Shown in pieces: positions 1 through 64,000 of a stretch of 64,000 nt of DNA. Under the pieces are notes generated by a model. The model did not search any database and had not been told where the DNA came from. It was given only the letters and a program-made list of their open reading frames with translations. The translations under genes were made by a program, and so were the position numbers. Numbering within the stretch: the stretch's first letter is position 1; every line of letters begins with the position of its first letter. The stretch comes from a virus. The stretch is taken from the IMG/VR virus record IMGVR_UViG_3300024262_003767. One strand, written 5' to 3'.

Positions 1-1280
1 AAGAAAAAGGCTAGTTTCTTAATATTTTTACCTTCACATTTTGGATTAACACACATAATTTCAACTCCACTTTTATTCCAAACTAACTCAGAACCACAAC
101 TTGGACAATGTGTTGGAACATCTGCTTGTGTCGGTACTGAAACTCCAACGATTTTAGGAATAACAGATCCTGAACGAATAATTTCCACAACAGCATCTTT
201 ACCAATTTTATTATCTAAAATAAATTTCGCATTATAACCAGTCGCTCTTGAAATTGTCACACCTTCAACGTCAAATGGTACAACATTCACAACAGGTTTT
301 ACATAACCATTTTTTGATGTTTCCCAATCATTGAAAAGTGTTGGTGTTGATATTGGTTTTGCCCAATCTGATTTGTATGCAATTGCGTATGATGGATTGT
401 TATTTGTTTCTCTACCTAATTGTTTTCGTAATTTTTCATCATTGACATCAAGAACAATACCATCAATTTCATATTTTTCACCCCAAGTGTAATATAATTC
501 ATCTAACATTTCTGATGTTAGTTCAGAAATGCGAATTTTTTTGAAAGGAACTTTAAATCCTGTTTCTTTTTCAATGAGTTCAATTTGTTCTAACTTGCTC
601 ATATCTTCATCAGCAACACCATAACGAACATGATCAACAAATTCCCAATAAGGCGATACTTCATCGTGATTAACTAAGCCAGCAACCATATTACGAGGAT
701 TTTTATAAGGTTCACCATTACTTCTCACAAAATTATTTTCTTCAAAAACTTGTCTTGGAATAATGAGTTCTCCAATTGTGTAAAATTCAACAGTTGATGG
801 TTTAGAATCTGTGAATGTGTTTAGATGTTCTGTGATATTTTGACCTTCAATACCATCACCTCTTGAGTGTGATACTTGTGTAAATTCATTTCTAAGTGCG
901 GAAACGCCATCATATTTGGCTGTTGCGATTAATATTGTATTTAAAGGTATACCTTTATTTTTTGCCCATTTTTTTACTTCTTCAACAGTTTTCTTTTTTT
1001 CAAGTGAGTACATTGGTTTATCCAATGTTTCCATTCTTTCTGTTGAACCTAAATCTTCAACATTTTCAATAACAGCGTTATCAAAAAGTTCATCATTTGG
1101 TTTGATTTCTTTCATTTTTTCAACTAATCTATCATAGTCTCTATCAGAAAGTTCACCACTTTTTTTACCTAAAAATTCTTGAATATCTTCTGTAAGTTCT
1201 GATATATCTACTGGATTACCAATTCTATACCTTGCATTTGAGATTAAAATTGCGTCTTTTAGGTTCTGTTGAAATGTCAT
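1..1280 (-). CDS. ligA: NAD-dependent DNA ligase (LigA), N-terminal ~426 aa; the 3' end runs off the window start
   Basis: Manual translation of minus strand from ATG (rc of 1278-1280): MTFQQNLKDAILISNARYRIGNPVDISELTEDIQEFLG...; adenylation motif KYDGVS (KxDG); Zn finger CPSCGSEL...C..C near window edge; no stop inside window so absent from ORF track. Confidence 0.85.
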   Translation of the reverse strand, partial: MTFQQNLKDAILISNARYRIGNPVDISELTEDIQEFLGKKSGELSDRDYDRLVEKMKEIKPNDELFDNAVIENVEDLGSTERMETLDKPMYSLEKKKTVEEVKKWAKNKGIPLNTILIATAKYDGVSALRNEFTQVSHSRGDGIEGQNITEHLNTFTDSKPSTVEFYTIGELIIPRQVFEENNFVRSNGEPYKNPRNMVAGLVNHDEVSPYWEFVDHVRYGVADEDMSKLEQIELIEKETGFKVPFKKIRISELTSEMLDELYYTWGEKYEIDGIVLDVNDEKLRKQLGRETNNNPSYAIAYKSDWAKPISTPTLFNDWETSKNGYVKPVVNVVPFDVEGVTISRATGYNAKFILDNKIGKDAVVEIIRSGSVIPKIVGVSVPTQADVPTHCPSCGSELVWNKSGVEIMCVNPKCEGKNIKKLAFF

Positions 1281-1421
1281 ATTTTATGATTTTAATTTTT
1301 TGTTTTAAATTATAGTACAAAAGTAAGGATAATATTTGAATAAAAAAAGAAAATTTAATTTTTATATATAAGATATACTGTCTTTGTTTTTGATGTGTCA
1401 AAAAAAAATAAATAAAAATTA

Positions 1422-2321
1422 ATGATAAAAGAAAAAGAAATTGAAATATCTATAGGTTCTAGCAATTATTCACATTATGAAAAATACAAACCATATAAAA
1501 AGGGTGATAAAATTTTAGTTAAGATATATGACTTAATAGAAAATTCCACAGTTATCATTACCGCAATTTGTGATATTTGTAATAAAGAGAAGAAAATAAA
1601 ATATCAACCATACAACAATCAAATAAAAAAAAGCAATTTTTATTGTTGTTCTGAATGTAAAATGGTGAAAACTAGAGCTACAAATAAAAAAAAATATGGA
1701 TTTGATTATCCTATGCAAAGAGTGGAGGTTATGGTAAAGTCTAAAAATACATTATTAGAAAAATATGGAATAGAAAACATATCACAACGAGATGATATTA
1801 AACAAAAACGGAGTAAAATAATGTGTGATCCAAAATACCAAAAAAAACTTAAAAATGGGGTAATTAAAAAATATGGAGTCGATAATGCATCTTCTTTACA
1901 ATATGTTAAAGATAAAAAGAAAGAAACTACATTATCAAACTATGGTGTTGAGAATCCTTCTCAATCATCCGAAATTTTCATTAAGGCTCAAAAATCAGGA
2001 AAAAAAATTAAAGAGCATCACACAGGATTATTCTATAGAGGTACATATGAAAAAGATTTTTTAGACTTTTGTTATAAACATAAAGTACCTATCGAAAAGG
2101 GTAAAACACTTAAATATACACTAAATGGTAAAGAACGATATTATCATTCTGACTATTATATGAAAAATCTAAATTTAATAATTGAAATAAAATCAAATTA
2201 TTATTATGAGAAGTATAAAGAACAAAATATACAAAAAAAGATTTCTTCTATTAAAAATGGCTTTAACTACATTATTATTATTGATAAAGAATATGACGAA
2301 TTTTTAAGTAAATTTTCTTAA
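1422..2321 (+). CDS. Lys-rich repeat protein, homing-endonuclease-like (repeated [EK]KYG[IV][ED]N.SQ modules, C-terminal PD-(D/E)xK-like segment)
   Basis: Four KYGxxNxSQ repeats (KYGFDYPMQ, KYGIENISQ, KYGVDNASS, NYGVENPSQ); C-terminal HSDYYM...LIIEIKS resembles the PDFYL...YVEVKG module of ORF 5658..6491; the same repeats occur in ORF 61267..62148. Confidence 0.45.
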   Translation: MIKEKEIEISIGSSNYSHYEKYKPYKKGDKILVKIYDLIENSTVIITAICDICNKEKKIKYQPYNNQIKKSNFYCCSECKMVKTRATNKKKYGFDYPMQRVEVMVKSKNTLLEKYGIENISQRDDIKQKRSKIMCDPKYQKKLKNGVIKKYGVDNASSLQYVKDKKKETTLSNYGVENPSQSSEIFIKAQKSGKKIKEHHTGLFYRGTYEKDFLDFCYKHKVPIEKGKTLKYTLNGKERYYHSDYYMKNLNLIIEIKSNYYYEKYKEQNIQKKISSIKNGFNYIIIIDKEYDEFLSKFS

Positions 2322-3175
2322 TAATTTCTTTCATACACTCGTATATAATCAACTACAAAATCAGCGGGCATTTCTGATGGTTCAGGTAAATATCCTAAAT
2401 CTCCTGCGGTGTTGACAATAACACTCATTTTATTATTAGGTACATTATAAATTTGTCTATATACTGGAACATTATCGATATACCATTCAACATAATTCCA
2501 TTCCCATCTACAAGCATATGTGTGAAAGTCTTTACTCCAATCAATTCTATTATTATAAGTTCTACCCAATTGTGTGCCAAAGTATCCAGTTTTTTCTTTT
2601 TTTCCAGGTGTACCAAAATGTGTGGTTAAACTAATACCTTTTGTATAATCTTTTCCAACATCACTTGTACTCATAAATTCAAAAATGTCAATCTCTGGGG
2701 GCCAGGTACTTCCATACAACCAGAACGCTGTCCACCATTTTAAACCTTGTGTTGGTGGTTTACATCGTATTTCAAAATATCCATATTGTTGATCAAATCC
2801 AATATCTTCCCATCTTGCAGTATTTAACCACCCTCTTTTGAGTTTATACTCACCCCCTGGGTTATCTTTAACATATAAATGTAAATAATTATCTTTTAAT
2901 TCTATACAGTCCAATGAAGATTCACCAGCAACCTGTTGTGGTGTGTGTTCTGTATGAGTAGAATACCATTTATTCCATTTTGTCCAATCCATTTCAGTAC
3001 CATTAAACTCATCATTAAATGTTAGTGTCCAACCTTCTTTGTCTATTGGATTGATTGGTGGGTTTGAGAACAGTTTTTTATTTGAAAAATAAAATTTACA
3101 GTAATAGTAACCATTTAAGAAAATAACATAAATGTTCCATAAAATCTCTTTAATAGCGTATAGTAAATAAGTCAT
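2318..3175 (-). CDS. Glycoside hydrolase family 16 (laminarinase/beta-glucanase-like) with N-terminal hydrophobic anchor
   Basis: GH16 catalytic signature E-I-D-I-F-E in WPPEIDIFEFMS; ConA-like jelly-roll features; hydrophobic N-terminus MTYLLYAIKEILWNIYVIFL. Confidence 0.8.
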   Translation of the reverse strand: MTYLLYAIKEILWNIYVIFLNGYYYCKFYFSNKKLFSNPPINPIDKEGWTLTFNDEFNGTEMDWTKWNKWYSTHTEHTPQQVAGESSLDCIELKDNYLHLYVKDNPGGEYKLKRGWLNTARWEDIGFDQQYGYFEIRCKPPTQGLKWWTAFWLYGSTWPPEIDIFEFMSTSDVGKDYTKGISLTTHFGTPGKKEKTGYFGTQLGRTYNNRIDWSKDFHTYACRWEWNYVEWYIDNVPVYRQIYNVPNNKMSVIVNTAGDLGYLPEPSEMPADFVVDYIRVYERNY

Positions 3176-3222
3176 ATCTATTTTTATTTTTATATATAAA
3201 AATGTTATGGTAATGTTATATT

Positions 3223-3483
3223 CTAATTTAGATTTTGTAACTTTTTTATTCTAACATATTTTAATAAGTCTGAAAAGTCTAATTTTACAACATTCAACAT
3301 TTGTCTCATATTAAATCTATTATAACTAGGTGTGGATTCAACATCAACAAAATATGCTATCTCACAATCACAATTAATATCTATAATACCGATATTTTTA
3401 TTATCAATTTGATAAATTGATTTGACACTCAAATTGTATTTGTGTTCTAAATAATCATTTATTATTTGTTCTTTGAAAACCAT
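3223..3483 (-). CDS. hypothetical protein
   Basis: 86-aa ORF co-oriented with neighbours; no recognisable motif. Confidence 0.4.
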   Translation of the reverse strand: MVFKEQIINDYLEHKYNLSVKSIYQIDNKNIGIIDINCDCEIAYFVDVESTPSYNRFNMRQMLNVVKLDFSDLLKYVRIKKLQNLN

Positions 3484-3671
3484 TTTCTTGTGATTTTATC
3501 GAAAATCTTATCTCCATAATATTTTATAACGGTGGCAATTGTTGATATAACAAAAGATGCAACGATACTATCAAGTAATCCGAAACCATAAAATACCATA
3601 GATATTGTTATTACTATAAATATTAGTAAAAATAAGATTTTATATTTCTCCATTATTTGTGTAACTTTCAT
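3462..3671 (-). CDS. small hydrophobic membrane protein
   Basis: 69-aa ORF, hydrophobic core LFLLIFIVITISMVFYGFGLL...ISTIATVI. Confidence 0.4.
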   Translation of the reverse strand: MKVTQIMEKYKILFLLIFIVITISMVFYGFGLLDSIVASFVISTIATVIKYYGDKIFDKITRKWFSKNK

Positions 3672-3689
3672 ATTATGATTTATTTATTT

Positions 3690-4088
3690 TTAGTAATAAT
3701 TTATATAATTTACAATTGGTAAAAATAAATTTTTAGGGAAATTTTTCCAATCAAACCATCCAATTTCTGTACATTTTTCAGGTTCCATAATTTTGGCATC
3801 ATACGATTTAGATTGACACCTTACAAAAATTGTAATATAATGCAAATCCTCTTCAATAAACATATCATTAGTAAATCTATCAACTTGTAAATTGATGATA
3901 TCTAGTCCTGTTTCTTCTTTTGCTTCTCTGATTGCACAATCTACAATTGTTTCAAATTTGTCTAATTTTCCACCAGGGAAACTCCAGGTTCCTTCGCTGT
4001 GAGCACCTTTTCTTTTCATTAGAAGAACTTTACCATCGTAATCTTCTATTATAACACCTACGCCTATGTGTGGTCTATTACATTTCAT
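3690..4088 (-). CDS. NUDIX hydrolase
   Basis: Nudix box GKLDKFETIVDCAIREAKEETGL fits Gx5Ex7REUxEExGU. Confidence 0.85.
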   Translation of the reverse strand: MKCNRPHIGVGVIIEDYDGKVLLMKRKGAHSEGTWSFPGGKLDKFETIVDCAIREAKEETGLDIINLQVDRFTNDMFIEEDLHYITIFVRCQSKSYDAKIMEPEKCTEIGWFDWKNFPKNLFLPIVNYINYY

Positions 4089-4437
4089 TTTCTATTTTAT
4101 TTAATTTGGTTTTTCTTATATCTTTTTCTAATTTTTTCTTTAATCTATCAAAATCTGATATTTCAAAGAAATACTCAAATGCATTTTCATATGTTTCTTT
4201 TGTGATATAATATGTCTCTCCGTCTTTGGTATATGTTCGGGGTGGTAGTATTTTAAAAAAGTATGTAGTATCACGATTAAATCCAGAACTTCTTTCTAAT
4301 CTGATTATATCACCACTATATAAAAAAGTAAACATTCCTCTATCTACATATTTAGTATTGGTATTTTCATCGGGTATATCATATCCTTTCTGAACCCCAA
4401 TATCAATCAATCCTAATATAAATTCATCATTCATCAT
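4078..4437 (-). CDS. hypothetical protein
   Basis: 119-aa ORF; start/stop overlap with neighbours suggests an operon. Confidence 0.5.
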   Translation of the reverse strand: MMNDEFILGLIDIGVQKGYDIPDENTNTKYVDRGMFTFLYSGDIIRLERSSGFNRDTTYFFKILPPRTYTKDGETYYITKETYENAFEYFFEISDFDRLKKKLEKDIRKTKLNKIENEM

Positions 4438-4705
4438 TTATTTGCTCTAATTTCTTTTTTCTCAAATTTTTTCTCAAATGTTCTTTATATCTATCAGATT
4501 TTAATAAGAAGTTTTTTATTTCATTTTGTGTTGATTTTAAACCACAAGTAATAGATCCACTTGAGTATGTTAGCCAACCATTATGAAAAAAAAGATATTG
4601 ACCTCTATTAATAATTATACATTCTCCTAGTAAACCACTATCTTTTTTCAAAACATATATATCCTCGGGTATATCAAAAAAATCTATTGCTTCTAATAAA
4701 GTCAT
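4427..4705 (-). CDS. hypothetical protein
   Basis: 92-aa ORF in co-oriented block. Confidence 0.5.
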   Translation of the reverse strand: MTLLEAIDFFDIPEDIYVLKKDSGLLGECIIINRGQYLFFHNGWLTYSSGSITCGLKSTQNEIKNFLLKSDRYKEHLRKNLRKKKLEQINDE

Positions 4706-5215
4706 TTAAATGTTATTTTGTCTAATTATTTCTTCGAAAATAGTTGATTTTAAATCTTCATACAAATCTTCAAGTGAATTATTAATTTTCTGAGATGTTC
4801 GTATCACTCTTGTTTGTATTATTACATCATCTTTTCTTTCATATTCTGGATCTATACCAACCACTAATCTCATTGCTGTAGGTAAATATTTGCCATATTC
4901 AAATAATGTAATAGGATTTAGTGAACCTTTAGAAAACCAAAAAAGTATAATATTTGATTCTTTTAATTTATTATGTTCCCAAATGATTTGTTCTTTTAAT
5001 TTATTTCTTGATATTTTCTTTGACATTTTCTTCCGTCTCGGATTAAAAATGTCCGTGTGTTCAAACATATTTTTAGTTTGTGGATATTTTTCAGACTTTA
5101 TCTTTTCAATTATTTCATTTTGCCAATTTGGACAATTTGAAATTCCACCTGCTAAAAATAATTTAATTTTATTCAGGCTTTTAAGTTTACTCGGGGCTTC
5201 TAATATTTTTAACAT
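4706..5215 (-). CDS. nucleoside 2-deoxyribosyltransferase / DNPH1(Rcl)-like protein (tentative)
   Basis: KLFLAGGI...W near N-terminus and ILFWFSKGSLNPITLFEYGKYLPTAMRLVVGIDPE resemble the YLAG.. and FEhGyA motifs of the NDT/Rcl family. Confidence 0.4.
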   Translation of the reverse strand: MLKILEAPSKLKSLNKIKLFLAGGISNCPNWQNEIIEKIKSEKYPQTKNMFEHTDIFNPRRKKMSKKISRNKLKEQIIWEHNKLKESNIILFWFSKGSLNPITLFEYGKYLPTAMRLVVGIDPEYERKDDVIIQTRVIRTSQKINNSLEDLYEDLKSTIFEEIIRQNNI

Positions 5216-5216
5216 T

Positions 5217-5651
5217 TTAATAGTCTGTTATTAATTTTCCAATTAGATGATCATATTCGTGTTGAATTATACGTGCCATAACACCTTCAAATTCTTGTTG
5301 TTTATACTCCCATGCTCTATTGTGATATTGTATTCTAACTCTACCTTTTCGTGTGACAGTTATTGGTATATCAGGCACACTCAAACAACCTTCAGTCATT
5401 TGTTCTGAATGACCAAATGCGTATATTTTAGGATTTATATATGTTTCCTCAAAACCTTCATATGAAACAATAAATAGGTTTAAATTTTTACTAACTTGTG
5501 GTGCTGCTAATCCAACCCCAGTTGATGATCTCAAAGTTTCAAACATATCCGATATTAACTTTTTAGAATGTTCATTATTTATAACATCTATGTTTGGTTT
5601 TCTTAATATACCTCTTGGATCTTGATTATATTTTATTACATCTAATATCAT
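5217..5651 (-). CDS. def: peptide deformylase
   Basis: All three PDF motifs present: GVGLAAPQV, EGCLS, QHEYDHL (HExxH). Confidence 0.9.
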   Translation of the reverse strand: MILDVIKYNQDPRGILRKPNIDVINNEHSKKLISDMFETLRSSTGVGLAAPQVSKNLNLFIVSYEGFEETYINPKIYAFGHSEQMTEGCLSVPDIPITVTRKGRVRIQYHNRAWEYKQQEFEGVMARIIQHEYDHLIGKLITDY

Positions 5652-5657
5652 TATTTG

Positions 5658-6491
5658 TTATATAATTTTTAATTTTTTAAGTTTATCTTTATCATAAACT
5701 TCTATTTTTTTGTCTCTATATTGTTTTTTAAAAGCAAGATATTTATCTTTTGCATCATCTCTCCACCAGCCTTTAACTTCAACATATAAATCACAATCAA
5801 TAAGGTAAAAATCTGGTCTATATGTTCCTTCAGCATTATTATAATTGATAGGAAATGCTTCTGGTTCAAAGAACCATTCTATGTTATTTTTATCCAAATA
5901 AGTTGCATATTTTATTTCCCAAGAACTTCTCATCCACACAGAATCACCATTTTTACATTTATACCATTCACCTTTACCATGATAACATTTACCATAAAAA
6001 TTAGATTCCTTACCTCTTTTTACATTTTTACTTTTATTGATTAGCATTTTTTGATATCTTATGTTTGCTTCTATTTCGCCATATTTTTCTAACCAAACAC
6101 TAAATACTGAACGACCATACATTGGATTTTTATCACCAGACATTTTGACACTTATCTTTTTTTTAGTTTTGTCTGAATGATAATTACCTATGTTAGATTG
6201 ACTTATTTTTTTCTTTACCTCGTCTGTTCTATGCTTACCTTTAAAATGATGTGTATTATTTTTGTGCCATTCGATAAGTTTTTCAATCTTAACATCTTTA
6301 TTTGTATTCGCATTCACTTTATTAGAACACGATAAGCATAGATCATTTTTAACTGCATATCTATATTTTTTTTCTACTTCAGCATCACAATCTTTACATT
6401 TCCAAATTACAGTCTTTTCGCTACTTGGTTTCAAATCATTTGAATAATACCCAAACATATCCTTTGTTTTTTGTTCTAAAATAATACCCAT
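5658..6491 (-). CDS. homing-endonuclease-like protein with NUMOD3-type repeats and C-terminal PD-(D/E)xK nuclease-like domain
   Basis: NUMOD3-like repeats (HSDKTKKKIS, GDKNPMYGRS), N-terminal Cys pairs CKDCD..CLSC; C-terminal RPDFYLIDCDLYVEVKGWW = PD...EVK. Confidence 0.55.
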   Translation of the reverse strand: MGIILEQKTKDMFGYYSNDLKPSSEKTVIWKCKDCDAEVEKKYRYAVKNDLCLSCSNKVNANTNKDVKIEKLIEWHKNNTHHFKGKHRTDEVKKKISQSNIGNYHSDKTKKKISVKMSGDKNPMYGRSVFSVWLEKYGEIEANIRYQKMLINKSKNVKRGKESNFYGKCYHGKGEWYKCKNGDSVWMRSSWEIKYATYLDKNNIEWFFEPEAFPINYNNAEGTYRPDFYLIDCDLYVEVKGWWRDDAKDKYLAFKKQYRDKKIEVYDKDKLKKLKII

Positions 6492-6554
6492 AACATTTAT
6501 ATATTTTTCGATTATATATAAATATATACCAGTTGTATTTGTACCAAAAACAAA

Positions 6555-7016
6555 TTATATTATATATTTCCAAAATTCTTCAGGTAAATGAATATTTGTT
6601 AAAAACAAAACATTTTTAAATAATGGTGCAATGTCTGATGCTGCATAACCTGCTAACCCGCAACCTATTGGAGTAACTAAAAATATTTGTTCCTTATGTT
6701 TACAAGCATATTCAATAAAATTACCAACATACTTTTGGATTTCGATTACTGATAATGTTTTAATATTTTTATCTTTTGTTGGTATTGCATATGTTTGACC
6801 CTGAATTCCTTCACCTTGACCATAAATTGCGCCCCATTTAATTGCTTGTTTTGCTGCCCCTTTACCATGTCTTCCCGATTTGTTAGATCCAAAAATAAAC
6901 ACTTCATTGTCTTTTAATTTAGTAATTTTTTCTGGTGTTACTCTTTTTTCTTTATTAATATATTTACTATCACTAAAGTAAGAACCTCTCATTGCTTCTG
7001 ATCTTCCATCTGACAT
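6555..7016 (-). CDS. macro-domain-like protein (tentative; possible ADP-ribose-1''-phosphate processing)
   Basis: VFIFGSNKSGRHGKGAAKQAI and FLVTPIGCGLAGY resemble macro-domain glycine-rich motifs (vvNAAN..GGGVagAI / aFPaIstGiyG); weak, by eye only. Confidence 0.35.
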   Translation of the reverse strand: MSDGRSEAMRGSYFSDSKYINKEKRVTPEKITKLKDNEVFIFGSNKSGRHGKGAAKQAIKWGAIYGQGEGIQGQTYAIPTKDKNIKTLSVIEIQKYVGNFIEYACKHKEQIFLVTPIGCGLAGYAASDIAPLFKNVLFLTNIHLPEEFWKYII

Positions 7017-7136
7017 TGTTTTAATTGTTTTAATTTTAATTTTCTTAAATAACTATTTAATCCTTTTTCATTATTTACAAAATGTGATAACCCCATATTT
7101 TATATAATGTATTTTACTTTTTGTGATTTGTTTAAA

Positions 7137-7164
7137 TAAAAAAAGGGCTACAATAGCCCTTTTT
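7137..7164 (-). terminator. rho-independent terminator overlapping the stop of ORF 7148..7390
   Basis: hairpin gggctacaatagccc flanked by A-run and T-run; the minus-strand transcript reads hairpin then TTTTTTT. Confidence 0.6.
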
Positions 7165-7390
7165 CAATCCATTTTCCATTAATTTTAACTTTATCAAGTT
7201 TTGTTAATGTAAATCTCCATTTTTCAGGAAAATCTAATAATCTTAGATTCATTTGTGTTACCATTTTATGAGCAGTTTTATACTCATTTTGATTAGTGTT
7301 CACCTCTATCAATTGATAAGGTGCGTGATACCCATTACGGTGTATCAGATCAACTCTCCAAAGTTGACATCTTTCGCTTGTGTTTGCCAT
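7148..7390 (-). CDS. hypothetical protein
   Basis: 80-aa ORF followed by terminator. Confidence 0.45.
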   Translation of the reverse strand: MANTSERCQLWRVDLIHRNGYHAPYQLIEVNTNQNEYKTAHKMVTQMNLRLLDFPEKWRFTLTKLDKVKINGKWIEKGLL

Positions 7391-7446
7391 AATCTGAACT
7401 AGTCAGACTACGATGTATTAAAATACCTCATACAACTATATATTAT

Positions 7447-7818
7447 TTATTCTGTGTGAAGTTTTCTTATTTTTGATTTTTTATTTAGTTCATCAAGTTT
7501 CATCTTTCTCAACGCCAAATTACCTAAAAATCGTTTAACAGTGGTCCAAACCATGGTGCCTTTATCACCTTGTATTTTTATTTTACCTGGTTTTTTATCT
7601 AAAACTTTATATACCTTACCAACTGTAAAAGATTGTATCTTTTCTGCTGTTCCATTTTTAGAAAATCTTGGATCAAATGATAAATCTCTATCATCAAAAC
7701 ACAATATAGTATCACCTATATTACAATCTCCATGTTTCAACAACATTCTATCAAGTTCTATTTGTTTTTGGTAGAAATGTAAATTATAAAATTTTTTTGA
7801 ACGTAATTTATTTATCAT
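7447..7818 (-). CDS. hypothetical protein
   Basis: 123-aa ORF. Confidence 0.45.
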   Translation of the reverse strand: MINKLRSKKFYNLHFYQKQIELDRMLLKHGDCNIGDTILCFDDRDLSFDPRFSKNGTAEKIQSFTVGKVYKVLDKKPGKIKIQGDKGTMVWTTVKRFLGNLALRKMKLDELNKKSKIRKLHTE

Positions 7819-7838
7819 ATAATGATATATGATAAACT

Positions 7839-8660
7839 TTAAGAAATGTTTTCAAGTTTTAATGCTCTGATTTGTTTTTTAGAAAAAATATTAGTTTTTG
7901 ACTTCTTTATTAAATGTGAAAATATTTTATTTTGTATTAATTTTTTCTTTACGGAAAAATCCGCATTTACTATTTTTTCTTCAAATTCAATTAAACATTC
8001 AGGCTCACGACCATCACCTAAATAAACTTTATCTCCTACTGTGTGAAACCAAAACCATTCTATTTTAATGTCATTTTCTTTAAACAATTTATCTACTTCT
8101 GAACTTAAATAATAATAAAAATATGTTAATAATTCAGTTAAAAATTCAGTTTCAGAAAATCCATCATTACTATTTAAATAATAATACCAAAAATTACTAG
8201 GTTCAACACCTAACTCAAGACAAAGATTATCAATTTTATCAATATTTTTGTTGGTTTTATTAAAAACATAGTCATTAAACAAACTTTTAAATGATTTAGT
8301 ATCTCCATTACCTTTATCACAATTACATTTTGAACACATTGTCTGATAATTGGTAGAAGTGTTTTTACCACCTTTAGATTTTGGTATGATGTGATCTTTC
8401 GTCATTAAAATTTCATCACCGTTTTCATTTACACCATACATATTGATGTGATATTTTTCAATTTCGGGTAAATGCTTCTCAATTGCTAAAAAAATTCCTT
8501 CAAGTCCACATTCAACACAGAATCTATTTTCTTGAAATAATTTGTATCGTTGTGAGGTTATCTTAACAGTAACCCCGTTAATTGTTCGGTATCTATTTGG
8601 TCCTACACTATCCTTTAGTTTTTTTAAATAACTTATATCTAATTTACTATGTCTTATCAT
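7839..8660 (-). mobile_element. HNH homing endonuclease
   Basis: HNH motif TKDHIIPKSKGGKNTSTNYQTMCSKCNCDKGN; Cys pairs CVECG; sits between conserved genes, typical of a free-standing HEG. Confidence 0.75.
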
Positions 8661-8675
8661 CTTTTTATTTAAAAA

Positions 8676-9188
8676 TTATTTCAGGTAAATAGGATCAACG
8701 TGATCAACTAACCATACACCATTTTCTGATTGATAAAATTTAATTTTATCAACAATCATTGGATAAGTATCAATTTTGAAGATATATGGAGTATCATTTT
8801 TACAATATCTATTTGCAACATCTAAAGCAGTATCATAATCAGCACTTAGATGTACATGATTTCTTTTCATTTTAGAAAGTCCATTTTTTCTAATTGATTT
8901 AACATTTCTAGATGCTGTGCCGTGATATAAAAATTTTGGTGGCATCTTTGATTTCAATTCAACATCAACTTTTAAAGAATGTCCTTGATTTGCTCTAATT
9001 TTAGTTTCATCTTCATTAAAACTAAATCTTTTCTTATCATTATTATCTACAATCCATTGTAAATCTTCAAATGATATATTAACTTTATTCAATAAATCAT
9101 CAACATCAACCCAACCATTTTTATCCATAGACAAATCTTCTGGGTTATGTCTTAATAAATAACTTATTTGTATTCCTTTATTTTTCAT
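8676..9188 (-). CDS. kptA: RNA 2'-phosphotransferase KptA/Tpt1
   Basis: Near-collinear with E. coli KptA: LLRHNPEDL, NGWVDVDDLL, RFSF, NQGHS, PPKFLYHGTASR, HVHLSAD, ENGVWL. Confidence 0.9.
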   Translation of the reverse strand: MKNKGIQISYLLRHNPEDLSMDKNGWVDVDDLLNKVNISFEDLQWIVDNNDKKRFSFNEDETKIRANQGHSLKVDVELKSKMPPKFLYHGTASRNVKSIRKNGLSKMKRNHVHLSADYDTALDVANRYCKNDTPYIFKIDTYPMIVDKIKFYQSENGVWLVDHVDPIYLK

Positions 9189-9227
9189 TTATTCCTTTAT
9201 TTTTCATCTATTTTATCTAATTACTCA

Positions 9228-9689
9228 TTATAATTGATTAAGTTTTAATTTTCTATTTTCTTTAATGAAAGAATTGTTGATTTTATTCCATAATTGTTCT
9301 TCTGAAAGTAGTTTTTGTATTTTATCATCAGAACAATACTCACATAAATATTTTTGTTTGATTAATCCCAAACAGACAGGACAATCTATGTCGCCATATT
9401 TACAGCCGTGGTTAATACAACAATGAGTTTCATGTACACCATATTTTTCCTTGGGTATTGTCGTTTTACCTTTTTTTACAGCTATCTCTTTTTCTTTTTG
9501 TTTTCGTTCAAACTCAGTTGTACTTTTGATATCTTCTAAAATATCATCACAAGTGAATTTGGAAAATTGATCTGATAATTTTTCATCCAAACCTTCAGTT
9601 CTCATTTTTTTAATAAAATCCGAAAATTCTTTCCTTTGCTCTTCATTTAAAGCAAATATTAAACTTGATATATCACTAAACATCTTCAT
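9228..9689 (-). CDS. Cys-rich hypothetical protein (putative Zn-binding)
   Basis: Cluster THCCINHGCKYGDIDCPVCLGLIKQKYLCEYC. Confidence 0.5.
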   Translation of the reverse strand: MKMFSDISSLIFALNEEQRKEFSDFIKKMRTEGLDEKLSDQFSKFTCDDILEDIKSTTEFERKQKEKEIAVKKGKTTIPKEKYGVHETHCCINHGCKYGDIDCPVCLGLIKQKYLCEYCSDDKIQKLLSEEQLWNKINNSFIKENRKLKLNQL

Positions 9690-9915
9690 CTTTCAACTTA
9701 TTATAAATTTCAAAATCAACACTACCATCTTCATTAATGTATTGTTCGTAAGTAAACTCACAACATGCTCTAATATGCATCATTGAAAATCCTTTTCGGT
9801 GACACATACACATACAAATATTTTCTTTTTTCTTTTCCATACGGCAAATATAAACAAAAATATGTAAATAAAAAATGTTCACTAAATAGAAAATGTGTTC
9901 GTTTTTGATGCACAT
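9676..9915 (-). CDS. small Cys-rich hypothetical protein (likely starts at internal Met MEKKKEN)
   Basis: CMCMCH...ACC motif; weak. Confidence 0.3.
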   Translation of the reverse strand: MCIKNEHIFYLVNIFYLHIFVYICRMEKKKENICMCMCHRKGFSMMHIRACCEFTYEQYINEDGSVDFEIYNKLKDEDV

Positions 9916-10019
9916 TTTTAATTCATTATTATCACATTATTATATAATATAATGCTAATTAAGTACTTAGTATTTTTGGCACACTTTATGAGATAGTAAT
10001 AAAAAACAATATAGAAATT

Positions 10020-10265
10020 ATGAAAAATTACTTTAAACAAAGATTAAAAAGAGACAAACAAAATAAGATGATTGCTGGCGTTTGTTCAGGAATCGCAAAT
10101 TATTTTGATGTAGATCCAGTATTAGTAAGATCGGTATTTCTCGTTGGATTATTAATGCCGATTAATGGTTTTCCATTGATATATATTGTATTATGGATTT
10201 TAACACCATACGAAGAAGTTGAAGTTAAACATTATAGTAATGAAAAATATTCAGATGAAAAATAA
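10020..10265 (+). CDS. PspC-domain membrane protein
   Basis: LKRDKQNKMIAGVCSGIANYFDVDPVLVRSVFLVGLL...LIYIVLWILTP matches the PspC domain consensus (R...iaGVCgGlA.Y...dp..vR..f). Confidence 0.7.
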   Translation: MKNYFKQRLKRDKQNKMIAGVCSGIANYFDVDPVLVRSVFLVGLLMPINGFPLIYIVLWILTPYEEVEVKHYSNEKYSDEK

Positions 10266-10275
10266 AATTAATAAA

Positions 10276-10515
10276 ATGAAAACAATGAAAACTATGCTAA
10301 TAATTTTAGCAATCCTAATGTTAGGAACAACACTTGGAACATCAACACCAAAAGTAAATGAATCTATTTTTGATTTTCCTGAAGAAGAATATATTGATGA
10401 TATTCCTTTTGATACAGATAAGGTAATTAACCAGGACACTTTTAAAATGGAAGAAGAAGGTTATATTGATGATATTCCATTTAATACAGAAAAAGTTGTA
10501 GAAGAATTATCATAA
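10276..10515 (+). CDS. small secreted protein with tandem acidic repeats
   Basis: Signal-like MKTMKTMLIILAILMLGTTLG; tandem repeat EEEYIDDIPFDTDKV / EEGYIDDIPFNTEKV; start moved to an internal Met after the PspC stop (track ORF begins 10219). Confidence 0.5.
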   Translation: MKTMKTMLIILAILMLGTTLGTSTPKVNESIFDFPEEEYIDDIPFDTDKVINQDTFKMEEEGYIDDIPFNTEKVVEELS

Positions 10516-11070
10516 TTCCTCTACAACTATATTTGTCTTATTGTGTTCGTGATCTGAATAAATATATTTACTTCCAAATAATGGCACTTCTTTCAAATTA
10601 TCTTTTACATACTTACCCCCCATTCCTTTCTTAACATAAGCAATTGTCATGTGTGCATGATAATCTGGATGATTATTTGTGTATTCAAATCTAAAGCACA
10701 TAGTCTTATTAAGTTCTCTTAACTTATCTGAGTGAATATCAAATTTAACAACATCATATTCATCTTGTTCAAATATTGTTATATCACCTCTCATAATATC
10801 ATCTATATCTTCCAATTTAGGTAAATATGTTTTGATATCTTTTGCTATACCATCATAGTGATGAAATCCATATAAAATTGTACAATGTGCCTCATCTTCA
10901 TATCCATAATCATTTGTATCATCATCATCTTGTGATGTGTAAATATCTTCTTCTGGTATCATTCTTCTAATAAATTCGATCCAATTACTAAAAGAAAAAT
11001 ATAACATCAGACAACCTAATTTTGGTTTATCATCTTCCATATAGTTATCAAATTTTAGTATTTCAGCCAT
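10510..11070 (-). CDS. 2H phosphoesterase (LigT/CPDase-like, 2',3'-cyclic phosphodiesterase family)
   Basis: Two H-x-T-x motifs HCTILYG and HMTIAYV; start placed at Met MAEILKFDNY (11070) because the track start at 11160 would overlap the divergent gene 11121. Confidence 0.75.
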   Translation of the reverse strand: MAEILKFDNYMEDDKPKLGCLMLYFSFSNWIEFIRRMIPEEDIYTSQDDDDTNDYGYEDEAHCTILYGFHHYDGIAKDIKTYLPKLEDIDDIMRGDITIFEQDEYDVVKFDIHSDKLRELNKTMCFRFEYTNNHPDYHAHMTIAYVKKGMGGKYVKDNLKEVPLFGSKYIYSDHEHNKTNIVVEEL

Positions 11071-11120
11071 AATTTTAATGCTTTTTCTTTTATATATAAA
11101 TAAAAATATTTTTTGTTTAA

Positions 11121-11684
11121 ATGACTGAAAATTTAATAATTGTTGATGTACAACCAACATATAACAAATTTATAGATTTTGATATTGGTGAATTTGTTAG
11201 TTGGATAAATAACTCATCTTTTGATGAGGTTTTTTGTTTATATAATGGTCCTGAATTAGGTTATGAAGATGATGAATGGAGAATATCAAATTGGTATTAT
11301 GATTGGGGATTAGATAGGGATATAAGTTTTAGATTTTTTGAAAAATCTTATGGTTGGTTTCGTGATTTTATGGAAGATATGGATGATGATAATATAATTT
11401 CTATTGGTAAATATATGATAGAACACGACATATGGGATTCGAGATATTTTAAAAAGAAAGATATAAAAATTTTAAAAGATAGAGGAATAAGTACAAGGTA
11501 TTTAGGTAAAGAAAGTAGAGTAATGTATATACCTGAATTAAAAGATTACTTATCAAATAATATATATACTAACGAAGAAATTATTATTTGTGGTGGTGGT
11601 GTCGATGAATGTTACAAAGAAGTTAATATGTTATTGGAAATGATGGGATATAAATTTAAAGAAAAAATAAAATTTGTCTATTAA
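11121..11684 (+). CDS. hypothetical protein
   Basis: 187-aa ORF with upstream TATATATAAATAAAAAT motif; TAATG overlap with next gene. Confidence 0.55.
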   Translation: MTENLIIVDVQPTYNKFIDFDIGEFVSWINNSSFDEVFCLYNGPELGYEDDEWRISNWYYDWGLDRDISFRFFEKSYGWFRDFMEDMDDDNIISIGKYMIEHDIWDSRYFKKKDIKILKDRGISTRYLGKESRVMYIPELKDYLSNNIYTNEEIIICGGGVDECYKEVNMLLEMMGYKFKEKIKFVY

Positions 11685-12703
11685 TGTATAGTAAAGAACC
11701 AATTATAAAGTTATTAACATCTATGATCAAATCTTATGTAGAATATGGAGATGAGATAGGTTATACAAAAAAAGAGATGGATGATATTATTGAAAAATAT
11801 GAGTTATTATATTTAGATTATGACTATAACGATGCAATCTTATTATATGACGAAAAATATGTAACAAAAAAAGAGTTTACAGATAAAATTCGTGAACTTT
11901 TTGATGATGCCCAAAATGGTCATTTAGATATTGATATCGTAGAATATATTGAGTTTTTAGAAAAAAATAGTTTAGTTAATATTTGTATAGATAAAATGGA
12001 ACGATCTGATATTAAAAAAGATGATGATGGTAATTGGTATTTTTATGCAAAAGGTGGTTGGGATTATTTTTGTGATTGGTTTAAGGTTGATAGTGATTAT
12101 AGAGACAATGTTGTTAAAATGATATTAAATGGTGAAGGTTATGAATTGTTTGATTATAATCCTAGCGATTATTCTGATTTTTCGTATATAAATATAAATG
12201 ATGATAATTTGAAATATTTGAAAACTATTGTTCAAAATATGAAAGATGATTTTGAACTTGATCAAGATGAAATAGATAATATAGGTGATATAGATGATGT
12301 TTATAGTATTGCTAAAAATAATGATTTAGATGATTTAGAGACTGCATTAACAATGGTAAATTGTAGAGCGCAGGGTTATGCTGATGAGGGTGAAGCATAT
12401 GACTACACAACTAATCTAATTCTAGAACATTTTAATCTTACTCTTGATGGATTAAAATGGGTAAAATTTAATAAAAATTCCGAATATGATGATACTTTAA
12501 AAATAAAATTTAAAGATGAAGAATCCGCAAAAAATGCTATAATTTTATTATATAAGATCGAAAATAGAACTTATGATGATGATGATTTTTTTATAGAATG
12601 GAGTTCACCCTACGGTGGTTGGATTGGAGACGCAGATAAATATATTGATGATGAAATACAAGAAAGAGTTCCAGATTATGTTGATGAAAAATATTTGCCT
12701 TAA
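11684..12703 (+). CDS. highly acidic hypothetical protein
   Basis: 339 aa, D/E-rich (DDDDFFIEW, DEIDNIGDIDD). Confidence 0.55.
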   Translation: MYSKEPIIKLLTSMIKSYVEYGDEIGYTKKEMDDIIEKYELLYLDYDYNDAILLYDEKYVTKKEFTDKIRELFDDAQNGHLDIDIVEYIEFLEKNSLVNICIDKMERSDIKKDDDGNWYFYAKGGWDYFCDWFKVDSDYRDNVVKMILNGEGYELFDYNPSDYSDFSYININDDNLKYLKTIVQNMKDDFELDQDEIDNIGDIDDVYSIAKNNDLDDLETALTMVNCRAQGYADEGEAYDYTTNLILEHFNLTLDGLKWVKFNKNSEYDDTLKIKFKDEESAKNAIILLYKIENRTYDDDDFFIEWSSPYGGWIGDADKYIDDEIQERVPDYVDEKYLP

Positions 12704-12724
12704 AAAATTAATATATACAGTACA

Positions 12725-12934
12725 ATGAAAAGATTGAAAAAGTTAAACGAATTATTTTTTGATAGAAGTGAATTAGATGATGGTAATGTTAGATTTTACC
12801 TATTAAATCCCGATACAAATAAAGGTTTTGCGTTTGATGTAGAACGTGAAGATATGAATACTTTAGAAGATATCCTGAAACGCAACAATGTAGTATATGA
12901 AATTGATGATGGTGGAAATGATTTACCGTTTTAA
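12725..12934 (+). CDS. small acidic hypothetical protein
   Basis: 69-aa ORF. Confidence 0.45.
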   Translation: MKRLKKLNELFFDRSELDDGNVRFYLLNPDTNKGFAFDVEREDMNTLEDILKRNNVVYEIDDGGNDLPF

Positions 12935-12964
12935 AAAATGAAATAAAAAATTAAATATATACAT

Positions 12965-13342
12965 TTGGAAAATAAAATACAACACATGTTTAAAAATACC
13001 TCTGAAAGATTTAAAGATATGAATTTCGGGCAAAAAATAATTATCGGCATTTTAACAACCGTTGGTGCCGCAATAATTATAGGGTTATTTATTATGGCAA
13101 CAAAAGTATATTCTTTTGAAGTTGATATAACAGACATTAAAGGTGATATGAAAGAAAAAGCGGCAATAGAGTATGTTGACAAATCTATCGAAAATATAGA
13201 TATTAGTGTTGGTACAAATGGCGAAAAAATAAAAGCTATCAAAGAAGAAGATATCAAAGACATAAAGGAAGGTATCAAAGATTTAAATAATAAAATAGAT
13301 GAAAACCAAAAATTCATCCTTGAGTATATCAAAAACAAATAA
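12965..13342 (+). CDS. single-pass membrane protein with coiled-coil
   Basis: TM segment IIIGILTTVGAAIIIGLFIMA followed by a K/E-rich heptad-like region. Confidence 0.5.
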   Translation: MENKIQHMFKNTSERFKDMNFGQKIIIGILTTVGAAIIIGLFIMATKVYSFEVDITDIKGDMKEKAAIEYVDKSIENIDISVGTNGEKIKAIKEEDIKDIKEGIKDLNNKIDENQKFILEYIKNK

Positions 13343-13423
13343 AAATTTCCATAAATTATACATTTTTTAAACTTCACAATATTTTTTAATATATAATCAT
13401 CAAATTAAAAAATAATTTGTGAT

Positions 13424-13771
13424 ATGAAAAGAAAATATAGTGATTATTTGGACGCATCAGGAAATTGGCAATTATTAGTAAATGGTGACGAAGATAGTTG
13501 GTGGGATTATAAAGGTGATTGTATTGAAAGAATTTTAGAATTATTAAGTTCAGAAAGTGGTTTACAGGAATTTGATTATGAAGGTGACATTCTAGATTTA
13601 GAAGATCTTAAATATGAATTGGAAAGTCTTTCTGAAGAAGATTTTTATACTGTATTAGAAGAAATAAAAAGAGAGTGTGATTTTTCAGGTGATATTAAAA
13701 TGTTTAATATATCAGATGAAGATGAAATAGATTTCTTAAAAGAAGAAAAAGAGTATTACGATTTCGATTAA
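13424..13771 (+). CDS. highly acidic small protein (DNA-mimic-like composition)
   Basis: 115 aa, large excess of D/E (GDEDSWWDY, DYEGDILDLEDLKYELESLSEEDF). Confidence 0.5.
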   Translation: MKRKYSDYLDASGNWQLLVNGDEDSWWDYKGDCIERILELLSSESGLQEFDYEGDILDLEDLKYELESLSEEDFYTVLEEIKRECDFSGDIKMFNISDEDEIDFLKEEKEYYDFD

Positions 13772-14487
13772 TCTTTATCCAACATAAATAAAGCCAAATC
13801 ATATTTTATTGGATCTTGGCTATCCATCTTTTTCAAATTATTAGTTAGTTCAATAACTGATTTCCAATCGTTTTGATTTCTGGTAAGTAATCCAAATTCT
13901 CTTGACATGTTTCCAACATGAACATCAAGAGGTATGTATAAATTGGACTTATCTATATTTTTCCATAATCCAAAATCTACATTATCATCTCTAACCATCC
14001 ATCTTAAAAACATATTTAATCTTTTTGCCGCTGAATTGTTTTCTACGTTGGAAAGGTGTTTTTCACTTCGTTGTTCATGTTCAAGAGAGAAAAAAATTTT
14101 CCAAAATCTAATTAAACTATTTTTTATATCATTCGTGAAAAATGTTTCCAATCCACTATAATTCAAATAAATATATCTTAGAGATTTCATATAATATATC
14201 ATATCAATATCCTTAATTGTTCTATGTTTAAATCCTTTAAGATTATTAAAATCTCCATATAAAATATAATTGTGAGGTTCATTATTCATTAATTCCATTA
14301 ATGAGTTTGACTTATTTATGATAATATCTCTCCTACCAAATGATATTATAGAAGTTAAAAATGCTGAGATTTCTATATCATAGAAACATTCAAATCTATG
14401 TGGAATTGATATTGGGTCATTTTCTATGAATAATTTATTATTATTAATTTTATAACTTTCTTCAAGTTGCTCTTTTATGTCTTTCAT
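13768..14487 (-). CDS. hypothetical protein
   Basis: 239-aa ORF, no confident motif. Confidence 0.5.
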   Translation of the reverse strand: MKDIKEQLEESYKINNNKLFIENDPISIPHRFECFYDIEISAFLTSIISFGRRDIIINKSNSLMELMNNEPHNYILYGDFNNLKGFKHRTIKDIDMIYYMKSLRYIYLNYSGLETFFTNDIKNSLIRFWKIFFSLEHEQRSEKHLSNVENNSAAKRLNMFLRWMVRDDNVDFGLWKNIDKSNLYIPLDVHVGNMSREFGLLTRNQNDWKSVIELTNNLKKMDSQDPIKYDLALFMLDKD

Positions 14488-14500
14488 TCTGTATTTCCAT

Positions 14501-15514
14501 TTATAAATTTTTTAAATTATATTTTAAATACCAATCTATAAATTTCTTTATTCCAATTTTGTATGATGTTGAAGGTTTAAAATCTATTGCTTCTTCCAGT
14601 AATGTGGTGTCTGCACCAGCATATCGAATATTTGTTATGTTGTTTCCAACAAAATCTTTTTCTGACTCTTTATTTAAATTTTTTTCAATCTCTTTAATAA
14701 AATCCATAATATTAATTGGTTCAGAATTACCAATATTATAAATTTTACATAAACCTATACTATTATCCTTCATTAATAAATAAATGCTTTTTACAACATC
14801 ATCAATATAAGTAAAATCTCTATAAATTTTACCATCATTATAAATTGTTATTGGTTTATTATTTATTATTTTTTTAGTAAAAATATAAGCGGCACTATCT
14901 GGTCTACCCCAAGGACCATAAACACTAAATAATCTCATACCTATTGTTTTAATGTTATGTATATGGCTATATGTGTGAGCCATTAATTCGTTAGATTTTT
15001 TAGTTGATGCACACATAGATATTGGTAAATTGGTGTTGTCTGTTTCTTTTAATAATATTTTACTTCTATCTGCTGTTAATCCATATACTGAAGATGCGCT
15101 TGCATACATTATTTTATCTACACCATAATCTTTTGATATTTCTAAAACACTATTAAACCCATGAATATTAATATTAATAAATTTGCTTGGATATACTTCA
15201 CTTAATTTTATTCCCGTAAGAGCAGCAAGATGTATAACAATTTTTACATGAAATTCTGAAAATATTTCTCTTAACCTTTTTGTATCGTTAATTTCTACAT
15301 ACGAAAAATCAAAATTTGAATATTTTTTACTTGTTACTGCTCTACCAATTTCTATTGTATCTATTCCTAATTCTTTAAGTCTATCTAATTTAATAGTATT
15401 ACTATAACCTATTTCTTCAAGAAAATCAACGCCAATAACATCTTCACCTTGTTCAATTAAATATTTTGCCAAATTAAACCCTACAAATCCAGCAACACCA
15501 GTAATTAGTATCAT
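14501..15514 (-). CDS. NAD-dependent epimerase/dehydratase (extended SDR, UDP-sugar 4-epimerase-like)
   Basis: Rossmann ILITGVAGFVGFNLAKYL; YASASSVYG; FSVYGPWGRPD; start placed at Met MILITG (15514) rather than track start 15598. Confidence 0.8.
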   Translation of the reverse strand: MILITGVAGFVGFNLAKYLIEQGEDVIGVDFLEEIGYSNTIKLDRLKELGIDTIEIGRAVTSKKYSNFDFSYVEINDTKRLREIFSEFHVKIVIHLAALTGIKLSEVYPSKFININIHGFNSVLEISKDYGVDKIMYASASSVYGLTADRSKILLKETDNTNLPISMCASTKKSNELMAHTYSHIHNIKTIGMRLFSVYGPWGRPDSAAYIFTKKIINNKPITIYNDGKIYRDFTYIDDVVKSIYLLMKDNSIGLCKIYNIGNSEPINIMDFIKEIEKNLNKESEKDFVGNNITNIRYAGADTTLLEEAIDFKPSTSYKIGIKKFIDWYLKYNLKNL

Positions 15515-15604
15515 AATTTTTTGATGTTTTATTTTTATATATTGATTTTTTATAAATAAAAAATAATTTTTAATATATAGATAGAGAAAAAATAACAATT
15601 TCTA

Positions 15605-16657
15605 ATGAAACATATTACACCTTTTAAAATTTTTGAAAATATCTCATATGATAAATTAGTTCCAATAGCAACAAATGAAATTAATTGGGGTTGGGAAGAC
15701 GATTCTGTTCATATTAAAGCGACAGTATTTTTCGATCCAACTGGTTCAGGCGAATTATTTTTAAGTATAAGAAGAGTACACACAAAACATGGACTTGGTG
15801 CTGGCAAATTTCCAAGTGATGTAATATCTTACGAACCAATAGGAACAATTGATAAACCAGATTTAAGAAAAGTACAACAATTATTGAGTAAACATAAATA
15901 TGGAACTTCATCTCGTGCGGGTGGAGGTGGTTTCAAAAGACAGTGGACTGACAATAAAGGTGATAATGTAGCTCTTGGTAAAATTATAACTAATTCTAGA
16001 TATCTTAAAATGTCCAATTTAAAAAACAAATTAGCAAAAAAACATACACCAAAAACTGAGATAATTGAAGATATAAAGATTATGAAATATGGTAGAGGTT
16101 ATGTTGTTTATGGACAAGGTACAAAGGCTATTAAGGATAAATTAAAACAAATTGGTGCTAGATTTAATTTTAGATTAACACATCCTGTAACAAAAGAAAA
16201 ATTTGTAGGTTGGGTTATTTCACCAAGCAAATTAAATGATGTTAAACAACTAGCTGGGGTTAAAATTATAACAGAATCTTATGTTTCCCAAAATTTAAAA
16301 AATGATATAAAAGAAAATTTTGATGATGGCGAATTGGTTAGATTTTTTCCAAAAATATATGAAGAATTTTTTGATATTATAACTGAAGATGATGAATTGG
16401 ATTATTCTGATTCTGATGAAGATGATATAGAATTTGATTTTGCTGAAGCCGTCAAAATGTACATTATGGATAATTTTGATGAAACATTAGAAATTAATTT
16501 CTTAGAATCATATTTAAATGAAAAGGAATTTAGTTCACCTTCAAAAGATTATAGAGATCTAAGTGAAAATGCTAAAATTATTTATGATAATTTAGAACAA
16601 AGATTAGAAATAGTTTTTTGGACTGCGTTAGAAAATCAATTAATAAGTAGTTTATGA
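15605..16657 (+). CDS. hypothetical protein with acidic C-terminus
   Basis: 350-aa ORF; Gly-rich SSRAGGGGFKRQW; upstream TTTTAATATATAGA motif. Confidence 0.55.
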   Translation: MKHITPFKIFENISYDKLVPIATNEINWGWEDDSVHIKATVFFDPTGSGELFLSIRRVHTKHGLGAGKFPSDVISYEPIGTIDKPDLRKVQQLLSKHKYGTSSRAGGGGFKRQWTDNKGDNVALGKIITNSRYLKMSNLKNKLAKKHTPKTEIIEDIKIMKYGRGYVVYGQGTKAIKDKLKQIGARFNFRLTHPVTKEKFVGWVISPSKLNDVKQLAGVKIITESYVSQNLKNDIKENFDDGELVRFFPKIYEEFFDIITEDDELDYSDSDEDDIEFDFAEAVKMYIMDNFDETLEINFLESYLNEKEFSSPSKDYRDLSENAKIIYDNLEQRLEIVFWTALENQLISSL

Positions 16658-16986
16658 AATATTTAAAAGTTTACGAAGAACACACCAAAAAGTATATGCC
16701 TATCTGTATATGGATTGGAGAAGGTGAGGATAGTTGGGATAGTTATTTTTCTGATGATATTGAATTTGATTTTGATGAGGCTCAAACTCGGTTATCAACT
16801 ATGAGAAGCGATTGGGAAAAGAATCAACCTGATGTGTATGATCATTATAAATTATCATTTATGGTTATACCATATTACAAATATGTTGCTATTCAAGATA
16901 TCGAAAAAGGTAGTGAGATAATGGAGTTATTAAATGATAATGAAAGATTAAATTTATTGATACAGTCAAAAAAATATAATTTATGA
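16654..16986 (+). CDS. hypothetical acidic protein
   Basis: ATGA overlaps with flanking genes. Confidence 0.5.
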   Translation: MKYLKVYEEHTKKYMPICIWIGEGEDSWDSYFSDDIEFDFDEAQTRLSTMRSDWEKNQPDVYDHYKLSFMVIPYYKYVAIQDIEKGSEIMELLNDNERLNLLIQSKKYNL

Positions 16987-17408
16987 AAAAATTTGAAGAA
17001 TTTAAAATTAATGAATCTTCAACACTCAAATACTCTGTTGTTGGAAGATTTATGACTAATAATGTTAAAAAATGGTTTTTTTCTGAGAATGACAATTTTG
17101 CTGAACTTAATTATTGGAACAAGAATCCAGATTATGCTTTTGAATTTAAACTCAAAAATTTCGATAAAGATATAATATCAAGGGTTGAAAAAATGAGAGA
17201 TTTTTTTAACTTAAAAAGAGATTGGAAAATAGTAGCAATAACATCAAGTAGAGTAGGGTTTTATTTTCATATAAAATCTGATGATATGCCTATAATCTTA
17301 GAAAGATTAAAAGAAATAGATCCTGAAAATATTAAAACAATTGATAGTCTTTTAAAAGGTTTAGAACAACGAAAAATATTAAATACTGCTAATAAATATA
17401 ATTTATAA
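16983..17408 (+). CDS. hypothetical protein
   Basis: 141-aa ORF, translationally coupled. Confidence 0.5.
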   Translation: MKKFEEFKINESSTLKYSVVGRFMTNNVKKWFFSENDNFAELNYWNKNPDYAFEFKLKNFDKDIISRVEKMRDFFNLKRDWKIVAITSSRVGFYFHIKSDDMPIILERLKEIDPENIKTIDSLLKGLEQRKILNTANKYNL

Positions 17409-17500
17409 TTATAAACTTTTTGACTAAATTTTTTTATATATAGACAAGTTTTAAAAGAATTAATTGGAGGTAATTTACTTACCTTTAAAAAAAAATTTTT

Positions 17501-18367
17501 ATGACGAAAGTAGATTACAAAACGAATTATATTGAACCTCAAGATTTTAACCTCTTAATTTCAAAATTAAGAGGATTTTTTATGGAAAATGGTTTCCTTG
17601 AGACATTTCCACAACCTAAATTAACAATACTTGCAGCGTGTGAAGACCCAAAAACTGTTAGAAGTTTTGAATTTGGTGGTGAAAAATTTCCACTACCCCA
17701 AACAAATCAGATGAACTTGGAAGAAGAACTTATGGTAGACTCAACAATAGATGGACTTTTTTGCTTAACAGCATCATATAGAGATGAACCAAACCCTATT
17801 GAAGGTCGCCACATGAAATCATTTCCAATGTTTGAAGCAGAACATAAAGGGGATTTTTCAAATCTAATACAAACAATAAGTGAGTGTTGTGTGTATTTAG
17901 GTTTAGTCGAAAAGGTTGCCGATATCCCAATATTCACATATGATGAACTTTGTGAACATTATAAAGTTGAAGATTTAACTTCTACTGAAGAAACATTGAT
18001 GTGTAAAGAATATGGTGATGTTGTCGCTATTACTATGTTTCCTGATAGGACAGATCCATTTTTCAACATGCGTGTTGATGGTTGTAACTTAAAAGGTGAA
18101 AAATTGTCCAACAAAGTAGATTTTATTGTTTGTGGACAGGAAACATTTGGTTGTGCTGAAAGAGAGATAGACATAAACTTAATGAGGAATAACTTCCACA
18201 CAATTAGTAATGGCGGGTATTCTGGACTATTATTTGAAAAATTTGGTAAGGAAAGAGTTGAAAAGGAATTGGAAGACTTTTTGAAATTGCCAATGATTGA
18301 AAGGTGGGGATTTGGTTGTGGTTTGACTAGATTATCAAGAGCAATGAAAAAGAAAGGATTAATTTAA
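17501..18367 (+). CDS. class II aminoacyl-tRNA-synthetase-like catalytic core protein (EpmA/GenX- or AsnA-like paralog)
   Basis: LRGFFMENGFLETFPQP resembles EpmA/LysRS motif 1 (IRRFFADRGVLEVETP); C-terminal ERWGFGCGLTRLSRAM resembles class II motif 3 (GxGxGxDRL); only 288 aa, so no anticodon-binding domain. Confidence 0.55.
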   Translation: MTKVDYKTNYIEPQDFNLLISKLRGFFMENGFLETFPQPKLTILAACEDPKTVRSFEFGGEKFPLPQTNQMNLEEELMVDSTIDGLFCLTASYRDEPNPIEGRHMKSFPMFEAEHKGDFSNLIQTISECCVYLGLVEKVADIPIFTYDELCEHYKVEDLTSTEETLMCKEYGDVVAITMFPDRTDPFFNMRVDGCNLKGEKLSNKVDFIVCGQETFGCAEREIDINLMRNNFHTISNGGYSGLLFEKFGKERVEKELEDFLKLPMIERWGFGCGLTRLSRAMKKKGLI

Positions 18368-18386
18368 TTAATCCTTTCTTTTTTTA
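18352..18386. terminator. bidirectional hairpin terminator between convergent genes
   Basis: gaaaggattaatttaattaatcctttc perfect inverted repeat followed by a T-run; overlaps both gene ends. Confidence 0.55.
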
Positions 18387-19362
18387 GTAAAATATAATTT
18401 TTACTGATGGAATTATTTATTATTCCTTCATAACTTATTCTATTTGAACCTATCAAATTTAATTTGATATTAAGTTCATTAAAATATTTTCTCATTTCAT
18501 TTCTACCTTGAAATTCTTCAATTTTATCATCTGGACATTTTATTGTATATAACATCAATTTTCTATGTGACATTTGTGATGATTTATTTGTTCTTTTATT
18601 TACACTCCAACTCATATTTCGATAATCATTAGATTTATTATATAGATTATATCCTTTAGATCCATTTTTATATAATATTGCTGCTGGGCTTATTTTGTGT
18701 TTACCTGTTAATTTTTTTTCTTCATTCAATTCTCTAAAATACCCATGTACATTTTTTGAACCACTCATTTTTATTATATCTCCTTGTGGTGTCTTTATTT
18801 CATAAATTACTGATAGTGTTTTTTTTATTTTGTCAATAGTAATGCTAGTTTTATTTTTTTTGTAATTGGCGTTTTTGTGTGTCTCATAATACCTTTTTAA
18901 AGAGTCTCCAATTTTTTTCAATTTAGTTGCACTTCGTTTACTTTCTTGAAATTTTTTTGATATTTTTAACGATGCTGATATATTCTTTTTATGTTTATCT
19001 GTAAAAATTACACCACTTTCACCTTCACCACCATCACTTAAATTTATTAATGATCCTAATTTTAAATCTTTCCTTCCTATCTTTTTTATTGTAAGTTTTT
19101 CTAAATTAAATGATATATTTTCCTTTAAATTTTCATACAATTTAATAATTATTGGTTCTACCCCACTCTCTCTAATTTTTTTAATTTTATAGTACCGTAT
19201 TTTACTTTTTTTTATAACACTTTCATATAAGTGTACTTTAAATCTATCACCCTTACCTTTACCGACATAAAATGGTTCATGATCAAAAATTAAATCATCA
19301 AAAATATATTTACCAGGTTTTCTTGGATCTAAATAAACATAAACATAAAATTCATCACACAT
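18364..19362 (-). mobile_element. GIY-YIG homing endonuclease
   Basis: N-terminal YVYVYLDPRKPGKYIFDDLIFDHEPFYVGKGKGDRF (GIY...YVG motifs); long K-rich DNA-binding tail. Confidence 0.75.
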
Positions 19363-19464
19363 TTCTTTTCTTTTTATTCTATATATAAAATAAAAAATGT
19401 CATATTTTTACACTTTTTTGTAAAAGTAGAACTTTATGAATTTATATATAAATATAAAAAGAAT

Positions 19465-19614
19465 ATGAAAAAAAAGAAAATAAAAGTATATTTTACTATG
19501 GACGAAGAATTATATATAGAATTTGAGAAACATATTGATAGAAATTTGGTAAATAAATCTAAACTTATTGAAAAATTAATAAAAGAATATATGAAAATTA
19601 AAAAATTAATATAA
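19465..19614 (+). CDS. ribbon-helix-helix (CopG/Arc-like) small DNA-binding protein
   Basis: 49-aa ORF (below the track cutoff): MKKKKIKVYFTMDEELYIEFEKHIDRNLVNKSKLIEKLIKEYMKIKKLI; beta-strand plus two helices RHH pattern. Confidence 0.4.
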   Translation: MKKKKIKVYFTMDEELYIEFEKHIDRNLVNKSKLIEKLIKEYMKIKKLI

Positions 19615-19619
19615 TAAAA

Positions 19620-19808
19620 ATGGAAAACAAAAAACGAATTTTTTGTCACACTTGCGAAAAAGAGTATGTTATTACTTCAAAAGAAAATAGTGAAAAATTA
19701 AAAAAAGATTATAAATGTGATTATTGTGACAATGAATTTATTCATGTTGAAAATGATAGAGGTCATAGCATATCTTTTAGATTCCAAAATTTAGATATGA
19801 TATATTAA
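19620..19808 (+). CDS. small zinc-ribbon protein
   Basis: CHTCEKEY...CDYCDNEF, two CxxC pairs. Confidence 0.4.
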   Translation: MENKKRIFCHTCEKEYVITSKENSEKLKKDYKCDYCDNEFIHVENDRGHSISFRFQNLDMIY

Positions 19809-20017
19809 GGATTTTTCAAATGTTTATTACAATTGTTATACATACATACACCCAAAATAATTGTAGACAATGCAACCAAACCTATAATTATTTTGTGGTA
19901 TAACATTGTGTCTACACCAGCGCAACAGCTAAAAAAACTAAATGTTATTATAAGTAGATAAGTTACAAATCCTATAGATGAACCTAATAGTGCAAAATTT
20001 ATTAAAAATGTTTTCAT
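19805..20017 (-). CDS. small membrane protein
   Basis: Two hydrophobic segments; 70 aa. Confidence 0.4.
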   Translation of the reverse strand: MKTFLINFALLGSSIGFVTYLLIITFSFFSCCAGVDTMLYHKIIIGLVALSTIILGVCMYNNCNKHLKNP

Positions 20018-20080
20018 ACACTATATATACTTATAATAACATTAAGTTGCTATTTTTGTGTGTGATAGATAATTCTATTT

Positions 20081-20100
20081 AATGTGATAAAAATCACATT
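20081..20100. promoter_or_regulatory. perfect palindrome aatgtgat-aaaa-atcacatt (operator-like) in an intergenic region
   Basis: 8-bp arms with 4-bp spacer; a related half-site tgtgtgat sits 20 bp upstream. Confidence 0.3.
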
Positions 20101-20113
20101 TTTATTTTAGTTT

Positions 20114-20431
20114 TTAATTTTTTTCAACTAAAATAATATCTTTTTTTGAAAATCTAATAATGAAAAATTTACTGAGAATATTTTTTAGTTCATTATCCAA
20201 ATTTGAATCTGGTAGGGTTTCAAAATCAAAAATTCGTAATTGCTTTCCAAATATCTTATTTTCTAAAATTAATTTAAATAGAAATTCTCCCGCATTTAAA
20301 ATTTCACCTTTAATATCCAATTCAATATCATTGGTAGTTTCACCATTAATTTTAATCTGCCCATTTTTAAACCGTTGTCTTATATCATTCGAAAAAAGCC
20401 CCATCGATTTAAGCACTTCTGAAATTTTCAT
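20114..20431 (-). CDS. hypothetical protein
   Basis: 105-aa ORF. Confidence 0.45.
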   Translation of the reverse strand: MKISEVLKSMGLFSNDIRQRFKNGQIKINGETTNDIELDIKGEILNAGEFLFKLILENKIFGKQLRIFDFETLPDSNLDNELKNILSKFFIIRFSKKDIILVEKN

Positions 20432-20433
20432 TA

Positions 20434-20676
20434 TTATATAATTTGTTCAATCTTGATTTGCGTATCAATGATTGTAAAAGTTAAACATTTCTTTATTTTT
20501 GATCCAAAGTAGATATATAATACTCTTACACTATCATAATGTTCATCTTTTACTTTACTTATTTTCACGTCAATAGAGTCTTTAAGCAAAGTTCTAACAT
20601 CTGATATTTTAAACTTGAAGTTGTTTTGTATAATAAAAGATTTTACAATAGCACTTATTAATTCACCATCTCTCAT
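20434..20676 (-). CDS. hypothetical protein
   Basis: 80-aa ORF. Confidence 0.45.
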   Translation of the reverse strand: MRDGELISAIVKSFIIQNNFKFKISDVRTLLKDSIDVKISKVKDEHYDSVRVLYIYFGSKIKKCLTFTIIDTQIKIEQII

Positions 20677-20790
20677 TTATATTAATTTTGAAGTTATTTA
20701 TACCATTTATATATTCAATGTTTTACACAAGTTTAAAAATTATTATATAAACTACATTGCAAAACTACTAAAAAGATTTAGAAATAAAAA

Positions 20791-21897
20791 CTATTTACCA
20801 AATCTACTTTTTGTTGAATTGTAAATTTGTAAACTCTCATCTGATGTTAAATTTCTATCATATATCATCAATTTACCAATAGAACCATTGCCGAAAGTAA
20901 AACTTCCATATTGGTTGAATTGTATCTGAGTCCATGATGATAATGCAACATTTTTAAATTCTAACATATGCCATTCACCATCTCGGATATAATCATATAT
21001 GTTTGGTGTATCAACCGTGTCCATATAAAAATCAGGAGTACCACAATTACCATAATATTCTTTGTTAGATGAACTATATGCACCAAGGTAAAATGCTGTC
21101 GTTTGTGCACCTAAAAATAATGCCTGTGTGTCTGTTGTTTTTATCCAAAATATAACCGTACAAGTATTTGAGTTTGTTATTGTGTCTGTACAGGTTATAC
21201 CACCATCAGTTAAATTAAATATTTCTTCAAAACTGTCATGAACTATACCAGAACCGTCAAGAGAGAAAGATAAGTTTCTATTCACATCATACCAAGTAGT
21301 GTTGGTTCGTTGAGGTCCAGTAAAATTTGTCATATAAGATTTCTGTTCTATTTGTGGCGCATAAAAAGCATATTTATTTCCAGTTGAACCACCATAAGAA
21401 CTAATATACATTGAAGTCACATCTGTAGCAGGAGTTGTAAAAGTTTTAGATATTCTTATCCATCTATTTGAGGGCCAGGTGTTCCACGATGAACTTCCTT
21501 TATATTCTAAATATCCTTGATTTGTGTTGTGTGGTTGAGGTCTACAATACGGTGAACTTCCACCAATTATAGGTTCATTTTGCCAGAACCAAACAGATGC
21601 GGTATATTCTGTAGATGTTGTGACTGCGGCATTTCCACATCCCATATGGAGACTACCTGTTGTTGTAACTAGTTCAGATAATACACTATAACCTGGAAAA
21701 GGAGGATCAATAGTCAAATCGTTTGAACTCCAAGTAGCAGCACCAGAATTAACCCAACTAGATCTCCAACTTAATGAATTGTCAGATTGATATGATAGAT
21801 TAGTAGTAGATTCACCAGGAAATGAATTCAAATCTTTGGCATCTAAATTTATTAAAAGTCCATCTGTTACTATTTTTGGTCCTATTGATACTCCCAT
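20791..21897 (-). CDS. LamG/ConA-like lectin-domain protein, paralog A (putative structural/receptor-binding)
   Basis: N-terminal MGVSIGPKIVTDGLLINLDAKD shared with the upstream paralog; C-terminal LMIYDRNLTSDESLQIYNSTKSRFGK matches the LamG C-terminal motif (iYnraLs..Ei..ly). Confidence 0.6.
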   Translation of the reverse strand: MGVSIGPKIVTDGLLINLDAKDLNSFPGESTTNLSYQSDNSLSWRSSWVNSGAATWSSNDLTIDPPFPGYSVLSELVTTTGSLHMGCGNAAVTTSTEYTASVWFWQNEPIIGGSSPYCRPQPHNTNQGYLEYKGSSSWNTWPSNRWIRISKTFTTPATDVTSMYISSYGGSTGNKYAFYAPQIEQKSYMTNFTGPQRTNTTWYDVNRNLSFSLDGSGIVHDSFEEIFNLTDGGITCTDTITNSNTCTVIFWIKTTDTQALFLGAQTTAFYLGAYSSSNKEYYGNCGTPDFYMDTVDTPNIYDYIRDGEWHMLEFKNVALSSWTQIQFNQYGSFTFGNGSIGKLMIYDRNLTSDESLQIYNSTKSRFGK

Positions 21898-23243
21898 TAT
21901 TTACCAAATTTACTTTTTGTTGAATTATAATTTTGAATGGCTTCTGACTCTAAAATTGCTCTATTGTAATATTTAAAAATTGATATATATCCGTCAAAAT
22001 AAGATCCATATGATGCGTGAGCAGTTCCATACCCTTTACCAATACTACTAATAGTCACATTATTGGTTGTGAATGATGGAGAATACACTCCGATATATTC
22101 CCCATCAAAATAAAGAGTTTGTGCTCCATTAGTTGATGTTATTATCACATGGTGCCAGTTTAAATCGGCAACAACACCAGTATTAAAAACTCCCCAATAT
22201 TCTTCATTAATATCTCTTTCACCTCTAAATTGAAATGTATTTGAAACTATTGTATAATCAAGAAGTTGCATATAACCAGCAACACCATTCAATAATCGTA
22301 ATGCGTTATTAGTATTTGTTACATCTTGTGAAGTTAATGTGTTTCGTTTAACCCAAAATTCAACAGTACAAGAATTGAGATCTATTATTGTTGTGTTTAT
22401 ATCAACTTTATTGCCGCTTGTTACACCACCACTAAAATATATTTGTTTGTTACTATCATAGGACATATTTGTAATGTCTCCATTATTGTTACCTATTAAA
22501 TCCACCCAACCTTTTGTTGGTGATACACCCAATAAATCTCTAATATAAGGTTCTGAACCATCACACTTATCCATTCTTGGGTCATAAAATTGTAATTGAG
22601 TTGTACCATCAGTACAATAGTAATGATAAGTTCTATGATATGATGTTGTTGTTGATGGGTTCCACTTACAATCAACACCTATATTACAACCATTAATATC
22701 ACCAATTCTACCACTAGTTGAATACACACCCGTATCATTGTGTCTAGTTGTACCGTCATATGTATGGTAAAAACAATGTCCAACATATAAATACCATTGA
22801 TCTTTTATTAAAGATGATGTTGCTGAACAATTCCAATATGGATTACCACCTTCAGAACCATCTAATTTTACAACAGTAGGACCTAATCCAAAATAAAAAG
22901 TGCCACCACCAGAATCAGAAATTCGTTTTACCCAAATGGAAAATCTATAAGTATAATTAACATCTACACTATAAGATGATGTATTCCAACCACCATCTGC
23001 GTCACTAATTGTGTTTCCACTTGTCTTCCATACAACTGCCGATTCCCCCATAGGGTTTATATCTACAATTCTACTATTCTCACTAGTTGCACCATTTTGA
23101 CTAAATCCAGTCACACCACCTGTTCCAACAGTCCAATTATCCATATTAATATCAGAATGTCTAACATAAGATCTACTATTTGTTGCATCTAAACATAAAA
23201 CTAAACCGTCTGTTACTATTTTAGGACCAACAGTTACACCCAT
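21897..23243 (-). CDS. LamG/ConA-like lectin-domain protein, paralog B
   Basis: N-terminal MGVTVGPKIVTDGLVLCLDATNS; C-terminal YYNRAILESEAIQNYNSTKSKFGK; Gly/Thr/Ser/Asn-rich beta-sandwich-like composition. Confidence 0.6.
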   Translation of the reverse strand: MGVTVGPKIVTDGLVLCLDATNSRSYVRHSDINMDNWTVGTGGVTGFSQNGATSENSRIVDINPMGESAVVWKTSGNTISDADGGWNTSSYSVDVNYTYRFSIWVKRISDSGGGTFYFGLGPTVVKLDGSEGGNPYWNCSATSSLIKDQWYLYVGHCFYHTYDGTTRHNDTGVYSTSGRIGDINGCNIGVDCKWNPSTTTSYHRTYHYYCTDGTTQLQFYDPRMDKCDGSEPYIRDLLGVSPTKGWVDLIGNNNGDITNMSYDSNKQIYFSGGVTSGNKVDINTTIIDLNSCTVEFWVKRNTLTSQDVTNTNNALRLLNGVAGYMQLLDYTIVSNTFQFRGERDINEEYWGVFNTGVVADLNWHHVIITSTNGAQTLYFDGEYIGVYSPSFTTNNVTISSIGKGYGTAHASYGSYFDGYISIFKYYNRAILESEAIQNYNSTKSKFGK

Positions 23244-23295
23244 AAAACTTTATTAGTTTTACAAATATATATTTTAATAAAAAATTGGGTATTTT

Positions 23296-24060
23296 TTAAC
23301 CGTAGTATTTTTCACACAAAACCTTATCATTATACATATCACCAGTTTCTAAAACCATAGGTATATCGTATAATTTAATCATATTTACAATATTATCAAC
23401 CTCACGATTATTAAATTTTCCTGTTTCATCGAAAAGAGAAATATTATGTCTATCAAGGTGTTTTCCAAATTCAACTTCGGGACTTGGATTATTTAGGTGA
23501 ACTAAATCAATATACTTATGATATTTTTCAATAATTTCAAGAACATCATAACCAGCAGCGTAAGAATGTGCAGTATCAAAACACATACCTAAATTTAATT
23601 CAGGATTATTATCAATAAATTCAATAATATCATTAAGATTTAACCGATTACCACCTTCAGCAGTACTTTCAATTAAAATTTTAGTTTTTGCATTTGTTTT
23701 TTGGTAGGCTCTTTTTAGATTATAAAGTGTGTTTTTAATACCTTCTTCTTTGTCTTTATTTGAACCCATATGTATAACTAATCCACTTGCTTCAATAGCA
23801 TCACAAAAATTAAGATTGTCGGCTAATGATTTAGGTAAAACTGGTTTATCTGATGCAAGGTTTACATAATAATTAATGTGTACAAATATAGGAATGCGCA
23901 ATTCTTTCATTGCTTGAACATTTTCGTTTGTGTGGTTTGAAGGAAAATAACTTCTTGGACTACCAGGAAAAATCTGTATAGAACCAAGTTTCTCAATCTT
24001 TGCTTGTTCAGCAGCGATTTTTAATCCTTTTGATATTGATAAGTGATATCCTATTTTCAT
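23296..24060 (-). CDS. nfo: endonuclease IV (Nfo, AP endonuclease family 2)
   Basis: Collinear with E. coli Nfo: GYHLS, HINYYVNL, HMGS, ESTAEGGN, CFDTAHSYAAGYD, HLNN..FGKHLDRH, VLETG. Confidence 0.85.
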   Translation of the reverse strand: MKIGYHLSISKGLKIAAEQAKIEKLGSIQIFPGSPRSYFPSNHTNENVQAMKELRIPIFVHINYYVNLASDKPVLPKSLADNLNFCDAIEASGLVIHMGSNKDKEEGIKNTLYNLKRAYQKTNAKTKILIESTAEGGNRLNLNDIIEFIDNNPELNLGMCFDTAHSYAAGYDVLEIIEKYHKYIDLVHLNNPSPEVEFGKHLDRHNISLFDETGKFNNREVDNIVNMIKLYDIPMVLETGDMYNDKVLCEKYYG

Positions 24061-24074
24061 ATATTTTAAAATTA

Positions 24075-24111
24075 AAAGTGTTTACCCATTATATAATGAG
24101 TAAACACTTTT
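24075..24111 (-). terminator. hairpin terminator downstream of gene 24114..24923
   Basis: aaaagtgtttac...gtaaacactttt 12-bp inverted repeat. Confidence 0.5.
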
Positions 24112-24113
24112 GT

Positions 24114-24923
24114 TTATTTGATATTTACAACATAAAATGCTTTCTTCTTATGAAGAACATCAATGAAAGTGATGCTAGTGTTGTCACCTTTATATGGTTT
24201 TAAAGTGTGAACATCACCACAAGGATTATGTCCAACTATCTGATGATATCCAACTATTGGTTTATTTGCCAATTCTTTATCTAACCATAGTGGTCCACCT
24301 ACTTTACAATGTCCACCTCTACGATGACCAACATCAAACATACATTCCATTCTATGAGTAAATGCCAAATTCAATTTATCTGCAAGGTTGTTGATTGTAT
24401 AATCAATTTCCATTCTTTTTAGAAATTCTTCTACTTTATAGAATTCTTTATCAAATCTAGTATTGTACCAACCTTTGTGTACGCCTGCGTGAGTGAATAG
24501 ATAATTTTCAACTTGAAATGCCATTTGAAACAACTCAAAGTTTTTATTAAATAGTTCATATAAATCAAATCGCATTTCTGGACGATAACCACTACATTCA
24601 TATTTATTGCTATGAATCCAAGGTGAAGTTAATGCGTAATGTAATTCGTGATTACCCCACAACAGAATAACATTCCGTGGATAAAGTGTTTTGAATTTAA
24701 TTAAATCAATTATATTTTCTCGTATCTGATTGTTATCTTTATCAAAAGCATCACAGTAGTCACCAAGAAAAACATAATAATCATAATCCATATCAACAAT
24801 ATCATATATCTGGTTGCCTTCTTCCATTTGAAGAAGGTAACTGATATCGGCAAAAGTTTTCCAAACATTTCTACCGTGCAAATCTCCTATGACCATTATT
24901 TTTTTCATAATGCAAAGATACAA
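24114..24923 (-). CDS. PPP-family metallophosphoesterase (Ser/Thr phosphatase / ApaH-like)
   Basis: GDLHG, GDYCDAFD (GDxxDRG-like), GNHE motifs in canonical order. Confidence 0.8.
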   Translation of the reverse strand: MYLCIMKKIMVIGDLHGRNVWKTFADISYLLQMEEGNQIYDIVDMDYDYYVFLGDYCDAFDKDNNQIRENIIDLIKFKTLYPRNVILLWGNHELHYALTSPWIHSNKYECSGYRPEMRFDLYELFNKNFELFQMAFQVENYLFTHAGVHKGWYNTRFDKEFYKVEEFLKRMEIDYTINNLADKLNLAFTHRMECMFDVGHRRGGHCKVGGPLWLDKELANKPIVGYHQIVGHNPCGDVHTLKPYKGDNTSITFIDVLHKKKAFYVVNIK

Positions 24924-24933
24924 CTTTTCTTAT

Positions 24934-24966
24934 TATAAAAAAAGAGGTATTACCTCTCTTTTTTTA
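24934..24966. terminator. hairpin terminator overlapping the 3' end of the hpf gene
   Basis: A-run, agagg-tatta-cctct, T-run. Confidence 0.5.
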
Positions 24967-25249
24967 ATCGTTTTGTTTTTTGTTTTCGTAATTGCCTTCG
25001 TAATGCTTCAGTTGCCATATCAATTGAACGTTCAAAGTTTTCAGATTGTTTTTTTGAATATAAAGAACAACCTTGACAATTTAATTTAATTTCAACAATT
25101 TTATTTTCAGGTTTATTCCCTATTCCTAATATTACGTCAACATCTATAATATGTTGATGATGTTCTGTTAATTTTTTAATTTTTTCTTTTATAAAAAAAA
25201 CGAGTTTATTGTCTGTTTTAAAATGAACAGATTCAATGTTTAAATTCAT
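24950..25249 (-). CDS. hpf: ribosome hibernation-promoting factor / RaiA (YfiA family, short form)
   Basis: 99 aa; beta-alpha-beta-beta-beta-alpha pattern collinear with E. coli YfiA (MNLNIESVHFK..., ERSIDMATEALRRQLRK). Confidence 0.75.
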   Translation of the reverse strand: MNLNIESVHFKTDNKLVFFIKEKIKKLTEHHQHIIDVDVILGIGNKPENKIVEIKLNCQGCSLYSKKQSENFERSIDMATEALRRQLRKQKTKRLKKER

Positions 25250-25333
25250 TGTGCGAATTTTTATTTGTGAAATGAGATTTGATCATCTTATGTTTTATAT
25301 AAGATATTTGAAATGAAGTTTTAAACTTTGGTA

Positions 25334-25684
25334 TTATTTTTCAACATTTTTTGGAATAAACACAGATTTGTTATATCTATTTGTTGTTTCATTATTTAGA
25401 GTGGCAACTTTTTGCACATTTCTAACATTTTTACTTGCATTAAGTACATCCATTTTAAATGCATCTATATAATGATATCTGATGATTTTATTCTTTTTAA
25501 CTTTAGTATAATCCTTTTCAAGATTGATTACTTTTTTTACTTCTAAAAGTGCATCTTCATACCTCTTAAATGGTAATTTATTATATTTTCTCCAATATTT
25601 TATAAATAAAAACCATTTGGTATATTGAATGGTATACTCTTTACTTTCTCCAATAATTATTTCTTTTATTCTAAAATGTCTCAT
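25334..25684 (-). CDS. hypothetical protein
   Basis: 116-aa ORF. Confidence 0.45.
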   Translation of the reverse strand: MRHFRIKEIIIGESKEYTIQYTKWFLFIKYWRKYNKLPFKRYEDALLEVKKVINLEKDYTKVKKNKIIRYHYIDAFKMDVLNASKNVRNVQKVATLNNETTNRYNKSVFIPKNVEK

Positions 25685-25701
25685 ATGTTATATATTATTA
25701 A

Positions 25702-25974
25702 TTAAAAATCCCCAGAAGTAGTAATTTTTTTCACCAAACCATTCTCATCAATTCTAACTGTGTCACCTTCAACTAATGATTTGCTGATTGCATTTGTGGT
25801 TGCTGTTTTATAAATAGTAAACACCTTATTATCACCATCTCTTAATACAATAGAACTTGTTTCTGGATCTATTGCTACCACAATTACTGGTGGTTTGCGA
25901 TTATTTATTCTATTATTTGATGAATAATGACACCCAAACATTAAGAATAATAATAATATGAGTATTTTTTTCAT
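25702..25974 (-). CDS. lipoprotein
   Basis: Signal peptide MKKILILLLFLMFGC with lipobox L-M-F-G-C. Confidence 0.6.
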   Translation of the reverse strand: MKKILILLLFLMFGCHYSSNNRINNRKPPVIVVAIDPETSSIVLRDGDNKVFTIYKTATTNAISKSLVEGDTVRIDENGLVKKITTSGDF

Positions 25975-26030
25975 ACTACTTTCTTTTTTTATTATATATT
26001 AAATATTATATTTGTAAAAAAATTGTACAT

Positions 26031-26282
26031 ATGTTTGATAAATTACCATATACATCTAAGTTGAAAGTTTGTGAATTGTTTTATCTTGAAACAATTAGGA
26101 TTCCTAAAGATTATTTGTTACCGAAAAAAATATTTTTTTCGTGGAGTTGGATAACTGTTGAAACGTTATCAGGTGAAAGACTATTTAGAAGGGTTGAGGT
26201 TGAGAATTGGTATAATAATAATTTAAAATCAATTAGAAAACATAAATTACTTAGCATAACAAAAAGAGAAATGGTTAGCTAA
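26031..26282 (+). CDS. hypothetical protein
   Basis: 83-aa ORF. Confidence 0.4.
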   Translation: MFDKLPYTSKLKVCELFYLETIRIPKDYLLPKKIFFSWSWITVETLSGERLFRRVEVENWYNNNLKSIRKHKLLSITKREMVS

Positions 26283-26324
26283 ACTAACTACCTCTCTTTA
26301 ATGTATATTTCTTAGGATGACTAT

Positions 26325-26473
26325 TTATCTTTTTTAGTCTCTTTGGTTTCCTTTTCTTCTTTCTTTTCAAGAACATCTTTAGCAACGTCTGTTCTCTTAG
26401 TTTTCTTTGCTGGCTTGTTGTACTTTTCACTATGTTCTGTGAAAGAAAGTAAGTTATTTAATTTATCTGCCAT
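26325..26473 (-). CDS. small K/E-rich protein (alternative to the + strand ORF 26343..26525)
   Basis: Minus-strand 49-aa ORF MADKLNNLLSFTEHSEKYNKPAKKTKRTDVAKDVLEKKEEKETKETKKDK preceded (in gene orientation) by the conserved TTTTAATATATAATAAAAAAT upstream motif. Confidence 0.3.
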
Positions 26474-26665
26474 TTCTTTGTTTTATTTTTTATTATATAT
26501 TAAAAATATAAACTCATTTTTATAGTCTATATATTAATATTTTTCTTTGTTTTTTCTAACTATCAGAAAAAAGAAAAAACTTATCATACACTTTTTTATA
26601 TATATTAGAAATTTAAACTATAAATGAAACATATTTATTCATACAAATCAGGTCTAACAGCGGAT

Positions 26666-26738
26666 TTTTGTTTTAGTGGTTTTAAACAAAAATTCCGTAT
26701 ATGATTTGCTATATAGTTTAAAACCACTTCATTACGAG
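26666..26738 (+). promoter_or_regulatory. attenuator-like alternative RNA structure with terminator, upstream of gene 26773
   Basis: 13-bp perfect inverted repeat agtggttttaaac (26666-78) / gtttaaaaccact (26706-18); IR2 overlaps the left arm of the hairpin aaaccac...gtggttt + T-run (26711-26738). Confidence 0.4.
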
Positions 26739-26772
26739 GTGGTTTTTTATTTTTAAAAACATACTATAAAAA

Positions 26773-27324
26773 ATGGAACAATTAATTTGGAAAAAATGGA
26801 ATCGGGAAACTATTGATGATATCAATCAGTATGTCTTGGATTATGTAAAAAATGTTGATAGGAATGTTAAGATTATTGTTGGTTGTGACTCACATCCACA
26901 TAGAAGAAGATTAGTATATGCTGTCACTATTATTTTATATAATGAATCACTCAGAAAGGGTGCTCACGTTGTTTATGCTAAAGTAAAAATACCAAGATTG
27001 CGTGATGTTAGTGCAAAAATTAGAAAGGAAGCAGAATTTGTTTATACTGTTGCTGAATCCTTAGACCAAACATTAAGGGGCACTTACTATCATAAGTTTG
27101 ATAAAAATACTTACGATGATACTATCCCAACCAAATTAGTTGAAGTTCACGTTGATGTTAATCCTAAGAGAAACACAAGAAATGGTAGAAAATATTCAAA
27201 TAACTTATCTAATGATGTATATCAAGAAATTATGGGTTGGTTATGTGGTTCAGGTTTCAAGGTGTTCGCTAAACCACATGCGTATGGTTCAACTGGATCT
27301 GCGGATAAATTATCAAAAAGTTAA
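26773..27324 (+). CDS. hypothetical protein
   Basis: 183-aa ORF; IIVGCDSH motif of unknown affinity. Confidence 0.55.
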   Translation: MEQLIWKKWNRETIDDINQYVLDYVKNVDRNVKIIVGCDSHPHRRRLVYAVTIILYNESLRKGAHVVYAKVKIPRLRDVSAKIRKEAEFVYTVAESLDQTLRGTYYHKFDKNTYDDTIPTKLVEVHVDVNPKRNTRNGRKYSNNLSNDVYQEIMGWLCGSGFKVFAKPHAYGSTGSADKLSKS

Positions 27325-27352
27325 ATTAAAAAGCCTAATTATATTAGGCTTT

Positions 27353-28216
27353 TTAATTTAATTCACCTTCCCAAACAATTTTATATTCATATTTACCTGG
27401 TAGTAGTATAATTTCTCTTTGATTTGTATGGTAATATTGTGTTGGTAATTTCTGTACGTCAACTAGTACATCTTTAGGTTGTACTTCCATCATAATAACA
27501 AAAGGTGGTGATGATGGTTGTTCATCCACAAATCTTCTAGCCACTAATATATTTGTAGTCCAAGATGTCGACATATTGAAATCGGATATAACTTTTTCAC
27601 CAACTTTGTATGGTGGGGTTTTTTTTGAAAAATGTTTTATTTGAACTTCTTCAATACCTTTATAAATCTTTAAAGGTTTATCTGGTTTAAAAGGTTTTAA
27701 TTCGTCTATAATATCTTGTGTTAATTTTGATAATAACAAAGAGCCAGAACCTATATATGAATATAACCAATCATCAGTTTTTTCAGATAATTCAACATTT
27801 ATCCTTTCAGGTGTATGTTTATCATATTTAGTAAATCCTCCAATGTAACGAAAAGATATCACATCTCCATTTTTAATTCTTGCTAACCATTCACCTGTTA
27901 TTGAATGTTTATAAAAATAACCAGAATAATCATCAACATCAACTTCTTCATCTTCACTAAATCCAAAAAAATCTACAATTTGTTTATATAGAGGTTTTTT
28001 TGTTTTAATTTGATAGATATATTCACTATTTATATCAGATGCGTCTGCTCTATTTGTTAAATAGATTCTTTTTAAATGATTTAGATTACTAAAATCTATA
28101 TCTTCTAATTTTAATGGTTCATCAGAATATAAATATAAATTTCCATTATATGTTTTTTGATCGTAATCTACTTCATTATAATCTACAAGTTCAAATAATT
28201 TGAATTTAGTTATCAT
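27353..28216 (-). CDS. hypothetical protein
   Basis: 287-aa ORF overlapping the start of the cca gene. Confidence 0.55.
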   Translation of the reverse strand: MITKFKLFELVDYNEVDYDQKTYNGNLYLYSDEPLKLEDIDFSNLNHLKRIYLTNRADASDINSEYIYQIKTKKPLYKQIVDFFGFSEDEEVDVDDYSGYFYKHSITGEWLARIKNGDVISFRYIGGFTKYDKHTPERINVELSEKTDDWLYSYIGSGSLLLSKLTQDIIDELKPFKPDKPLKIYKGIEEVQIKHFSKKTPPYKVGEKVISDFNMSTSWTTNILVARRFVDEQPSSPPFVIMMEVQPKDVLVDVQKLPTQYYHTNQREIILLPGKYEYKIVWEGELN

Positions 28217-29465
28217 TCATAAGATATTCATTTTTGAAACGCACAATCTCTCGTCTTTTCTTTTCTATTTCAATTTCAATTCCTTTGAAACCTTCAGCAG
28301 CTAAATCATTACCATTAACCACAAATCCATCATTACAATAATCAACAAATGGTTTATAGAATTCTTCACCCAAAAACTCATAAATTAAATCATCATCAAT
28401 ATGATATTGATTTTTCATTTTAGCCAAACCGTAAACATTTGAAACGTCAATGTTTTTAAATGATTTCCAATGTAAATCTAATTCCTTCTCAAGTTTGAGC
28501 AAAAATTCAATCTGGTTCACTAACTTGGAACTAAATTTCAATTCACTAATCATATATTTTCTCAATTTACGAATATCATTATCACGAAGTAAATGTGCAA
28601 ATAATATTGCGGAAATAGGTTTTGGTGTAAATCCATCGGGAGATATTTTCAATTTGGGAAACATTTGTTCCCACATATCATATTCAGTTAATAGTCTGAT
28701 ATAATTTTCTAATATTTTGTTTCCGCCTTTTTCTGCGTGTTCAATTACCTTATTCCATTCTTCATGTATTCTTTCTTGTGATACATCTTCTTTGGTACTT
28801 ATACCACGTAGTCTGTTATCACTTTTAATGGCTCTTGATGTCTCAGGTGATATGATACCACCTTTTCTACCTTGGGCTCTTGCAGCGAATCTAAATACTC
28901 TTAAAATTCTTAATCTATCTTCTTTAAATCTCTCAGCAGGATCACCAACAGCACGTATAACATTATTTTCAATATCTTTAACTCCACCAACCAAATCTAC
29001 AATTTCTTTTTTATTTATATCATAGAAAAGAGCATTGATAGTTAAATCTCTACGTTTAACATCATCTTCGATTGTAATATGGTTTCCAATTTCTACTTTA
29101 TCATCATCACCTTTTGTATCTCTACCTCCAGAAATATCTTTTCTAAAAGTTGCTAATTCGTGTCCGAGTGGTTCATCTTCAGTATAAATTCTAAGTACGC
29201 CAAAATTTTTACCTTGTTCATCAGAAACATTCCAACCTTTCAAAATTCTTTTACTTTCTTCTGGTAGAGCATTTGTGACTAAATCAAAATCATGTGGTAT
29301 CTTTTTTTGCAAAAAATCACGAACCGCTCCACCAACAACATAGATATCTTTACCAGCATTATTGAAGGCTCTTGATATTTCTTTAATGTCATAAGGAATA
29401 GGCATCTCAACAGAGATAGTATTTTCAGTTATAAATTCTAAATATTTTTTTAATTTTTCTACCAT
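28206..29465 (-). CDS. cca: tRNA nucleotidyltransferase (CCA-adding enzyme) / poly(A) polymerase family
   Basis: Head-domain motifs YVVGGAVRDFLQKKIPHDFDLVT and RRDLTINALFYD. Confidence 0.85.
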   Translation of the reverse strand: MVEKLKKYLEFITENTISVEMPIPYDIKEISRAFNNAGKDIYVVGGAVRDFLQKKIPHDFDLVTNALPEESKRILKGWNVSDEQGKNFGVLRIYTEDEPLGHELATFRKDISGGRDTKGDDDKVEIGNHITIEDDVKRRDLTINALFYDINKKEIVDLVGGVKDIENNVIRAVGDPAERFKEDRLRILRVFRFAARAQGRKGGIISPETSRAIKSDNRLRGISTKEDVSQERIHEEWNKVIEHAEKGGNKILENYIRLLTEYDMWEQMFPKLKISPDGFTPKPISAILFAHLLRDNDIRKLRKYMISELKFSSKLVNQIEFLLKLEKELDLHWKSFKNIDVSNVYGLAKMKNQYHIDDDLIYEFLGEEFYKPFVDYCNDGFVVNGNDLAAEGFKGIEIEIEKKRREIVRFKNEYLMNDN

Positions 29466-29529
29466 TTTACAAAGATAAGGTTTTTCTGTTTACATTTTTT
29501 ATATATATTAAAAAGAATTTTTTAGTTTC

Positions 29530-30435
29530 ATGAAAATAAAATTATTTGAAAATTTTGGGGGTGACACTATATTAGATAAACCTTTTGTTAAAAAAATAAG
29601 AGGTAAATATTTTTTACCAAATGTTGACTTTACCTGTTTTGATTTGAATTGTCTTAAAACCAGCAAAAAATTATCTACACTTAATTATTCATCACTTATT
29701 AGATTTTATTTATTTGTTTGGTTGTTAAAATATAATGGTACTGATGATTGGACTAATTATATTATTAGTGTTTTGAAAGATCCATCTAATCCAACATATG
29801 ATAAAGTGTGGAGAAATTTAAATCAGATGGGAAATAATAACGCAGTTCTCAAATATTTTAAATCTAAACTTGGGTTAAATATAAAAGATAATAAAGATGA
29901 TAATATTGATACTCTCACCAAAATGGATGAAATGAAAGATATGCTATTTAATGATATGAATTTTAGAGAAATAACATCTATTGTAAGTGATTTAACTAAA
30001 AAGGCAACAGAAAGTGAAACTAATGTTAAATTTTTCTTGAAAAGAATATGGGGTAAATATTATAAGATTAACGACCCTACTGATGCGGAAGATATAAAAG
30101 GTGTTGATTTATGGAGGTTGAATATTAAAACTGGTGATAGAGATAGATTACAAGTTAAAAATATTAGTGAAAGTGTAAGTGTTAATGTGTCTGGTGAAAC
30201 AATTGCGATTAAACCTTCAAGAATAGATCTAAGAGATTACTATTCAGGTACAGATACTTTAAAATTTGACTATTTAATTTTATATGATAAATTTAGAGAA
30301 AAATTGTGGGTTATAAATGGTAAAGCCATTTTCAAAATTAAGAAATATGATAGTATGGTTTTAATTATTTTGAAAAAATGGGATCCTAAATATAATCCTA
30401 TGAAAGAGTATGATATACCTAAAAGATTTACTTAA
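29530..30435 (+). CDS. hypothetical protein
   Basis: 301-aa ORF with upstream TTTTTTATATATATTAAAAAG motif. Confidence 0.55.
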
Positions 30436-31357
30436 TAGATTCTAAATAAGATTCATATGTCATTTTAATACCTTCTTCTAGAGAATATTTATGTTTCCAA
30501 CCTAAATTGTGTAATTTATCAACATTCAATAATTTTCTTGGTGTACCATCAGGTTTAGTTGTATCATATTTAATTTCACCTTCATAACCAATAACGTTTT
30601 TCATTATTTCAACTAATTCTGTAATCGACACATCTTCACCTGTTCCAATATTTACAATTTCACCATCTTCATATGTTTGCATCAAATAAAAACACGCATC
30701 AGCAACATCATCAACATATAAAAATTCACGTTTTGGTGTTCCTGTTCCCCACATTTCAATAAATGGTGTGTTGTTTATTTTAGCTTCATGAACTTTTCTA
30801 ATTAACGCAGGAAAAACGTGAGATGTTTCTAAATTATAATTATCATTTGGTCCATATAAATTTGTTGGCATCATTGAGATAAATTTAGTGCCATATTGAT
30901 TGTTATAACTTTGGCACATTTTAATTCCTGCAATTTTTGCAGTTGCATAAGCGTCATTAGTTGGTTCTAAGTAACCACTCATCAATTCAGATTCTTCTAT
31001 TGGTTGTTTTGCAAATTTTGGATAAATACAAGAACTACCTAAAAACAACAATTTTTTAACACCAAATACACAAGAATTATGAATTAAATTGTTTTGTATT
31101 TGTAAATTATCATAAATAAATTCTGCTGGATAATCTTTATTTGCCATTATACCACCAACTTTAGCCGCTGCGATAAAAACATAATCTGGTTTTTCTTCTT
31201 CAAAAAATTTTTGAGTATCGATTTGATTTTTTAAATCCAGTTGTGAATGTGTTCTAGTTATTATATTTTCATATCCTTCAGATTGTAATTTTCTAACAAT
31301 TGCACTTCCAACCATACCTCTATGACCTGCAACATAAATTTTATCATATTTATCCAT
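30428..31357 (-). CDS. fcl: GDP-L-fucose synthase (GDP-4-keto-6-deoxymannose 3,5-epimerase/4-reductase)
   Basis: Collinear with E. coli Fcl: [68 protein letters not shown]. Confidence 0.9.
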
Positions 31358-31366
31358 TTAATAATA

Positions 31367-31774
31367 TTATTTTTTTTGAAACTTTTTTATACGCTTAATA
31401 GTTTCTTTAAGATCTTCTTCATAATATAATATTAAAAAGTCAACATCCCTCTCATTAATATTATATCTTTTCATTAAATCATCTATCTCTTCTTTTTTAA
31501 ATTTAGATTTGATTTTTGTGGTTTTATTTATTTTAGTTTGCCAATACCAACCAGGTATATTTGTTGTACTACCAAATATTGCGAACCAAATATCTAATGA
31601 TGATGGTTTATTTATATTTTTATTATTAAAAAATTGTGCTTTTTTTATATCCTTATAGGCGAATTTGCGATTGAGAATAAAAAAATTTCTTTCTTTATCA
31701 TCATCAGTAATAAACCTATATTTATCTTTATCTTTGAAGATGATGTTTCCTAAACTTATAAAATCAATTGCCAT
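31367..31774 (-). CDS. hypothetical protein
   Basis: 135-aa ORF. Confidence 0.5.
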   Translation of the reverse strand: MAIDFISLGNIIFKDKDKYRFITDDDKERNFFILNRKFAYKDIKKAQFFNNKNINKPSSLDIWFAIFGSTTNIPGWYWQTKINKTTKIKSKFKKEEIDDLMKRYNINERDVDFLILYYEEDLKETIKRIKKFQKK

Positions 31775-33954
31775 TAATAAAATTGTTTAAATATTTTTGA
31801 GATTTTTTCTTTTGTTATTGGTTTTACAATTTGAAAATCTATATTCTTCTCTACCATATCTGTGGTAGATATTGTAATTATAGTTAACTCTTCATCTATT
31901 TGTTTTAATTTTTCTATGAAATCTAGTATATTAATATTTGATAAACTCATATCTATAAATATTGCATCAATATCACCTAATTTTTCTTCAAGTACATCAA
32001 GTGTTTCCTTTGATGATAGTGTCCATTTAATTTTAACATTCATAGATTTTAACATTATACCTAATAATGAATAGTTTTCAGGTATATCTTCTAATACTAT
32101 CACTTTAATATTAGAAAAATCATACACAATTTTATTAACTTGTTTTGTTTGAATATTTTGAACTTCTTGTAATGGAAGAGTAAAAAAGAATGTGCTTCCT
32201 TCTTTTTGAGTTGAATCTACCCATATATTTCCACCAAGTATATTAACTATACTTTTTGCGATAGATAATCCCAATCCTGTACCTTGGTATTGTTTTTTTG
32301 ATGATGCATCAACTTGCATAAATTTATCAAAAACTATTTCTAATTTATCTTCTGGAATACCAATACCAGTATCTTCAACAAAGAATGTTATAATATTGTC
32401 TTTTATTCTTGTACCAATTCTTATATGTCCACTTTCAGTAAATTTAATTGCATTACTAATCAAATTATATAATACCTGTTTTAATCTAAGAAAATCAGAC
32501 ACTATTATTTCATTATCTTCTCGTTTTTCGAAAGTTAATTTTACCGAATCTATATTCTTTCTAATATTTATATCTATAAAAATTTCTTCTAATTCTTCAA
32601 ATAAATCATTGATTGGGAATCGTTCATATAATAGTTCTAAATTTAATTCACCTGCTTCAATTTTAGCATAATCTAATATGTTATTTAATAATTCTTCTAA
32701 ATGTTTTGCATTAGCATTTATAGTTTTAAGAAATTTTTTATTATTGGTAGTATCAAACTTATCATCTAATAATATATCTGAAAAGCCTATAATCGAATTC
32801 ATTGGCGTTCTTATTTCGTGACTCATATTTGCCAAAAATAGTGACTTTAAAAGATCACTTTTTTCTGCTTCTATTTTTGATTTTTCTAATTCTATTTTAA
32901 TATTTTCTTGTTCTGTAATATCTTTACAATGAATTGCAATATACTCCGTTGAGCCATTATCATTTAAAATGGGATATATGTAATTTTCAAAATATTTATT
33001 ATTTATAACATCAATAAAATGTACTGGTTTGCCTGTAAATATTGCTTCAAGTGTTCTTTTTCTTTTGGGTTCTACACTCTCTTTAGGTAAAATCTGTGAT
33101 ATGTTCACTCCTACTAATTCTTCTCTTGTTTTATTAAAATATTTACAACCTCTATCATTTATTGCTAATAACTCACCTACTTTATTTGTTAAATAAGATG
33201 CACTTAATGTTGAATTTATAATATCTAAGTGTTGTCTCTCCTTTATTTTCATATCAGTAATATCTTGAAATATGGTAACAAAACGATGTGAGTTTTGTTT
33301 ATATGCATCAATTAAAAACCATTTCTGAAAAATATATGAATATTTTTCAAAATGTAAAGTCTTATTATCAGTAAATATTTGAGAATATATCCTTATCCAT
33401 TCACTCGAATCTTTATCTAATATTTCAGTTATATTTTTTCCAATAATTTCTGAATCTAAACCTGTGGTTTCGGTGAACGCTTTATTTATTCTAACAAATT
33501 TATAATCAATAGGTTTGCCACTATTATCAAATATCATTTCATGTAGAGAAAATGCTCGACTCATATTATCAATAATCTTTTCAAGTTCTTCACTTTTAAA
33601 AATATAATCTTTACTTATTTGAGATAAATGTTTTTCATCTTGATATACAACATGTACAAAATTTTCCTCACCTCGATAGATATAATTATATCTCCAACGA
33701 TTAAATTTATCGTCTTTATACTCTTTTAATTCGTGTGTCATACATTCTCCACTATCATACACTTTTAATATTTTATCATAAATACCAAAGTCGATTACTT
33801 TAGAAAAAACATCAACCAATTTTTTATCAATAACATCATATTCAATTCTTTCTACCGTATAAAAATTTTCTGATACTTCGTGAAAATATATATCTTCATC
33901 GATAATTTTATATGTGATAGAAACAAAATCAAAAATTTTTTCAAAATTTTTCAT
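31774..33954 (-). CDS. soluble hybrid sensor histidine kinase (PAS-like repeats + HisKA + HATPase + receiver)
   Basis: H-box SHEIRTPMNSIIGFSDIL; N-box NLISNAIKFT; G1 DTGIGI; G2 GTGLGLSI; C-terminal REC-like VIVLED...IFIDMSL...ITIS..KP; no N-terminal TM segment. Confidence 0.85.
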   Translation of the reverse strand: MKNFEKIFDFVSITYKIIDEDIYFHEVSENFYTVERIEYDVIDKKLVDVFSKVIDFGIYDKILKVYDSGECMTHELKEYKDDKFNRWRYNYIYRGEENFVHVVYQDEKHLSQISKDYIFKSEELEKIIDNMSRAFSLHEMIFDNSGKPIDYKFVRINKAFTETTGLDSEIIGKNITEILDKDSSEWIRIYSQIFTDNKTLHFEKYSYIFQKWFLIDAYKQNSHRFVTIFQDITDMKIKERQHLDIINSTLSASYLTNKVGELLAINDRGCKYFNKTREELVGVNISQILPKESVEPKRKRTLEAIFTGKPVHFIDVINNKYFENYIYPILNDNGSTEYIAIHCKDITEQENIKIELEKSKIEAEKSDLLKSLFLANMSHEIRTPMNSIIGFSDILLDDKFDTTNNKKFLKTINANAKHLEELLNNILDYAKIEAGELNLELLYERFPINDLFEELEEIFIDINIRKNIDSVKLTFEKREDNEIIVSDFLRLKQVLYNLISNAIKFTESGHIRIGTRIKDNIITFFVEDTGIGIPEDKLEIVFDKFMQVDASSKKQYQGTGLGLSIAKSIVNILGGNIWVDSTQKEGSTFFFTLPLQEVQNIQTKQVNKIVYDFSNIKVIVLEDIPENYSLLGIMLKSMNVKIKWTLSSKETLDVLEEKLGDIDAIFIDMSLSNINILDFIEKLKQIDEELTIITISTTDMVEKNIDFQIVKPITKEKISKIFKQFY

Positions 33955-33955
33955 A

Positions 33956-34525
33956 TCATTTTAATTTTTTGAAACAAACTCTACATAAAGGTTTATAACT
34001 TTCATTACCACCAATTTCTATTTGTTCTCCTTCGGTAACTATAATATTATCTTTAAATCTACTATTTACAATGGCTTTTTTGTTTTTACATTCAGAACAT
34101 ATCGTTTTTATTTCTTCTATACTATCTGCCATCGTCATTAAATATTTTGAACCTTCAAATGGTTCCAATCTATAGTCTGATCTTAAACCATAACATATTA
34201 CAGGTATGTTTAATATATCGACAATATCTGACAATTGAAAAATGTGGTCTTTTGTTAAAAATTGTGATTCGTCCACTAAAATAGCCTTTATTTCATATGC
34301 CATTGGTTTAACATATTGGTATATATTTAATTTTTTATCTACAGGAATTGCAGGTTTACTTAAACCTACCCGAGACTTAACCACACCTTCTCCATACCTA
34401 GTATCTAAGGCTGATGTGAAGATTAAAATTTTTTCATTATTCTCTTCATAATTATATGAAACTTTCAGTAAATCAAGGCTTTTACCAGCACCCATGCTGG
34501 AATATCGGAAAAATAATTTTGCCAT
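33956..34525 (-). CDS. tdk: thymidine kinase (TK1 family)
   Basis: P-loop YSSMGAGKS; DESQF; C-terminal zinc ribbon CSEC...CRVC. Confidence 0.9.
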   Translation of the reverse strand: MAKLFFRYSSMGAGKSLDLLKVSYNYEENNEKILIFTSALDTRYGEGVVKSRVGLSKPAIPVDKKLNIYQYVKPMAYEIKAILVDESQFLTKDHIFQLSDIVDILNIPVICYGLRSDYRLEPFEGSKYLMTMADSIEEIKTICSECKNKKAIVNSRFKDNIIVTEGEQIEIGGNESYKPLCRVCFKKLK

Positions 34526-34663
34526 TTTTTTAATTATTTTTTGTAAAAAGTCATTTTATATTCTCATAATTTTATATATACTTTCGATGACTTTAGTTAT
34601 TATAATTCCGAATTTTATAAAGGTTGAATTCTCAGCCTTATTTTTAAAAAATAATCATTCATT

Positions 34664-34876
34664 ATGGAAGATGTTAAAAAATCTAATGGTAATTTACCAT
34701 GGAAGCTTGTATGGGATGCTGAAACAAAAGAAGTTTTGTTTTGCAATAAAATTGATGGGGAATTTGAAACAATCAACGAACTCTTTGAGTCAAAAACGAA
34801 AGTTGATGTTTTTAGAAAAATAGATGAATTGGGACTCAAATATAACCCAAGTATTTTAGAAGAAGAATGGGTATAA
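34664..34876 (+). CDS. small hypothetical protein
   Basis: 70-aa ORF terminated by a bidirectional terminator. Confidence 0.4.
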   Translation: MEDVKKSNGNLPWKLVWDAETKEVLFCNKIDGEFETINELFESKTKVDVFRKIDELGLKYNPSILEEEWV

Positions 34877-34878
34877 AA

Positions 34879-34912
34879 TAAAAAAAGGGAGATGAAAGTC
34901 TCCCTTTTTTTT
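34879..34912. terminator. bidirectional rho-independent terminator between convergent genes
   Basis: A-run, gggagatgaaagtctccc, T-run. Confidence 0.7.
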
Positions 34913-35438
34913 ATTTGTAATATAAGTTGTCAAGTTCTTTCCACATATCAGGATATAAACCTCTAACTTTTAATGCGTACTTAAAGATTGGATATTCTTT
35001 TTTATACATTTGAAATAGAGAATCACCATTTGAGTTTGTTTCAAATGATTTTTTACTATTTCGAGTATTTGCGATTCTATCACAAAGTTTTACAAAAATT
35101 GAAAAATCACAACCCCAAATTTTAGGATATGTTTTGAAGTTTTTTTCTTTTCTATCTAATCCTCTTTCATTTGATACATTGAAGATAATTCTACTTACTC
35201 GTTCATTTGTCCATTGAACAATATCTCTTACTGAAACTTCTGTATCTTCTATTAAATCATGACCCAAACAAGCGTGTTCAACATCTTCTTTATCTTCATC
35301 TTTTAGGTAATACTCATATTCTTTCATCACATCGACTACATCTTGTAGATGTTTTGAATAAGGTGCGGAACCGTAACGTTGTGAGCCTGAAGGTTGGTTG
35401 TGTTTTTCTGTTACAAAGATTTTAAATTTTTCGTTCAT
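34911..35438 (-). CDS. SpoT/Mesh1-like HD-domain hydrolase (small alarmone hydrolase candidate)
   Basis: HLQDVVDVM...EDVEHACLGHDLIEDTEVSVRDIVQWT matches the RelA/SpoT HD motif (H...LHDvvEDT). Confidence 0.6.
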   Translation of the reverse strand: MNEKFKIFVTEKHNQPSGSQRYGSAPYSKHLQDVVDVMKEYEYYLKDEDKEDVEHACLGHDLIEDTEVSVRDIVQWTNERVSRIIFNVSNERGLDRKEKNFKTYPKIWGCDFSIFVKLCDRIANTRNSKKSFETNSNGDSLFQMYKKEYPIFKYALKVRGLYPDMWKELDNLYYK

Positions 35439-35490
35439 AGTTTTTATCTCCTTTCTTTTGCTAAGATAATAAATATTGTTGAATAAAAAA

Positions 35491-35772
35491 TTAAATATTA
35501 AGCTTATTTTTATTCTTGATAGCAGTTTTTAAGAGATACTTCATTAGAGCATCAAATTTAATTCCTTTTTCTTGACATAGTTCTGATGTTTCTTTTAACA
35601 ATTCATCATCCAAATCTAACAAAACAACATTATCACTTTCTACATAAAACTTGGAGAAGTTTCTGAGAACTTCAGACATTGTTTTATTTTTATCATCACA
35701 AGTCTCTTGAAAATACCCATACAACTCTTCTGATATTCTTAATTTTAAAAATTTTTGTTTTTCCATAGACAT
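35491..35772 (-). CDS. ribbon-helix-helix-like regulator (tentative)
   Basis: N-terminal KFLKLRISEELYGYFQETCDDKNKTMSEVLRNF fits the RHH beta-alpha-alpha pattern. Confidence 0.4.
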   Translation of the reverse strand: MSMEKQKFLKLRISEELYGYFQETCDDKNKTMSEVLRNFSKFYVESDNVVLLDLDDELLKETSELCQEKGIKFDALMKYLLKTAIKNKNKLNI

Positions 35773-35799
35773 ATATATTATAGAAATTGAGGAAAGTTT

Positions 35800-36228
35800 T
35801 TATAAATAAATTGGATCTCTATATGGATATAATTGATTAAAGAGGTTATTATAAAAATCTAATGACTCTCTTGAAAATATATTATCATAGGAATCTAATA
35901 TAGTATCTGTCACTAATGAAATCATACTACCTTCATACTCATTAATATTAACTACGTATAGTCTATCTTTAAAAGATAATAACCAATAATAATTAACACC
36001 ATCTTCATCAATGTATGGTGTTCCAAATTTTAATTTCATCAAAGCTATTGGTATACCGTGCGGGTTTCTTGTTTTTCTAATTTCATCAGAAGAATCGTAA
36101 AATTTACTTATAAAATAATGTGCGTTTGATATTGGTTCTCTATCATTTTCTTCTAAGAATTTTTTCAATTCATAGTCTGATTTATGTACTTTTTCTATTT
36201 TAGAAAATGTTTTAAGTGAATCTAACAT
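35800..36228 (-). CDS. hypothetical protein
   Basis: 142-aa ORF. Confidence 0.5.
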   Translation of the reverse strand: MLDSLKTFSKIEKVHKSDYELKKFLEENDREPISNAHYFISKFYDSSDEIRKTRNPHGIPIALMKLKFGTPYIDEDGVNYYWLLSFKDRLYVVNINEYEGSMISLVTDTILDSYDNIFSRESLDFYNNLFNQLYPYRDPIYL

Positions 36229-36229
36229 A

Positions 36230-36649
36230 TTATATATATTTTTCTTTTATTATTACAATTTCTCTTGCTTTTGAGTTATGAAATTTTCTGATAAATCTAT
36301 CAAGAGTGCGAACAAAATCATCATTATGGTTTGCTCCTGATTTAAAATGGTAATTGTGTGCGTGTGCGAATTCGTGAACTAATGTACCAACACTTTTGTC
36401 ACAATTTGCAATGGTGACAAAAGGTTTACCTCTCCTTTTACCACCCCAAGAACGATTACAATTTCTGAAATTGATATTCAATTCCATTTGGCATGAACGA
36501 GCCAACCATTTCAGTATTGTTTCAGATTCTTCTTGTGTTACACGAATCTTATTATATTTAAGTAATAACTCATATTCTTTGGTTTTATATGAAACCATAT
36601 GATATTCCCCTGGTATTTTTTCACGATTAGTGTACGTTGTTAATTTCAT
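36230..36649 (-). CDS. SprT-like zinc metallopeptidase-domain protein
   Basis: HExxHxxxxxH: LVHEFAHAHNYH. Confidence 0.5.
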   Translation of the reverse strand: MKLTTYTNREKIPGEYHMVSYKTKEYELLLKYNKIRVTQEESETILKWLARSCQMELNINFRNCNRSWGGKRRGKPFVTIANCDKSVGTLVHEFAHAHNYHFKSGANHNDDFVRTLDRFIRKFHNSKAREIVIIKEKYI

Positions 36650-36869
36650 ATTACTTTTGTTCTAAGTTAAATAATCTAAATTCGAGCCATTCTACGTATT
36701 CATATGTGTTTCCAACATATGATAATCCTGTTTCTTTTTTGAATTCTTTTTTAAGTTTATCTGTATAACTCATAATTTCTACCCATTTTTATTTTTTAAA
36801 TAGTTAAACACCAATTATGATACAAAGATATAAATTTAGTTTCGATTAAAAAAATTAATATATAATGAT

Positions 36870-37331
36870 ATGATTACCATTTTTAAAATATATGAGACTT
36901 GGAATGATGATACCATAGATAAATCGTTATTTGTTAGTGGTCGTGCTAAACATAATCCTAAAGTAAAAAACGATATAATAGAGTATAAAACTGATAATGG
37001 TAAATATGTAGCAAAGATTAAAAAATTGTCAAATGGTAAGTTTATTTGCAAAGTATATAGAATAAGAGACGATGGTAGTAAAATTAGAATTAGAAAGAAA
37101 GTAAAAAAAACGTTACAAACCGCTCATAATTTTATTAGAGAATTTCTAAATGATAGACTTGAAGGTAAAAAAATTAAAAAATCTAAAAAGAAAGAAAACA
37201 AAAAACAAAAGGATGATGATCCTCTTGATAAATTATTTGTGGATATTGACGAACCTGGGTTTTCAGATTCAGATTTTGATTTTAGCGAACCTAAAAAACC
37301 AAGAAAAACTATAATTAGAAGGTTTACTTAA
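36870..37331 (+). CDS. basic Lys-rich protein (possible DNA-binding/histone-like)
   Basis: K-rich throughout (KKIKKSKKKENKKQK); acidic patch before a basic C-terminal tail. Confidence 0.5.
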   Translation: MITIFKIYETWNDDTIDKSLFVSGRAKHNPKVKNDIIEYKTDNGKYVAKIKKLSNGKFICKVYRIRDDGSKIRIRKKVKKTLQTAHNFIREFLNDRLEGKKIKKSKKKENKKQKDDDPLDKLFVDIDEPGFSDSDFDFSEPKKPRKTIIRRFT

Positions 37332-38334
37332 TCTTATTTTCTAAAATATTTTCAATATTTTTAAATTGAGTGTAGGCTATTCTCAACATTTTTATATCAT
37401 TTTCCTTACAATATTTATTTTTAATTTTATCATTTTGTTTCGTATATTTTAATCTTTCTTCACCTCCAAAATGTTCAACAGATTTATAATGTTGTATACC
37501 ATCATATTCCACACACATATTAAGTTCAGGTAAATAAAAATCAAAATGTAAAACTTGTTTATTTTTACATCCATTGAAAGTATATTGAGGTTCAAATTTA
37601 ATATTATTTTCTTTCAAATAATTTAATATTATTTCTTCTCCTTTAGATTGTTTACAACCTGGACAACCAACACCTCGCAAAATAGCGTTTGGTGTTATTT
37701 CCCATATATTATCACATTGATTACATTTTATTTTAACTTTATTATTTGCTTTAATATATTTACCTATAACTTCATATTTATCACCATGTACATTAAAAAC
37801 ATCTTTGATAAATTGTTCAGGTGTTTTTCTTTGTTTTTCACCCTTTTCTTTTGCTGAACATTCTGGACATTCACATTTTGTGTGTGATAAATGATACGGT
37901 TTAATTTTCCATATATTTTCACATATTTTACACCTAACCTTTACTTTTGTATTAGCATTAATATAATCTGATAAAAGTTCATACTTATCACCATAGTTAT
38001 TATTAAATTCTTCTTTAAATTTTTCTGGGGTTTTTCTTTGTTTTAAAACTGCACATTGTTTACAACCTCTACCCCTTAATAATGAATTACCGTTAGTTTT
38101 CCATTTATATCCACATTCATTACATCTAACTTCTATTTCTGATTTAGAATTTATGTAAGGTGATAATGTTGTAAATTTATCACCATAATTTTCCTTTAGT
38201 CTTTTTTGAAACCTTTCTTCTGAAAAACTTTTTGGTGCTAATTCGTGTGTTTCCCTATATTTTTCTTTTAGTTTTTTAAGTATTTTTTCTTTATTTTTTA
38301 GATAATATTGTTTATGCCATTCCTTATTATACAT
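37324..38334 (-). mobile_element. homing-endonuclease-like protein: three zinc-ribbon repeats + C-terminal DUF559/Vsr-like PD-(D/E)xK domain
   Basis: Three ~55-aa repeats each with CxxC...CxxC (CNECGYKW..GCKQCA; CKICENIW..CECPECS; CNQCDNIW..GCPGCK); C-terminal FDFYLPELNMCVEYDGIQHY. Confidence 0.55.
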
Positions 38335-38389
38335 ATAAGTTTTTATTCTTATATATTAAAATAAAATTATGGCTTTTTTCTCCCATCAA

Positions 38390-39280
38390 TCAAAATATAA
38401 GGCTACTTTTCGTTTCCCAACGTGAATATAATTTTCCGTTCTCCCTCAATATCAAATATTTGTATGTATCTTTAACTTCTTCATTCATACAATCATCATC
38501 AACTACGACAGACATTTCATCAATATCGTAAATTGATGCACCAAAAGGAAGTTTACCTAAATATCTACCATTCTTTACAACATATTCAGAAATTTTATCA
38601 TAAAATATTGAAGATGCGTTTTCTTCAATCCATTTATCAATTTCATTGTTTGTTTCTGATTTGTAAAGTTTCCTAAATGTAATCTGATCTGCACCCATTT
38701 CTTTACATTTATTTAAAACTTCATCAACTGAATATTTATCATAATCATCAACAAGATTTAATGATAATCTAAGATTGAAATCATATTTTTTGATAAGAGA
38801 AATAATTTCATTCATATCAAATTTCAATTTATCTTTACATCCAATTATACTCATATTTTTTTCATTATCAAAAACATTAGATATTGAAAGTGAGATTGTT
38901 GTTACTCCAATATTCCTTAAAAATTTAAGGCTTATATCATCTAATAACACACCTGTACTTTGAATTTCAATACTTTTAAAAGGTGTAATCAATTTTGAAT
39001 TTGTCTCAGAAAAGAATTTCAAAAATGGAAAATTTTGTGTTGGTTCACCTGTACCTGTTAATATAACAACATTACAACCATTATCTCTTGCAAATTGTAA
39101 ACGATTAAAATAATCTTTATATTCAATTGTAGTAGTATCTACATCAACCCAAAATTTATCTTTCTTTTTTAAACAATTAGAAACTTTATCACTATAAGGA
39201 TTTGTGTGCGTCCTACTCACACAAAATTTTACACATTTGTTTTTTGTAGGGACAACAATCGATAAACTCTGTATATTCAT
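38390..39280 (-). CDS. radical-SAM-like TIM-barrel protein with non-canonical Cys motif (tentative)
   Basis: VVILTGTGEPTQNF resembles the radical-SAM GGEP motif; Cys motif CVKFCVSRTH...C (C-x3-C, third Cys displaced) instead of CxxxCxxC. Confidence 0.3.
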   Translation of the reverse strand: MNIQSLSIVVPTKNKCVKFCVSRTHTNPYSDKVSNCLKKKDKFWVDVDTTTIEYKDYFNRLQFARDNGCNVVILTGTGEPTQNFPFLKFFSETNSKLITPFKSIEIQSTGVLLDDISLKFLRNIGVTTISLSISNVFDNEKNMSIIGCKDKLKFDMNEIISLIKKYDFNLRLSLNLVDDYDKYSVDEVLNKCKEMGADQITFRKLYKSETNNEIDKWIEENASSIFYDKISEYVVKNGRYLGKLPFGASIYDIDEMSVVVDDDCMNEEVKDTYKYLILRENGKLYSRWETKSSLIF

Positions 39281-39402
39281 TTCTTTGTATTTTAACGTTA
39301 TAATTTTATTTTATATTGCAAATATATAACTTTTATTCAACACAAAAAAGAAATGTGAAATAATTTATATTAATTATTAACAAATAAAAATCAAAAATAT
39401 TT

Positions 39403-39912
39403 ATGAATTGGTATGTAATACGAGTAGTAACTAGTAAAGAAAAGAAAACAAAAGAATTAATTGAAAAAGAATTGGAACTATATAAATTAGATAATAAAGT
39501 GTCTCAAATTTTGGTTCCAAGTAAGAAAGTGATGCAAATGAGAAATGGTAAAAAATATACTATTGAAAAGAATGATTTTCCAGGATATATTCTCATCGAA
39601 ACGGATAAAGTTGATGAACTAGTTTCAACTATTAAAAATGTTTCAAATGTTTTAGGGTTTTTAGGTGTGACTCACCCAGAACCACTAAGGCAAAGAGAGG
39701 TGGAAACAATCGTTGGTAGACAAAATAACACAATAGTTGAAGATAAATATTTTATTGGTGAAGTTGTAAAAGTCACCGACGGTCCTTTTAACTCATTTGT
39801 TGGTGAAATTATTCTAGTGAATGATAAGAAGAAAGCTGTAAAAGTGAACATTAAAGTTTTTGGACGTGATGTTCCAGTAGATTTGACTTATATTCAGATA
39901 GAAAAGAATTAG
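39403..39912 (+). CDS. nusG: transcription termination/antitermination factor NusG
   Basis: Collinear with E. coli NusG: WYVIRV (NGN), FPGYILIE, KVTDGPFNSFVGEI (KOW), VFGRDVPVDL. Confidence 0.85.
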   Translation: MNWYVIRVVTSKEKKTKELIEKELELYKLDNKVSQILVPSKKVMQMRNGKKYTIEKNDFPGYILIETDKVDELVSTIKNVSNVLGFLGVTHPEPLRQREVETIVGRQNNTIVEDKYFIGEVVKVTDGPFNSFVGEIILVNDKKKAVKVNIKVFGRDVPVDLTYIQIEKN

Positions 39913-39931
39913 AACAAAAACTTTTCTAAAC

Positions 39932-39959
39932 AAAAAAAGAGGCTCACGCCTCTTTTTTT
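39932..39959. terminator. bidirectional rho-independent terminator between nusG and the convergent S1 gene
   Basis: A-run, agaggctcacgcctct, T-run. Confidence 0.7.
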
Positions 39960-39975
39960 GTTTAGAAAAAATGGA

Positions 39976-41106
39976 TTATTCCTCTTTTTCTTTAACTAAG
40001 TTAAGATATATCTTTCTATCATCTTTGATAACAGAAATAACCTTAACTTTTACTTGATCACCTTTCGTTAATTTGGCATTATTCTTCACAAGGTATGTGG
40101 TTTGTATTAACCCCATAGTTTCATAGTCAAGTGAAATTAATGCTCCAAAATTTTTCACATCAATTACTTTTCCTGATAATATTTTACCTACTTTAATTTT
40201 ATCCCAAAGAGACTCTTTTAAAGATTGTGTTAGTATAATCTTTTGACTTTTTGTGATTTCCTTAACATAAAAATCAATTGCCATACCAGGTAGGATTTGG
40301 TGCCATCTATCTTGCCACTCAGTATTTATGTTCATTTTATGAATCATACCTGTAAGACAATTATTGAATTGAACAAATACTCCAAATGGTGTTGTTCCAG
40401 TAACTTCGCCTGCATAAACGACATCATTTTTTAGTTTTTTGATCTCTTCTGGTATAAGTGTCTTAAGATATTTTCTTCGTGAAACAACATAAACCCCCTT
40501 TTCTTGTTGCAATGTCTCTAACATCACATTTAGAGTTTCACCAATAATTGATTCAGGATTTGCGAGTTTATTAACATCAGCTAATGTATTTGGCATAAAC
40601 GCATCGATAGTTACATTATCCATATAAATATCAAGCATATAGCCTGCTGGTATTAATTCCTTCACCTTAGCAACAAGTGATAATCTTTCTTCATAATAAG
40701 TTTTCAATTTATTATGAACATTCATTTTAATTAATTCTGTAATAGATCCTCTTATTAAGAATGGATCGTCTTGAATTGATGTTATTAGTACATCAATTTG
40801 TGAACCAGGCTCTAACCCTATCACTAATTTTCCTTTTGGTGTGTCAACATAAATGTAGTCTTTATACCCAAAATCAACAGTTATTTCTGTATCATCTATA
40901 GATACTATCACACCTTTGATTATTTCCCCTTCTCTTACTTCTCTTAAATCAAGAAAAGTTTTTTCCATCATACGATAAAGATTTTGATAATCTTCAGTAA
41001 GATTAGATAAATCACCTTTTACTTTGATTATTTCTCTATCATTAGTTAGAAACGGAAAAGGATCAGGAAGTGATCCTACATTTACGCCTTCGATTAATTT
41101 CGACAT
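39976..41106 (-). CDS. S1 RNA-binding-domain repeat protein (ribosomal protein S1-like, ~4 S1 domains)
   Basis: Repeated S1 signatures: GEIIKGVIVSIDDTEITVDFG, GEVTGTTPFGVFVQFNNCLTGMIH, GKILSGKVIDVKNFGALISL. Confidence 0.7.
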   Translation of the reverse strand: MSKLIEGVNVGSLPDPFPFLTNDREIIKVKGDLSNLTEDYQNLYRMMEKTFLDLREVREGEIIKGVIVSIDDTEITVDFGYKDYIYVDTPKGKLVIGLEPGSQIDVLITSIQDDPFLIRGSITELIKMNVHNKLKTYYEERLSLVAKVKELIPAGYMLDIYMDNVTIDAFMPNTLADVNKLANPESIIGETLNVMLETLQQEKGVYVVSRRKYLKTLIPEEIKKLKNDVVYAGEVTGTTPFGVFVQFNNCLTGMIHKMNINTEWQDRWHQILPGMAIDFYVKEITKSQKIILTQSLKESLWDKIKVGKILSGKVIDVKNFGALISLDYETMGLIQTTYLVKNNAKLTKGDQVKVKVISVIKDDRKIYLNLVKEKEE

Positions 41107-41175
41107 ACGATTTTTTTTAAGTTAAACATTTATTTTAATTACTCACAATATTATAGAACCATTAAAAATAAAGGT

Positions 41176-41832
41176 TTACTTTTCTTTATCTTCTTTGTAA
41201 ATATTTTGTTTTCTTTGTGAAGGTAATTGCTCGGTATGAGTCCAAACTTCTGTATCATAGATACTTTCTTCTTGAATTTCTTGTGTTGTGCTAAGAGCCC
41301 AATCTATATCCAAATATAAAAATTTGAAAGTTAATGAGAATGTTTGTTCTGATATGTCTTGTATATTATATGCAAGTCTAAGTTCAGATTCTGATTTCCA
41401 TAAAACTGAACGAAACTTAACTACATAAATCACATCTCCATCCTTATCAAGAATATCTAAAGTTAACCAAGGCATATAATATTTTCTTGTATTATTATAA
41501 TATTCAGTTAGTATTTGTCTTAACATGAAATAGTTGGCATGCGAATCTATACTTCTAAATGTTATATCTAATTCTTGGGAATTTAAATCGTGAATATTTT
41601 GTGTTGGTTTATATTCAATTTGTTTACTATATTTATGAACCTGTTGTGAACCATCAATTTGCATTGATGGAAAAACAATTTCTTTTATTGTTGAATTTAA
41701 GTAATCAATAGGTTTATTATATGGTATAAAATTCTTATCCATAAACCTTTGAAGTTTATCATTTGTTTCTTCTGAAACAAAATCAGTTGGAAAATTAAAC
41801 TTAAATTGATTATTTTGTGATCCTAATCTCAT
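41176..41832 (-). CDS. hypothetical protein
   Basis: 218-aa ORF in a co-oriented block with the 614-aa ORF. Confidence 0.5.
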   Translation of the reverse strand: MRLGSQNNQFKFNFPTDFVSEETNDKLQRFMDKNFIPYNKPIDYLNSTIKEIVFPSMQIDGSQQVHKYSKQIEYKPTQNIHDLNSQELDITFRSIDSHANYFMLRQILTEYYNNTRKYYMPWLTLDILDKDGDVIYVVKFRSVLWKSESELRLAYNIQDISEQTFSLTFKFLYLDIDWALSTTQEIQEESIYDTEVWTHTEQLPSQRKQNIYKEDKEK

Positions 41833-41846
41833 TTTTAAACATTATT

Positions 41847-42188
41847 TTATCCTGCAACACCACCTGCGCCAGGAACATTTTCACTATCATCTGTACTTTC
41901 ATTTGATAAATCTTGAAAGGCGATAGTCGTATTTTGTACTGTTACTGTTGGAATATCAGAAGTTTGATTGTTGCTGTATCTCTTTAATGGTAGCACTTCT
42001 AATGCTTCTATGTATGGACTTTTTAACAATTCTCTATATAACTCTTCTGATATTTCAGAAGCTACAATTATATTACCAGATTGATATACAACTGAACCAC
42101 CTTCATTTTTAATTAAGTTAGATATTTCAGGATTAAATGTTGAAGCTATTACTGATTCTGCTGTATTATTAGATGATGATGTTGCCAT
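41847..42188 (-). CDS. hypothetical protein
   Basis: 113-aa ORF. Confidence 0.45.
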   Translation of the reverse strand: MATSSSNNTAESVIASTFNPEISNLIKNEGGSVVYQSGNIIVASEISEELYRELLKSPYIEALEVLPLKRYSNNQTSDIPTVTVQNTTIAFQDLSNESTDDSENVPGAGGVAG

Positions 42189-42205
42189 TTTTATATTATT
42201 AATTT

Positions 42206-44050
42206 TTAAGTTGCTCTTATTTGCTCTGCTGGTGAACTTGTTACAGAACTTCGTGATTTCGTGTAAATTATTAACGTTTTACCTGCTTTTGGTTGCCATC
42301 CAGTATTTCCAATATTTACTGGTTTAATATTTGATGTATTAGATGAACTTAATGAACCATCATCCGTTATAGTTATACCATCTTCAACAAATCTAACATC
42401 TTCATAAAATGTGAACGTACCTGAGTATAATAATGTTTTTAATTTGTTGGCTTCTAACGCTATATAAAAATTATTATATCCCTTATCATATATTTTCTTT
42501 AGTACATTTAAATCATTTTCAGCAATTTTAAAATTAACTATACCTAATGTGAAATTATTTGTAGATTCTTTAAAAATTGATTTTTCAATTGATTCTGAAT
42601 CAGATTTAAATATTAATTTAACATCTGAACCTTTTGTTAATTCTGATAAATTAAAAGGTTGTAAACTTTTATTATTTATTAATTTTCCAAGTTTAAATTG
42701 AATCACATTATCAAACGGGGTTATAATTATGTTCAATAACCCCATACCTTTATAATTTTGTGGTTGTGAACTCTTTGGACTATTTACAATAACTTTACCA
42801 ACATCTATTAGAAGAGGATAAGGTATTTTTCTAATTTCAGTCACAAGAGGCTTAGTGCTAAAATCCCTATTAAGTTGAATTTGCTCTGGTTTAGCATTGT
42901 ATATCTTTAAATTATTAATATTTCCAACATCAAGAGAAATTAATCTTTTACCATATTTATGAATACTATCCCTAATTCCAAGTGTTGTAAATCTCACAAT
43001 TTGTGACATATCAACCAAATCAACAACTCTCATTGTAACTTTAATGGCAGCGGTTGTATTAGAGAATGTCATAATTGGTCTATAATATAATTTCTTTGTG
43101 AATATAGCTAAACCTAATGTTGGATCTTCTTCAACAGAAAATGTTTGTTTTGACGTTTGAATATTTTCTTCATAAAGATATACATCATATTCAAATTTTA
43201 CTCGTCTACCTTTTGTATATACATCTTCAATAAATTCGTTAAGATTCTCATTTGATTCACCATAAGTGCCATATATTTCAAAAAAATCACCTTCAGTAGA
43301 TTCTTCGACTTTAACTGCAAGAGTTTGATATTCAGGTGTTTGTGGTATAGACATTCTATACTCATTTGTGGCATAATAGTAATTCACCCCTAATATCGTA
43401 TCTTTACTAGTTAAAAATCTAAAATCTAAGAATATAGGTGCAGTTTGACTTAATCCTTCATGACTTGTTGTTAAATTATAATTTATAGTATTAGGTATTA
43501 CACTATTTGTGTTATCACTTAAAACTCGTTGATTAGATACGTAATTTATAGAAGGCACCTCAAATTCAAAATATTTACCCCATTCAATTTCATCATATAT
43601 GAATGGTATTGCCAAATTCAATAATGTTGAACCACTACGAGCATCTGTATTATCATAGAAAATGTTACTTAGATTATATGTTTTTGTATTATCAAATCCA
43701 TAAGCGAATGTTTTTAAATAAAATCCAACATAACCTTCTGTTTCAAAATTGTAATTTGTTGGTAAATAAACTCTTACCCTATCATATTGTATTGGTGCTG
43801 AACTATAATCTTGTTCTTGTAGATAATTATAACTATTATCAAATACGGTATATTTTCTTAAAACTGGATCGATTTGAAATAAGTTTCTACTTTTACTATT
43901 TAAAAGTGATGTTGAAAGGAAATTTTTCGTATTGTTTTCGTTAATATTTGTTATTATCTGATAATTCTCTGATATAAAATTATTACTATCAAATCCCCAC
44001 TCAATTAATACTTTTGGGTTTATTTTTATATACTTAGAAACAGTCGCCAT
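42206..44050 (-). CDS. large hypothetical protein (possibly virion structural)
   Basis: 614 aa, N/S/T/Y-rich; no catalytic motif seen. Confidence 0.5.
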   Translation of the reverse strand: MATVSKYIKINPKVLIEWGFDSNNFISENYQIITNINENNTKNFLSTSLLNSKSRNLFQIDPVLRKYTVFDNSYNYLQEQDYSSAPIQYDRVRVYLPTNYNFETEGYVGFYLKTFAYGFDNTKTYNLSNIFYDNTDARSGSTLLNLAIPFIYDEIEWGKYFEFEVPSINYVSNQRVLSDNTNSVIPNTINYNLTTSHEGLSQTAPIFLDFRFLTSKDTILGVNYYYATNEYRMSIPQTPEYQTLAVKVEESTEGDFFEIYGTYGESNENLNEFIEDVYTKGRRVKFEYDVYLYEENIQTSKQTFSVEEDPTLGLAIFTKKLYYRPIMTFSNTTAAIKVTMRVVDLVDMSQIVRFTTLGIRDSIHKYGKRLISLDVGNINNLKIYNAKPEQIQLNRDFSTKPLVTEIRKIPYPLLIDVGKVIVNSPKSSQPQNYKGMGLLNIIITPFDNVIQFKLGKLINNKSLQPFNLSELTKGSDVKLIFKSDSESIEKSIFKESTNNFTLGIVNFKIAENDLNVLKKIYDKGYNNFYIALEANKLKTLLYSGTFTFYEDVRFVEDGITITDDGSLSSSNTSNIKPVNIGNTGWQPKAGKTLIIYTKSRSSVTSSPAEQIRAT

Positions 44051-44139
44051 GTTATTTGATTATTTATTATTTACTTATATATATTAAATTGTAAACTTTA
44101 AACCGAAAAATTAATAAAAAGTAAAAATAAAGTCCAACA

Positions 44140-44694
44140 ATGTCATTAACAACAACTGCGGTAAGTTCTAACTATGGCACATTAACCGTCTCAGGTACAC
44201 TTTCAGGTTACACAACAACATCATCGACAATAACAATATGTACAGGGTACACTTACGCAGGTTATGGGTATTCACCTTATCTAATGGGTGTTGATGTTGC
44301 TTATTCAAAATTATCAAATTTAGATTATGAAATAGAATTTTCATATGATGTTGACGATCATTTAAAAAATAGTGTAAGTTTTATAAATCATAAAAAAATC
44401 ACATTTAATTGTGATTTTGTGGAGAAAGATAGAATTCAACCTTATGAACTAATAATGAAAATGATAAGTGAAAAAATAAAATTCGATATCACAATTGATG
44501 TGAGTGATATTTTAACAGTTAAATATCTAGATGTTAGGTTTAAAGATATTGAAAATAATTTTTTATTTAATGGTAAGTGTGACTTTAGTACATTACAAGT
44601 TAAAATTAAATATAAGAGTATAATTTACGATAACCATAAATTACACATAACAGAAAAACGAAAAGATAAATTAAATAAAATAATGGAATTGTGA
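44140..44694 (+). CDS. hypothetical protein with S/T/G/Y-rich N-terminus
   Basis: 184-aa ORF. Confidence 0.5.
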   Translation: MSLTTTAVSSNYGTLTVSGTLSGYTTTSSTITICTGYTYAGYGYSPYLMGVDVAYSKLSNLDYEIEFSYDVDDHLKNSVSFINHKKITFNCDFVEKDRIQPYELIMKMISEKIKFDITIDVSDILTVKYLDVRFKDIENNFLFNGKCDFSTLQVKIKYKSIIYDNHKLHITEKRKDKLNKIMEL

Positions 44695-45284
44695 TAGATA
44701 GAAGAAATGATATATACAAAATTCTCAATTTAAAAAATTATAAACTTGGTATAGAAGTGGGTACTTTTGAAGGTGATTTTTCAAGAACTATTTTAAGTAC
44801 TTGGAATGGTACATTATATTCTTTAGATATTTGGAAAACATTAGATAATGAAGAATATGTTGATACTAGTAATAATATCACACCATTTGACACATTAGGT
44901 AAGACTATTATTAATATTGAAGGATTTGAAGATAGGAGTGTCTTAATAAGAACCTCATCAGAAAATGGTTCAAAAATATTTCCTAATGAATATTTTGATT
45001 TTGTTTATATTGATGCAAATCATAAATATTCTTATGTTAAACAAGATATAGAATTGTGGTATCCAAAAATAAAACATGGTGGTATGATATCAGGTCACGA
45101 TTATATTAACGATTATAAACCTGATCAAACGGTTAATGGATATGATACTAATGTATGGATAGATAATAATTTTTGTGGATTGTTTGGAGTAAATCCTGCG
45201 GTTGATGAATTTGTTAAAAAATATAATCTAGATTTAAATATAACAAGTGAATATTTTGGTACATGGTACACATTTAAAAAATAA
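44691..45284 (+). CDS. class I SAM-dependent methyltransferase-like protein (TylF/MycF-type, tentative)
   Basis: Motif-I-like LGIEVGTFEGDFS; acidic residue after beta2 (YSLDIW); GHDY. Confidence 0.4.
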   Translation: MIDRRNDIYKILNLKNYKLGIEVGTFEGDFSRTILSTWNGTLYSLDIWKTLDNEEYVDTSNNITPFDTLGKTIINIEGFEDRSVLIRTSSENGSKIFPNEYFDFVYIDANHKYSYVKQDIELWYPKIKHGGMISGHDYINDYKPDQTVNGYDTNVWIDNNFCGLFGVNPAVDEFVKKYNLDLNITSEYFGTWYTFKK

Positions 45285-45291
45285 TTAAATT

Positions 45292-45495
45292 ATGAAAACG
45301 TTAAAGAAAAACAATGAAATTAAAAGAGTAAAAGATTCTTCACCATCAGACGAGGCACAAATTCAAAGTTTATTAAACTCTGGATGGAAATATTGTCCGA
45401 AAAGTGAATGGAAAGCAACAAGACCTGTAAAGGAAAAAGTTGACAAGAAAAAAGTTGACAAGAAAGAGAATAAAAAAAGAGGTATAGATTCGTGA
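45292..45495 (+). CDS. small Lys-rich protein with tandem KKVDKK repeat
   Basis: 15-bp tandem repeat gaaaaagttgacaag x2 encoding KVDKKKVDKK. Confidence 0.4.
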   Translation: MKTLKKNNEIKRVKDSSPSDEAQIQSLLNSGWKYCPKSEWKATRPVKEKVDKKKVDKKENKKRGIDS

Positions 45496-46370
45496 GTTTA
45501 AAATTGAAAAAAATTGTAAAATCAACACATGATAATACAATTAAATACATTTATTACACCAACGACAATTTAATTATAGAATTTTCTTACATAGATAAAA
45601 ATGATGGTAAAAATATTATATGTGCACCATCACAAACAATGTGTAATATTGGTTGTAAATTTTGTCACACCACAGATCATATTGGAAAAATCAAAACTAG
45701 AAATTTAACGGAATATGAAATATCTGATGGTGTTGAATATATATATAATGATTTGAATTTATCAAAAAATCCAAAAACATTATTGATATCATATATGGGT
45801 TGTGGTGAACCAATTCTCAATGTAGATGGTGTAGTTAACTCTATGCGTATCATAAACGAGATGTATGATGTATATACAAGGTTTGCAATTGCAACATCAA
45901 TACCAGAATATAAATATATTGAATTTTTTAATTTTACTAATAAAATTGATGAATTAAAATTACCAGTAAAATTACACTTATCGTTACACTATACTATGGA
46001 TCAAATTAGATCGCAATGGATGCCAAAATCTATGAATATTATTGAATCTTTAGCTGCTGTTGATTTTTTCAAAAAGAAAACTAATAATTCAGTTGAAATA
46101 CATTACGCTTTACTTGATGGTGTTAATGATACTGAACAAGATGCAATACTTTTAACTAATTTAATAAAAGATAGAGACTTTAATGTAAAATTTTTATTTT
46201 ATAATAAAAGAGAGATATTGGATATTGAACCATCAGACAAACAAAAATTGAGAACATTTAAAAGATATTTCAATAAATATAATATTGAACATGAGTATTA
46301 TATACCACCAGGATTAGATGTTGGGGCATCATGTGGACAATTCTTAATGGAAGAATATACCGAAAAATAA
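45492..46370 (+). CDS. RlmN/Cfr-family radical SAM RNA methyltransferase, short form lacking the N-terminal domain
   Basis: IICAPSQTMCNIGCKFCHT (RlmN: vSsQvGCal.CkFCsT), MGCGEPILN (GMGEPLLN), C-terminal VGASCGQF (AACGQL). Confidence 0.75.
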   Translation: MSLKLKKIVKSTHDNTIKYIYYTNDNLIIEFSYIDKNDGKNIICAPSQTMCNIGCKFCHTTDHIGKIKTRNLTEYEISDGVEYIYNDLNLSKNPKTLLISYMGCGEPILNVDGVVNSMRIINEMYDVYTRFAIATSIPEYKYIEFFNFTNKIDELKLPVKLHLSLHYTMDQIRSQWMPKSMNIIESLAAVDFFKKKTNNSVEIHYALLDGVNDTEQDAILLTNLIKDRDFNVKFLFYNKREILDIEPSDKQKLRTFKRYFNKYNIEHEYYIPPGLDVGASCGQFLMEEYTEK

Positions 46371-46380
46371 AATAAACACA

Positions 46381-46914
46381 ATGAAAGTAATAGTAATTAA
46401 TGGTACAGCACAAACTGGAAAGGATAAGTTTGTCTCTTTTTTTAATGAAGTCGCAACCGAACTAAGAGTAAAGAATTATTCATCAATTGATAGAGTTAAA
46501 CAAATAGCCGAAATATGTTTTGGTTGGGACACTAAAAAGAATGATAAATCTAGAAGATTTTTATCAGAAATTAAAAGAATTTGGACTGATTTTAATGATG
46601 GTCCGTTTGAGGTTATTAAAAATCAAATAGATGTTGATATAATATATTCAAAAAATAATAATAAAGATGTAAGTAAAAATATCTATTTTATACATATACG
46701 AGAACCAGAAGAAATAAAAAAAGTTAAAAAATATTACGATATTTTCTGTGTTACACTTTTAATAAAAAAAGATGTAGATTTTATTCCTGATAATGATTCA
46801 GATAAAAATGTTGAAAATTTTGATTATGATTATATTGTAGATAATAATGGTTCAGAAGAAGAATTAAAAATACGAGCCGAAGAATTTCTAACACACATAA
46901 AAAAAACCTTGTAA
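46381..46914 (+). CDS. deoxynucleoside monophosphate kinase (T4 gp1-like)
   Basis: N-terminal MKVIVINGTAQTGKDKF parallels T4 gp1 MKLIFLSGVKRSGKDT (Walker A ending in GKD). Confidence 0.55.
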   Translation: MKVIVINGTAQTGKDKFVSFFNEVATELRVKNYSSIDRVKQIAEICFGWDTKKNDKSRRFLSEIKRIWTDFNDGPFEVIKNQIDVDIIYSKNNNKDVSKNIYFIHIREPEEIKKVKKYYDIFCVTLLIKKDVDFIPDNDSDKNVENFDYDYIVDNNGSEEELKIRAEEFLTHIKKTL

Positions 46915-46933
46915 GAAATTACAAGGTTTTTTT
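46901..46933. terminator. bidirectional terminator between the dNMP kinase gene and the convergent clpB
   Basis: A-run, ccttgtaagaaattacaagg, T-run; hairpin overlaps the stop codon. Confidence 0.65.
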
Positions 46934-46955
46934 ATGCTTATTGGCGGGTTAATTT

Positions 46956-49472
46956 TTAGGCTTCTAAAAGTGGAGTTTCATCTTTTGGTGGTAATTCTTT
47001 ACTATTCAAATTAACAATAGTAATCTCACCATCTTTACTTCTAAGTGAAACTTTATCACCAATTTTAATTTCACCATTGAGAATAGCATCTGTTAGAGTA
47101 TCTTCAATGTGTCGTTGAATTGCTCTTTTCAATGGTCTTGCACCATATTCAGCATCCCATCCTTCTTCAAATAAGAAGTCTTTAAGTGACTTTGTGATAT
47201 TTACAACATAACCAATATCTTTAAGTCTATCGAGAGTTGTTTTAATTTCAAGGTCAATAATTCTGAAAATGTTGTCTTTTGAAAGAGCGTTGAACATTAT
47301 AAGTTCATCAACTCTATTAAGAAATTCTGGTGCAAATTTCTTTTTCAATTCTTTATCAATAACAGCGTTCTTCTTATCTTGAATGTTTTTGTTGGTGGCA
47401 TTTGTTTGAAATCCCATACCTGTACCAAAATCTTTAAGTTGTCTTGAACCTGTATTCGATGTCATTATGATAATTGCGTTTTTAAAATTAACTCTTCTAC
47501 CATAACTATCAGTAAGAATTCCATCATCAAGAACTTGTAGAAGTATATTAAATACGTCTGGATGCGCTTTTTCCATTTCATCAAGAAGAACAATTGAATA
47601 TGGTTTTCTTCTGATGGCTTCAGTTAATTCACCACCATCATCATAACCAACATATCCTGGAGGCGCTCCAATCAATTTTGAAACTGAATGTTTTTCCATA
47701 TATTCAGACATATCAATTCTAATGAGGTTTTCTTCTGAACCAAAGAGTTCTTTTGCTAGAACCTTTGCTAAGTAAGTTTTACCGACACCTGTAGCACCTA
47801 AGAACATAAATGTTCCGACAGGTTTTTTAGGATCTTTGATACCAATTCTACTACGTTTGATTGAACGAACAATTTTATCAACAGCATCATCTTGTCCAAT
47901 AACAATATTTTTCATTTTAGTTCCAAGATTTCTCAATTTGTTTGATTCATCATCATCAACAGCATCAAGTGGGATTTTGGTCATCATTGAAACAACTTCA
48001 GCAATATCTTCTTTTCCAACGATTTCACGATTTTCGTCCAATTTTTCGTTCCATTCCTCTTTCAATTTTTTCAATTGTTCTGTAAGGTTTCTTTCTTTAT
48101 CTCTCCAAGAAGCAGCTTTTTCAAATTTCTGTTCGTCAACACATTCAGTTTTCTTTTTCTCGGCTTCTGAAATTTTACTTTCAAGAATAGAAATAGCTTT
48201 AGGTTGATTTGAATTTGAATCTACATGAACTTTGGCACCAGCTTCATCCAAAGCGTCAATTGCTTTATCTGGCATAAATCTATCATTCATATATTTATCA
48301 GTCAATTTTACACAAGCTTCAATTGCTTCATCTGTGTACACGACTTTGTGATAATCCTCATATCTAACTTTGAGTTGTTTAAGGATTTCAATAGTTTCTT
48401 CAATGGTAGTAGGTTCTACCACAACTTTTTGAAATCTTCTTTCTAATGCACCATCTTTTTCAATATGTTTTCTATATTCTTCGAGAGTAGTTGCACCAAT
48501 ACATTGGAATGTTCCTCTTGCTAATGCTGGTTTTAACATATTAGATGCATCAAGTGAACCTTGTGCGCTACCAGCACCAATAATTGTATGAATTTCATCA
48601 ATAAAAAGTATAATGTTTGATGTTTCTTCAATTTCTTTGATAATTCCTCTTAAACGAGATTCAAATTCGCCACGATATTTTGTTCCTGCAACAAGGGCAC
48701 CCATATTAAGGGTGAAAATTCTTTTATCTTTAATGTTGTTTGGCACTTTACCATCAACAATTCGTTGTGCTAAACCTTCAACAATTGCAGATTTGCCAAC
48801 TCCAGGCTCACCTATAAGAATAGGATTATTTTTCTTTCTACGTGAAAGAATTTGACTTATTCTTTTAATCTCAATTTTTCTACCAACAACTGGATCGAGA
48901 GAACCTTCTTTTGCTTTTTTGGTAATATCTTCACCAAATTGTTCAATAAGTTTAGGTTTCTTATTTTTATTTGATGCTGTTGTATCACTATGATGCATTT
49001 CTGGATCATCCCAATCTGCACTATTACTTATTCCAGTAACTTTTTCGTGTAATTTTTTAATTATCTCACCTTCATCAATTTTTGAAAACATATCATTTAA
49101 AATATTATTTTTAGTATTTAAGAGTGAAAGTAATACTACATCAGTATCAACATATTTGACATCCATTTCATCAATTATTCCAACACAATTTTCAAGTATG
49201 TCCGTAACTTCTTGTGATAATTGTACTTTATCTTTTCTCTCTGCCAATTGAATATGCTCCATTTGGTTTCTCATTACCAAAGCATCTTGAATAGTTTTTT
49301 TGATTGTTGGAATACGAATATCAATTTCTTGAAGAACTTGATAAGCACGATAATTTTCATCCTCAATTAGAGCCAAAAACAAGTGTTCTGGTTCAATTTC
49401 AGATGATTTATATTGCAACGCAATCGTCTTACTATTCTTAATCACATTATCTACGTCTTTGTTAAAGTTCAT
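46956..49472 (-). CDS. clpB: ClpB/ClpC-family AAA+ chaperone (two nucleotide-binding domains)
   Basis: N-terminal Clp-N repeats; NBD1 GEPGVGKS + LFIDEIH; NBD2 [10 protein letters not shown] + [14 protein letters not shown]; sensor GARPLKR. Confidence 0.9.
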
Positions 49473-49538
49473 AATTAATTTTTTTAGTTATAATTTATAT
49501 ATTTAATTTTCTTTATAGGAGTTTTCCTCTTTTGTTTA

Positions 49539-49760
49539 TTAAAATAAATTGAAAATATCAATGTTTTTTGTTTCTCTCTCAAATATCATACCAAGATAAA
49601 ATAATGGAAAAAAGATAATAGATGCTACCCAAATATATATTCCTCGTACAAACCAAGCTGGTTTGATAAATGGTATCGCCCAATTTTTATATAAGTCCCA
49701 ATCTTCTTTCACAAAATTTAGATAAATATATAACATATATTTTGCTATAAATATTTTCAT
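49539..49760 (-). CDS. small membrane protein
   Basis: 73 aa, two hydrophobic segments. Confidence 0.35.
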   Translation of the reverse strand: MKIFIAKYMLYIYLNFVKEDWDLYKNWAIPFIKPAWFVRGIYIWVASIIFFPLFYLGMIFERETKNIDIFNLF

Positions 49761-49777
49761 TCGTTTTTTATTATTTT

Positions 49778-50080
49778 TTAATCTTTCTCAATCGTGAGTG
49801 TTAATCCTTGTTCTTCAAGTGCGGATTTAAAAGGTTTTAATTTATCTTTTGAACCAGTTTTTAAGATACTCGCACCTTTCATATGAACTGTCCAAGCTGT
49901 GTTTTCAGCTTTTTCTGGACTAAAACTCATAATTGATATCAGACATAAAATTACATGATCAAAAGAATTGACTTCATCATTCCATAAAATCAATTTATAG
50001 ACTTTATCATCCGATGGTTCAATACCCGCTTTACTGAGTATTTCTTCTAATGTTTTTGTTATTTCTTTTGTGTCGCTCAT
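49778..50080 (-). CDS. clpS: ATP-dependent Clp protease adaptor ClpS
   Basis: YKLILWNDEVNSFDHVI...AENTAWTVHMKGAS, typical ClpS core. Confidence 0.85.
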   Translation of the reverse strand: MSDTKEITKTLEEILSKAGIEPSDDKVYKLILWNDEVNSFDHVILCLISIMSFSPEKAENTAWTVHMKGASILKTGSKDKLKPFKSALEEQGLTLTIEKD

Positions 50081-51375
50081 ATTCCTAATTCCTCTTTATA
50101 TAGTTTAACAGTATTAAAGTTTCCAGTATATTTTCCTTCACTATCAGACAACTTTACACAATCTCTCCAAACTTTCATTCCTTCAGGTAAGGCTTCAGAC
50201 ATCTTAATTACCATATTTAAAGGTTTTGCCTTTTTTAAAGTTTCCATAAAATAACCACCATTTGGATTTGGTATCGATTCCCAATTAAATTGGTTATGAT
50301 AATCTTCATCATAGATACCATTTTGTGAAACCAAAACAACATCGTTTGATAGCCAAGTACCTATACCATAGGAAGATAATATTTTATTTCTCACACAATT
50401 TTCAATTGTTTTAATTTTTTCTATACTATTTATAGAGTCAGAAAATACAATTGTTTTTGGAATCATACCATTAGGCATTTTAATACCTTTATTTATGTAA
50501 TGTTTGATAGTTTTTTCTGCGAATTCAACAGGTTCACCAGAATCTTGACGAACACCGTCAAATAATTTTGAATAAAATAAATCAAAACCTTCAAAGAAAA
50601 TATCTGTTGTATATGTATCAGAAAGTGCAATTCCTAATGCTCCTTTATAAGCATCTACCCAACGACCCATTCCTACACGATTAGCCATCATCACACCGTA
50701 TTTAGCAGCGTGAAACATAAACCATTCGTGTGCCTGAGTTCCAATTGCTTTAATACCATATTTACGAGCAAACATCACATTGGATGTACCAACGATTGTT
50801 TTTGGTGCAACTTTCAAAAATTCTTCAATAACTCTACCTTGGATAAATTTTGAAAATCTTCTGCGGGTTCCAAATTCAGATAATGAAATTCCAAGTTCAG
50901 ATAATTGTTTAAATTTTTCATCCCAAATTTCCATTGACTTTTCTAAGTCAACTTCTTCACCTGAGAAAAGGAAGAATAATTCTGATATTAAAGCCATTAA
51001 TTGAACTTCCCAAAATATAGTTTTGTGCCAAAAACCTTCAATTTCTATTTCTAATACACCATTTTTTTGAGTAACTTTAACTTCATTAGGATCATATTGA
51101 TAACTCCTAAGATACATATAATAGGAAATATCAAAGAATGGAAGTTTACTTTTCAAATGTTCTTCAATTTCTTTGGTAAATTTTAAATTTTTGAAATGAG
51201 CAATCTGTTCTTTTAACTCGGTAGCAAAACCTTTTGGAAATTTACGGGTTTTATCTCTGAGTATGAACTTATACTTAACCTTAGCGTTAGGATAGTGTTT
51301 TAGTATGGCAAATTGCATGAAATACTTATAGGCGTCCTGATCATCAAATTCGGTAATTATTGGTTTAAATCTCAT
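50077..51375 (-). CDS. pncB: nicotinate phosphoribosyltransferase
   Basis: Collinear with E. coli PncB: DAYKYFMQ, FWEVQLMALISE, FGTRRRFS, GTSN, GTQAHEW. Confidence 0.9.
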   Translation of the reverse strand: MRFKPIITEFDDQDAYKYFMQFAILKHYPNAKVKYKFILRDKTRKFPKGFATELKEQIAHFKNLKFTKEIEEHLKSKLPFFDISYYMYLRSYQYDPNEVKVTQKNGVLEIEIEGFWHKTIFWEVQLMALISELFFLFSGEEVDLEKSMEIWDEKFKQLSELGISLSEFGTRRRFSKFIQGRVIEEFLKVAPKTIVGTSNVMFARKYGIKAIGTQAHEWFMFHAAKYGVMMANRVGMGRWVDAYKGALGIALSDTYTTDIFFEGFDLFYSKLFDGVRQDSGEPVEFAEKTIKHYINKGIKMPNGMIPKTIVFSDSINSIEKIKTIENCVRNKILSSYGIGTWLSNDVVLVSQNGIYDEDYHNQFNWESIPNPNGGYFMETLKKAKPLNMVIKMSEALPEGMKVWRDCVKLSDSEGKYTGNFNTVKLYKEELGI

Positions 51376-51376
51376 A

Positions 51377-52078
51377 TTATAAAAATTTTCCTATTGTTTC
51401 TGATTCAATTTCAATATCTTTTACTGAATTAATAACAAGTATATTATAATCGATTACTAACATTTCAATATATTTATCTAATTCTTCTTCTGTTCCTAAC
51501 CCTTTTGTTGCGGCAAGATTTAAGATAACTTGAAATCCAGCATTGGACAAATCCTTTAAAGTTTCACCTACACAGTAATTAAGTGCTAATCCACCAACAA
51601 TAATTGTTGTTATATTGTGATAATTATAAAATTCAATCAACCCAGTCGAAATTTTACCTTCTTGATCGTGATAAACACTTGTGTAAGGGTGTAGGTGTGG
51701 ATCGACTCCCTTATTTACAATAAAGTTAAAATCTTCAATTTTACCAAGTTCATCAAGAATTTCCGAACCAAATGTTCCTGATTCACAATGCAAATTCCAA
51801 AACATATCAACATTTTTGTGTCCAACTATAGGTGTGAATTGAGGATTTTCTTCAGTTGCTACCCATAACGCATTTTTTGAGTGCATATCTCTTGATATGG
51901 TTTTAACAATTCCTATTAAATTTTGTTTTGCTAATTCTTTACCAATTAGGTGTCCATCAGGTACAGGTAGTTCATTAGGACAGAGTGGAGTAAATCCCTT
52001 TTGAGGGTCAACGTTGTGACTTGCTGTTCTTTCGCTAATCACTCTAATCTTATTCGTATTTTCAAAACTTATATTCAT
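51377..52078 (-). CDS. pncA: nicotinamidase/pyrazinamidase (isochorismatase family)
   Basis: DPQKGF, K, and catalytic Cys in IIVGGLALNYCVGETL. Confidence 0.85.
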   Translation of the reverse strand: MNISFENTNKIRVISERTASHNVDPQKGFTPLCPNELPVPDGHLIGKELAKQNLIGIVKTISRDMHSKNALWVATEENPQFTPIVGHKNVDMFWNLHCESGTFGSEILDELGKIEDFNFIVNKGVDPHLHPYTSVYHDQEGKISTGLIEFYNYHNITTIIVGGLALNYCVGETLKDLSNAGFQVILNLAATKGLGTEEELDKYIEMLVIDYNILVINSVKDIEIESETIGKFL

Positions 52079-52164
52079 AATATTTTATTTATTTTTATGT
52101 TACAAAAGTAATACTTTTTTTAATAATAAAAAAATTGTATTGTTAAAGAATAACAATACAATTT

Positions 52165-52569
52165 TTATTCGTGAATTCTTTTAAAGTTTTCAATATATTT
52201 AGACATATTTACGGAGCCTATAATATTTTGAGTGTGAATTATACATATTGGTAATTTTTCATTATTATCAATACAGTAATCACACAACCATTTGACACAC
52301 TCCATACCTGTTTTTTCGGTGTATTTTGAGTAATCAACATCATCTTGATTTAATAAATATTGATAATGTTCATCTGCTAAATCGTGATCAAAACTAATCA
52401 TTTGAGGTAAACCATTTAACTCAATACATTTAATAAATTGATCGTAAGACCTAACAATAACCCAATCGAGATTTATATAGTCCATATTTTGTGTATAGTA
52501 ATATGCGTCCTCATAATTTCCATGAGGGGAATATGGAACTCTTTCATCATCTAAAAACAAATTGTACAT
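52165..52569 (-). CDS. hypothetical protein
   Basis: 134-aa ORF; LFLDDER...SFDHDL motif of unknown family. Confidence 0.5.
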   Translation of the reverse strand: MYNLFLDDERVPYSPHGNYEDAYYYTQNMDYINLDWVIVRSYDQFIKCIELNGLPQMISFDHDLADEHYQYLLNQDDVDYSKYTEKTGMECVKWLCDYCIDNNEKLPICIIHTQNIIGSVNMSKYIENFKRIHE

Positions 52570-52620
52570 AATTTTACCTTTTAAGTGTGCTAAATTAATA
52601 AAAAAAATTGGAATAAAAAA

Positions 52621-52974
52621 TTACAGTTTCTGTAACATAGTTATTATTTCGGTTAATGTTTCATCGTAATTGAGAATTCTTTTGTGTAAACTCTCATATC
52701 TTTCGTGGAAAAAGACATCACGATTTTTTACTGTAATATATGTGTCGTCTTTTTTGAAATTTATCTTAAATTGGTAGTTTCTATTATCATACTCAATATT
52801 ATGAATAACTTCATTATATTGAAAATCTCTCCACGTTCTACTAAATCTAGTTTTAATAACAAATTTGCATGGTTCATTTTTAAAAACCTTATTTAGATTT
52901 TCCAGTTCAATACGTATATGTCGTCCTCTTTGGTTATACATATTATATTCATCTATTTTTGTTATCATAATCAC
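52621..52974 (-). CDS. hypothetical protein
   Basis: 117-aa ORF. Confidence 0.5.
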   Translation of the reverse strand: MIMITKIDEYNMYNQRGRHIRIELENLNKVFKNEPCKFVIKTRFSRTWRDFQYNEVIHNIEYDNRNYQFKINFKKDDTYITVKNRDVFFHERYESLHKRILNYDETLTEIITMLQKL

Positions 52975-52981
52975 TATATAT

Positions 52982-53016
52982 AAAAAAAACCTCCCAAAAA
53001 ATTGAGAGGTTTTTTA
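52982..53016. terminator. bidirectional terminator downstream of the flotillin gene
   Basis: A-run, aacctc-ccaaaaaattga-gaggtt, T-run. Confidence 0.65.
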
Positions 53017-53033
53017 AGATTAAACATTAAAGT

Positions 53034-54539
53034 TTACTTCTTATCAGGTTTTTCAGTTTTTTTGGTTTTTGCTTTTTCTTCAAGCAATTTAACCATATCT
53101 GCATTACCTTCTAAGAATCCAGGCATATTCTGACCAACCATTTTAAAAGCGTCATCCATTGGAGGAACAGATTTTAAAAGGTTTGTCAACCAATTAGAAG
53201 TAGATGATCCAGCACCTTCACCACCATTACCAGTATCCCAAACTGTGATGTTATCAAATTTAATTTCTTTGATAGCTTCAACTTGAGTTCTAATAATTTC
53301 TGGAAGTTTGTCTGCAATCATCATTTGGACAGCCTTATCAGGATCACCACCCGCTGCACTTACATAAGCGGCAAAACCTTCGGCTTGTTTTGTCATTTGT
53401 TCAAACGTACCACGAGCCTGAGCATCCATCATAAAGAATACTCCATCAGCCTTACCTTTTTCAACTCTACGAATTCTTTCAGCTTCAGCCTCAGCATCTA
53501 CTTCAATTTTTTCTTTTTGAATCTGTGCAGGTACAACAATATCAGCGAATTTTTGAGAACGTTCTCTTTCTGCTCTCGCATCTTCAGCGATTTTCTCAGC
53601 TTTGTATGACTCTTCAAGAGCGTTTGCTGATTTTGTTTTTTGAGCAACGACAATTTTACGATCAGCCTCAGCTTCGGCTTCTCTCCTACCAGCAATAGAA
53701 TTTGCGATTTCAATAGCCGCTTTATTTTCACCATCAACAGCAGTTGAGTTAAAGGCTGCAGTATCAATTCTCATATTCTTATCTGCTTCTTTTTCACCAA
53801 TAACGGCTCTTGAATTAGCAGATGCGACTTTAATTCTTTGCTCTCTTTGAGCCTCAGCGACACCAATATCCCCATCTCTATCTTTCTCAGCAACTGATTT
53901 CTTTGCTTCGTTAATAGCCTGAGCCGCAGCTTCTTTACCAAGAGCCTCAATATAACCAGATTCATCATCAATATCTTTAATATTAACGTTGATAAGTTTC
54001 AAACCAACTTTCTTAAGTTCGTTTTCAACATTATCTTGAATCTTACTCAAGAAAGCGTCACGGTTAGCGTTGATTTCTTCAATAGTAAGAGTTGCGATAA
54101 TCGCCCTCATTTGACCAAAAATAATATCCTGAGCCAACGCTACGATTTGTGTATCTTGAAATCCCAACATTCTTTCAGCGGCATTAATTTTGAATTCATC
54201 TTCTGATGAAATCGCAACGGTGTACGTTGAAGGAACATTTACACGAATATTCTGATTCGAAAGTGCAGATTTCAAATCAACTTCAAAAGACATAGGTTTC
54301 AGAGATAAGAACTTGTATTCCTGAATGATAGGCCAAACAAATACACCACCTCCGTGATATACTCTGGCGCTGGCGTGTCCTGACCGTCCTTGTGAGTCGG
54401 CTTTTCCCTTCACACGCCCATATACAACTAAAAGTTGATCAGAAGGGCACCTTTTATATCTTGCTTTAAAAGTAAAGAAGAATGCGAAAAAGGCAATCGC
54501 TGCTAATCCAATGATAATAGCAATCGAAAATGATACCAT
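53034..54539 (-). CDS. flotillin-like SPFH/band-7 protein (YqiK/FloA-like)
   Basis: N-terminal TM; SPFH core; long Ala/Glu/Lys-rich coiled region (EAEAEADRKIVVAQ...AEAEAERIRRVE). Confidence 0.85.
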   Translation of the reverse strand: MVSFSIAIIIGLAAIAFFAFFFTFKARYKRCPSDQLLVVYGRVKGKADSQGRSGHASARVYHGGGVFVWPIIQEYKFLSLKPMSFEVDLKSALSNQNIRVNVPSTYTVAISSEDEFKINAAERMLGFQDTQIVALAQDIIFGQMRAIIATLTIEEINANRDAFLSKIQDNVENELKKVGLKLINVNIKDIDDESGYIEALGKEAAAQAINEAKKSVAEKDRDGDIGVAEAQREQRIKVASANSRAVIGEKEADKNMRIDTAAFNSTAVDGENKAAIEIANSIAGRREAEAEADRKIVVAQKTKSANALEESYKAEKIAEDARAERERSQKFADIVVPAQIQKEKIEVDAEAEAERIRRVEKGKADGVFFMMDAQARGTFEQMTKQAEGFAAYVSAAGGDPDKAVQMMIADKLPEIIRTQVEAIKEIKFDNITVWDTGNGGEGAGSSTSNWLTNLLKSVPPMDDAFKMVGQNMPGFLEGNADMVKLLEEKAKTKKTEKPDKK

Positions 54540-54567
54540 AATTTTAAAATTTAAATGTTAATAATTA

Positions 54568-55134
54568 TTAATTTGATTTACTTACTTTAACTAAATTATC
54601 TGTGATAAATTCAGTTACAATTACTTGTGAATTTGTATCAATTTTTTCACCAGTTTCTGAAAGAGCGTCAATAGTTCTCAATGCGCCACGAATGGACATT
54701 TGAATTTTTCCTCTCTTATCTTTTCCTGGTATAACCAGATACACGGTTGCAGGTTGTTTCAATACATCATTTTTATCGATGTCATTTGGTGTTGCTTGAA
54801 GTTTTTTGAAACCGAACATAATAGATGCGAAGATGATAGTTAGAACTAAACCAGAACCAACCGAAATTATAATTGATAGCCAAGTATTATAACCTTGTTC
54901 AATGCAAAAAACACCTACCCAACCAAAGAATGCTAAAAAATTAATCAAACTTCTTAGAGTAAATGCTTCACCCATTATACCACTTGCACCATCAACATCA
55001 AAATCACCATCTACGTCACCTATACCATCAGCATCCATATCTGAATCCATTCCGAAAAAGGCAGAACCATTCAAAAATAAAAAAATCGCACCGAATACGA
55101 TTGCGATGATGTAAAATACTGTTAAAAGTGTCAT
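54568..55134 (-). CDS. NfeD/YqiJ-like membrane protein (flotillin partner)
   Basis: Three TM segments followed by a C-terminal OB-like domain (ATVYLVIPGKDKRGKIQMSIRG...QVIVTEF); immediately upstream of the flotillin gene, as in bacterial operons. Confidence 0.7.
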   Translation of the reverse strand: MTLLTVFYIIAIVFGAIFLFLNGSAFFGMDSDMDADGIGDVDGDFDVDGASGIMGEAFTLRSLINFLAFFGWVGVFCIEQGYNTWLSIIISVGSGLVLTIIFASIMFGFKKLQATPNDIDKNDVLKQPATVYLVIPGKDKRGKIQMSIRGALRTIDALSETGEKIDTNSQVIVTEFITDNLVKVSKSN

Positions 55135-55265
55135 TTGTGTTAATTTAGAGATTAAACTTAATTATTTATCTGTATTTCTTAGTAATCGAAAAATAAAAAG
55201 TTTAGAAATTTTAATTAAAATCACTAAACTTTTATACCCCATAAGGGTTTTTGATCACCTTTCAG

Positions 55266-55721
55266 TTATAAATTATATTTATCCATTTGATCCATTTGAT
55301 CTTTCACATTCTTTCTCAAATCATCCAAATTTGTGAGTTGTTGTCTTGGATGACGAATTTTCAGTCTATCAGATATTGCATCCAATATAAAAGGTTCTAT
55401 ATCTTGATATCCTTTATTTTCTACCATATCACTAATATCTTTTGGTAACCAAATTTGATAATATTTAAGTTCACTATCAAAATTTCCTCTTGCTTGCAAT
55501 CCTTGTATATTAGACATTCCTTGACGGTCTTTATTAATTTTTATCATCTTTTCAATACCTAGAACTTTTTTAAATCTACCATCTTTTTCTTCAATAAATT
55601 CAGGTCTTGCCACAAAAGCAAATAAGTCATGTTCTTTACTATTTGGATTCATATCAAATAGTTCTTGAAATACTTTTAAATCTTCTTCACTATATCCTTC
55701 AAAATATTTTAAATGTTCCAT
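55266..55721 (-). CDS. hypothetical protein
   Basis: 151-aa ORF sharing a start/stop nucleotide with the C1 peptidase gene. Confidence 0.5.
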   Translation of the reverse strand: MEHLKYFEGYSEEDLKVFQELFDMNPNSKEHDLFAFVARPEFIEEKDGRFKKVLGIEKMIKINKDRQGMSNIQGLQARGNFDSELKYYQIWLPKDISDMVENKGYQDIEPFILDAISDRLKIRHPRQQLTNLDDLRKNVKDQMDQMDKYNL

Positions 55722-56407
55722 TATATTACGTTTATTTCATTAGCCATACAAACTTCACCATAATCTTTGATAAGTTTGTCCATATCATCAAATGAGATAT
55801 ATGCAAATCCTTTTTTACCCCATTCTCTACCCCAAGAATTTTTAATTCTTATTAGTTTCTTTTTAACATTAACACCATCTAATAAATATGCGTGTCCGCC
55901 CATTTTATTTCCTGTTGGAGTTATAATACCTTCACTATTTGGAAAAAACATATCATAGTACCACCAAGTACCAACAACAACAGGACCTAATGTTAATAAT
56001 GCGTTTACTGTTGTGTCAATATCCCAAGCCCAATTATATCCATTAATATACCCTGCAGATTGTAAAACTTTAGCACCAGCTCTAACACTAGTTCCATCAT
56101 AATCTTCACCAGGCCAACGATCTATCTTTTGTGCTTCATTATATAAATATTCTGTATCATAAGGTGCTACTCCACCTTTTCTACTTGCTTTTTGTGTTAT
56201 TGGACCAGAGGCTAACCAATGTATCCAACTAAATGCAACACAATGAGGTTTATAACCTTGATTTCCCCACCATCCATTTGTCCACCAATATTTATAATCT
56301 ATACCTGGTAATTTTTTAGGTAGCATTGAACTAATTAGGAATTGATGATCCCTATCATCAGGTTTTATAAATCTACCTAATCTTGATTTTAATTGATTTT
56401 CATTCAT
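55721..56407 (-). CDS. papain-like cysteine peptidase (C1 family), no signal peptide
   Basis: Gln/Cys: GNQGYKPHCVAFSW (QG.C.AFS); His: GGHAYLL; Asn: NSWGREWGKKGF. Confidence 0.8.
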   Translation of the reverse strand: MNENQLKSRLGRFIKPDDRDHQFLISSMLPKKLPGIDYKYWWTNGWWGNQGYKPHCVAFSWIHWLASGPITQKASRKGGVAPYDTEYLYNEAQKIDRWPGEDYDGTSVRAGAKVLQSAGYINGYNWAWDIDTTVNALLTLGPVVVGTWWYYDMFFPNSEGIITPTGNKMGGHAYLLDGVNVKKKLIRIKNSWGREWGKKGFAYISFDDMDKLIKDYGEVCMANEINVI

Positions 56408-56431
56408 AGAATGTGATTTTTATTCTATATA

Positions 56432-57583
56432 TTAAAATTCAGAATTATAAATGGATTTGTAAAATTTACCCCAATTAAAATACTTATCCATTGTTTGAAA
56501 TATATCATCAAGAGTTATCTTATGAATAAGGTGTTCCATACTCCAACATTCAGGTTCAATATATTTATTGACATTTGCGTGTCTTAATATGTCGTTCTTT
56601 TTTAGTTTAACTAAAAAATTATCTTTAATAATATCAAATCTATCTTGTGTCAAATAAATTTCTTTATTACTTAATACTTTACCTATTTCTTCTTGCAAAT
56701 GCTCTACATTCTTATTTGAAGTCTCAGTTAAGATTGTAACAACTGAAGATGTATTATTTAATTTTTGGTTAATACATTGAACATAATATGCTAATCCTGA
56801 TTTTTCTCTAATTTCTTGATATAGTGGAGAATTTAATCCAGAACCTAACATACTACAAGTATAACTAATTAATGGAAAATCTTCAGTTGCAACATTTGAA
56901 ATATTTATAATTGATTGTTTATTTTTATATTCGTTAATTAACTCTAACGGCACTAAACCTTCGGGTATAATGATATCATCATTAGTTCTAATTCCAAATG
57001 TTTCCGTTTCGATAAATTTGAATGGGGTATTTATAATACTATCTCTAAAATCAACATTAAAATCAAAATCATTGTTTTTAGATACATTAATTATCATTGT
57101 AGGTTTCTTATAGAAAAGATTTAAATATTCTTTACAATCATCTAAAGTGAAATTTTCTATATCACACCTTAATCCTATTGGGTGATAATAACCAAACATT
57201 TTTCTATTTAAATTTAGAAAATGGTTATTCATCTGTTCATTAAATGAATCTTTATATTCTTCCAAAACAATTTTTTTCTCATTTTCTAATTCTTCTTCTG
57301 TTGGATCATAAGATAGAATCAATTCTAGAAATTCATATTTATATTTATTAACATATTCATCCAATCCATTCATATAAAAAACTACTTCTGTATTAGATGT
57401 ATATGCGTTCCAAGCGACACCATATCTTTGAAAATCATCTTGTAAATGTTCAAATGACTTACAAATTAAATGCTCACAGATATGGGAGGCTCCAAATGTT
57501 CCAACTTTTTCTACCATTGTAGATCCATCAAATATTATATAAAATGAGGATAATTCTATTTCACTTTTAATGTTTTTTATCAT
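56432..57583 (-). CDS. M16 (insulinase/pitrilysin)-like zinc peptidase
   Basis: Inverted zinc motif HxxEH: HICEHL; 383 aa. Confidence 0.55.
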   Translation of the reverse strand: MIKNIKSEIELSSFYIIFDGSTMVEKVGTFGASHICEHLICKSFEHLQDDFQRYGVAWNAYTSNTEVVFYMNGLDEYVNKYKYEFLELILSYDPTEEELENEKKIVLEEYKDSFNEQMNNHFLNLNRKMFGYYHPIGLRCDIENFTLDDCKEYLNLFYKKPTMIINVSKNNDFDFNVDFRDSIINTPFKFIETETFGIRTNDDIIIPEGLVPLELINEYKNKQSIINISNVATEDFPLISYTCSMLGSGLNSPLYQEIREKSGLAYYVQCINQKLNNTSSVVTILTETSNKNVEHLQEEIGKVLSNKEIYLTQDRFDIIKDNFLVKLKKNDILRHANVNKYIEPECWSMEHLIHKITLDDIFQTMDKYFNWGKFYKSIYNSEF

Positions 57584-57879
57584 AATATTCTTTTTAATTT
57601 TATTTTACGAATTCTTTTTTCTATTTCTCTTAATTGTTTATCTGATATTTCACCTTTATCTATCTTACTTAAATATACATCAAATAGTGCTTCATCAGGT
57701 TCTTTACCTGTATATCCTAAAACACAATGTTTAAAGGCTTCTAATATTTCTTCACCATTTTCAACCTTTTTAATGTCACCATGATGATTATAATACACAT
57801 CCCCATTATTTCTAAATTCGAGTAATGGTTTATCTATTCCATTAATTGTGAATACTACTCCTGGAGTTAATCCTATCAC
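57580..57879 (-). CDS. hypothetical protein
   Basis: 99 aa, ATGA overlap. Confidence 0.45.
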   Translation of the reverse strand: MIGLTPGVVFTINGIDKPLLEFRNNGDVYYNHHGDIKKVENGEEILEAFKHCVLGYTGKEPDEALFDVYLSKIDKGEISDKQLREIEKRIRKIKLKRIL

Positions 57880-58097
57880 ATACCTAATATTTTTTTATAA
57901 TATTCTGATTGAATATTTTTTAATGAGCCATATAATTTATCTAAAAAATCTATTCTATCTTCAAGATTATCTATTTCTTCATCTGAACCATCTGTTATTT
58001 TTTCATCAAGTTCATCTCTAGTCTTTTTTACTTCTTCCATTAAATCTTCTAAACTAATATAAGGTTTCCCATCATCCCCACGCATTGTTTTTAACAT
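57876..58097 (-). CDS. small acidic hypothetical protein
   Basis: 73 aa. Confidence 0.45.
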   Translation of the reverse strand: MLKTMRGDDGKPYISLEDLMEEVKKTRDELDEKITDGSDEEIDNLEDRIDFLDKLYGSLKNIQSEYYKKILGM

Positions 58098-58111
58098 ATA
58101 TTCTATTATTT

Positions 58112-61100
58112 TTAAAAATCTGTTATCAAAGATGATATCAAATTATCATTTTTCTTAACAGTTATTAATCCATCATAATTTATTGGATGAACATGCTCAA
58201 TTATAATAATTTTATCAATTTTATTTTTTATTTCGTCTAATAGTTCAATAAATTCCATAACAGATTTTTCATATAATTTGCCCATAATCTCATCAAGAAT
58301 AATAAAATTAGGTCTTGATTTTACATTAATTTGTCTTAATGCAATTTTTAATGTTAATGCACAAAATGTTCTTTCTTTACCTGATGATTCGATTGCATTT
58401 TGTGAAACATCTAATCTATCATCCATACTTAATTTTAAAATTAAATCATCATTAAAGAATAATGTAAAATCAACATTAGTCAATAAGTCGTTCAATTCTT
58501 TATTTATTAGATGTATAGATTTTTTTAGAAGATAAGTAGGAATACCGTCTCTGGATATACATCTCTGGTACTCTTTCATTAGTTCTTCTTGCTTTTTTTG
58601 TTGAATAAATTTCTCAATTCGTGATTGAATATCTTCTATTGATTTTTCTAATAATGCTATTTCTTTTTTAATTTCAGATATTACTATATATTTTTCATCA
58701 ATATTACTTTTCAATTCTAAAATATACACATCTTTATCATCAATGTCTAATTGAGTTTGTTTATTTTCCTCAATTTGTGATTCATACATTTTAAAATTAT
58801 TAATAGTTTGTTCTATTTCTTTAATCTTCAAAAGATAATTATCAATATTTAATGTTAGTTTTTCTTTTAAATTGACTTTATCTTTTCTTAGTTCGTAATT
58901 TTCTTTAATTTTTTCTTCATGTTGAATATCATCTTCAATAGATTCAATATTTAATGATTTTAACTCGTTTTCAAGATTTTTAATTACCGATAAATTGTCA
59001 TTTTTATCTTTATCTAATTTTTTCAATAACATTTTACCTTTATCAAATTTATTTTTTAATTCTTCATTAATTGATAAATCATTATTTTTTAATCTTTCAA
59101 TTAACGATTCAATCATTAATATTTCATTCTCAAGATATTTAGTATCTTGAAGAACGTTTAATTCTGATAATATTTCTTCGTCATATTCACCACTTGTTAA
59201 TTTATCTCGTTTTAATCTGAGAGTCTGAATTTTTTCCTCTAATTCGGGTATAATAGGTGTTAAATCTTTATATTCCTCAATTAAATCCTTTATTTTAATA
59301 GTATTAATTTCTATATCATGTTCTAATGTTTTAATCTTTTCTTGAATGTGTTCTAAATGATCGGGTGTAGATTCGTCATAATCTCTACCACATGCAGGAC
59401 AAAAACTTGAATTTTTAAATTCTTCAATTTCTTGAAGTTTCTCATCATTTCGTGATTTTAAATTTGAACCATCTTTTTTCAGATTTCTAATTTTATTTTC
59501 GAGATTAATTTTTTCAAGTTCATTCTTCTTTATCTCATCTTTAATTGATATTATTTTTGAGTTTATTATACTCAATTTTTCACTTTCAACATTAGAAATT
59601 TCTTTTTCTTTAATGTTAATTTTGTCTTTTAAATTATTAATTTCTTTATCTCTAAACTCTCTAAGTTTTTGTTTTACTTTATCAACCTTCGTATCAATTT
59701 CATTATTATTTGTTTTAACTGATGATATTTCTTCTTTTATTTTTGAAATTTTATCATTAGTTAATTTTAATTTATCTTTTAAATTGTTAAGTTTATCTGG
59801 CTCAAATTTAGAAGGTAATTCATTTATATCTCTATCATAGATACTTATTTGTACTTTATTATCATCAATCTTTTGATTATAATTTGATAATGTATTATTT
59901 GAAATATTCAGATCAAAATTGATCATCGATTCATCAATTTTATTTAATTTTTTAATTAAATTATCTCTTAAAGAATTTTCACTATCCAATTCTAATTTAA
60001 AATCTATAATCAATTTCTTTTGTTCTTTTATCGTATTTTTCTTCTCTTCTATTACATTTACGATTTCAGAAATCTCTTGCTCTGATTGACTAACATCAAC
60101 TATAATTTTTTCAATGTTGAGATCTTTTTTATAATCTTTATATTCATTTTGTTTCTTTTCAAAAATATCATAACCAGCATCTCTAATGATGCTATCCATA
60201 AACACACTTCTATCAGCAGATAAAAGTTCATTCAAATTATCTGCATTAGTTAATGATATTCTAACAAAATCTTTAAAATCACCAAGAATAAGATCTAATT
60301 TCTTTTGAGTTTGAGTTTTTCTTTCACCAGTTTGTTTATTCTTTTCTTTTATTTCTTCAGTATCATAATAGTCCACATTGGTAGAACAAGATTTTATTTC
60401 TCCACTTCTATTTTCATCTCGTTCAGTTTTTCTCAAAATTGTAATTTTTTCACCATCAATATCTAAAACAGCGCCACCTGAACATTTATTTAATTTTCGT
60501 TTATTGTTAATATATCTATTATCACCGTGTTTTTCTCTTTTTACGGTAGTTGTGGTTGTACCATAAAGAATATATGTTATAACATCTAAAATAGTAGTTT
60601 TTCCTTGTTGGTTTTCACCATGAATTTGTATGATACCATTTAAATCTTTCCAATCAATTTTATTTTTATCACCAAAAACTCTAAAATTATCAAACCAAAA
60701 TTTTTCAATTTTCCACTCAATGTTAGTTTTTTGTTCTTTAATCTCTAATCTATCATTAATTAAATCATCAATTTTTAAAATTTCATCAATATCATTTTTT
60801 TTATATCCTTGTTCTTCAAGATATTCTTTAAATATTTTACGTTGAGTTTCAACATTTGTTAAATCTAATGTTTCAGATAACATTTTAGATGAAACCATAT
60901 CTGTATAAATGTATGTTTTATCAAATTTTACTTTGGTTGAATCATATTTATTTTTAATAAAGTTTCGTATTTTTCTTTCATTTTCAGTATTGATGTTGGA
61001 ACTTAAATCTTTCCAATGCACTTTAAATTCAGGAAAATTTCCAATTCTTTCATTTGTGTGTAATGTCAAATTATCATAATCTTCACCTTCATTGATATAT

Positions 61101-61279
61101 AAATTGATAAATGTATATTCATTAAGAATATCTATTTCTTCAACTCTAAAGTCAGTTTTACTTTTTATATCCCAAACCAAAAATCCATGTTTATCAACAT
61201 CTTCACCAAATGATTGTTGAACTGGACTACCAGGGTAACCAATAGTTGGTATTTTTTTCTTTATTTTTATTTTAGACAT
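58112..61279 (-). CDS. Rad50/SbcC (T4 gp46-like) ATPase with an N-terminal ~185-aa segment matching the C-terminal part of Mre11/SbcD
   Basis: aa 10-25 IPTIGYPGSPVQQSFGE = SbcD/Mre11 GSP..SF.E motif; Rad50 Walker A GENQQGKTTILDVITYILYG at ~aa 215; long coiled coil; zinc hook CPACG; Walker B/D-loop FIILDE near C-terminus. Confidence 0.8.
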   Translation of the reverse strand: MSKIKIKKKIPTIGYPGSPVQQSFGEDVDKHGFLVWDIKSKTDFRVEEIDILNEYTFINLYINEGEDYDNLTLHTNERIGNFPEFKVHWKDLSSNINTENERKIRNFIKNKYDSTKVKFDKTYIYTDMVSSKMLSETLDLTNVETQRKIFKEYLEEQGYKKNDIDEILKIDDLINDRLEIKEQKTNIEWKIEKFWFDNFRVFGDKNKIDWKDLNGIIQIHGENQQGKTTILDVITYILYGTTTTTVKREKHGDNRYINNKRKLNKCSGGAVLDIDGEKITILRKTERDENRSGEIKSCSTNVDYYDTEEIKEKNKQTGERKTQTQKKLDLILGDFKDFVRISLTNADNLNELLSADRSVFMDSIIRDAGYDIFEKKQNEYKDYKKDLNIEKIIVDVSQSEQEISEIVNVIEEKKNTIKEQKKLIIDFKLELDSENSLRDNLIKKLNKIDESMINFDLNISNNTLSNYNQKIDDNKVQISIYDRDINELPSKFEPDKLNNLKDKLKLTNDKISKIKEEISSVKTNNNEIDTKVDKVKQKLREFRDKEINNLKDKINIKEKEISNVESEKLSIINSKIISIKDEIKKNELEKINLENKIRNLKKDGSNLKSRNDEKLQEIEEFKNSSFCPACGRDYDESTPDHLEHIQEKIKTLEHDIEINTIKIKDLIEEYKDLTPIIPELEEKIQTLRLKRDKLTSGEYDEEILSELNVLQDTKYLENEILMIESLIERLKNNDLSINEELKNKFDKGKMLLKKLDKDKNDNLSVIKNLENELKSLNIESIEDDIQHEEKIKENYELRKDKVNLKEKLTLNIDNYLLKIKEIEQTINNFKMYESQIEENKQTQLDIDDKDVYILELKSNIDEKYIVISEIKKEIALLEKSIEDIQSRIEKFIQQKKQEELMKEYQRCISRDGIPTYLLKKSIHLINKELNDLLTNVDFTLFFNDDLILKLSMDDRLDVSQNAIESSGKERTFCALTLKIALRQINVKSRPNFIILDEIMGKLYEKSVMEFIELLDEIKNKIDKIIIIEHVHPINYDGLITVKKNDNLISSLITDF

Positions 61280-62148
61280 TTATTTAATTTTATTTTAAAT
61301 TCACCATTTAGAATATTGGTTTCCCAGAACCTTAAAATATTAAAATTATTAGATTTTGAAAGTTCATCTTTAAAAATATCATTTTCAATATTTAACATCT
61401 GAGTCTTATTTAATTCATTTATATTAAATATGTTGGGGTTAGCATGCCAATAATCACCATCTGCCTCAATAATTATATTTTTATCTATTAACATAAAATC
61501 ATATATTTTATATCTTAATTTACCATCAAGTTTATAGTATATTCTAAATTGTGGTTTATATTTTATTGATTTTTCATCTAAAAAATCACCTATAATTTTT
61601 TCTATTTTAGTTTTACTTTTTTTAAATAACCCTTTATGTGCGATTTCCGTCATACTTAAACCATATCTTTCAATGCAAGTATTATTAATTTTTTTTCTAC
61701 ATTCATCGTCTTTCCAATTATGTGTTGTACCATATCGTTCTAAGAACGTATTTTTTCTTTTTATTTTTGATTCAGGTTTCCATCCAAATGGAAATTCATT
61801 ATTTTGATTATATTCTAATTTAGATTTCCTAACTTTATTTTTATAATTTTCATCACTCCACAATTTTTTAGTTATTTTTGAATGTAAATCTTTACTTTCT
61901 TGTGTTTTTACCTTACCAAACATTGGATTTTTTTCACCAACATATATAATTTTTTTATGCTCATCACAACATTTCCTTGAGCAATATTTTTTATCATCAG
62001 ATACTAATACTTCAATATCAACTCCACAATTTATACAATAAATAATTTTTCTTTCAACCTTAGATTTCTTATAATCTTTATATTGACATTTCCTTGAACA
62101 ATATTTCTTATTATTATGTTTCTCACCACAAACTATACATTTTTTCAT
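61267..62148 (-). mobile_element. homing-endonuclease-like ORF inserted between the two halves of mre11
   Basis: N-terminal Cys pairs (CIVCG..CSRKC; CINCG; CSRKC); NUMOD3-like NPMFGK; ERYG repeats as in ORF 1422; C-terminal DUF559/Vsr-like YKIYDFMLIDKNIIIEADGDYWH. Confidence 0.55.
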
Positions 62149-62191
62149 AGATTTTTTGTTGTTTTATAGTATATATAAAAATATAATACTA

Positions 62192-62848
62192 CTATTCTGA
62201 TAATATCCAACCATTTTTTAAATATTCATCTAAGTCTTTATCATCTATCTCCATTTCTACTTCTTTATATTTGAAAAACTGCCTTTTATGTATATCACCA
62301 AGAAAAAGAAAATCATTCTTTTTAAAATCATTAATACTCTTGTACATACTATCAGTAAAAAATTTACCTCTATCGGTAGAACTATTTTGTATAGGGTCAT
62401 GAAACAAACCTATATAAATTTGTTCTTTTTTCTTTGTTTGTCCAACCCAAGGATCATTTAATTTGTCAGGGTGATCATATACAACCCAAGATATATTACC
62501 TTCATCATAAATACCTGTTGTGTCATAATATGTCACATTAGGATTATCAATCAATTTAACTACAACCTTTATACTATCAGTTCTATTTAAATTTTTCTTA
62601 CGCAAATCGTGATTACCTCTTGTTATAATAACTTTGGCTATATGTGAAAGTTTGTTTAAAAATTCACCACCGAGTATTTTTGCTTCATTGGAAATTTCAA
62701 TAAAATTTTCAAATAAATCACCAACAATTACAATTTTTTCTGGTTGTCTTATTTTTAATTCGTTATATATTTTTTCAAATACTTCTCTATACTCATCATG
62801 TCTCTCTACATTTCTAATGTGTACATCTGCTAAATGTGCTATCTTCAT
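62192..62848 (-). CDS. Mre11/SbcD (T4 gp47-like) nuclease, N-terminal phosphoesterase half only
   Basis: Motifs I HLADVH, II VGDLFE, III RGNHD, IV LFHDP, V GDIH; ends after 218 aa, before the GSP/SF.E motif that reappears at the start of ORF 58112..61279. Confidence 0.8.
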   Translation of the reverse strand: MKIAHLADVHIRNVERHDEYREVFEKIYNELKIRQPEKIVIVGDLFENFIEISNEAKILGGEFLNKLSHIAKVIITRGNHDLRKKNLNRTDSIKVVVKLIDNPNVTYYDTTGIYDEGNISWVVYDHPDKLNDPWVGQTKKKEQIYIGLFHDPIQNSSTDRGKFFTDSMYKSINDFKKNDFLFLGDIHKRQFFKYKEVEMEIDDKDLDEYLKNGWILSE

Positions 62849-62967
62849 TCAACTTCTTATTTTTTATTTAGAATAAATCTAATTATTATATGTTATACCC
62901 TTGAAATAGTTTAATGAAAAATAAATTATGAATTTTTATATATAAAAGAAAATTAATCATTAGTCAC

Positions 62968-63768
62968 ATGAAAAATATTACAAGTAGAGAAAAATTTCTA
63001 AAAAAAGTATATGAATATAGTCAAGGAATCCAAGATTATATAGGTTTAGTAGATTATACTATGTTAGGTTTAGATGCCACGGAAGGAGATATACTAGGTT
63101 TGTGTAAAAGAGCAAAAGAATATGGAGTCGCAACTGTTTGCGTTAGACCTAATATGGTATCTTTAGCAAAAAGAGAACTCGATGGTTCAGATGTTGGAGT
63201 TACAACAGTTATATCGTTCCCTGAAGGTACAAATTCTAAAGAAGCAAAATTATTTGAATGTAAGAAAGCGATTTCTGATGGTGCTGATGATATTGATATG
63301 GTTTTAAATTATCAAAAACTTAAAGAAGTATGGAATAAAATTGGTTCCGCTGATGAAGATGAACGTGAAGAGGAAATGTTTGATGTTATCTATTATGAAT
63401 TGGTTGATGAAGTTAAAGCATTAGTGGATATGTGTCATAATGCTAGTAAAATTTTAAAAGTTATTGTTGAATCTGGTAAATTAAATTCTGAACAAACAAA
63501 ATTTGTTACAGAGATATGTATAGAAGCAGGAGCAGATTTTATTAAAACATCAACTGGTATGGTAGATATTGGTGCGGAATTAGATAAAATTAAAATTTTC
63601 TATGATACAATTAAAGAAAAAGGTTCAGATATGTTAATTAAAGCATCAGGTGGAATTAGAACAATTGAAGATATTAAAAAATTCGCACCATACACAGATA
63701 GATTTGGTGTTGGTTCGGGTTCTATTGATAATATGATGGGTGTTAGTTCGGGTAGTTCATCATACTAA
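62968..63768 (+). CDS. deoC: deoxyribose-phosphate aldolase
   Basis: Collinear with E. coli DeoC: VCVRP, ISFPEG, GADDIDMV, KVIVESG, AGADFIKTSTG (Schiff-base Lys), KASGGIRT. Confidence 0.9.
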   Translation: MKNITSREKFLKKVYEYSQGIQDYIGLVDYTMLGLDATEGDILGLCKRAKEYGVATVCVRPNMVSLAKRELDGSDVGVTTVISFPEGTNSKEAKLFECKKAISDGADDIDMVLNYQKLKEVWNKIGSADEDEREEEMFDVIYYELVDEVKALVDMCHNASKILKVIVESGKLNSEQTKFVTEICIEAGADFIKTSTGMVDIGAELDKIKIFYDTIKEKGSDMLIKASGGIRTIEDIKKFAPYTDRFGVGSGSIDNMMGVSSGSSSY

Positions 63769-63787
63769 ATGAAATTCTAAATACAAA

Positions 63788-63822
63788 TAAAAAAACCAAT
63801 CATTTTTGATTGGTTTTTTTAT
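63788..63822 (+). terminator. rho-independent terminator after deoC
   Basis: aaccaatcatttttgattggtt hairpin + T-run. Confidence 0.7.
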
Positions 63823-64000
63823 TTGTATTTTTTTATTACTTTTGTGACATTATTATAAAATTTTTAATATGTCATATCATAATAAATTATCAGAAGTCAC
63901 ACACAAATTAAATACTCTTAAAATTAGGGTTACTATTTTATCGGTTTTTACCATATTGATATGGTTATTTAATGTTAGTTTATCAACATCTATTTTACTA

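Follow-up and report, generated by a model that had tools for sequence, protein, structure and literature searches.

A candidate ribosome-dependent transcription attenuator ahead of a YkuK-like RNase H-fold gene in a large AT-rich phage

What is a 13-bp inverted repeat doing in front of a phage gene when one of its arms is also part of an intrinsic terminator? The question is raised by a 64,000-nucleotide stretch of viral DNA (IMG/VR record IMGVR_UViG_3300024262_003767), the whole of which is called the window here. The answer that we favor, with computational support, is that the element is probably a ribosome-dependent (leader-ORF) transcription attenuator that lies before a phage gene for a YkuK-like RNase H-fold protein. 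An attenuator had already been suggested by an earlier, sequence-only reading of the locus, and it is still the best reading; that interpretation proves correct as to the kind of element, though several of its particulars do not hold.

The gene in question (26773-27324, plus strand) encodes a 183-aa RNase H-like protein of the YkuK/DUF458 family. The protein matches PF04308 with E = 2.2e-23 over profile positions 4-145 of 145 (83.3 bits vs. a cut-off of 25), and 41 homologues were found at E <= 1e-10, with identities of 53-90%; a search by sequence found no solved structure for it. An RNase H fold has been predicted for PF04308/YkuK/DUF458 proteins, and the family is uncharacterised (PMC3985635). 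The gene is a lone plus-strand gene flanked by minus-strand clusters, its leader region is a divergent intergenic region, and a bidirectional terminator with a perfect 19-nt inverted repeat (27321-27361) closes the one-gene plus-strand unit. The window, with a GC content of 26%, comes from a large AT-rich phage genome, and blastn of positions 26000-28300 against 50,697 phage records gave no match. Among the other window genes are a ClpB-like ATPase and an SbcC-like protein, together with endonuclease IV-like and metallophosphatase-like ORFs that are named from their sequences only. The neighborhood of the PF04308 gene is devoted to translation maintenance, with profile matches to a ribosome hibernation factor (PF02482, 24950-25249) and a CCA-adding enzyme (PF01743, 28206-29465). 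A Muribaculaceae MAG bin contains one related contig, and this is a weak hint of a Bacteroidota-type host.

Repeat 1 of the inverted repeat (AGTGGTTTTAAAC, plus strand, 26675-26687), which we call segment 2, is perfectly complementary to repeat 2 (GTTTAAAACCACT, plus strand, 26716-26728), or segment 3. The sequence-only reading had seen the same perfect complementarity but placed the arms 9-10 nt too low, at 26666-26678 and 26706-26718, and its 30-nt spacer measures 28 nt. With that shift the observation is confirmed as real, and coordinates aside all of the sequence features that it described exist, including the terminator and a mini-ORF. By itself the repeat is just mildly unusual, since a dinucleotide-shuffled window yields on average 0.87 perfect 13-mer inverted-repeat seeds (spacer 3-60 nt), and 5 of 100 shuffles yield a 13-mer repeat that has 4 G/C or more and arms 20-60 nt apart. 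Among the window's inverted repeats of 13 nt or more it is, on the other hand, the only one that combines a long spacer with terminator overlap, and region 26640-26760 folds at -31 kcal/mol (z = -5.2), a value equaled by 0 of 200 shuffles. The terminator overlap and the strong regional fold, taken together with the conservation and compensatory changes described below, lead us to regard the repeat as non-random.

About 80 loci encoding PF04308 homologues were collected for comparison (L-numbers below refer to individual loci). Some 55 loci from huge AT-rich phages, about 44 of them distinct in sequence, have an upstream leader architecture in common. These leaders are 130-150 nt long and unannotated, and their elements come in one order: a promoter-like AAAAACTTA-N10-14-(T)ATATAT, the ATG of a short ORF 8-20 nt later, one or more hairpins, and a terminator with its U-tract, which is separated from the RNase H-like gene by 20-40 A-rich nt. 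The competing structures do belong to the downstream gene's 5' leader, as had been proposed. In the window the promoter-like motif is AAACTTA-N13-TATATATAT at 26577-26605 on the plus strand (AAACTTA at 26577-26583, TATATATAT at 26597-26605); nearly every homologous locus has AACTTA-N10-14-(T)ATATAT in the corresponding position, and similar motifs precede other window genes, for example at 35799-35773 (minus strand) and 17413-17441 (plus strand). Eighteen loci are leaderless, and among these L025, L049-51, L055-59 and L069/70 have the promoter motif directly before the RNase H-like gene, which indicates that the promoter belongs to that gene and that the ORF and terminator are an inserted leader. 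Partial forms also occur: L078 has only a degenerate hairpin and a U-run, and in L030 and L032 a longer upstream gene is followed by no more than the 3' part of the leader.

No TATATA box was found between the terminator and the gene's ATG, so transcription of the gene would occur by read-through only. We also considered an internal promoter at the conserved TATATA(G/C) (26710-26716), between the leader stop codon and the terminator; it is unlikely, since it has no AACTTA at the right spacing and its start, about 7 nt downstream, would fall within the terminator stem. A generic sigma-70 promoter scan found 44 sites vs. 45.1 in shuffles and, being no better than shuffles, was left unused. A covariance model of the window's clade identifies a single copy in the window, at 145 bits, and gives weak matches at the same position in more distant leaders. 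An apparent second window copy at 52983-53074 on the minus strand is a weak covariance match to an ordinary terminator. In IMG/VR the group A core 16-mer has matches at 120 or more loci; 0 of the 80 listed matched the covariance model, and we take those 80 to be chance occurrences.

The short leader ORF of the window, MKHIYSYKSGLTADFCFSGFKQKFRI (plus strand, 26624-26704), has 26 codons, ends at a TGA at 26702-26704 and passes through repeat 1, which covers its codons 18-22. In each of the 36 unique leaders tested, the frame that begins at the conserved ATG is open over 18-28 codons, and the other two frames of the same leaders are open for a mean of 0.2 and 7.9 codons. When five separate close contrasts are pooled, pN/pS is 0.33 in frame 0 (synonymous excess p = 6e-4) and 0.85 and 1.08 in the other frames, a substitution pattern which indicates that the leader ORF is under purifying selection in frame 0 only. 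This coding signal is carried only by close pairs. Three-base periodicity is absent across the whole family (the entropies of codon positions 1, 2 and 3 sum to 25.0, 23.8 and 24.7), and the N-terminal half of the leader peptide diverges freely (L002 vs. L068), which suggests that the complete peptide may be less important than translation as such or than a few of its residues. A peptide pattern, MK.KYSH..FN...AD.LRQR, is recognizable across groups; L073 and L074, which have no canonical start codon, are exceptions to the general pattern. The peptide has no match in Pfam or NCBIfam, and gene callers applied to the relatives' contigs left the leader ORF uncalled. Its start context is AU-rich without a Shine-Dalgarno sequence, like that of the phage's other genes (a Shine-Dalgarno-like motif is found upstream of 6 of the 71 window genes).

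The position of the ORF relative to the RNA structures is also conserved. Across the family 10-30 nt separate its stop codon from the terminator stem downstream, most commonly 15-17 nt (the outliers L016 and L033 have a misassigned terminator stem), and segment 2 or its equivalent lies within the last ~10 codons or at the leader stop codon. The putative coding sequence overlaps segments 1 and 2, and several of the synonymous changes between the window and L006 also preserve RNA pairs as G-U wobbles, which suggests a double constraint of coding and structure. No conserved regulatory codon run was found across the leaders, and for this reason we do not file the element under the amino-acid-sensing subtype. 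A Phe-rich DFCFSGF motif is present in group A (the window's clade) only and is fixed at the nucleotide level as well; Tyr, His, Asn and Asp codons (queuosine-modified tRNAs) were considered as sensed codons and set aside, since their frequency looks ordinary for an AT-rich genome. The mini-ORF to which the sequence-only reading drew attention, MICYIV (ATG ATT TGC TAT ATA GTT TAA), is present at 26701-26721 with its stop within repeat 2, but it is unconserved: the ATG is missing at that place in L006, L005 reads only MF*, and no counterpart is seen in group B, so it was rejected as a functional part.

Helix statistics for group A were taken from alignment A2 of 13 sequences. Segment 1 (GCGGATTTTTGTTT, plus strand, 26660-26673) pairs with 26684-26698 to give the 1:2 hairpin, most of whose loop (TAGTGGTTTT) is covered by segment 2. 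This hairpin is in the minimum free energy (MFE) fold, and the RNAalifold consensus consists of 1:2 and the terminator. In group A 83.6% of the 1:2 cells are paired and 2 pairs are compensatory; L005 has GCUU/AAGC in place of GUUU/AAAC (U-A to C-G), U-G and C-A intermediates are seen in L003 and L004, and L073 has a register-shifted GGUAU/AUACC. Outside this hairpin lies an outer stem, P0, in which 26644-26650 (CAAATCA) pairs with 26702-26708 (TGATTTG) on the plus strand. P0 includes the leader stop codon and is in the MFE fold, and 89% of its cells are paired in group A, compared with 22-41% with a slid partner, with no significant covariation.

The terminator, AAAACCACTTC-ATTAC-GAGGTGGTTTT followed by TTATTTTT (plus strand, 26720-26754), has a stem of 11 pairs (26720-26730 with 26736-26746), 4 of them G-C, a loop of 5 (26731-26735) and a U-tract that runs from 26743 to about 26754. 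It is the best terminator-like site found by a terminator scan of 24000-30000, its stem ends 26 nt before the ATG at 26773, and on the minus strand there is no T-run after the hairpin. In group A 97.9% of its cells are paired, with 3 compensatory pairs. Segment 3 is common to this terminator (3:4) and to the 13-bp antiterminator stem (2:3), and the two are mutually exclusive, as had been claimed, because they have nucleotides 26720-26728 in common. The relatives bear out the 2:3 pairing as well: the stem is kept in the window's clade, with 90.8% of cells paired vs. 36-58% with a slid partner. Two pairs of this stem are compensatory, GUGGG:CCCAC in L005 and, at a position that the terminator stem does not include, UUUC:GAAA in L077. 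Where only one side of 2:3 has changed, in three cases, the outcome is each time a G-U wobble, which favors plus-strand RNA over a DNA palindrome, and the duplex of segment 2 with segment 3 has an energy of -17.5 kcal/mol (z = -6.4).

There is a further partner for segment 3. The sequence TTTAAACTATA (plus strand, 26612-26622), in the 5'UTR and ending 1 nt before the leader ATG, has a perfect 11-nt complement in TATAGTTTAAA (plus strand, 26712-26722), which overlaps segment 3 by 7 nt. The resulting closing helix is 10-12 bp long in the window and in L002-L004, L006 and L076, and it is compensated in L005 (ACUAAAA:UUUUAGU) and L006 (ACUAAUA:UAUUAGU). The element is thus not the two-state switch that had been envisaged, since the 1:2 helix and the 5'UTR closing helix also compete with the 13-bp stem.

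Taken in isolation, the helices have calculated energies of -11.5 (1:2), -16.4 (1:2 with the outer stem), -14.9 (2:3) and -13.4 kcal/mol (3:4). The MFE fold of the full naked leader has 1:2 and the terminator at -31.6 kcal/mol, compared with -20.4 kcal/mol when 2:3 is forced, and the idea that anti-termination is the default state is therefore unsupported. The terminator is always in the MFE fold of the full-length leader, so that anti-termination would have to be kinetic. In classical attenuators anti-termination is likewise kinetic.

The effect of a translating ribosome was modeled by folding the transcript as it would be just before segment 4 emerges, with an assumed start at 26610 and with the nucleotides from -12 to +15 around the P-site masked as the ribosome's footprint; this is a thermodynamic model only. 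With no ribosome the predicted fold has 1:2 and the closing helix, and 2:3 is absent. The full 13-bp 2:3 stem is predicted when the P-site is at codons 1-4 or 7-13; at codons 5-6 the fold returns to 1:2 with the closing helix and no 2:3, and at codons 14-25 the 2:3 stem is again absent. The pattern in which an early ribosome gives 2:3 and a late one does not is found in 10 of 11 group A leaders. The state predicted for the naked RNA varies among close relatives, with the closing helix in some and 2:3 in others.

Beyond the window's clade the helices change. The helix sequences of groups A and B differ completely, and in the group B consensus fold the terminator is the sole helix, with 5 of 7 pairs compensated. 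A segment that is complementary to the 5' arm of the terminator nevertheless recurs upstream, at or near the leader stop codon, and changes with the arm: the pair is AGUGGUUUU:AAAACCACU in group A, GAUGGC:GCCAUC in L031, L034 and L001, and a 9-bp AGAUGGCAU:AUGCCAUCU in L016, and other group B pairs are AGGUG or GUAAGUG with CACCUAC and GUAAGUG with CACUUAC. The group B antiterminator is short (5-7 bp), and in most members it does no better than shuffled or swapped partners. As judged by these comparisons, then, good support for the antiterminator is confined to the window's clade and a few other lineages (L016, L031, L034).

From the computed anatomy, conservation, compensatory changes, coding signal and energetics we infer how the element might work; the start site, translation of the leader ORF, termination itself, the kinetic competition and the physiological signal are all conditional in what follows. 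Transcription would start at about 26610 from the AAACTTA...TATATAT promoter, and the transcript would carry the 26-codon ORF (26624-26704) and then the intrinsic terminator (26720-26754), with the gene reached by read-through. Segment 3 (26716-26728) could pair with segment 4 to form the terminator, with segment 2 (26675-26687) to form the antiterminator or, through its 5' half, with the 5'UTR, and segment 1 would sequester segment 2 within the 1:2 hairpin. A loaded ribosome that lags in codons 1-13 would block the 5'UTR, P0 or segment 1 and so free segment 2; 2:3 could then form before segment 4 is made, and RNA polymerase would read through. If no ribosome is present, 1:2 and the closing helix would form and the terminator would follow, and a ribosome at codons 14-26 would cover segment 2 and likewise allow the terminator to form. 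The leader would in this way report the lag of the first ribosome behind the polymerase, that is, the speed of translation, and slowed translation would give more read-through.

The main rival to this explanation is that the leader is an independent micro-gene or dual-function small RNA, which acts in trans as a 26-aa peptide or an RNA of about 140 nt with its own terminator, while constitutive leaky read-through accounts for expression of the downstream gene and the alternative pairings affect only RNA stability or translation of the small ORF. The frame-0 pN/pS of 0.33 and the cross-group peptide pattern do suggest that the peptide sequence matters, purifying selection fits a trans-acting micropeptide equally well, and the group B antiterminator is weak. 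There is also a precedent in rnTrpL/peTrpL, an attenuator-derived RNA and leader peptide for which trans functions are known (PMC6614838). We think it rather unlikely all the same, because it leaves unexplained the compensated 2:3 pairs outside the terminator stem (L077) and the compensated 5'UTR closing helix. The supposed micro-gene is, moreover, always tied to the same downstream gene, with which it has its promoter in common, and its peptide has no known family match, a divergent N-terminal half and no family-wide three-base periodicity. It is also conceivable, though we consider it improbable, that a factor or ligand overrides the terminator and that the ORF is incidental. In lambda the pR'-6S-tR' layout places a promoter-proximal terminator and a short RNA ahead of a phage gene, with Q acting at tR', and BglG and LicT are antitermination proteins that bind RAT sequences; a protein similar to either kind, or a small molecule acting through a riboswitch, would fit the lambda-like layout of the leader and the strong conservation of the GATTTTTGTTTTAGTGG nucleotides, third codon positions included. 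Such an RNA- or protein-driven switch has no need of an ORF, whereas the leader ORF is open in every one of the 36 leaders and shows frame-specific selection, and the unlike helix sequences of groups A and B leave no common binding site apparent. Nor does the leader resemble an aptamer, as it has simple hairpins only, without the multi-helix junction that is typical of these, and the riboswitch that the sequence-only reading had entertained finds no aptamer in Rfam scans: at the gathering threshold there was no family in the window or in 14 relatives, and at E <= 10 the local region gave only sub-threshold microRNA-like hairpin artefacts on both strands. ARAGORN found no tRNA and no tmRNA.

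The simplest alternatives, that the 13-bp repeat stands beside an ordinary terminator by chance or that it is a DNA operator for a dimeric protein, we regard as very improbable. The shuffle counts given above (0.87 seeds per shuffled window, a comparable repeat in 5 of 100) are in keeping with chance, and a divergent intergenic region is where operators are expected, but the pairing is kept in 13 relatives, compensatory and G-U changes maintain it in plus-strand RNA only, and the repeat occurs in a single copy in the window, embedded in a conserved ORF-terminator architecture. A DNA operator in particular was rejected on the grounds that one-sided changes appear as G-U wobbles in the plus strand and not in the minus strand.

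If the ribosome-dependent attenuator is confirmed, large phages would be seen to gate a gene by transcription-translation coupling, its regulation would be a clue to the function of the DUF458/YkuK nuclease, and comparative RNA biology in hosts that dispense with Shine-Dalgarno sequences would gain a family of about 44 distinct leaders. The element would also be an example of a small ORF and regulatory RNA overlooked by standard phage annotation. A bolder proposal, which we offer as a speculation and think improbable, is that in huge phages the leader is a sensor of host translation status, such that the YkuK-type RNase H-fold nuclease is turned on only when the first ribosome lags behind RNA polymerase. 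Were this true, the lag could stem from abortive-infection defenses, tRNA-cleaving nucleases or starvation that slow elongation, and the leaders would constitute the first phage-encoded family of ribosome-mediated attenuators and provide a functional handle on DUF458.

Ribosome-mediated attenuation is a textbook bacterial mechanism, and the E. coli trpL, pheL and hisL leaders are the classical leader-peptide attenuators of amino-acid operons. In the literature that we retrieved it is described for biosynthetic operons and antibiotic-response genes; a full-text search, confined to the searchable library and so giving absence of evidence only, found no phage-borne leader-peptide attenuator, and an Rfam scan of the window found no family that matches the phage leader element. 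With moderate confidence, and on computational support, we consider the element likely to be a new, unannotated, phage-borne ribosome-mediated attenuator. A phage parallel in layout is lambda pR'-6S-tR', where a strong intrinsic terminator likewise stands no more than ~150 nt beyond a phage promoter and has to be overridden before downstream genes can be expressed. In lambda, however, the Q protein modifies RNA polymerase and there is no leader ORF and there are no competing helices, whereas the leader described here has a conserved ORF and compensated alternative helices, which speak for cis-acting control.

The trp, phe and his leaders, pheL (PMC3082878) and S. meliloti trpL (PMC6614838) among them, resemble the phage element in having a promoter, a short leader ORF, segments that form 1:2, 2:3 and 3:4, a terminator and then the gene, and in the similar relative energies of these helices (-11.5, -14.9 and -13.4 kcal/mol here). 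In the model, moreover, the position of the ribosome selects 2:3 or 3:4, and termination is predicted with no ribosome or with a ribosome at the end of the ORF, as in those leaders. The phage-borne element differs from them in that it has no cognate codon run, regulates the gene for a nuclease-fold protein instead of a biosynthetic enzyme, has an ORF that passes through segment 2 instead of stopping before it, has the extra 5'UTR closing helix, and would be initiated without a Shine-Dalgarno sequence and nearly leaderless. Another known class comprises attenuators induced by stalling under translation inhibitors, found at ermK and at the ARE-ABCF genes vmlR, msrD and lmrC (PMC8546547, PMC12421871). 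It too has a leader ORF, a terminator and an antiterminator, and in both cases read-through is predicted when the ribosome is slowed, so that the signal would be the status of translation and not a metabolite; the phage leader differs in that it shows no known stalling motif and is not linked to any antibiotic or resistance gene. Within the limits of the folding model, the predicted logic of the phage element appears closer to that of these stalling-induced antibiotic-response attenuators (PMC8546547) than to the amino-acid-sensing type.

Among the relatives fetched for their homologous RNase H-like gene, some carry the leader in an aberrant or partial form. Locus L073 (about positions 1340-1440), to which L074 is identical, retains an open leader frame of 29 codons but has lost the canonical leader ATG, with ATAAAACGG in place of ATGAAA; an in-frame ATG is present where other leaders have the conserved Ala-Asp codons, within segment 1 of the leader. 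The 1:2 hairpin is maintained in these two loci by a register shift, GGUAU:AUACC. The leader of L078 (about 150-275) is degenerate, retaining the promoter and a hairpin with its U-run and having no ORF. A partial leader is found in L030 (2330-2412) and the identical L032, in which only the block from GGGTGTAAATG to the terminator is retained, and this block lies immediately 3′ of the stop codon of a longer plus-strand upstream gene. Locus L069, which is without the leader, has an IS605 OrfB/TnpB (Cas12f-like) gene (1-346, minus strand) close 5′ of its RNase H-like gene (1501-2052), and its intergenic region may have been remodelled by this insertion sequence.

The promoter-like motif AAACTT(A/T)-N12-15-TATATA(T) occurs at 26577-26605 (plus strand) and is repeated 5′ of several genes of the window, at 17413-17441 on the plus strand and at 5684-5658, 20734-20709 and 35799-35773 on the minus strand. 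The distance from its TATATA box to the start codon is often just 3-20 nt and only six of the 71 window genes have a Shine-Dalgarno motif, which together suggest that 5′ UTRs are very short or absent in this phage-host system and that initiation is Shine-Dalgarno-less. We also note a perfect 16-nt hairpin at 52130-52166, flanked by runs of A and T, that lies 52 nt 5′ of the co-directional gene 51377-52078 (minus strand). Ahead of this hairpin, an AAACTT-type motif (52163-52189, minus strand) shares sequence with the end of gene 52165-52569, and the two elements may constitute another promoter-proximal terminator arrangement.

The neighbors of the putatively attenuated RNase H-like gene include translation-linked and RNA-maintenance genes: one encodes a ribosome hibernation/S30AE factor (24950-25249, PF02482), another a CCA-adding/poly(A) polymerase-family enzyme (28206-29465, PF01743), both on the minus strand. 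Two adjoining minus-strand ORFs, 23296-24060 and 24114-24923, look endonuclease IV-like and metallophosphatase-like as judged by their sequences alone, and PF00149 is present in the relative from L067. The gap between them holds the longest inverted repeat of the window, a 32-nt imperfect palindrome (24061-24124) that is 78% complementary and has no spacer.

The leader stop codon overlaps the start of the mini-ORF (MICYIV) pointed out in the sequence-only reading, the two meeting in the bases ATGA at 26702-26705 (..ATA TGA / ATG ATT..). This overlap is found in the window and in L002-L004, and is absent from L005 and L006; where present, it is a termination-reinitiation-like arrangement.

Follow-up and report, generated by a model that had tools for sequence, protein, structure and literature searches.

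Our analysis revealed that the gene under study encodes a soluble, cytoplasmic hybrid histidine kinase (HK) of a huge, Mahaphage-like phage. Comparison of coding sequences indicates that its kinase core is under purifying selection and that its function is maintained. The kinase, which we take to be active, is likely to sense the intracellular state of the infected cell and to signal to a receiver protein outside its own polypeptide, of host or phage origin, with its own C-terminal receiver acting as a modulator. The window referred to throughout is the whole 64-kb stretch of DNA that was analysed; it is part of a 70-kb contig, and the complete genome probably measures several hundred kb. The features of the gene and its surroundings are collected in Table 1.

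Table 1. Coordinates of the kinase gene, its domains and other features of the window.
Feature	Position	Strand	Description and evidence
Hybrid histidine kinase (HK) gene	31774..33954	(-)	ATG-to-TAA ORF, 726 aa; PAS-PAS-PAS-DHp-CA-REC; Pfam and AlphaFold2 (AF2)
PAS-A, aa 1-105	33640..33954	(-)	PAS fold in AF2; without Pfam match; swapped in some orthologues
PAS-B, aa 134-231	33262..33555	(-)	Weak PAS_8 match; pLDDT ~95, PAS topology
PAS-C, aa 252-345	32920..33201	(-)	PAS_9 1.6e-13; PAS_4 2.7e-8; AF2
DHp/HisKA helical hairpin, aa 347-433	32656..32916	(-)	HisKA 1e-20; dN/dS 0.07
CA/HATPase_c domain, aa 444-594	32173..32625	(-)	N, G1, F and G2 boxes; dN/dS 0.15
C-terminal receiver, aa 617-725	31780..32106	(-)	E622-D623, D668 (nt 31951-31953), S696, K711; helix alpha4 deleted
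Thymidine kinase (TK), first gene of putative operon	33956..34525	(-)	PF00265 6.6e-46; stop 1 nt before HK start
Conserved 135-aa ORF (ORF135)	31367..31774	(-)	Overlaps HK stop (TAATG); 64-76% identity among orthologues
GDP-L-fucose-synthase-like epimerase/reductase, last gene of putative operon	30428..31357	(-)	PF01370 2.8e-66; syntenic in all clade loci
Bidirectional terminator-like hairpin, closes upstream unit	34880..34911	(.)	14-pair stem, T tracts on both sides
NAD-linked cREC (PF20274)	52165-52569		Only other receiver-superfamily protein in the window; 18 kb from HK

Domain architecture and catalytic core of the kinase

The start codon of the HK gene is backed by orthologues that open with the same MK(N/E)F..FDF motif. 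In the Pfam search, in which all domains listed here exceeded their gathering cut-offs, HisKA (PF00512) was found at aa 370-435 with an E-value of 1e-20 (73.9 bits versus a cut-off of 26.9), HATPase_c at aa 487-596 (E = 7e-31, 107 bits), PAS_9/PAS_4 at aa 254-350 and Response_reg at aa 618-717, the last with just 34.1 bits versus a cut-off of 30.2. The AlphaFold2 model of the protein reached a mean pLDDT of 83.9, and its DHp and CA domains superimpose on HK853 with a TM score of 0.89 and an rmsd of ~2.1 Å. The phospho-accepting histidine H379, located in the motif SHEIRTP (codon at nt 32818-32820), is invariant across 58 aligned homologues, as are the N box (N497/N501), the G1 box (D528-G530-G532), F545 and the G2 box (G558-G560-G562). 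An H-box histidine combined with a Bergerat-fold CA domain carrying N, G1, F and G2 boxes places the protein, on sequence, in the HisKA class (class I). No transmembrane segment was found in the HK, the maximum 19-residue Kyte-Doolittle mean being 1.32. Thus, the soluble hybrid HK with H, N, G1 and G2 boxes and a REC domain proposed in the initial annotation was borne out by domain annotation, by these residues and by the lack of a transmembrane segment.

The selection analysis gave dN/dS values of 0.25 for the whole HK, 0.07 for DHp and 0.15 for CA, which are rough because the NG86 method was applied to an AT-rich genome and to short domains.

The sensory part of the protein had been described as about 330 aa of tandem PAS-like sequence. 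Its PAS nature was confirmed, but the AlphaFold2 model resolves three PAS folds rather than two, each with a five-stranded antiparallel sheet and flanking helices. The top Foldseek matches of PAS-A were exclusively PAS/LOV structures (TM 0.6-0.7); its LOV fold matches share only 11-16% identity with it, and no LOV-type cysteine motif (GXNCRFLQ) is visible in the HK sequence. PAS-B contains several invariant residues, including W186, Y218 and Q220. The N-terminal sensor modules have been exchanged between phage lineages while the kinase core stayed unchanged: identity of PAS-A to the corresponding region of the homologues P0008-P0012 is below 25%, and P0009 carries a REC domain in that place.

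Two functional identities considered for the protein were discarded. Hybrid kinases of the Bacteroides HTCS type are single polypeptides in which an HK and a receiver are joined to a DNA-binding domain of the AraC type, and their sensor is periplasmic. The Pfam search found no HTH_AraC or other DNA-binding domain in the HK, and with neither such a domain nor a transmembrane segment the protein was not assigned to this type. A role in a defence system was dropped as well, since the PADLOC defence-system models gave no match for the HK or for seven neighbouring or related ORFs.

Derived receiver domain and candidate partners

Residues E622-D623, D668, S696 and K711-P712 of the C-terminal receiver align with D12/D13, D57, T87 and K109 of CheY, and the attached domain accordingly has the acidic pair, acceptor aspartate, Thr/Ser and lysine of a hybrid HK receiver. 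The receiver announced in the initial annotation is therefore present with its phospho-chemistry residues, but it proved to be atypical. In the AlphaFold2 model the (beta-alpha)5 fold is incomplete, with beta4 (691-696) running straight into beta5 (707-710), and the spacing between the Thr/Ser and the lysine is 15 residues versus 22 in canonical receivers. This deletion of alpha4 occurs in 21/21 sampled members of the phage-only clade to which the HK belongs, and canonical spacing was found in 36/36 sequences outside it. In complexes of receivers with HPt proteins, the loop between beta4 and alpha4 normally contributes to the surface that binds the HPt. With a dN/dS of ~0.5, the domain is also less constrained than the kinase core. 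Its residues D668, S696 and K711 are kept in 19-21 of the 21 clade members, so that the domain may still accept phosphate; D668 is retained in 19 and replaced by N in P0009 and by E in P0012, and in P0011 the receiver is deleted and its remnant fused to the next ORF. A pseudo-receiver (PsR), in the description given in PMC12632262, is recognised as a receiver but lacks key phosphotransfer residues. The HK receiver is not a PsR because D623, D668, S696 and K711 are kept, whereas the orthologues P0009 and P0012 would fit this definition. The best reading of the domain is that of an accessory and derived module which is not an obligatory relay step.

Profile searches for partners, conducted with local REC and HPt profiles that were sensitive on positive controls, found no further Response_reg in the 64-kb window and no HPt in the HK, the window, the clade loci or the complete 735-kb genome of the phage LR756501. 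The initial remark that no response regulator (RR) or HPt lies near the gene thus holds for the whole window. The same HPt profile did find HPt domains in 43 bacterial and 3 viral loci, and the loci of Bacteroidota homologues contained an HPt in 0/10 cases versus 43/80 loci overall. No terminal RR with an output domain was found in the window, and two relatives possess single-domain receivers only: locus L007 has a stand-alone Response_reg 5 kb from the HK, and LR756501 encodes one HK and exactly one stand-alone Response_reg. The designation of the kinase as an orphan is consequently valid only within the 64-kb fragment. The two stand-alone receivers were rejected as orthologues of each other (28% identity, E = 0.04). 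Because they are non-orthologous and the LR756501 kinase was acquired independently, the pairings of HK and receiver in these relatives may be coincidental. An external partner receiver for the HK is plausible, and a phage HPt or RR could be encoded outside the 64-kb fragment. The cREC protein of the window, which sits in a cREC-isochorismatase-NAPRTase cluster, was not adopted as the cognate receiver in view of this NAD-salvage setting and of the report that cREC is associated with NAD+/ADPr enzymes and never occurs in HK systems (PMC7824862).

A classical phosphorelay that hijacks the host, passing phosphate from H379 to D668, further to an HPt of the host or an unseen one of the phage and finally to a host RR with reprogramming of host transcription, is an unlikely mode of action. 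Its support is the full set of phospho-chemistry residues in the receiver, including the D668 kept in most of the clade, and the fact that the best partial NCBIfam matches are the relay kinases TorS, LuxQ, ArcB and BarA. The HK nevertheless scored below every curated cut-off of the equivalogs TorS, LuxQ, ArcB, BarA, RcsC and EvgS, with best scores of 278.8 versus 676.5 for TorS, 255 versus 1200 for LuxQ and 221.6 versus 838 for ArcB. The HPt searches found nothing in the window, the loci of the clade, the complete 735-kb genome or the ten loci of Bacteroidota homologues. Moreover, some lineages can dispense with the receiver. Since it is devoid of alpha4, weakly constrained and lost or mutated in some orthologues, a His-Asp-His-Asp relay through this domain is doubtful.

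Still less probable is a protein with little net kinase output that serves chiefly as a phosphatase or a sink for phosphate, draining phosphoryl groups from host RRs or relays so that host signalling in stress or defence is silenced. Bifunctionality is common in kinases of the HisKA class, and the motif with E/T at positions +1/+4 has been implicated in phosphatase activity. This motif is conserved in the HK (H-E-I-R-T-P from H379 onwards), an attached receiver can act as a sink, and no output partner was found nearby. On the other hand, a pure phosphatase has no need of an ATP site that is invariant and evolves under the low dN/dS of the CA domain, and the supposed sink has been lost in some clade members.

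Phage origin and genomic setting of the kinase gene

The window originates from a huge, Mahaphage-like phage, as it contains clade-restricted genes common to curated genomes >460 kb. The 614-aa ORFan at 42206-44050 matches solely six curated uncultured huge phages (LR756500-4, LR745206; 462-735 kb), a ClpB-like gene is ~60% identical to those of 634-642 kb phages, and 42 of the 124 stop-to-stop ORFs of the window (~34 real genes) have a match in LR756501. No capsid, terminase or portal genes were found in the 64-kb window, which shows a weak Laminin_G_3 'virion structural protein' match at 21897-23243; a capsid gene (Gp23) and DNA polymerase B occur on contigs of the relatives. The host is probably a member of the Bacteroidota, and genomes >634 kb have been predicted to replicate in Bacteroidetes (PMC7162821).

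The HK falls within a phage-only clade that was monophyletic in 100/100 NJ bootstraps (21 sampled members). The gene order TK-HK-ORF135-epimerase is kept at 43-78% identity in six loci (L001, L006, L007, L008, L139 and L156), and TK directly adjoins HK in the first five of them. In a comparison with 185,579 species, no cellular genome came closer than ~30% identity across the full-length protein, and identity across the core did not exceed ~45%. No near-identical DNA was found in the phage collection; in IMG/VR, a single-protein scan found nothing and an alignment-based scan yielded matches. These comparisons support the HK as a long-resident, apparently vertically inherited phage gene rather than host contamination. 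A single ancient HK common to all huge phages was rejected, having been recovered in 0/100 bootstraps, and the 634-642 kb genomes gave no HK matches.

The initial view of a phage-encoded kinase is supported, and neither host DNA nor a degenerate pseudokinase is indicated, given the genes common to 462-735 kb huge phages, the syntenic phage-only clade, the presence of both H379 and D668 and the purifying selection on the core. Host contamination is a frequent source of two-component genes in 'phage' databases, many of the HK matches are bacterial contigs labelled as phage, and constraint on the receiver looks relaxed, but a recently captured or mis-assembled piece of host DNA, or a decaying pseudokinase without phage function, is effectively refuted by a GC content (23.9%) that fits the window (26.9%), by the embedding of the gene in an overlapping putative operon, by synteny that persists between phage contigs at identities as low as 43%, by the distance from every cellular genome searched, and by invariant catalytic residues with a core dN/dS of 0.07-0.15.

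No terminator was found on the minus strand from TK to the epimerase. Promoter scans were uninformative, with 55 sigma-70 sites versus 52.9 expected and 136 occurrences of the Bacteroidota -7 motif TAnnTTTG versus 127 expected. The location of the HK in a putative operon with TK and a GDP-fucose-pathway enzyme suggests its expression together with phage metabolic take-over genes. ORF135 had no family match in the domain and defence-model searches. It was rejected as an HPt or partner of the kinase: it has no conserved histidine, the copy in the window is without any histidine, and matches to the HPt profile were sub-threshold and confined to two orthologues (E = 0.18 and 2). In LR756501 the ORF135 homologue neighbours that of the epimerase, at a great distance from the HK; because it travels with the epimerase there, ORF135 is considered to belong with that gene and not with the HK.

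Proposed mode of action and comparison with known systems

Returning to the favoured reading of a cytoplasmic sensor of the intracellular state, the protein is predicted to be a dimeric HisKA-class kinase whose three tandem PAS domains would read one or more intracellular cues, such as a metabolite, redox or energy state. A coiled-coil linker (aa 347-396) would transmit the signal to the DHp domain, where the CA domain, presumed to be active as a kinase, would phosphorylate H379. The phosphoryl group may then be given to, or taken from, a separate receiver protein, either a host RR or a single-domain receiver from another part of the phage genome. The alpha4-less receiver with D668 would modulate the kinase intramolecularly or act as a sink for phosphate, and would not be an obligatory step to an HPt. 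The likely purpose of such a pathway would be to tie phage or host gene expression, or the timing of infection, to host physiology.

A more far-reaching version, which we put forward only tentatively, assigns to the whole clade the role of an autonomous infection-state sensor evolved by phages. The exchanged N-terminal PAS modules would tune sensing, the DHp-CA core would directly phosphorylate or dephosphorylate a specific host RR or phage single-domain receiver and thereby govern how a long infection is timed or in which mode it runs, and the alpha4-less receiver would be vestigial or autoinhibitory and in the process of being lost. If this were true, the kinase would represent a two-component input layer owned by the virus instead of a pathway borrowed from the host.

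Whether lytic phages monitor the physiological state of their host cell, and by what means, is under active study. The arbitrium system and phage VqmA are examples of phage sensing through other receptor types, and no mention of such kinases was found in the papers on huge and jumbo phages that were searched. The existence of a phage-only lineage of PAS-containing HKs in the largest known phages suggests that these viruses employ a two-component-type sensor of their own during infection. The lineage also amounts to a natural experiment on the remodelling of a hybrid kinase captured by a virus, with sensor modules swapped and a receiver degenerating, and it offers proteins assayable for autophosphorylation, ligands and phosphotransfer partners.

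Virus-encoded HKs have precedents. The agr locus of the Clostridioides difficile phage phiCDHM1 contains an HK of the AgrC type (PMC3901668), and hybrid HKs of the Ectocarpus virus EsV-1 appear as Delaroque et al. 2000 in the reference list of PMC6163359. By their descriptions both are set apart from the phage HK, AgrC being membrane-bound, peptide-sensing and without PAS or receiver domains, and EsV-1 having a eukaryotic host. In jumbo phages the receiver superfamily is also represented by cREC; the receiver of the HK itself is a Response_reg (PF00072) and not a cREC.

Closer in kind are the kinases of LR756501 (735 kb) and of the 640-678 kb contigs carrying P0027 and P0028, which are likewise soluble PAS hybrid kinases encoded singly in Mahaphage-type genomes. 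They differ from the HK in sharing 31-34% identity with it, in occupying another locus and in having canonical receivers (88 bits, spacing 22), and P0027 and P0028 carry an extra N-terminal REC. Their placement among bacterial sequences in the tree implies independent acquisitions.

Among cellular kinases, Caulobacter ShkA (6qrj) was found in both the sequence and the fold matches of the phage HK. ShkA combines a pseudo-receiver with a receiver, responds to c-di-GMP and relays its signal by way of a dedicated HPt, whereas the phage HK possesses three PAS domains but lacks a pseudo-receiver, and no HPt was detected for it. The two are alike in being soluble hybrid kinases, and the regulatory role proposed here for the phage receiver has its counterpart in the account of ShkA as a cytosolic hybrid kinase that becomes active when its receiver domain is liberated (10.1101/675454). 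The Bacteroidota PAS-HisKA-HATPase_c-REC kinases resemble the phage HK in domain order, in the presence of all catalytic boxes and in loci without HPt, and the best cellular matches include Flavivirga, Lutibacter and Bacteroidales/Tenuifilaceae MAGs. From these kinases the phage HK clade is distinguished by its long, 100%-supported branch, its alpha4-less receiver and its location in a putative phage operon with thymidine kinase.

Domain architecture and catalytic residues

The product of the kinase gene, whose coordinates proved exact, is assigned by every criterion of sequence and predicted fold to the HisKA-class hybrid histidine kinases, and all of its Pfam matches exceed the gathering scores (see table). 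The H-box (SHEIRTP, with H379), N-box (N497, N501), G1 (D528-G530-G532), F-box (F545) and G2 (G558-G560-G562) showed no variation among 58 aligned homologues, and no transmembrane segment was found, the top hydropathy mean over 19 residues being 1.32. The initial annotation is thus borne out in its H, N, G1 and G2 boxes, its C-terminal REC-like domain and its lack of a transmembrane segment; the phospho-accepting His and Asp, whose possible loss it had raised, are both retained (H379 and D668). Its tandem PAS-like sensing region stood as to PAS identity and was refined to three modules by AlphaFold2, Pfam and fold matches. The AlphaFold2 model, with an input alignment of 58 sequences, was confident (mean pLDDT 83.9), and its DHp-CA core (HisKA hairpin with H379, and HATPase_c domain) superposed on Thermotoga HK853 with TM 0.89 at about 2.1 A. 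The first PAS module, for which no Pfam match was obtained, reached pLDDT 81 when modelled alone, and its fold matched PAS/LOV structures only (TM 0.6-0.7).

Domains of the kinase (aa) and genes and signals of the window (nt)
Feature	Position	Strand	Remark
Kinase gene	31774-33954	-	726 aa, ATG to TAA
PAS-topology modules	aa 1-105, 134-231, 252-345		AlphaFold2 model
PAS_9/PAS_4	aa 254-350		Pfam
DHp hairpin	aa 347-433		AlphaFold2 model
HisKA	aa 370-435		Pfam, E = 1e-20
CA domain	aa 444-594		AlphaFold2 model
HATPase_c	aa 487-596		Pfam, E = 7e-31
Receiver	aa 617-725		AlphaFold2 model
Response_reg	aa 618-717		Pfam, 34.1 bits vs cut-off 30.2
RNA 2'-phosphotransferase Tpt1/KptA	8676-9188	-
2H/Acb1-like phosphoesterase	10510-11160	-	Acb1 E = 5e-5, short of Pfam cut-off
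GDP-mannose 4,6-dehydratase	14501-15598	-
GDP-L-fucose-synthase-like epimerase	30428-31357	-
ORF135	31367-31774	-	135 aa
70-aa ORF	34664-34876	+
Terminator-like hairpin	34880-34911
ORFan	42206-44050		614 aa
ClpB/ClpC-type chaperone	46956-49472	-	838 aa
NAPRTase	50077-51375	-	NAD cluster 50077-52569
Isochorismatase/nicotinamidase-like gene	51377-52078	-	NAD cluster
cREC (PF20274)	52165-52569	-	NAD cluster
SbcC-like gene	58112-61279	-	within 58112-62848
HNH homing-endonuclease ORF	61267-62148	-	between SbcC-like and SbcD-like genes
SbcD-like Metallophos gene	62192-62848	-	within 58112-62848

Phage residence of the kinase and identity of the window

The exact kinase protein has a database record, derived from a 70-kb contig, and its full-length orthologues (53-78% identity) and shorter one-PAS forms (41-48%) lie on metagenome contigs in every case. 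The gene order thymidine kinase - histidine kinase - ~135-aa ORF - epimerase is kept in every contig examined, as are flanking S1, NusG, radical-SAM, PolyA_pol, RNaseH-like and Metallophos genes in most of them. In a neighbour-joining tree on the DHp, CA and REC region the orthologues form one clade (bootstrap 100/100) on a long branch. Among 185,579 species-representative genomes no cellular relative exceeded 30% full-length identity (nearest: Flavivirga jejuensis), the nearest identity over the kinase core alone being about 45%, and Bacteroidota were prominent among the top matches. The GC content of the gene (23.9%) matches that of the window (26.9%); the gene starts 1 nt past the thymidine kinase stop, its own stop overlaps the next start (TAATG), and a strong hairpin precedes the thymidine kinase gene, no terminator being found within the four-gene unit. 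Synteny, clade, distant cellular matches, GC match, tight packing and terminator layout thus exclude recent capture as well as the contaminating host DNA that the initial annotation had considered.

Between the hairpin and the thymidine kinase gene, the opposite strand carries a 70-aa ORF whose position and size are kept in five related loci (L001, L002, L006, L007, L139). ORF135 is conserved above the kinase (64-76% identity across orthologues; 38% to LR756501 704024-704419), adjoins the epimerase in every case and has no Pfam, PHROG or PADLOC match. It was rejected as a partner of the kinase because it lacks a conserved His and its copy in LR756501, a complete 735-kb Mahaphage-type genome, accompanies the epimerase.

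No capsid, terminase or portal gene was found in the window, and its huge-phage assignment therefore rests on shared gene content. No tRNAs were found in it; it is a mix of ORFans, homing endonucleases (HNH, endonuclease I/NUMOD3) and auxiliary genes (ClpB-like ATPase, NAPRTase-isochorismatase-cREC cluster, Tpt1, Acb1/2H-like phosphoesterase, GDP-mannose dehydratase, GDP-fucose-synthase-like epimerase, thymidine kinase, CCA/poly(A) polymerase, S1, NusG, S30AE, SbcCD, SPFH). Homologues of 42 of the 124 stop-to-stop ORFs (~34 real genes) are dispersed around LR756501 at 25-65% identity, and in the entire phage collection the 614-aa ORFan matched six records only, each of them an uncultured huge phage with a genome of 462-735 kb. 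The ClpB-like protein is ~60% identical to that of 634-642 kb phage genomes and just 38% to the LR756501 copy; it is a full-length double-AAA+ chaperone with Clp_N and UVR motifs. These relatives belong to the Mahaphage clade and were curated by Al-Shayeb et al. (PMC7162821), and replication of the genomes above 634 kb is predicted in Bacteroidetes (PMC7162821).

The dehydratase and epimerase genes, 15 kb apart, suggest phage-encoded GDP-fucose synthesis, possibly used in altering host surface or virion glycans. The SbcC-like and SbcD-like genes both match one LR756501 ORF (278528-282133), which raises the possibility of an SbcCD fusion that the HNH endonuclease split or invaded. The neighbouring Tpt1/KptA and 2H/Acb1-like genes (8676-11160) may have an RNA-repair or anti-CBASS function.

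Selection, module exchange and the atypical receiver

Rough NG86 estimates of dN/dS against a 78%-identical orthologue were 0.25 for the whole gene, 0.07 for the DHp, 0.15 for the CA domain, 0.25-0.35 for the PAS domains and about 0.5 for the receiver. The N-terminal module is swapped among lineages: PAS-A in the window kinase and its closest relatives, unrelated sequence in the orthologues P0008 and P0010, a receiver in P0009, PocR plus PAS in P0011, and nothing at all in the 490-500-aa forms.

The window receiver keeps E622-D623, D668, S696 and K711-P712 and is not a pseudo-receiver by the residue-based definition in PMC12632262. Helix alpha4 is missing from the modelled domain because beta4 continues almost directly to beta5. 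From T/S to K, all 21 clade members have a spacing of 14-17 residues; the 36 aligned sequences from outside the clade, other huge-phage kinases included, have exactly 22 without exception. An exhaustive receiver-only search of 1.84 billion representatives returned four matches at E <= 1e-10, each from the kinase clade; among the best 147 matches the spacing was 22 in 115 and <=18 in just five unrelated proteins. D668 is replaced by N in P0009 and by E in P0012. P0011 captures domain loss under way: its receiver is deleted, and at this variant's locus L155 (2501-3082 (+)) the beta5-alpha5 remnant 'YVDFLVVKPVIRDKVSEILKIF' is joined in frame to the conserved small ORF downstream. The receiver is therefore partly dispensable and the kinase core is not.

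Partners, output and known systems

The REC profile and the HPt profile (from 48 bacterial HPt domains), both built locally, detected, respectively, stand-alone receivers at E = 5e-20 and HPt domains in 43/80 bacterial and 3 viral loci. Apart from the kinase's own receiver, neither matched in the 64-kb window, as the initial annotation had stated of cognate regulators or HPt nearby, or in clade loci except L007. This locus encodes a canonical single-domain Response_reg of 118 aa, 5 kb from the kinase (16822-17178 (+), full canonical residue set). LR756501 holds one histidine kinase, zero HPt and one stand-alone Response_reg with complete canonical residues (350284-350658 (-), equal to L147 7284-7658). 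This receiver gene follows the ClpB-like gene at a distance of ~2 kb, as part of an array of genes on one strand, a cation-efflux gene among them. Since the LR756501 kinase was acquired independently of the clade kinase and the two receivers are not orthologous (28% identity), their recurrence in kinase-bearing relatives may be convergence or chance. HPt was found at 0/10 Bacteroidota loci with homologous hybrid kinases, so that the phage, in lacking one, resembles its likely host phylum rather than standing apart. The window also holds cREC, a NAD-linked receiver-like domain never associated with histidine kinases according to Iyer et al. (PMC7824862). Its three-gene cluster fits the NAD-linked context known from jumbo phages (PMC7824862), and the LR756501 homologue (51160-51558, 54% identity) lies only ~13 kb from the kinase of that genome.

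As to activity, signal, target and role, we infer that the protein is probably an active cytoplasmic sensor kinase acting on a separate receiver protein. The dimeric enzyme would read an intracellular cue by its three PAS domains, autophosphorylate at H379, and phosphorylate or dephosphorylate a response regulator of the host or a single-domain receiver encoded by the phage, and the alpha4-less receiver might serve as an intramolecular modulator or sink. A classical relay, from the retained D668 to an HPt of a host whose likely phylum yielded none at the sampled loci, is unlikely. That the protein, with its invariant catalytic boxes, works mainly as a phosphatase or sink is more doubtful still. 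The reading as a passenger or contaminant gene is effectively refuted by its conserved phage context.

The kinase scored below the cut-off for each of the named equivalogs TorS, LuxQ, ArcB and BarA, and it differs from Bacteroides HTCS because both a DNA-binding domain and a transmembrane segment are absent; no membership in a known defence system was found. Virus-encoded precedents are the histidine kinase of the phiCDHM1 agr locus (PMC3901668) and the hybrid kinases of EsV-1, cited in PMC6163359, and further viral histidine kinases occur in several PHROG families and ~50 IMG/VR loci. Hybrid kinase relatives (27-35% identity) on the GVMAG giant-virus contigs L111, L116, L119, L128 and L130 (IMG/VR) indicate that histidine kinases also recur in large eukaryotic-virus bins. 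Such kinases go unmentioned in the searched huge/jumbo-phage literature, the coverage of which was limited, so that an earlier description may exist. What appears to be new is a syntenic clade, confined to phages and under purifying selection, whose sensor modules have been swapped and whose alpha4-less receiver is degenerating.

What the first reader, a model, noticed from the sequence alone, without database searches (positions are those of the whole stretch)
39403..41106. Phage-encoded NusG and a multi-S1-domain protein in a convergent pair sharing a terminator
The NusG ORF is essentially full length (NGN+KOW) and clearly homologous to bacterial NusG. The convergent 376-aa ORF carries about four S1 domains, like a shortened ribosomal protein S1. 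These are core host transcription/translation factors rarely found in phages. They may adapt RNAP processivity and translation initiation on the AT-rich, Shine-Dalgarno-poor phage mRNAs.
Basis: partly seen in the sequence, partly recalled or inferred. Interest (0 to 1): 0.5.

Follow-up and report, generated by a model that had tools for sequence, protein, structure and literature searches.

The report
Megaphage copies of NusG and S1
A fragment of a very large virus of Bacteroidota bacteria carries its own copies of two host gene-expression factors, NusG and a shortened ribosomal protein S1; both are real and conserved, but this kind of gene was already reported in huge phages.

Summary
ORF 39403-39912(+) is a full-length NusG. 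It passes the NCBIfam housekeeping nusG cutoff and fails the LoaP, UpxY and RfaH cutoffs. ORF 39976-41106(-) is colinear with domains 1-4 of bacterial ribosomal protein bS1: an N-terminal helix plus four OB barrels in the AlphaFold model. A perfect 20-bp hairpin with an A-tract and a T-tract lies between them.

The window is phage DNA. Close, syntenic relatives lie on viral contigs of up to about 500-700 kb. The gene just upstream of S1 has a tail-tube fold. The nearest GenBank phages are the 634-735 kb "Mahaphage" genomes.

The NusG is closest to housekeeping NusG of Bacteroidota (45-53% identity). The S1 belongs to a large family of about 370-400 aa that is far from cellular bS1.

Three points weaken the idea of a special pair. 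The same bidirectional terminators mark most convergent junctions in the window. NusG-S1 adjacency is confined to one sub-clade. S1 is more widely linked to the upstream tail-gene cluster.

Shine-Dalgarno motifs are absent upstream of 87 genes, but that is a trait of the host phylum. Phage rpS1, and its link to missing Shine-Dalgarno sites, was published in 2020. Verdict: a new member of a known kind, of modest interest.

The parts
39281..39402 (.). Divergent intergenic region between the radical-SAM-like gene (-) and NusG (+); presumed promoters, not mapped
   Evidence: ORF layout and sequence. A loosely conserved AACTTTT-like motif lies upstream of NusG in relatives but is not enriched across the window.
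39403..39912 (+). NusG, 169 aa (NGN + KOW); single + strand gene between - strand genes
   Evidence: TIGR00922 144.3 bits vs cutoff 135.7; LoaP 92.6 vs 125; UpxY 49 vs 100; RfaH 35 vs 144.5. Pfam NGN 69.7 bits. phrog_6386. Full-length match to solved NusG. 45-53% identical to Bacteroidota housekeeping NusG.
39924..39967 (.). Bidirectional intrinsic-terminator-like hairpin: 20-bp perfect stem, 4-nt loop, A-tract on one side and T-tract on the other
   Evidence: z -10.3 and -8.7. Hairpins of the same type but different sequence sit at the same place in relatives.
39976..41106 (-). Four-domain bS1-like protein, 376 aa
   Evidence: Colinear with E. coli bS1 residues 8-347. AF2 model. Foldseek best hits are bS1. 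More than 100 homologues of 370-400 aa.
40996..41106 (-). S1 residues 1-37: family-specific N-terminal extension (conserved ELIEGVNIGxLPDPFPF motif), low confidence in the model
   Evidence: Alignment A1, invariant D15 and F17; pLDDT <50 for 1-11 and 23-32; no match in cellular bS1.
40951..40995 (-). S1 residues 38-52: helix positionally equivalent to the N-terminal helix of E. coli bS1
   Evidence: HMMER aligns residues 46-54 with E. coli 8-16; helix 38-52 in the model.
40744..40923 (-). S1 OB domain 1 (residues 62-121), degenerate
   Evidence: Model; Pfam S1 18.8 bits, below cutoff; aligned with E. coli domain 1.
40480..40680 (-). S1 OB domain 2 (residues 143-209), degenerate
   Evidence: Model; no Pfam hit; aligned with E. 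coli domain 2.
40228..40419 (-). S1 OB domain 3 (residues 230-293), canonical S1 domain
   Evidence: Pfam S1 35.7 bits; FG.F...H motif visible.
39997..40182 (-). S1 OB domain 4 (residues 309-370), canonical S1 domain
   Evidence: Pfam S1 41.3 bits.
41176..41832 (-). 218-aa protein with a tail-tube/Hcp fold, directly upstream of S1 and co-directional with it
41847..42188 (-). 113-aa conserved protein of the same co-directional cluster, function unknown
42206..44050 (-). 614-aa conserved protein, first gene of the cluster that ends with S1; function unknown (tail sheath is an untested guess)
   Evidence: No Pfam, PHROG or PDB-sequence hit; homologues upstream of S1 in 37 loci.

Best explanation
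The window is a fragment of a contractile-tailed huge phage ('megaphage', related to the Mahaphage/Lak group) that most likely infects Bacteroidota. It carries two host-derived gene-expression factors as separate transcription units. (1) A monocistronic nusG descends from housekeeping Bacteroidota NusG. It keeps the NGN core (FPGY motif) and the KOW 'FGR' surface. It has lost about 8 N-terminal residues, and its interdomain linker is roughly 5-9 residues shorter than in the aligned Bacteroidota NusGs. (2) A 376-aa bS1-like protein has the helix + D1 + D2 part that anchors E. coli bS1 to the 30S subunit, plus two canonical RNA-binding S1 domains (D3, D4). It lacks D5 and D6. It is the last gene of a conserved tail-gene cluster. 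Inferred mechanism: phage NusG takes the NusG site on the host RNA polymerase and keeps elongation and ribosome coupling going on very AT-rich phage DNA, either by supplementing or by replacing host NusG. Phage S1 docks on host 30S subunits in place of, or alongside, host bS1 and captures the A-rich, unstructured, SD-less leaders of phage mRNAs. The hairpin between the genes is an ordinary bidirectional intrinsic terminator that insulates the two convergent units. Shown here: gene identities, domain anatomy, phage context, origin of NusG, terminator structure, absence of SD motifs, and conservation. Inferred: binding partners, timing of expression, and any benefit to the phage.
For: Identity of the two genes. 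Phage context: the best GenBank phage hits for both proteins are the 634-735 kb genomes LR756501-4 and LR745206. S1 homologues of 62-66% identity lie in the same gene order on 531-kb and 235-kb contigs, and the protein P0073 occurs on a contig of up to 711 kb. There are 53 IMG/VR viral loci, on contigs of up to 676 kb. The neighbouring gene has a tail-tube fold. PHROG hits include homing endonucleases, SbcCD and a virion protein. There is no secE/rplK context, no tRNA and no rRNA. NusG origin: the next-best hits after phage relatives are Bacteroidota NusGs (45-53% identity). One of them lies in tuf-secE-nusG-rplKAJL-rpoB. In an NJ tree the syntenic phage NusGs form one clade (bootstrap 56) next to Bacteroidota NusGs and far from RfaH. 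FPGY, F153, G154 and R155 are conserved. Ribosome-anchoring anatomy: chains showing ribosome-bound bS1 D1-D2 match the model with target TM 0.58-0.70. SD-less, A-rich leaders: GGAG occurs in 1 of 87 upstream regions against 1.4 expected; A is 55-69% and G 2-9% at positions -19 to -9. Bacterial-type punctuation: 24 terminator-like strand-sites against 0-5 in shuffles. Purifying conservation: mean column identity is 65% over 28 S1 sequences reaching down to 54% pairwise identity. Precedent: PMC7162821.
Against: No direct evidence that either protein binds host RNAP or ribosomes. The S1 scores far below every NCBIfam rpsA cutoff (best 124 vs 624), so it is not an orthologue of cellular bS1 in the curated sense. 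The first 37 residues are a family-specific extension of unknown role. The residues that E. coli bS1 uses to contact uS2 could not be checked against a Bacteroidota ribosome. S1 sits in a tail-gene cluster, which could point to late expression or even a virion-associated role rather than early takeover. Whether this phage also encodes its own RNA polymerase is unknown, because only 64 kb is available. The host assignment rests on NusG similarity, SD-less leaders and published predictions for related genomes, not on a CRISPR spacer match.
Confidence: 0.6

Rival explanations
1. The segment is host (bacterial) chromosome or a misbinned bacterial contig, so both genes are ordinary cellular copies.
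For: Both proteins are of cellular types. Some 'phage' database records with NusG are evidently bacterial DNA, for example MW495066, where nusG sits in tRNA-Trp-secE-nusG-rplK-rplA.
Against: There is no secE/rplK context here. The adjacent gene has a tail-tube fold. Homologues with the same gene order lie on IMG/VR viral contigs and on contigs of up to 531 kb. The closest GenBank records are curated huge phages. The S1 is 376 aa and only 18-23% identical to the cellular bS1 chains it matches. The window has no tRNA or rRNA.
Confidence: 0.03
2. The phage NusG is a functional analogue of RfaH, LoaP or UpxY. It occupies the NusG site on RNAP to exclude host NusG, and so blocks Rho-dependent silencing of AT-rich foreign DNA (an anti-Rho decoy or dedicated antiterminator), rather than acting as a general NusG.
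For: Rho/NusG silencing of xenogenes and phage counter-measures are well established (PMC7819879). PHROG labels the family 'transcription antiterminator'. The N-terminus and linker are shortened relative to Bacteroidota NusG. The genome is 26% GC.
Against: The sequence scores as housekeeping NusG, not as a specialised paralogue. From my memory of the E. coli NusG-Rho/S10 interface (G146, V148, L158, V160, I164, F165, R167), the equivalent phage residues are identical or conservative (G134, I136, V146, V148, V152, F153, R155). The KOW domain therefore shows no obvious loss of partner binding.
Confidence: 0.2
3. The S1-like protein does not act on the ribosome. It is a free RNA-binding protein (mRNA chaperone or protector, or cofactor of a phage RNA enzyme, as E. 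coli S1 is for Q-beta replicase), or a protein made with and possibly packaged alongside the tail proteins.
For: It is the terminal gene of a conserved tail-gene cluster. It fails all rpsA cutoffs. It has a unique conserved N-terminal extension. The S1 fold is widespread, and Al-Shayeb et al. themselves caution that true rpS1 is hard to confirm. S1 domains D1-D2 also bind Q-beta replicase (PDB 4q7j and 4r71 among the hits).
Against: The colinear match is specifically to bS1 D1-D4, including the degenerate D1-D2 pair and the preceding helix that typify ribosome-anchored bS1. Generic S1-domain proteins lack that arrangement.
Confidence: 0.3
4. NusG and S1 form a dedicated phage module that couples transcription to translation initiation. 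NusG on RNAP and S1 on the 30S together deliver nascent SD-less phage mRNA to ribosomes, and this explains their adjacency.
For: In E. coli both proteins take part in 30S-RNAP complexes and in two mRNA-delivery routes (PMC10983998; PDB 9gux holds both). The convergent pair is kept in 16 of 53 IMG/VR loci and in L001-L004. Five of the six S1-bearing LR huge-phage genomes also carry NusG.
Against: The adjacency disappears in all loci with S1 identity of 57% or less, and the two genes lie 170-370 kb apart in the LR genomes. They are convergent and separated by a terminator, so they are not co-transcribed. Lak phages have an S1 homologue but no detected NusG. The pattern fits inherited gene order within one lineage.
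Confidence: 0.12

Closest known systems
rpS1 genes of huge phages (Al-Shayeb et al. 2020, Nature 578:425; PMC7162821), e.g. in LR756501-LR756504 and LR745206
   Same: Homologous proteins (47-53% identity over 63-89% of the query). Same clade of Bacteroidota-predicted megaphages. Same association with genomes that lack SD motifs.
   Different: That paper mentions up to six S1 domains and gives no domain-level anatomy. Here the family is fixed at helix + four OB domains, about 370-400 aa. In this sub-clade the gene lies next to NusG, whereas in the LR genomes the two genes are far apart.
Bacterial ribosomal protein bS1 (E. coli rpsA, 557 aa, six S1 domains)
   Same: Colinear with residues 8-347: N-terminal helix, degenerate D1-D2, canonical D3-D4. 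Best structural matches.
   Different: Lacks D5-D6. About 20% identity. Far below the rpsA HMM cutoffs. Has a 37-residue family-specific N-terminal extension. Encoded beside tail genes rather than in a cellular context.
Housekeeping NusG of Bacteroidota (TIGR00922; secE-nusG-rplK locus)
   Same: Passes the equivalog cutoff. 45-53% identity. Same NGN and KOW motifs. Groups next to Bacteroidota NusG in the tree.
   Different: About 10-15 residues shorter (no N-terminal tail, shorter linker). Monocistronic in a phage genome.
Specialised NusG paralogues RfaH, LoaP and UpxY
   Same: An extra NusG-family copy carried on horizontally mobile DNA, plausibly favouring expression of AT-rich foreign operons.
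   Different: Scores below all three family cutoffs (92.6/125, 49/100, 35/144.5). No evidence for an ops-like recruitment site or for a KOW fold switch.
Phage-encoded ribosomal protein bS21 (10.1101/2021.10.11.463225; also PMC7162821)
   Same: A small-subunit initiation-related ribosomal protein encoded by phages of Bacteroidota. That paper's title and abstract link its expression to late replication. Here S1 also sits beside structural genes.
   Different: A different protein and a different binding site on the ribosome. No expression data exist for this S1.

Membership tests
NusG proper (NCBIfam TIGR00922 equivalog) | Whole-protein score above the curated cutoff, full-length match | tested here: met
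   144.3 bits vs 135.7; residues 3-168 on model positions 1-171 of 172.
NusG proper | N-terminal NGN domain followed by a C-terminal KOW domain | tested here: met
   Pfam NGN 69.7 bits. Pfam KOW reaches only 19.7 vs 22.3, but residues 110-168 align with solved NusG KOW domains (2mi6, 6duq, 2kvq) and the FGR motif is kept.
NusG proper | Cellular secE-nusG-rplK gene context | tested here: not met
   Flanked by a radical-SAM-like gene and the S1-like gene. This is expected for a phage copy. The Bacteroidota relative P0191 does have that context.
NusG proper | Binds RNAP clamp helices through NGN, and Rho or uS10 through KOW | not testable with these tools
   Only motif conservation could be seen (FPGY, F153, G154, R155).
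RfaH / LoaP / UpxY specialised paralogues | Score above the family-specific HMM cutoff | tested here: not met
   LoaP 92.6 vs 125; UpxY 49 vs 100; RfaH 35.2 vs 144.5. RfaH is a distant long branch in the tree.
Ribosomal protein bS1 (rpsA equivalogs) | Score above a curated rpsA cutoff | tested here: not met
   Best scores are 124.3 vs 624 (IspH-S1 fusion model), 120.4 vs 524, 105.6 vs 577 and 88 vs 368.
Ribosomal protein bS1 | Tandem S1/OB domains colinear with bS1, with divergent D1-D2 followed by canonical RNA-binding domains | tested here: met
   Single colinear alignment to E. coli residues 8-347. Four barrels in the model. Pfam passes for D3 and D4 only. D5 and D6 are absent.
Ribosomal protein bS1 | N-terminal helix plus D1 that dock on uS2 of the 30S subunit | tested here: inconclusive
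   A positionally equivalent helix (38-52) precedes D1. Ribosome-bound D1-D2 chains superpose with target TM 0.58-0.70. The contact residues and a Bacteroidota uS2 partner were not examined.
Ribosomal protein bS1 | Physical association with ribosomes | not testable with these tools
   Requires biochemistry or cryo-EM.
Huge-phage rpS1 family (Al-Shayeb 2020) | Homology to the S1-like ORFs of curated huge-phage genomes, and occurrence on very large viral contigs | tested here: met
   47-53% identity to LR756501/3, LR745206 and LR756502. Relatives on contigs of 464-711 kb.
Bidirectional intrinsic terminator | Stem with a G+C-rich core and a U-tract on both transcribed strands, placed between convergent genes | tested here: met
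   20-bp stem with 6 G-C pairs, A7 and T7 tracts, 8-11 nt from both stops. Actual termination was not tested.
Contractile-tail tube protein fold (218-aa neighbour) | Tail-tube/Hcp beta-sandwich fold | tested here: met
   [not shown]

The most novel reading that the evidence does not exclude
In this megaphage sub-clade, the phage NusG on host RNA polymerase and the four-domain phage S1 on the host 30S subunit work as a matched pair. Together they hand nascent, SD-less phage transcripts directly to ribosomes. This would be a virus-encoded transcription-translation coupling and initiation system that bypasses the host's own bS1/NusG route.
Probability: 0.12. Interest if true: 0.7.

Novelty: new member of a known kind. 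Interest (0 to 1): 0.3.

Why it matters
Huge phages carry parts of the host gene-expression machinery, and how they use them has not been tested experimentally. This locus offers a well-defined pair of candidates. One is a NusG that still looks like the housekeeping factor of the host phylum. The other belongs to a large, length-constrained family of S1 proteins that keep the ribosome-anchoring half and two RNA-binding domains. Bacteroidota initiate translation without Shine-Dalgarno pairing, so S1-type mRNA capture may be especially important there. A phage version could therefore be a direct tool for studying, or redirecting, SD-independent initiation. As a discovery, though, it extends published observations rather than opening a new category.

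Tried and rejected
(1) Alternative genetic code, as in Lak phages. Rejected for this window: under code 11, 87 ORFs cover 90% of the sequence, with stops TAA 71, TGA 9 and TAG 7.

(2) PDB entry 28jw, 'Ribosomal protein S1 homologue', as a possible phage S1 structure. It is a plastid ribosome: the same entry holds a plastid-specific ribosomal protein, and 9tvu is the Chlamydomonas chlororibosome.

(3) A Bacteroidota-type promoter (TAnnTTTG) upstream of NusG. A loose AACTTTT-like motif recurs in relatives, but related patterns are not clearly enriched upstream of genes in the window. Left unresolved.

(4) Sequence-profile searches of the 218-aa and 614-aa neighbour families against the PDB found nothing. 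Only the fold search identified the 218-aa protein. The 614-aa protein remains unassigned, and 'tail sheath' is a guess.

(5) Literature searches for phage-encoded NusG or S1 homologues found no paper that discusses NusG in huge phages. There was only an annotation line in the supplementary GenBank files of PMC7162821.

(6) Rfam and tRNA scans of the window were empty.

(7) The first NJ tree attempt timed out and was redone with a faster distance routine. It is a simple distance tree with biased bacterial sampling (only Bacteroidota were recovered by the word-based search), and support is modest.
Full report
**Observation**

ORF 39403-39912(+) encodes 169 aa.
- It matches Pfam NusG/NGN at 69.7 bits.
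- It scores 144.3 bits on the NCBIfam housekeeping model TIGR00922, whose cutoff is 135.7, aligned over model positions 1-171 of 172.
- It fails the specialised-paralogue models: LoaP 92.6 vs 125, UpxY 49 vs 100, RfaH 35 vs 144.5.
- It aligns end to end with solved NusG proteins (E 3e-29).

ORF 39976-41106(-) encodes 376 aa.
- HMMER aligns residues 46-371 in one colinear stretch with E. coli bS1 residues 8-347, which are domains 1 to 4 of 6. A family profile gives the same result.
- An AlphaFold2 model built on 28 homologues (pLDDT 75.7) shows a low-confidence, unstructured N-terminal region up to about residue 32, a helix at 38-52, and four beta-barrels at 62-121, 143-209, 230-293 and 309-370.
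- Its best Foldseek matches are E. coli bS1 chains (E 1.4e-22). Chains that show only ribosome-bound D1-D2 superpose with target-normalised TM of 0.58-0.70.
- Scanned domain by domain, only D3 (35.7 bits) and D4 (41.3 bits) pass Pfam's S1 cutoff. D1 reaches 18.8 bits and D2 has no hit. Degenerate D1-D2 followed by canonical RNA-binding domains is the pattern of true bS1, not of generic S1-domain proteins.

Between the two stop codons, 39924-39967 forms a perfect 20-bp stem with a 4-nt loop, an A7 tract on one side and a T7 tract on the other. It folds at -32.1 and -30.7 kcal/mol on the two strands, with z-scores of -10.3 and -8.7.

**Is it phage?**

The window is 26% GC. It has no tRNA and no Rfam match. 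Under the standard code it is 90% coding.

Several lines place it in a huge phage:
- In the GenBank phage collection, the best tblastn hits for both proteins are the 634-735 kb uncultured phage genomes LR756501-4 and LR745206. Lak megaphages also appear for S1. These LR records fit the Mahaphage clade of Al-Shayeb et al. [quoted passage not shown]
- The S1 protein has more than 100 close metagenomic homologues of 370-400 aa, some on contigs of 531 and 711 kb.
- Two of these were fetched. A 531-kb contig and a 235-kb contig show the same gene order as the window: ClpB-like ... about 600 aa - small ORFs - about 215 aa - S1 >< NusG - (radical SAM) ... thymidine kinase - histidine kinase.
- A scan of IMG/VR gave 53 viral loci, on contigs of up to 676 kb.
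- Other window genes hit PHROGs for homing endonucleases, SbcCD, a CCA-adding enzyme and a virion protein.

That context does occur around the Bacteroidota relative P0191.

**Origin of the two genes**

NusG:
- After 15 phage relatives (62-77% identity), the next hits are NusGs named as Bacteroidia, Bacteroidales or Saprospiraceae, at 45-53% identity.
- In an NJ tree, the 27 NusGs from syntenic phage loci form one clade (bootstrap 56) beside the Bacteroidota NusGs. They lie apart from E. coli and B. subtilis NusG and far from RfaH. The LR756501 NusG nests inside the Bacteroidota group, which suggests more than one acquisition.
- Compared with Bacteroidota NusG, the phage protein lacks about 8 N-terminal residues, and its linker is roughly 5-9 residues shorter. 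It keeps FPGY, F153, G154 and R155.
- From my memory of the E. coli NusG KOW-Rho/S10 interface, all equivalent positions are identical or conservative. The KOW domain therefore shows no obvious loss of partner binding.

S1:
- It is only 18-23% identical to the cellular bS1 chains it matches and is far below every rpsA cutoff.
- An exhaustive search of 1.84 billion cluster representatives found 132 clusters with E<=1e-30. Nearly all of the best 150 are about 340-420 aa and aligned over most of their length.
- It is thus a deep, length-constrained family of its own. Its cellular source is unresolved.

**Is the pair special?**

Three results argue against that.

1. The terminator is generic. Perfect A-tract/stem/T-tract hairpins occur at other convergent junctions: 18350-18380, 27326-27356, 34880-34911 and 46901-46932. 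They also occur at 63790-63819, 7140-7164 and 24943-24957. That makes 24 strand-sites against 0-5 in shuffles. Relatives have hairpins of the same design but different sequence between S1 and NusG, and L002 has two.
2. Adjacency is clade-limited. NusG lies convergent, 26-1664 bp downstream of S1, in L001-L004 and in 16 of 53 IMG/VR loci. These are all loci but one with S1 identity of 61% or more. NusG is never within 6 kb in loci with identity of 57% or less. In the LR genomes the two genes are 170-370 kb apart.
3. S1's linkage to the upstream genes is wider. The 218-aa tail-tube-fold family precedes S1 in 47 of 58 loci. The 614-aa family does so in 37, including distant loci.

S1 is therefore the last gene of a tail-gene cluster. 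NusG is a monocistronic unit on the opposite strand. The hairpin insulates them from each other.

**Shine-Dalgarno question**

In the 87 upstream regions, SD-like motifs are at or below background: GGAG in 1 against 1.4 expected, GGAGG in 0. Positions -19 to -9 are 55-69% A and 2-9% G.

It is, however, the normal state of Bacteroidota genes (PMC3155529 and PMC6847099, listed). The correlation between phage rpS1 and missing SD motifs is already in Al-Shayeb et al..

**Mechanism (inferred)**

Phage NusG most likely binds the host RNAP at the NusG site and supports processive, ribosome-coupled elongation on AT-rich phage DNA. An RfaH-like anti-Rho role is the main alternative.

Phage S1 most likely docks on host 30S through its helix + D1-D2 and captures A-rich leaders with D3-D4. 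The alternatives are a free RNA-binding role or a tail-associated role.

In E. coli, bS1 and NusG each provide a route for delivering nascent mRNA to the 30S (PMC10983998). A joint phage module is therefore conceivable, but the synteny data do not require it.

**Novelty**

Phage rpS1 in huge phages is published. I found no paper that discusses phage NusG.

What is added here:
- the domain-level anatomy of the four-domain S1 family;
- the Bacteroidota housekeeping origin of the NusG;
- the tail-cluster position of S1;
- the lineage-specific S1/NusG arrangement.

This is a new member of a known kind. Interest 0.3.

Noticed in passing
window 18350-18380, 27326-27356, 34880-34911, 46901-46932, 63790-63819 (also 7140-7164, 24943-24957): Perfect bidirectional A-tract/stem/T-tract hairpins sit at most convergent gene junctions: 24 strand-sites against 0-5 in 20 shuffles. 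The genome appears to be punctuated throughout by bacterial-type intrinsic terminators.
   Followed up: partly
[not shown]
   Followed up: partly
L062 (MW495066.1, 'Microcystis phage MaAM05', 35341-41859): The NusG hit in this GenBank 'phage' lies in tRNA-Trp-secE-nusG-rplK-rplA, followed by other cellular-type genes. It looks like bacterial DNA inside a phage record. Several other NusG or S1 'phage' hits (Salmonella, Listeria, Staphylococcus and Acinetobacter MD-2021a contigs) are probably bacterial too.
   Followed up: partly
window 37324-38334 (-) and 61267-62148 (-): Two HNH/homing-endonuclease-like ORFs (phrog_559; the first at E 1.4e-84, with CapR and treble-clef zinc-finger repeats). 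The first is absent at the same position in the relatives L002 and L003, as expected for a mobile insertion.
   Followed up: no
window 46956-51375 (-): A ClpB/ClpA-like AAA+ protein (838 aa), ClpS (100 aa) and a nicotinate phosphoribosyltransferase (432 aa) lie in a row, and the arrangement is conserved in relatives. This is a phage-encoded proteolysis-adaptor and NAD-salvage set.
   Followed up: no
window 31774-33954 (-) and 28206-29465 (-): A hybrid histidine kinase with PAS, HisKA, HATPase and receiver domains (726 aa), and a CCA-adding tRNA nucleotidyltransferase (419 aa). The 64-kb window nevertheless contains no tRNA gene.
   Followed up: no
window 38390-39280 (-) and 45492-46370 (+): Two radical-SAM-like ORFs with weak Pfam hits. 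The first is divergent from NusG and is conserved next to it in 9 loci.
   Followed up: no
window 39281-39402 and homologous regions of L002-L050: A loosely conserved AACTTTT-like motif lies about 45-75 nt upstream of the NusG start in most relatives and is reminiscent of the Bacteroidota -7 promoter element TAnnTTTG (perfect in L010 and L050). It is not clearly enriched upstream of other window genes.
   Followed up: partly
L059 (LR756501.1) versus the syntenic phage NusG clade: The NusG of the 735-kb phage nests among Bacteroidota NusGs rather than with the NusGs of the window's clade. This hints at independent acquisitions of NusG by different megaphage lineages.
   Followed up: partly
window 41847-42188 (-) and loci L003, L007, L009-L019: The 113-aa protein shares its first ~80-110 residues with the N-terminal part of larger proteins (367-507 aa) encoded at the same position in relatives. 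This suggests domain shuffling or truncation in this slot of the tail cluster.
   Followed up: no

Follow-up and report, generated by a model that had tools for sequence, protein, structure and literature searches.

A radical-SAM methylase homologue from a huge-phage-type genome represents an RlmN/Cfr-related branch without the N-terminal domain and with a rebuilt substrate side

RlmN is a dual-specificity C2-methyltransferase that modifies A2503 of the 23S rRNA and A37 of tRNA, and its HhH2 N-terminal accessory domain (NTD) binds the RNA elbow. Cfr is a C8-methyltransferase of the same A2503 residue. To our knowledge, class-A radical-SAM methylases are known solely from these two enzymes and have no known target other than RNA adenine. 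Here we describe a homologue encoded in a 64-kb stretch of viral DNA (IMG/VR record IMGVR_UViG_3300024262_003767), referred to as the window.

The initial annotation described a 292-aa phage ORF with an RlmN/Cfr-specific Cys cluster, a GCGEPILN motif and a C-terminal ASCGQF region. The ORF is present exactly as first noted (Table 1), and the opposite strand is stop-rich. All of the quoted motifs are found in the protein: IICAPSQTMCNIGCKFCHT at residues 42-60, GCGEPILN at 103-110 and ASCGQF at 279-284. The gene is indeed phage-borne, as the window is a huge-phage-type genome. Searching for the source phage by near-identical DNA gave no match. Its placement between a methyltransferase-like ORF and a dNMP kinase was also given correctly; a 67-aa ORF additionally separates the methyltransferase from the radical-SAM gene. 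The GTG start of the radical-SAM gene shares a GTGA with the stop codon of this ORF, suggesting that the two are translationally coupled.

Table 1 Features of the radical-SAM locus in window coordinates
Feature	Position	Strand	Basis or remark
184-aa ORF, first gene of the co-directional block	44140..44694	+	Function unassigned
Methyltransf_24 class-I SAM methyltransferase	44691..45284	+	PF13578 E=8e-16; same block
Lysine-rich 67-aa ORF, putatively coupled upstream of the radical-SAM gene	45292..45495	+	ORF call
Shine-Dalgarno AAGAGG	45477..45482	+	9 nt upstream of the GTG start
Radical-SAM methylase homologue, class A, 292 aa, without NTD, signature clade CLSKHEKYPPC	45492..46370	+	ORF, profiles, structure
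Codons from C44 (= RlmN C118, resolving Cys) through the C51-x3-C55-x2-C58 4Fe-4S motif	45621..45665	+	Alignment
GCGEP (residues 103-107), SAM-binding GxGEP motif, RlmN counterpart MGMGEP	45798..45812	+	Alignment
C281 codon (= RlmN C355, Cfr C338, methyl-carrying Cys) in ASCGQF	46332..46334	+	Alignment
dNMP kinase (T4 gp1-like), last gene of the block, 10 bp downstream	46381..46914	+	phrog_139 E=1.5e-11
Bidirectional intrinsic terminator, 15-bp stem	46900..46933	.	Closes the + unit 44140-46914 and a convergent ClpB-like gene

The radical-SAM gene and the dNMP kinase lie in one predicted, terminator-bounded transcription unit. A promoter scan of the window performed no better than on shuffled sequence. 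The best PHROG match of the methyltransferase is annotated 'DNA methyltransferase'. The 67-aa ORF has no family match and does not adjoin the radical-SAM gene at any other locus, which rules it out as a stand-in for the missing NTD. The window also encodes a CCA-adding enzyme, an RNA 2'-phosphotransferase, an S1-domain protein and a thymidine kinase, and contains no tRNA genes along its 64 kb.

The closest relatives of the protein are RlmN and Cfr, with a similarity far beyond chance. The RlmN profile TIGR00048 matches it with E=2.1e-40, the Cfr models (NF000424, NF011024, TIGR04432) with E=1e-25 to 6e-27, and the E. coli RlmN structure 3rf9 aligns with E=4e-19. The AlphaFold model has high confidence (pLDDT 92.1), and its best Foldseek matches are 6fz6, 5hr7 and 3rfa (E=6e-20 to 1e-16; TM 0.77-0.83), with RlmN/Cfr structures far ahead of other radical-SAM enzymes. 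The proposed homology is therefore upheld: profiles rank RlmN and Cfr nearest, and no unrelated radical-SAM family is preferred. The phage family PHROG 27142 ('Fe-S-cluster redox domain-containing', ~300 aa) is matched at full length (E=1e-21; residues 11-285 cover positions 11-299 of the 300-position profile).

Family membership was judged by the curated whole-protein cut-offs of the NCBIfam equivalog models. For TIGR00048, whose cut-off is 290 bits, the protein reaches 138.8; for the second RlmN model, NF008396, it reaches 90.6 against 633. For the Cfr models, the scores are 94.8, 89.7 and 87.6 bits against cut-offs of 530, 468 and 550. By these cut-offs, the protein is a member of neither the RlmN nor the Cfr family.

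Both enzymes differ from the window protein at the N-terminus. E. coli RlmN (PDB 3RF9/3RFA/5HR7) has the radical-SAM core fold in common with the window protein (TM ~0.8; ~25-28% identity), while its residues 1-~76, comprising the HhH2 RNA-binding domain, have no counterpart. S. aureus Cfr (PDB 9P0P) shares the fold, the five Cys and the predicted class-A mechanism, but possesses the NTD that is absent here. The alignments begin at query residue 12 for RlmN (residue 88), residue 4 for Cfr (residue 65) and residue 9 for TIGR00048 (position 74). Among relatives, only 5-30 codons are open upstream of the radical-SAM gene, compared with 58-99 in RlmN/Cfr controls. The absence of the accessory domain had been recognised in the initial annotation, but the missing length, put at ~90 aa, is about 60-76 residues by the alignment starts. 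Cfr truncated at its N-terminus confers no resistance in vivo (PMC8752094).

The catalytic apparatus of RlmN is retained in the window protein, including the CxxxCxxC and GxGEP motifs, the β-extension with the resolving Cys and the methyl-carrier Cys in its C-terminal CGQ motif. In the 3rf9 alignment, C44 corresponds to C118, C51/55/58 to C125/129/132 and C281 to C355, so the second catalytic Cys pair (C44, C281) is present. C281 is invariant in all 72+26 clade members aligned, and C44 is at least 90% conserved. All 30 close and 72 diverse members have the radical-SAM triad and GxGEP unchanged, and the β-extension (C-x-[SP]-[ST]-Q-x-x-C) and CGQ motif are conserved. The protein has the class-A hallmark of a radical-SAM cluster together with two conserved non-cluster Cys. 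The gene is best read as encoding an active class-A radical-SAM C-methyltransferase, as predicted from its sequence. Since the catalytic apparatus is kept, the ping-pong reaction of RlmN would be expected. C281 would be methylated by SAM, after which a 5'-deoxyadenosyl radical would take a hydrogen atom from the methyl group on Cys281. The thiomethylene radical would then attack an sp2 carbon of the nucleobase, and the adduct would be resolved by Cys44.

The substrate-binding side is rebuilt. Contact residues from the cryo-EM complex of Cfr with rRNA (PMC13001441) were mapped onto the alignment, and the clade was compared with 17 canonical proteins. Cfr R327, an Arg in 17/17 canonical proteins, is replaced by Y270 in the window protein, and N288 (Asn in 16/17) by K233. 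Other changes at the nucleotide site, from Cfr to the clade, are N208 to K, T210/A to H, Y252/T to E and Q329-F330 to P-P; the replacing set in the window protein comprises K160, H162, E202 and P272-P273 in addition to Y270 and K233. Of the four conserved basic contacts to the RNA helix, three are lost. R184 (16/17 canonical) is V/I/T in the clade and T129 in the window protein, R249 (K or R in 17/17) is N/D and N199, and K250 is P and S200. A basic residue is kept in the phage clade at R130, the counterpart of Cfr R185. Canonical proteins have a core with a median net charge of +5; the clade median is −2.5, and the window protein has −3.

The loss of the NTD, the canonical Arg and Asn and the basic contacts, combined with the acidic core, argues against canonically bound 23S A2503 or tRNA A37 as the substrate. 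As nearly every mapped RNA-holding feature is lost, the enzyme probably methylates another substrate, possibly a DNA building block. That the protein is RlmN or Cfr with A2503 or A37 as its target is thus not supported, given the scores below the cut-offs and the missing contacts. Seven residues were reported to be Cfr-specific: Y97, W101, S103, S151, S153, Q329 and F330 (PMC12887959). Their equivalents in the window protein are K36, K40, I42, L98, S100, P272 and P273, and only that of S153 is kept. This loss of six out of seven, together with 88-95 bits against 468-550, leaves the suggested Cfr phenotype unsupported, and nothing in the sequence supports Cfr-type (PhLOPSA) resistance. Because the adenine in Cfr is recognised mostly via backbone atoms (PMC13001441), base specificity cannot be deduced from sequence.

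We defined a signature clade of NTD-less proteins of ~285-345 aa by the residues C44, L98, S100, K160, H162, E202, K233, Y270, P272, P273 and C281. The window string, CLSKHEKYPPC, recurs exactly in 126 of ~141 short-form loci, while all 17 canonical proteins differ from it at 8-9 positions. A neighbour-joining tree, used solely for this separation, places canonical and signature proteins in separate groups with short internal branches. Hundreds of full-length relatives retain all catalytic residues at 57-81% identity, and 104 representative clusters were found at E<=1e-30. The clade is best read as a distinct, uncharacterised NTD-less branch of the RlmN/Cfr family, and the window protein is likely to belong to a neofunctionalised branch that is neither RlmN nor Cfr.

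Signature carriers include huge phages, CPR bacteria, Bacilli common in the human gut, in which the clade is chromosomal and widespread, and one DPANN archaeon (a Woesearchaeote). They are either huge phages or organisms with reduced genomes, and their DNA is very rich in AT (26% GC in the window, 22-32% at most loci).

The only clade member found in a cultured phage is gp170 of the Tunturiibacter phage Tunturi_5, an uncharacterised protein of PHROG 27142. It has 332 aa, is 38% identical to the window protein, also lacks the NTD and carries the signature CLSKHEKYSPC. Its gene lies among small hypothetical genes in a genome of 59% GC, 75 kb from the dUTPase/dCMP deaminase/ThyX cluster of the phage. 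It is annotated as 'Fe-S-cluster redox domain-containing protein'.

Two further types of phage protein, the Phabio/D6/Psa21 type and the ANB28/Vibrio 249E41-1/Aeromonas Ahp1 type, resemble the window protein in lacking the NTD while having the radical-SAM triad and the C-terminal Cys (~296-320 aa). Their pocket signatures differ, being YHNEYKNIRVC, without the first Cys, and CQMGQ[FY]SFP[AS]C, respectively. Genes of the Phabio/D6 and ANB28 types are located within or next to tRNA arrays and RtcB in phage genomes, whereas those of the window's clade are not. The association with tRNA clusters is real, but it belongs to these subfamilies and was rejected as a clue for the clade. One phage (L146) carries an ANB28-type paralogue and a signature-clade copy side by side; the retention of both implies non-redundant functions.

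Locus context was examined in ±10-kb flanks, at 37 and later ~150 loci. Most clade members are unfused. Repeated fusions, each verified with Pfam, involve enzymes of nucleotide metabolism. A dCMP deaminase is fused at the N-terminus in P0188/L049 and at the C-terminus in many gut Bacilli (9 GTDB genomes; 8 of the best 120 database clusters). In L111, the radical-SAM domain, dCMP deaminase and dUTPase form a single 677-aa ORF, and P0241 has a C-terminal nucleoside-2-deoxyribosyltransferase-like domain (PF05014). The fused deaminase is of the dCMP-deaminase (ComEB) type (E=1e-33), which rules out the tRNA enzyme TadA (5e-8). In other fusions, of 505 aa (P0056 and others), the C-terminal domain of 209 aa matches no Pfam family and lacks a homologue in any locus.

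Similar enzymes are found next to unfused copies. Viral loci show five independent occurrences of dCMP deaminase, and in four of them (L019, L035, L148, L012) it is encoded upstream of the radical-SAM gene in the same orientation, at a distance of up to ~2 kb. A dUTPase lies directly downstream of the radical-SAM gene in L014-16/38, ThyA 0.8 kb downstream in L029/L141, and thymidylate kinase nearby in L019, L021 and L087. LysR regulators are typical of metabolic genes, and one is encoded immediately upstream in 36/67 Bacilli loci. Across viral and CPR loci, an unbiased run of Pfam over the 100 closest neighbours gave no strong enrichment, with each family occurring at most twice (dCMP deaminase 2, dUTPase 1, RNR 1, alongside two aminoacyl-tRNA synthetases and IF-3). 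As this makes adjacency alone weak, it is chiefly the fusions that carry the nucleotide case. In E. coli, the canonical rlmN gene itself adjoins ndk with no known functional link. None of the window's own neighbours (the methyltransferase, the 67-aa and 184-aa ORFs and the dNMP kinase) recurs at other loci in all-vs-all BLAST of 37 and then ~150 loci.

A comparable company of dCMP deaminase, dUTPase, dNMP/dTMP kinase and PF05014 surrounds ThyA/ThyX and the T4 gp42-gp1 pairing of dCMP hydroxymethylase and dNMP kinase. The analogy is functional only; ThyA and ThyX use folate, not radical SAM, and have no sequence or fold relationship to the window protein. ThyX is encoded alongside the clade gene in Tunturi_5 (gp50) and in L114, a Bacilli MAG, as is ThyA in L029/L141, amounting to three independent lineages. 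Replacement of thymidylate synthase as the sole role is ruled out by the cases in Tunturi_5, L114 and L029.

Other loci show connections to translation. In one DPANN protein, a variant domain is joined to Kae1/TsaD, the tRNA t6A37 enzyme; as a tRNA clue it was set aside, being a singleton, 1 of the best 120 matches in 5.8 billion proteins, and having a variant signature (CLSKHKKFSEC). Certain relatives (L013, L014, L031, L032-34) have tRNA genes at a distance of 2-9 kb, and the L050 gene adjoins SmpB, RNase R and IF-2.

The most likely class of substrate is nucleotide-level, a free (deoxy)nucleotide of the dCMP/dUMP/dTMP branch, an assignment that we make tentatively and with less than even confidence. 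The methylated product would pass to the adjacent dNMP kinase. C-methylation of a free pyrimidine deoxynucleotide, from dUMP to dTMP or from dCMP to 5-methyl-dCMP with subsequent deamination by the fused or adjacent deaminase, is a specific reaction that we consider unlikely. A folate-independent radical-SAM thymidylate synthase using either route is an improbable explanation as well, even though the recurrent fusion partners dCMP deaminase and dUTPase yield dUMP and occur in a single polypeptide with the radical-SAM domain in L111. Tmk, ThyA and dNMP kinase neighbours mark the expected site of such an enzyme, the AT-rich, reduced-genome or huge-phage carriers agree with it, and the window's thymidine kinase indicates that the phage invests in dTMP supply. 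With ThyX or ThyA present in three independent lineages, however, a simple thymidylate-synthase role would be redundant, and most members carry no fusion. A literature search for phage RlmN, radical-SAM thymidylate synthase, folate-independent thymidylate synthesis and fusions of radical-SAM proteins with dCMP deaminase found nothing relevant.

It is possible, if rather doubtful, that the protein is still an RNA adenine C2/C8 methyltransferase with a tRNA A37-like or rRNA A2503-like target, which it would bind without the NTD by recognising a stem-loop or single strand only, or with a partner such as the basic 67-aa product. Its role might then lie in translation, of the phage or the host, or in shielding tRNA from anticodon nucleases. 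Every characterised relative is an RNA adenine methylase, the core, CGQ motif and β-extension are kept and R130 stays basic, but R184, R249, K250, R327, N288 and the NTD are gone and the core is acidic. An RNA role would fit the lifestyle of a phage with a CCA-adding enzyme and an RNA 2'-phosphotransferase; the window, however, has no tRNA genes, and the 67-aa ORF is not conserved beside the gene. The Kae1/TsaD fusion, the nearby tRNA genes and the translation neighbours at L050 also point to RNA, while the fusion is a singleton, the tRNA arrays are tied to other subfamilies and L146 has an ANB28-type gene too. C-methylation in polymeric DNA (purine C2/C8 or uracil/cytosine C5), as a post-replication or anti-restriction mark, appears very unlikely. 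Huge phages, in which the clade is common, often modify their own DNA, the pocket is non-canonical and the window unit includes a second SAM methyltransferase. That neighbour is unique to the window, though, and the acidic core offers no obvious nucleic-acid-binding surface. The clade is also chromosomal in gut Bacilli, for which we know of no such C-methyl mark. The truncation compared with RlmN and the failure to reach the family cut-offs could suggest a decaying, functionless remnant of a captured host rlmN, but this has hardly any probability left: it is effectively refuted by conservation, with hundreds of full-length relatives, catalytic residues and a signature kept across domains, a good start site and a confident model.

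Our results point to a sister branch with the same chemistry and a rebuilt substrate site, which would extend class-A methylation to a new substrate. Some JGI names and GenBank phage records label these proteins '23S rRNA (adenine2503-C2)-methyltransferase'; neither this label nor a Cfr-like resistance risk should be transferred to the clade. The presence of gp170 in the cultured phage Tunturi_5 makes the substrate question directly testable. If the substrate is a nucleotide, the branch may provide a new thymidylate route or a new DNA base. Should the pyrimidine reading be true, a SAM-driven, folate-independent thymidylate path would exist beside ThyA and ThyX in huge phages, CPR/DPANN and gut Bacilli.

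The radical-SAM gene of the window is a genuine open reading frame of 292 aa with a closed opposite strand. Its GTG start codon overlaps the stop codon of a 67-aa ORF and has AAGAGG 9 nt 5' of it. Every motif cited in the initial annotation is found in the ORF. The truncated N-terminus is likewise confirmed, although alignments place the missing part at about 60–76 residues and not at the 90 proposed. Fourth in a row of five co-directional genes, it stands, as described, between a methyltransferase-like ORF and a dNMP kinase, with the 67-aa ORF intervening on the methyltransferase side.

As initially suggested, a profile search returns RlmN and Cfr as the nearest families. The RlmN model TIGR00048 matches with E=2.1e-40, covering profile positions 74–346 of 355, and the Cfr models with E~1e-25 to 6e-27. 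The protein is slightly below the gathering score of Pfam Radical_SAM. Comparison with the solved structure of E. coli RlmN (E=4e-19) pairs C118 with C44, C125/129/132 with C51/55/58 and C355 with C281, so the second catalytic Cys is present. An AlphaFold model built with 30 relatives is confident (pLDDT 92.1, pTM 0.89). The top structural matches of this predicted fold are without exception RlmN or Cfr (TM 0.77–0.83); PFL-activase follows as the next class, with an E-value weaker by at least 8 orders of magnitude. By sequence, the gene is thus an intact, conserved, phage-borne RlmN/Cfr homologue with the complete catalytic apparatus of class-A methylases. It does not qualify as RlmN or Cfr, with scores far under the curated cut-offs (138.8 versus 290 for RlmN, 88–95 versus 468–550 for Cfr). 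Nothing in the evidence supports a Cfr-type resistance function, and independent experiments found that N-terminally truncated Cfr gives no resistance (PMC8752094).

The protein belongs to a large cross-domain clade that lacks the N-terminal domain and has its own conserved substrate pocket. In a large protein database, at least 499 relatives pass E<=1e-10. The best 120 share 57–100% identity, have a length of about 295 aa and in many cases come from contigs of 100–614 kb. An exhaustive search across 1.84 billion representatives yielded 4820 matches; nearly all of the top ~110 clusters are short forms aligned from their first residues, and full-length RlmN and Cfr enter only at E~6e-29. The short form occurs at 50 distinct IMG/VR loci, on contigs of up to 676 kb. 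It is not confined to phages, since reference genomes also carry it: in CPR (Patescibacteria) MAGs (43–47% identity), in ~65 species of gut 'Bacilli/Tenericutes/Erysipelotrichaceae' (26–32%) and in two DPANN archaea. All of these copies have only 5–30 open codons upstream, compared with 58–99 in RlmN/Cfr controls. The surroundings of the Bacilli genes and of some CPR genes are plainly cellular DNA, with MreB, alanine racemase and aminoacyl-tRNA synthetases among the nearest neighbours and, at locus L050, IF-2, RbfA, RNase R, SmpB and CdaA. Four 505-aa relatives (P0056, P0066, P0073, P0117; 61–63% identical to the window protein) are extended at the C-terminus by a conserved stretch of ~209 aa, which has neither a Pfam match nor a homologue in any of the fetched loci.

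The Cfr residues holding the rRNA substrate were taken from a 2026 cryo-EM complex (PMC13001441) and mapped onto 17 canonical RlmN/Cfr, 72 diverse short forms, 26 Bacilli forms and 6 cultured-phage proteins. The short clade retains the five Cys, while its substrate side is systematically exchanged for a different conserved set. In Cfr numbering, R327 (17/17 canonical) becomes Y and N288 (16/17) becomes K, along with N208 to K, T210/A to H, S151/N to L, Y252/T to E and Q329-F330 to P-P. The RS-domain helix contacts change as well: R184 (16/17) to V/I/T, R249 (K or R in 17/17) to N/D and K250 to P. Net charge of the shared core has a median of +5 in canonical proteins and of -2.5 in the short clade (window -3; Tunturiibacter phage Tunturi_5 -5). 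At eleven pocket positions the window protein reads CLSKHEKYPPC. This exact string is found in 126 of ~141 short-form loci, from phages, CPR, Bacilli and one Woesearchaeote, whereas all canonical proteins differ at 8–9 positions. Since Cfr contacts adenine chiefly through backbone atoms (PMC13001441), the sequence does not reveal which base is preferred.

RlmN-like genes from tRNA arrays of cultured phages fall in two other subfamilies, distinct from this clade. ANB28, Vibrio 249E41-1 and Ahp1 carry CQMGQ[FY]SFP[AS]C, with genes in or beside tRNA arrays (inside one for Stenotrophomonas phage ANB28). The short Phabio/D6-type genes, also in or beside such arrays and adjoining phage tRNA genes, carry YHNEYKNIRVC; the D6 copy is additionally near RtcB. 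Their first Cys, the resolving Cys (RlmN C118), is replaced by Tyr, which by analogy with RlmN C118A would be expected to alter or stall the reaction. Viral contig L146 has two different paralogues lacking the N-terminal domain, the second 65% identical to the ANB28 protein and 4 kb from the signature-clade gene, which argues that separate functions are kept. Paired paralogues a few kb apart also occur in phage contigs L142, L144 and L147.

The window looks like huge-phage DNA. Its GC content is 26%, its 64 kb contain no tRNA genes, and none of the deposited phages is closely related to it in DNA sequence. Further genes encode several HNH homing endonucleases, SbcCD, a virion structural protein, a peptide deformylase and an antiterminator. 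The RNA-end-processing genes (a Tpt1/KptA-like RNA 2'-phosphotransferase, E=2e-57; a CCA-adding/PolyA_pol-type tRNA nucleotidyltransferase; a 'cyclic-phosphate processing receiver' domain protein; an S1-domain protein) could form a phage tRNA-repair toolkit. Relatives of the DUF723-type ORF adjoin the radical-SAM gene in 8–9 other loci (including L002, L008, L022, L027, L028 and L034); it is probably a mobile homing-endonuclease-like element rather than a functional partner.

Features of the window and of related loci
Sequence	Position	Strand	Feature
Window	8676-9188, 28206-29465, 52165-52569, 39976-41106	-	RNA-end-processing/repair-type genes
Window	31774-33954	-	Hybrid sensor histidine kinase, 726 aa (PAS, HisKA, HATPase_c, C-terminal receiver)
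Window	33956-34525	-	Thymidine kinase (phrog_592 E=5e-66; 44% identical to E. coli Tdk)
Window	37324-38334	-	Zinc-finger/CapR/PvuRts1I-like (DUF723-type) ORF
Window	44140-46914		Block: 184-aa unknown, Methyltransf_24 methyltransferase, 67-aa ORF, radical-SAM gene, dNMP kinase
Window	45492-46370	+	Radical-SAM gene
Window	46381-46914		dNMP kinase
Window	46900-46933		Strong bidirectional terminator closing the block
Window	46956-49472	-	ClpB/ClpC-like AAA+ chaperone, 838 aa (phrog_4871 E=3e-260), convergent with radical-SAM operon
Window	50077-52078	-	NAD-salvage pair: nicotinate phosphoribosyltransferase (PF04095/PF17767), then isochorismatase-family (nicotinamidase-like) protein
Window	53034-54539	-	SPFH/Band-7 protein, 501 aa
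L002	6893-7369		DUF723-type relative
L014 (viral contig)	13560-14116		tRNA-Met and tmRNA (tag peptide GKNTIKSLGNKVIAMISPRVVAFAA), 2.7 kb downstream of signature gene
L044 (Phabio)	2474-3364		RlmN-like gene
L045 (D6)	2411-3304		RlmN-like gene
L123 (Bacilli)	8960-9868		Locus with LysR regulator
L146 (viral contig)	5286-6233 and 10001-10846		Two RlmN-like paralogues
L150 (Tunturi_5)	45435-46397		gp49 dCMP deaminase, 320 aa; CBM_5_12 (E=6e-10) after deaminase domain
L153 (E. coli)	1839-3574		ndk and rlmN

Natural fusions recur within the signature clade. A dCMP-deaminase domain is found at the N-terminus of P0188 (L049) and at the C-terminus in many Bacilli (9 reference genomes; 8 of the 120 best database clusters), and a single 677-aa ORF in L111 joins the radical-SAM domain, dCMP deaminase and dUTPase. 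P0241 ends in a nucleoside-2-deoxyribosyltransferase-like domain, joined through the conserved linker also present in the Bacilli fusions. Curated models favour dCMP deaminase (ComEB, E=1e-33 and 1e-17) over TadA (5e-8 and 1e-3) for the fused deaminases. Separate dCMP deaminases immediately precede the gene on the same strand in viral loci L019 and L035, and lie 0.8 and 1.8 kb upstream in L148 and L012. Such nearby upstream placement accounts for 4 of 5 independent occurrences in 20-kb spans (chance ~1e-3 or lower by rough estimate). The gene is directly followed by dUTPase in L014-16/38, and dUTPase also comes after the fusion of L089. In L029/L141 ThyA lies 0.8 kb downstream, and thymidylate kinase is near the gene in L019, L021 and L087. 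In 36 of 67 Bacilli loci (L065-L131) a LysR-family regulator (PF00126 + PF03466) is directly upstream on the same strand, which is unusual for an RNA-modification housekeeping gene.

Several observations call for caution with these associations. The window's own neighbours of the gene do not recur beside relatives in other loci. When the 100 nearest neighbours from viral and CPR loci were scanned with Pfam without preselection, no family came up more than twice, and translation genes were as frequent as nucleotide genes. Canonical rlmN is immediately downstream of ndk (nucleoside-diphosphate kinase) on the E. coli chromosome, so a bona fide RNA enzyme too adjoins a nucleotide-metabolism gene. 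One DPANN protein, with a variant signature, fuses the domain to the tRNA A37 enzyme Kae1/TsaD; no other protein of this kind is among the 120 best matches in 5.8 billion sequences. An RNA substrate recognised in some novel manner is somewhat less likely than the main reading given below, and a DNA-polymer target seems quite improbable.

A replacement thymidylate synthase, the simplest form of a nucleotide-level role, was also considered and fails, as ThyX or ThyA coexists with the clade gene. In Tunturi_5 the copy lies 75 kb from genes for dUTPase, dCMP deaminase and ThyX (PF02511, E=1e-30); in a Bacilli MAG the distance to ThyX is 9.5 kb, and ThyA adjoins the gene in L029. The Tunturi_5 ThyX, adjoining gp49, is unusual in its length of 518 aa and has two Thy1 stretches.

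Thymidine kinase and dNMP kinase indicate that this 26%-GC phage invests in dTMP supply; ThyA, ThyX, dUTPase and dCMP deaminase were not found within the 64-kb window. We found no description of the clade, or of a deoxynucleotide C-methylation of this kind, in the searchable literature. Working by the mechanism of RlmN, the window protein would C-methylate a nucleobase at an sp2 carbon, and its substrate would differ from canonically bound A2503 or A37. The most likely reading, which we hold tentatively, is that this substrate may be a free deoxynucleotide of the dCMP/dUMP/dTMP branch.
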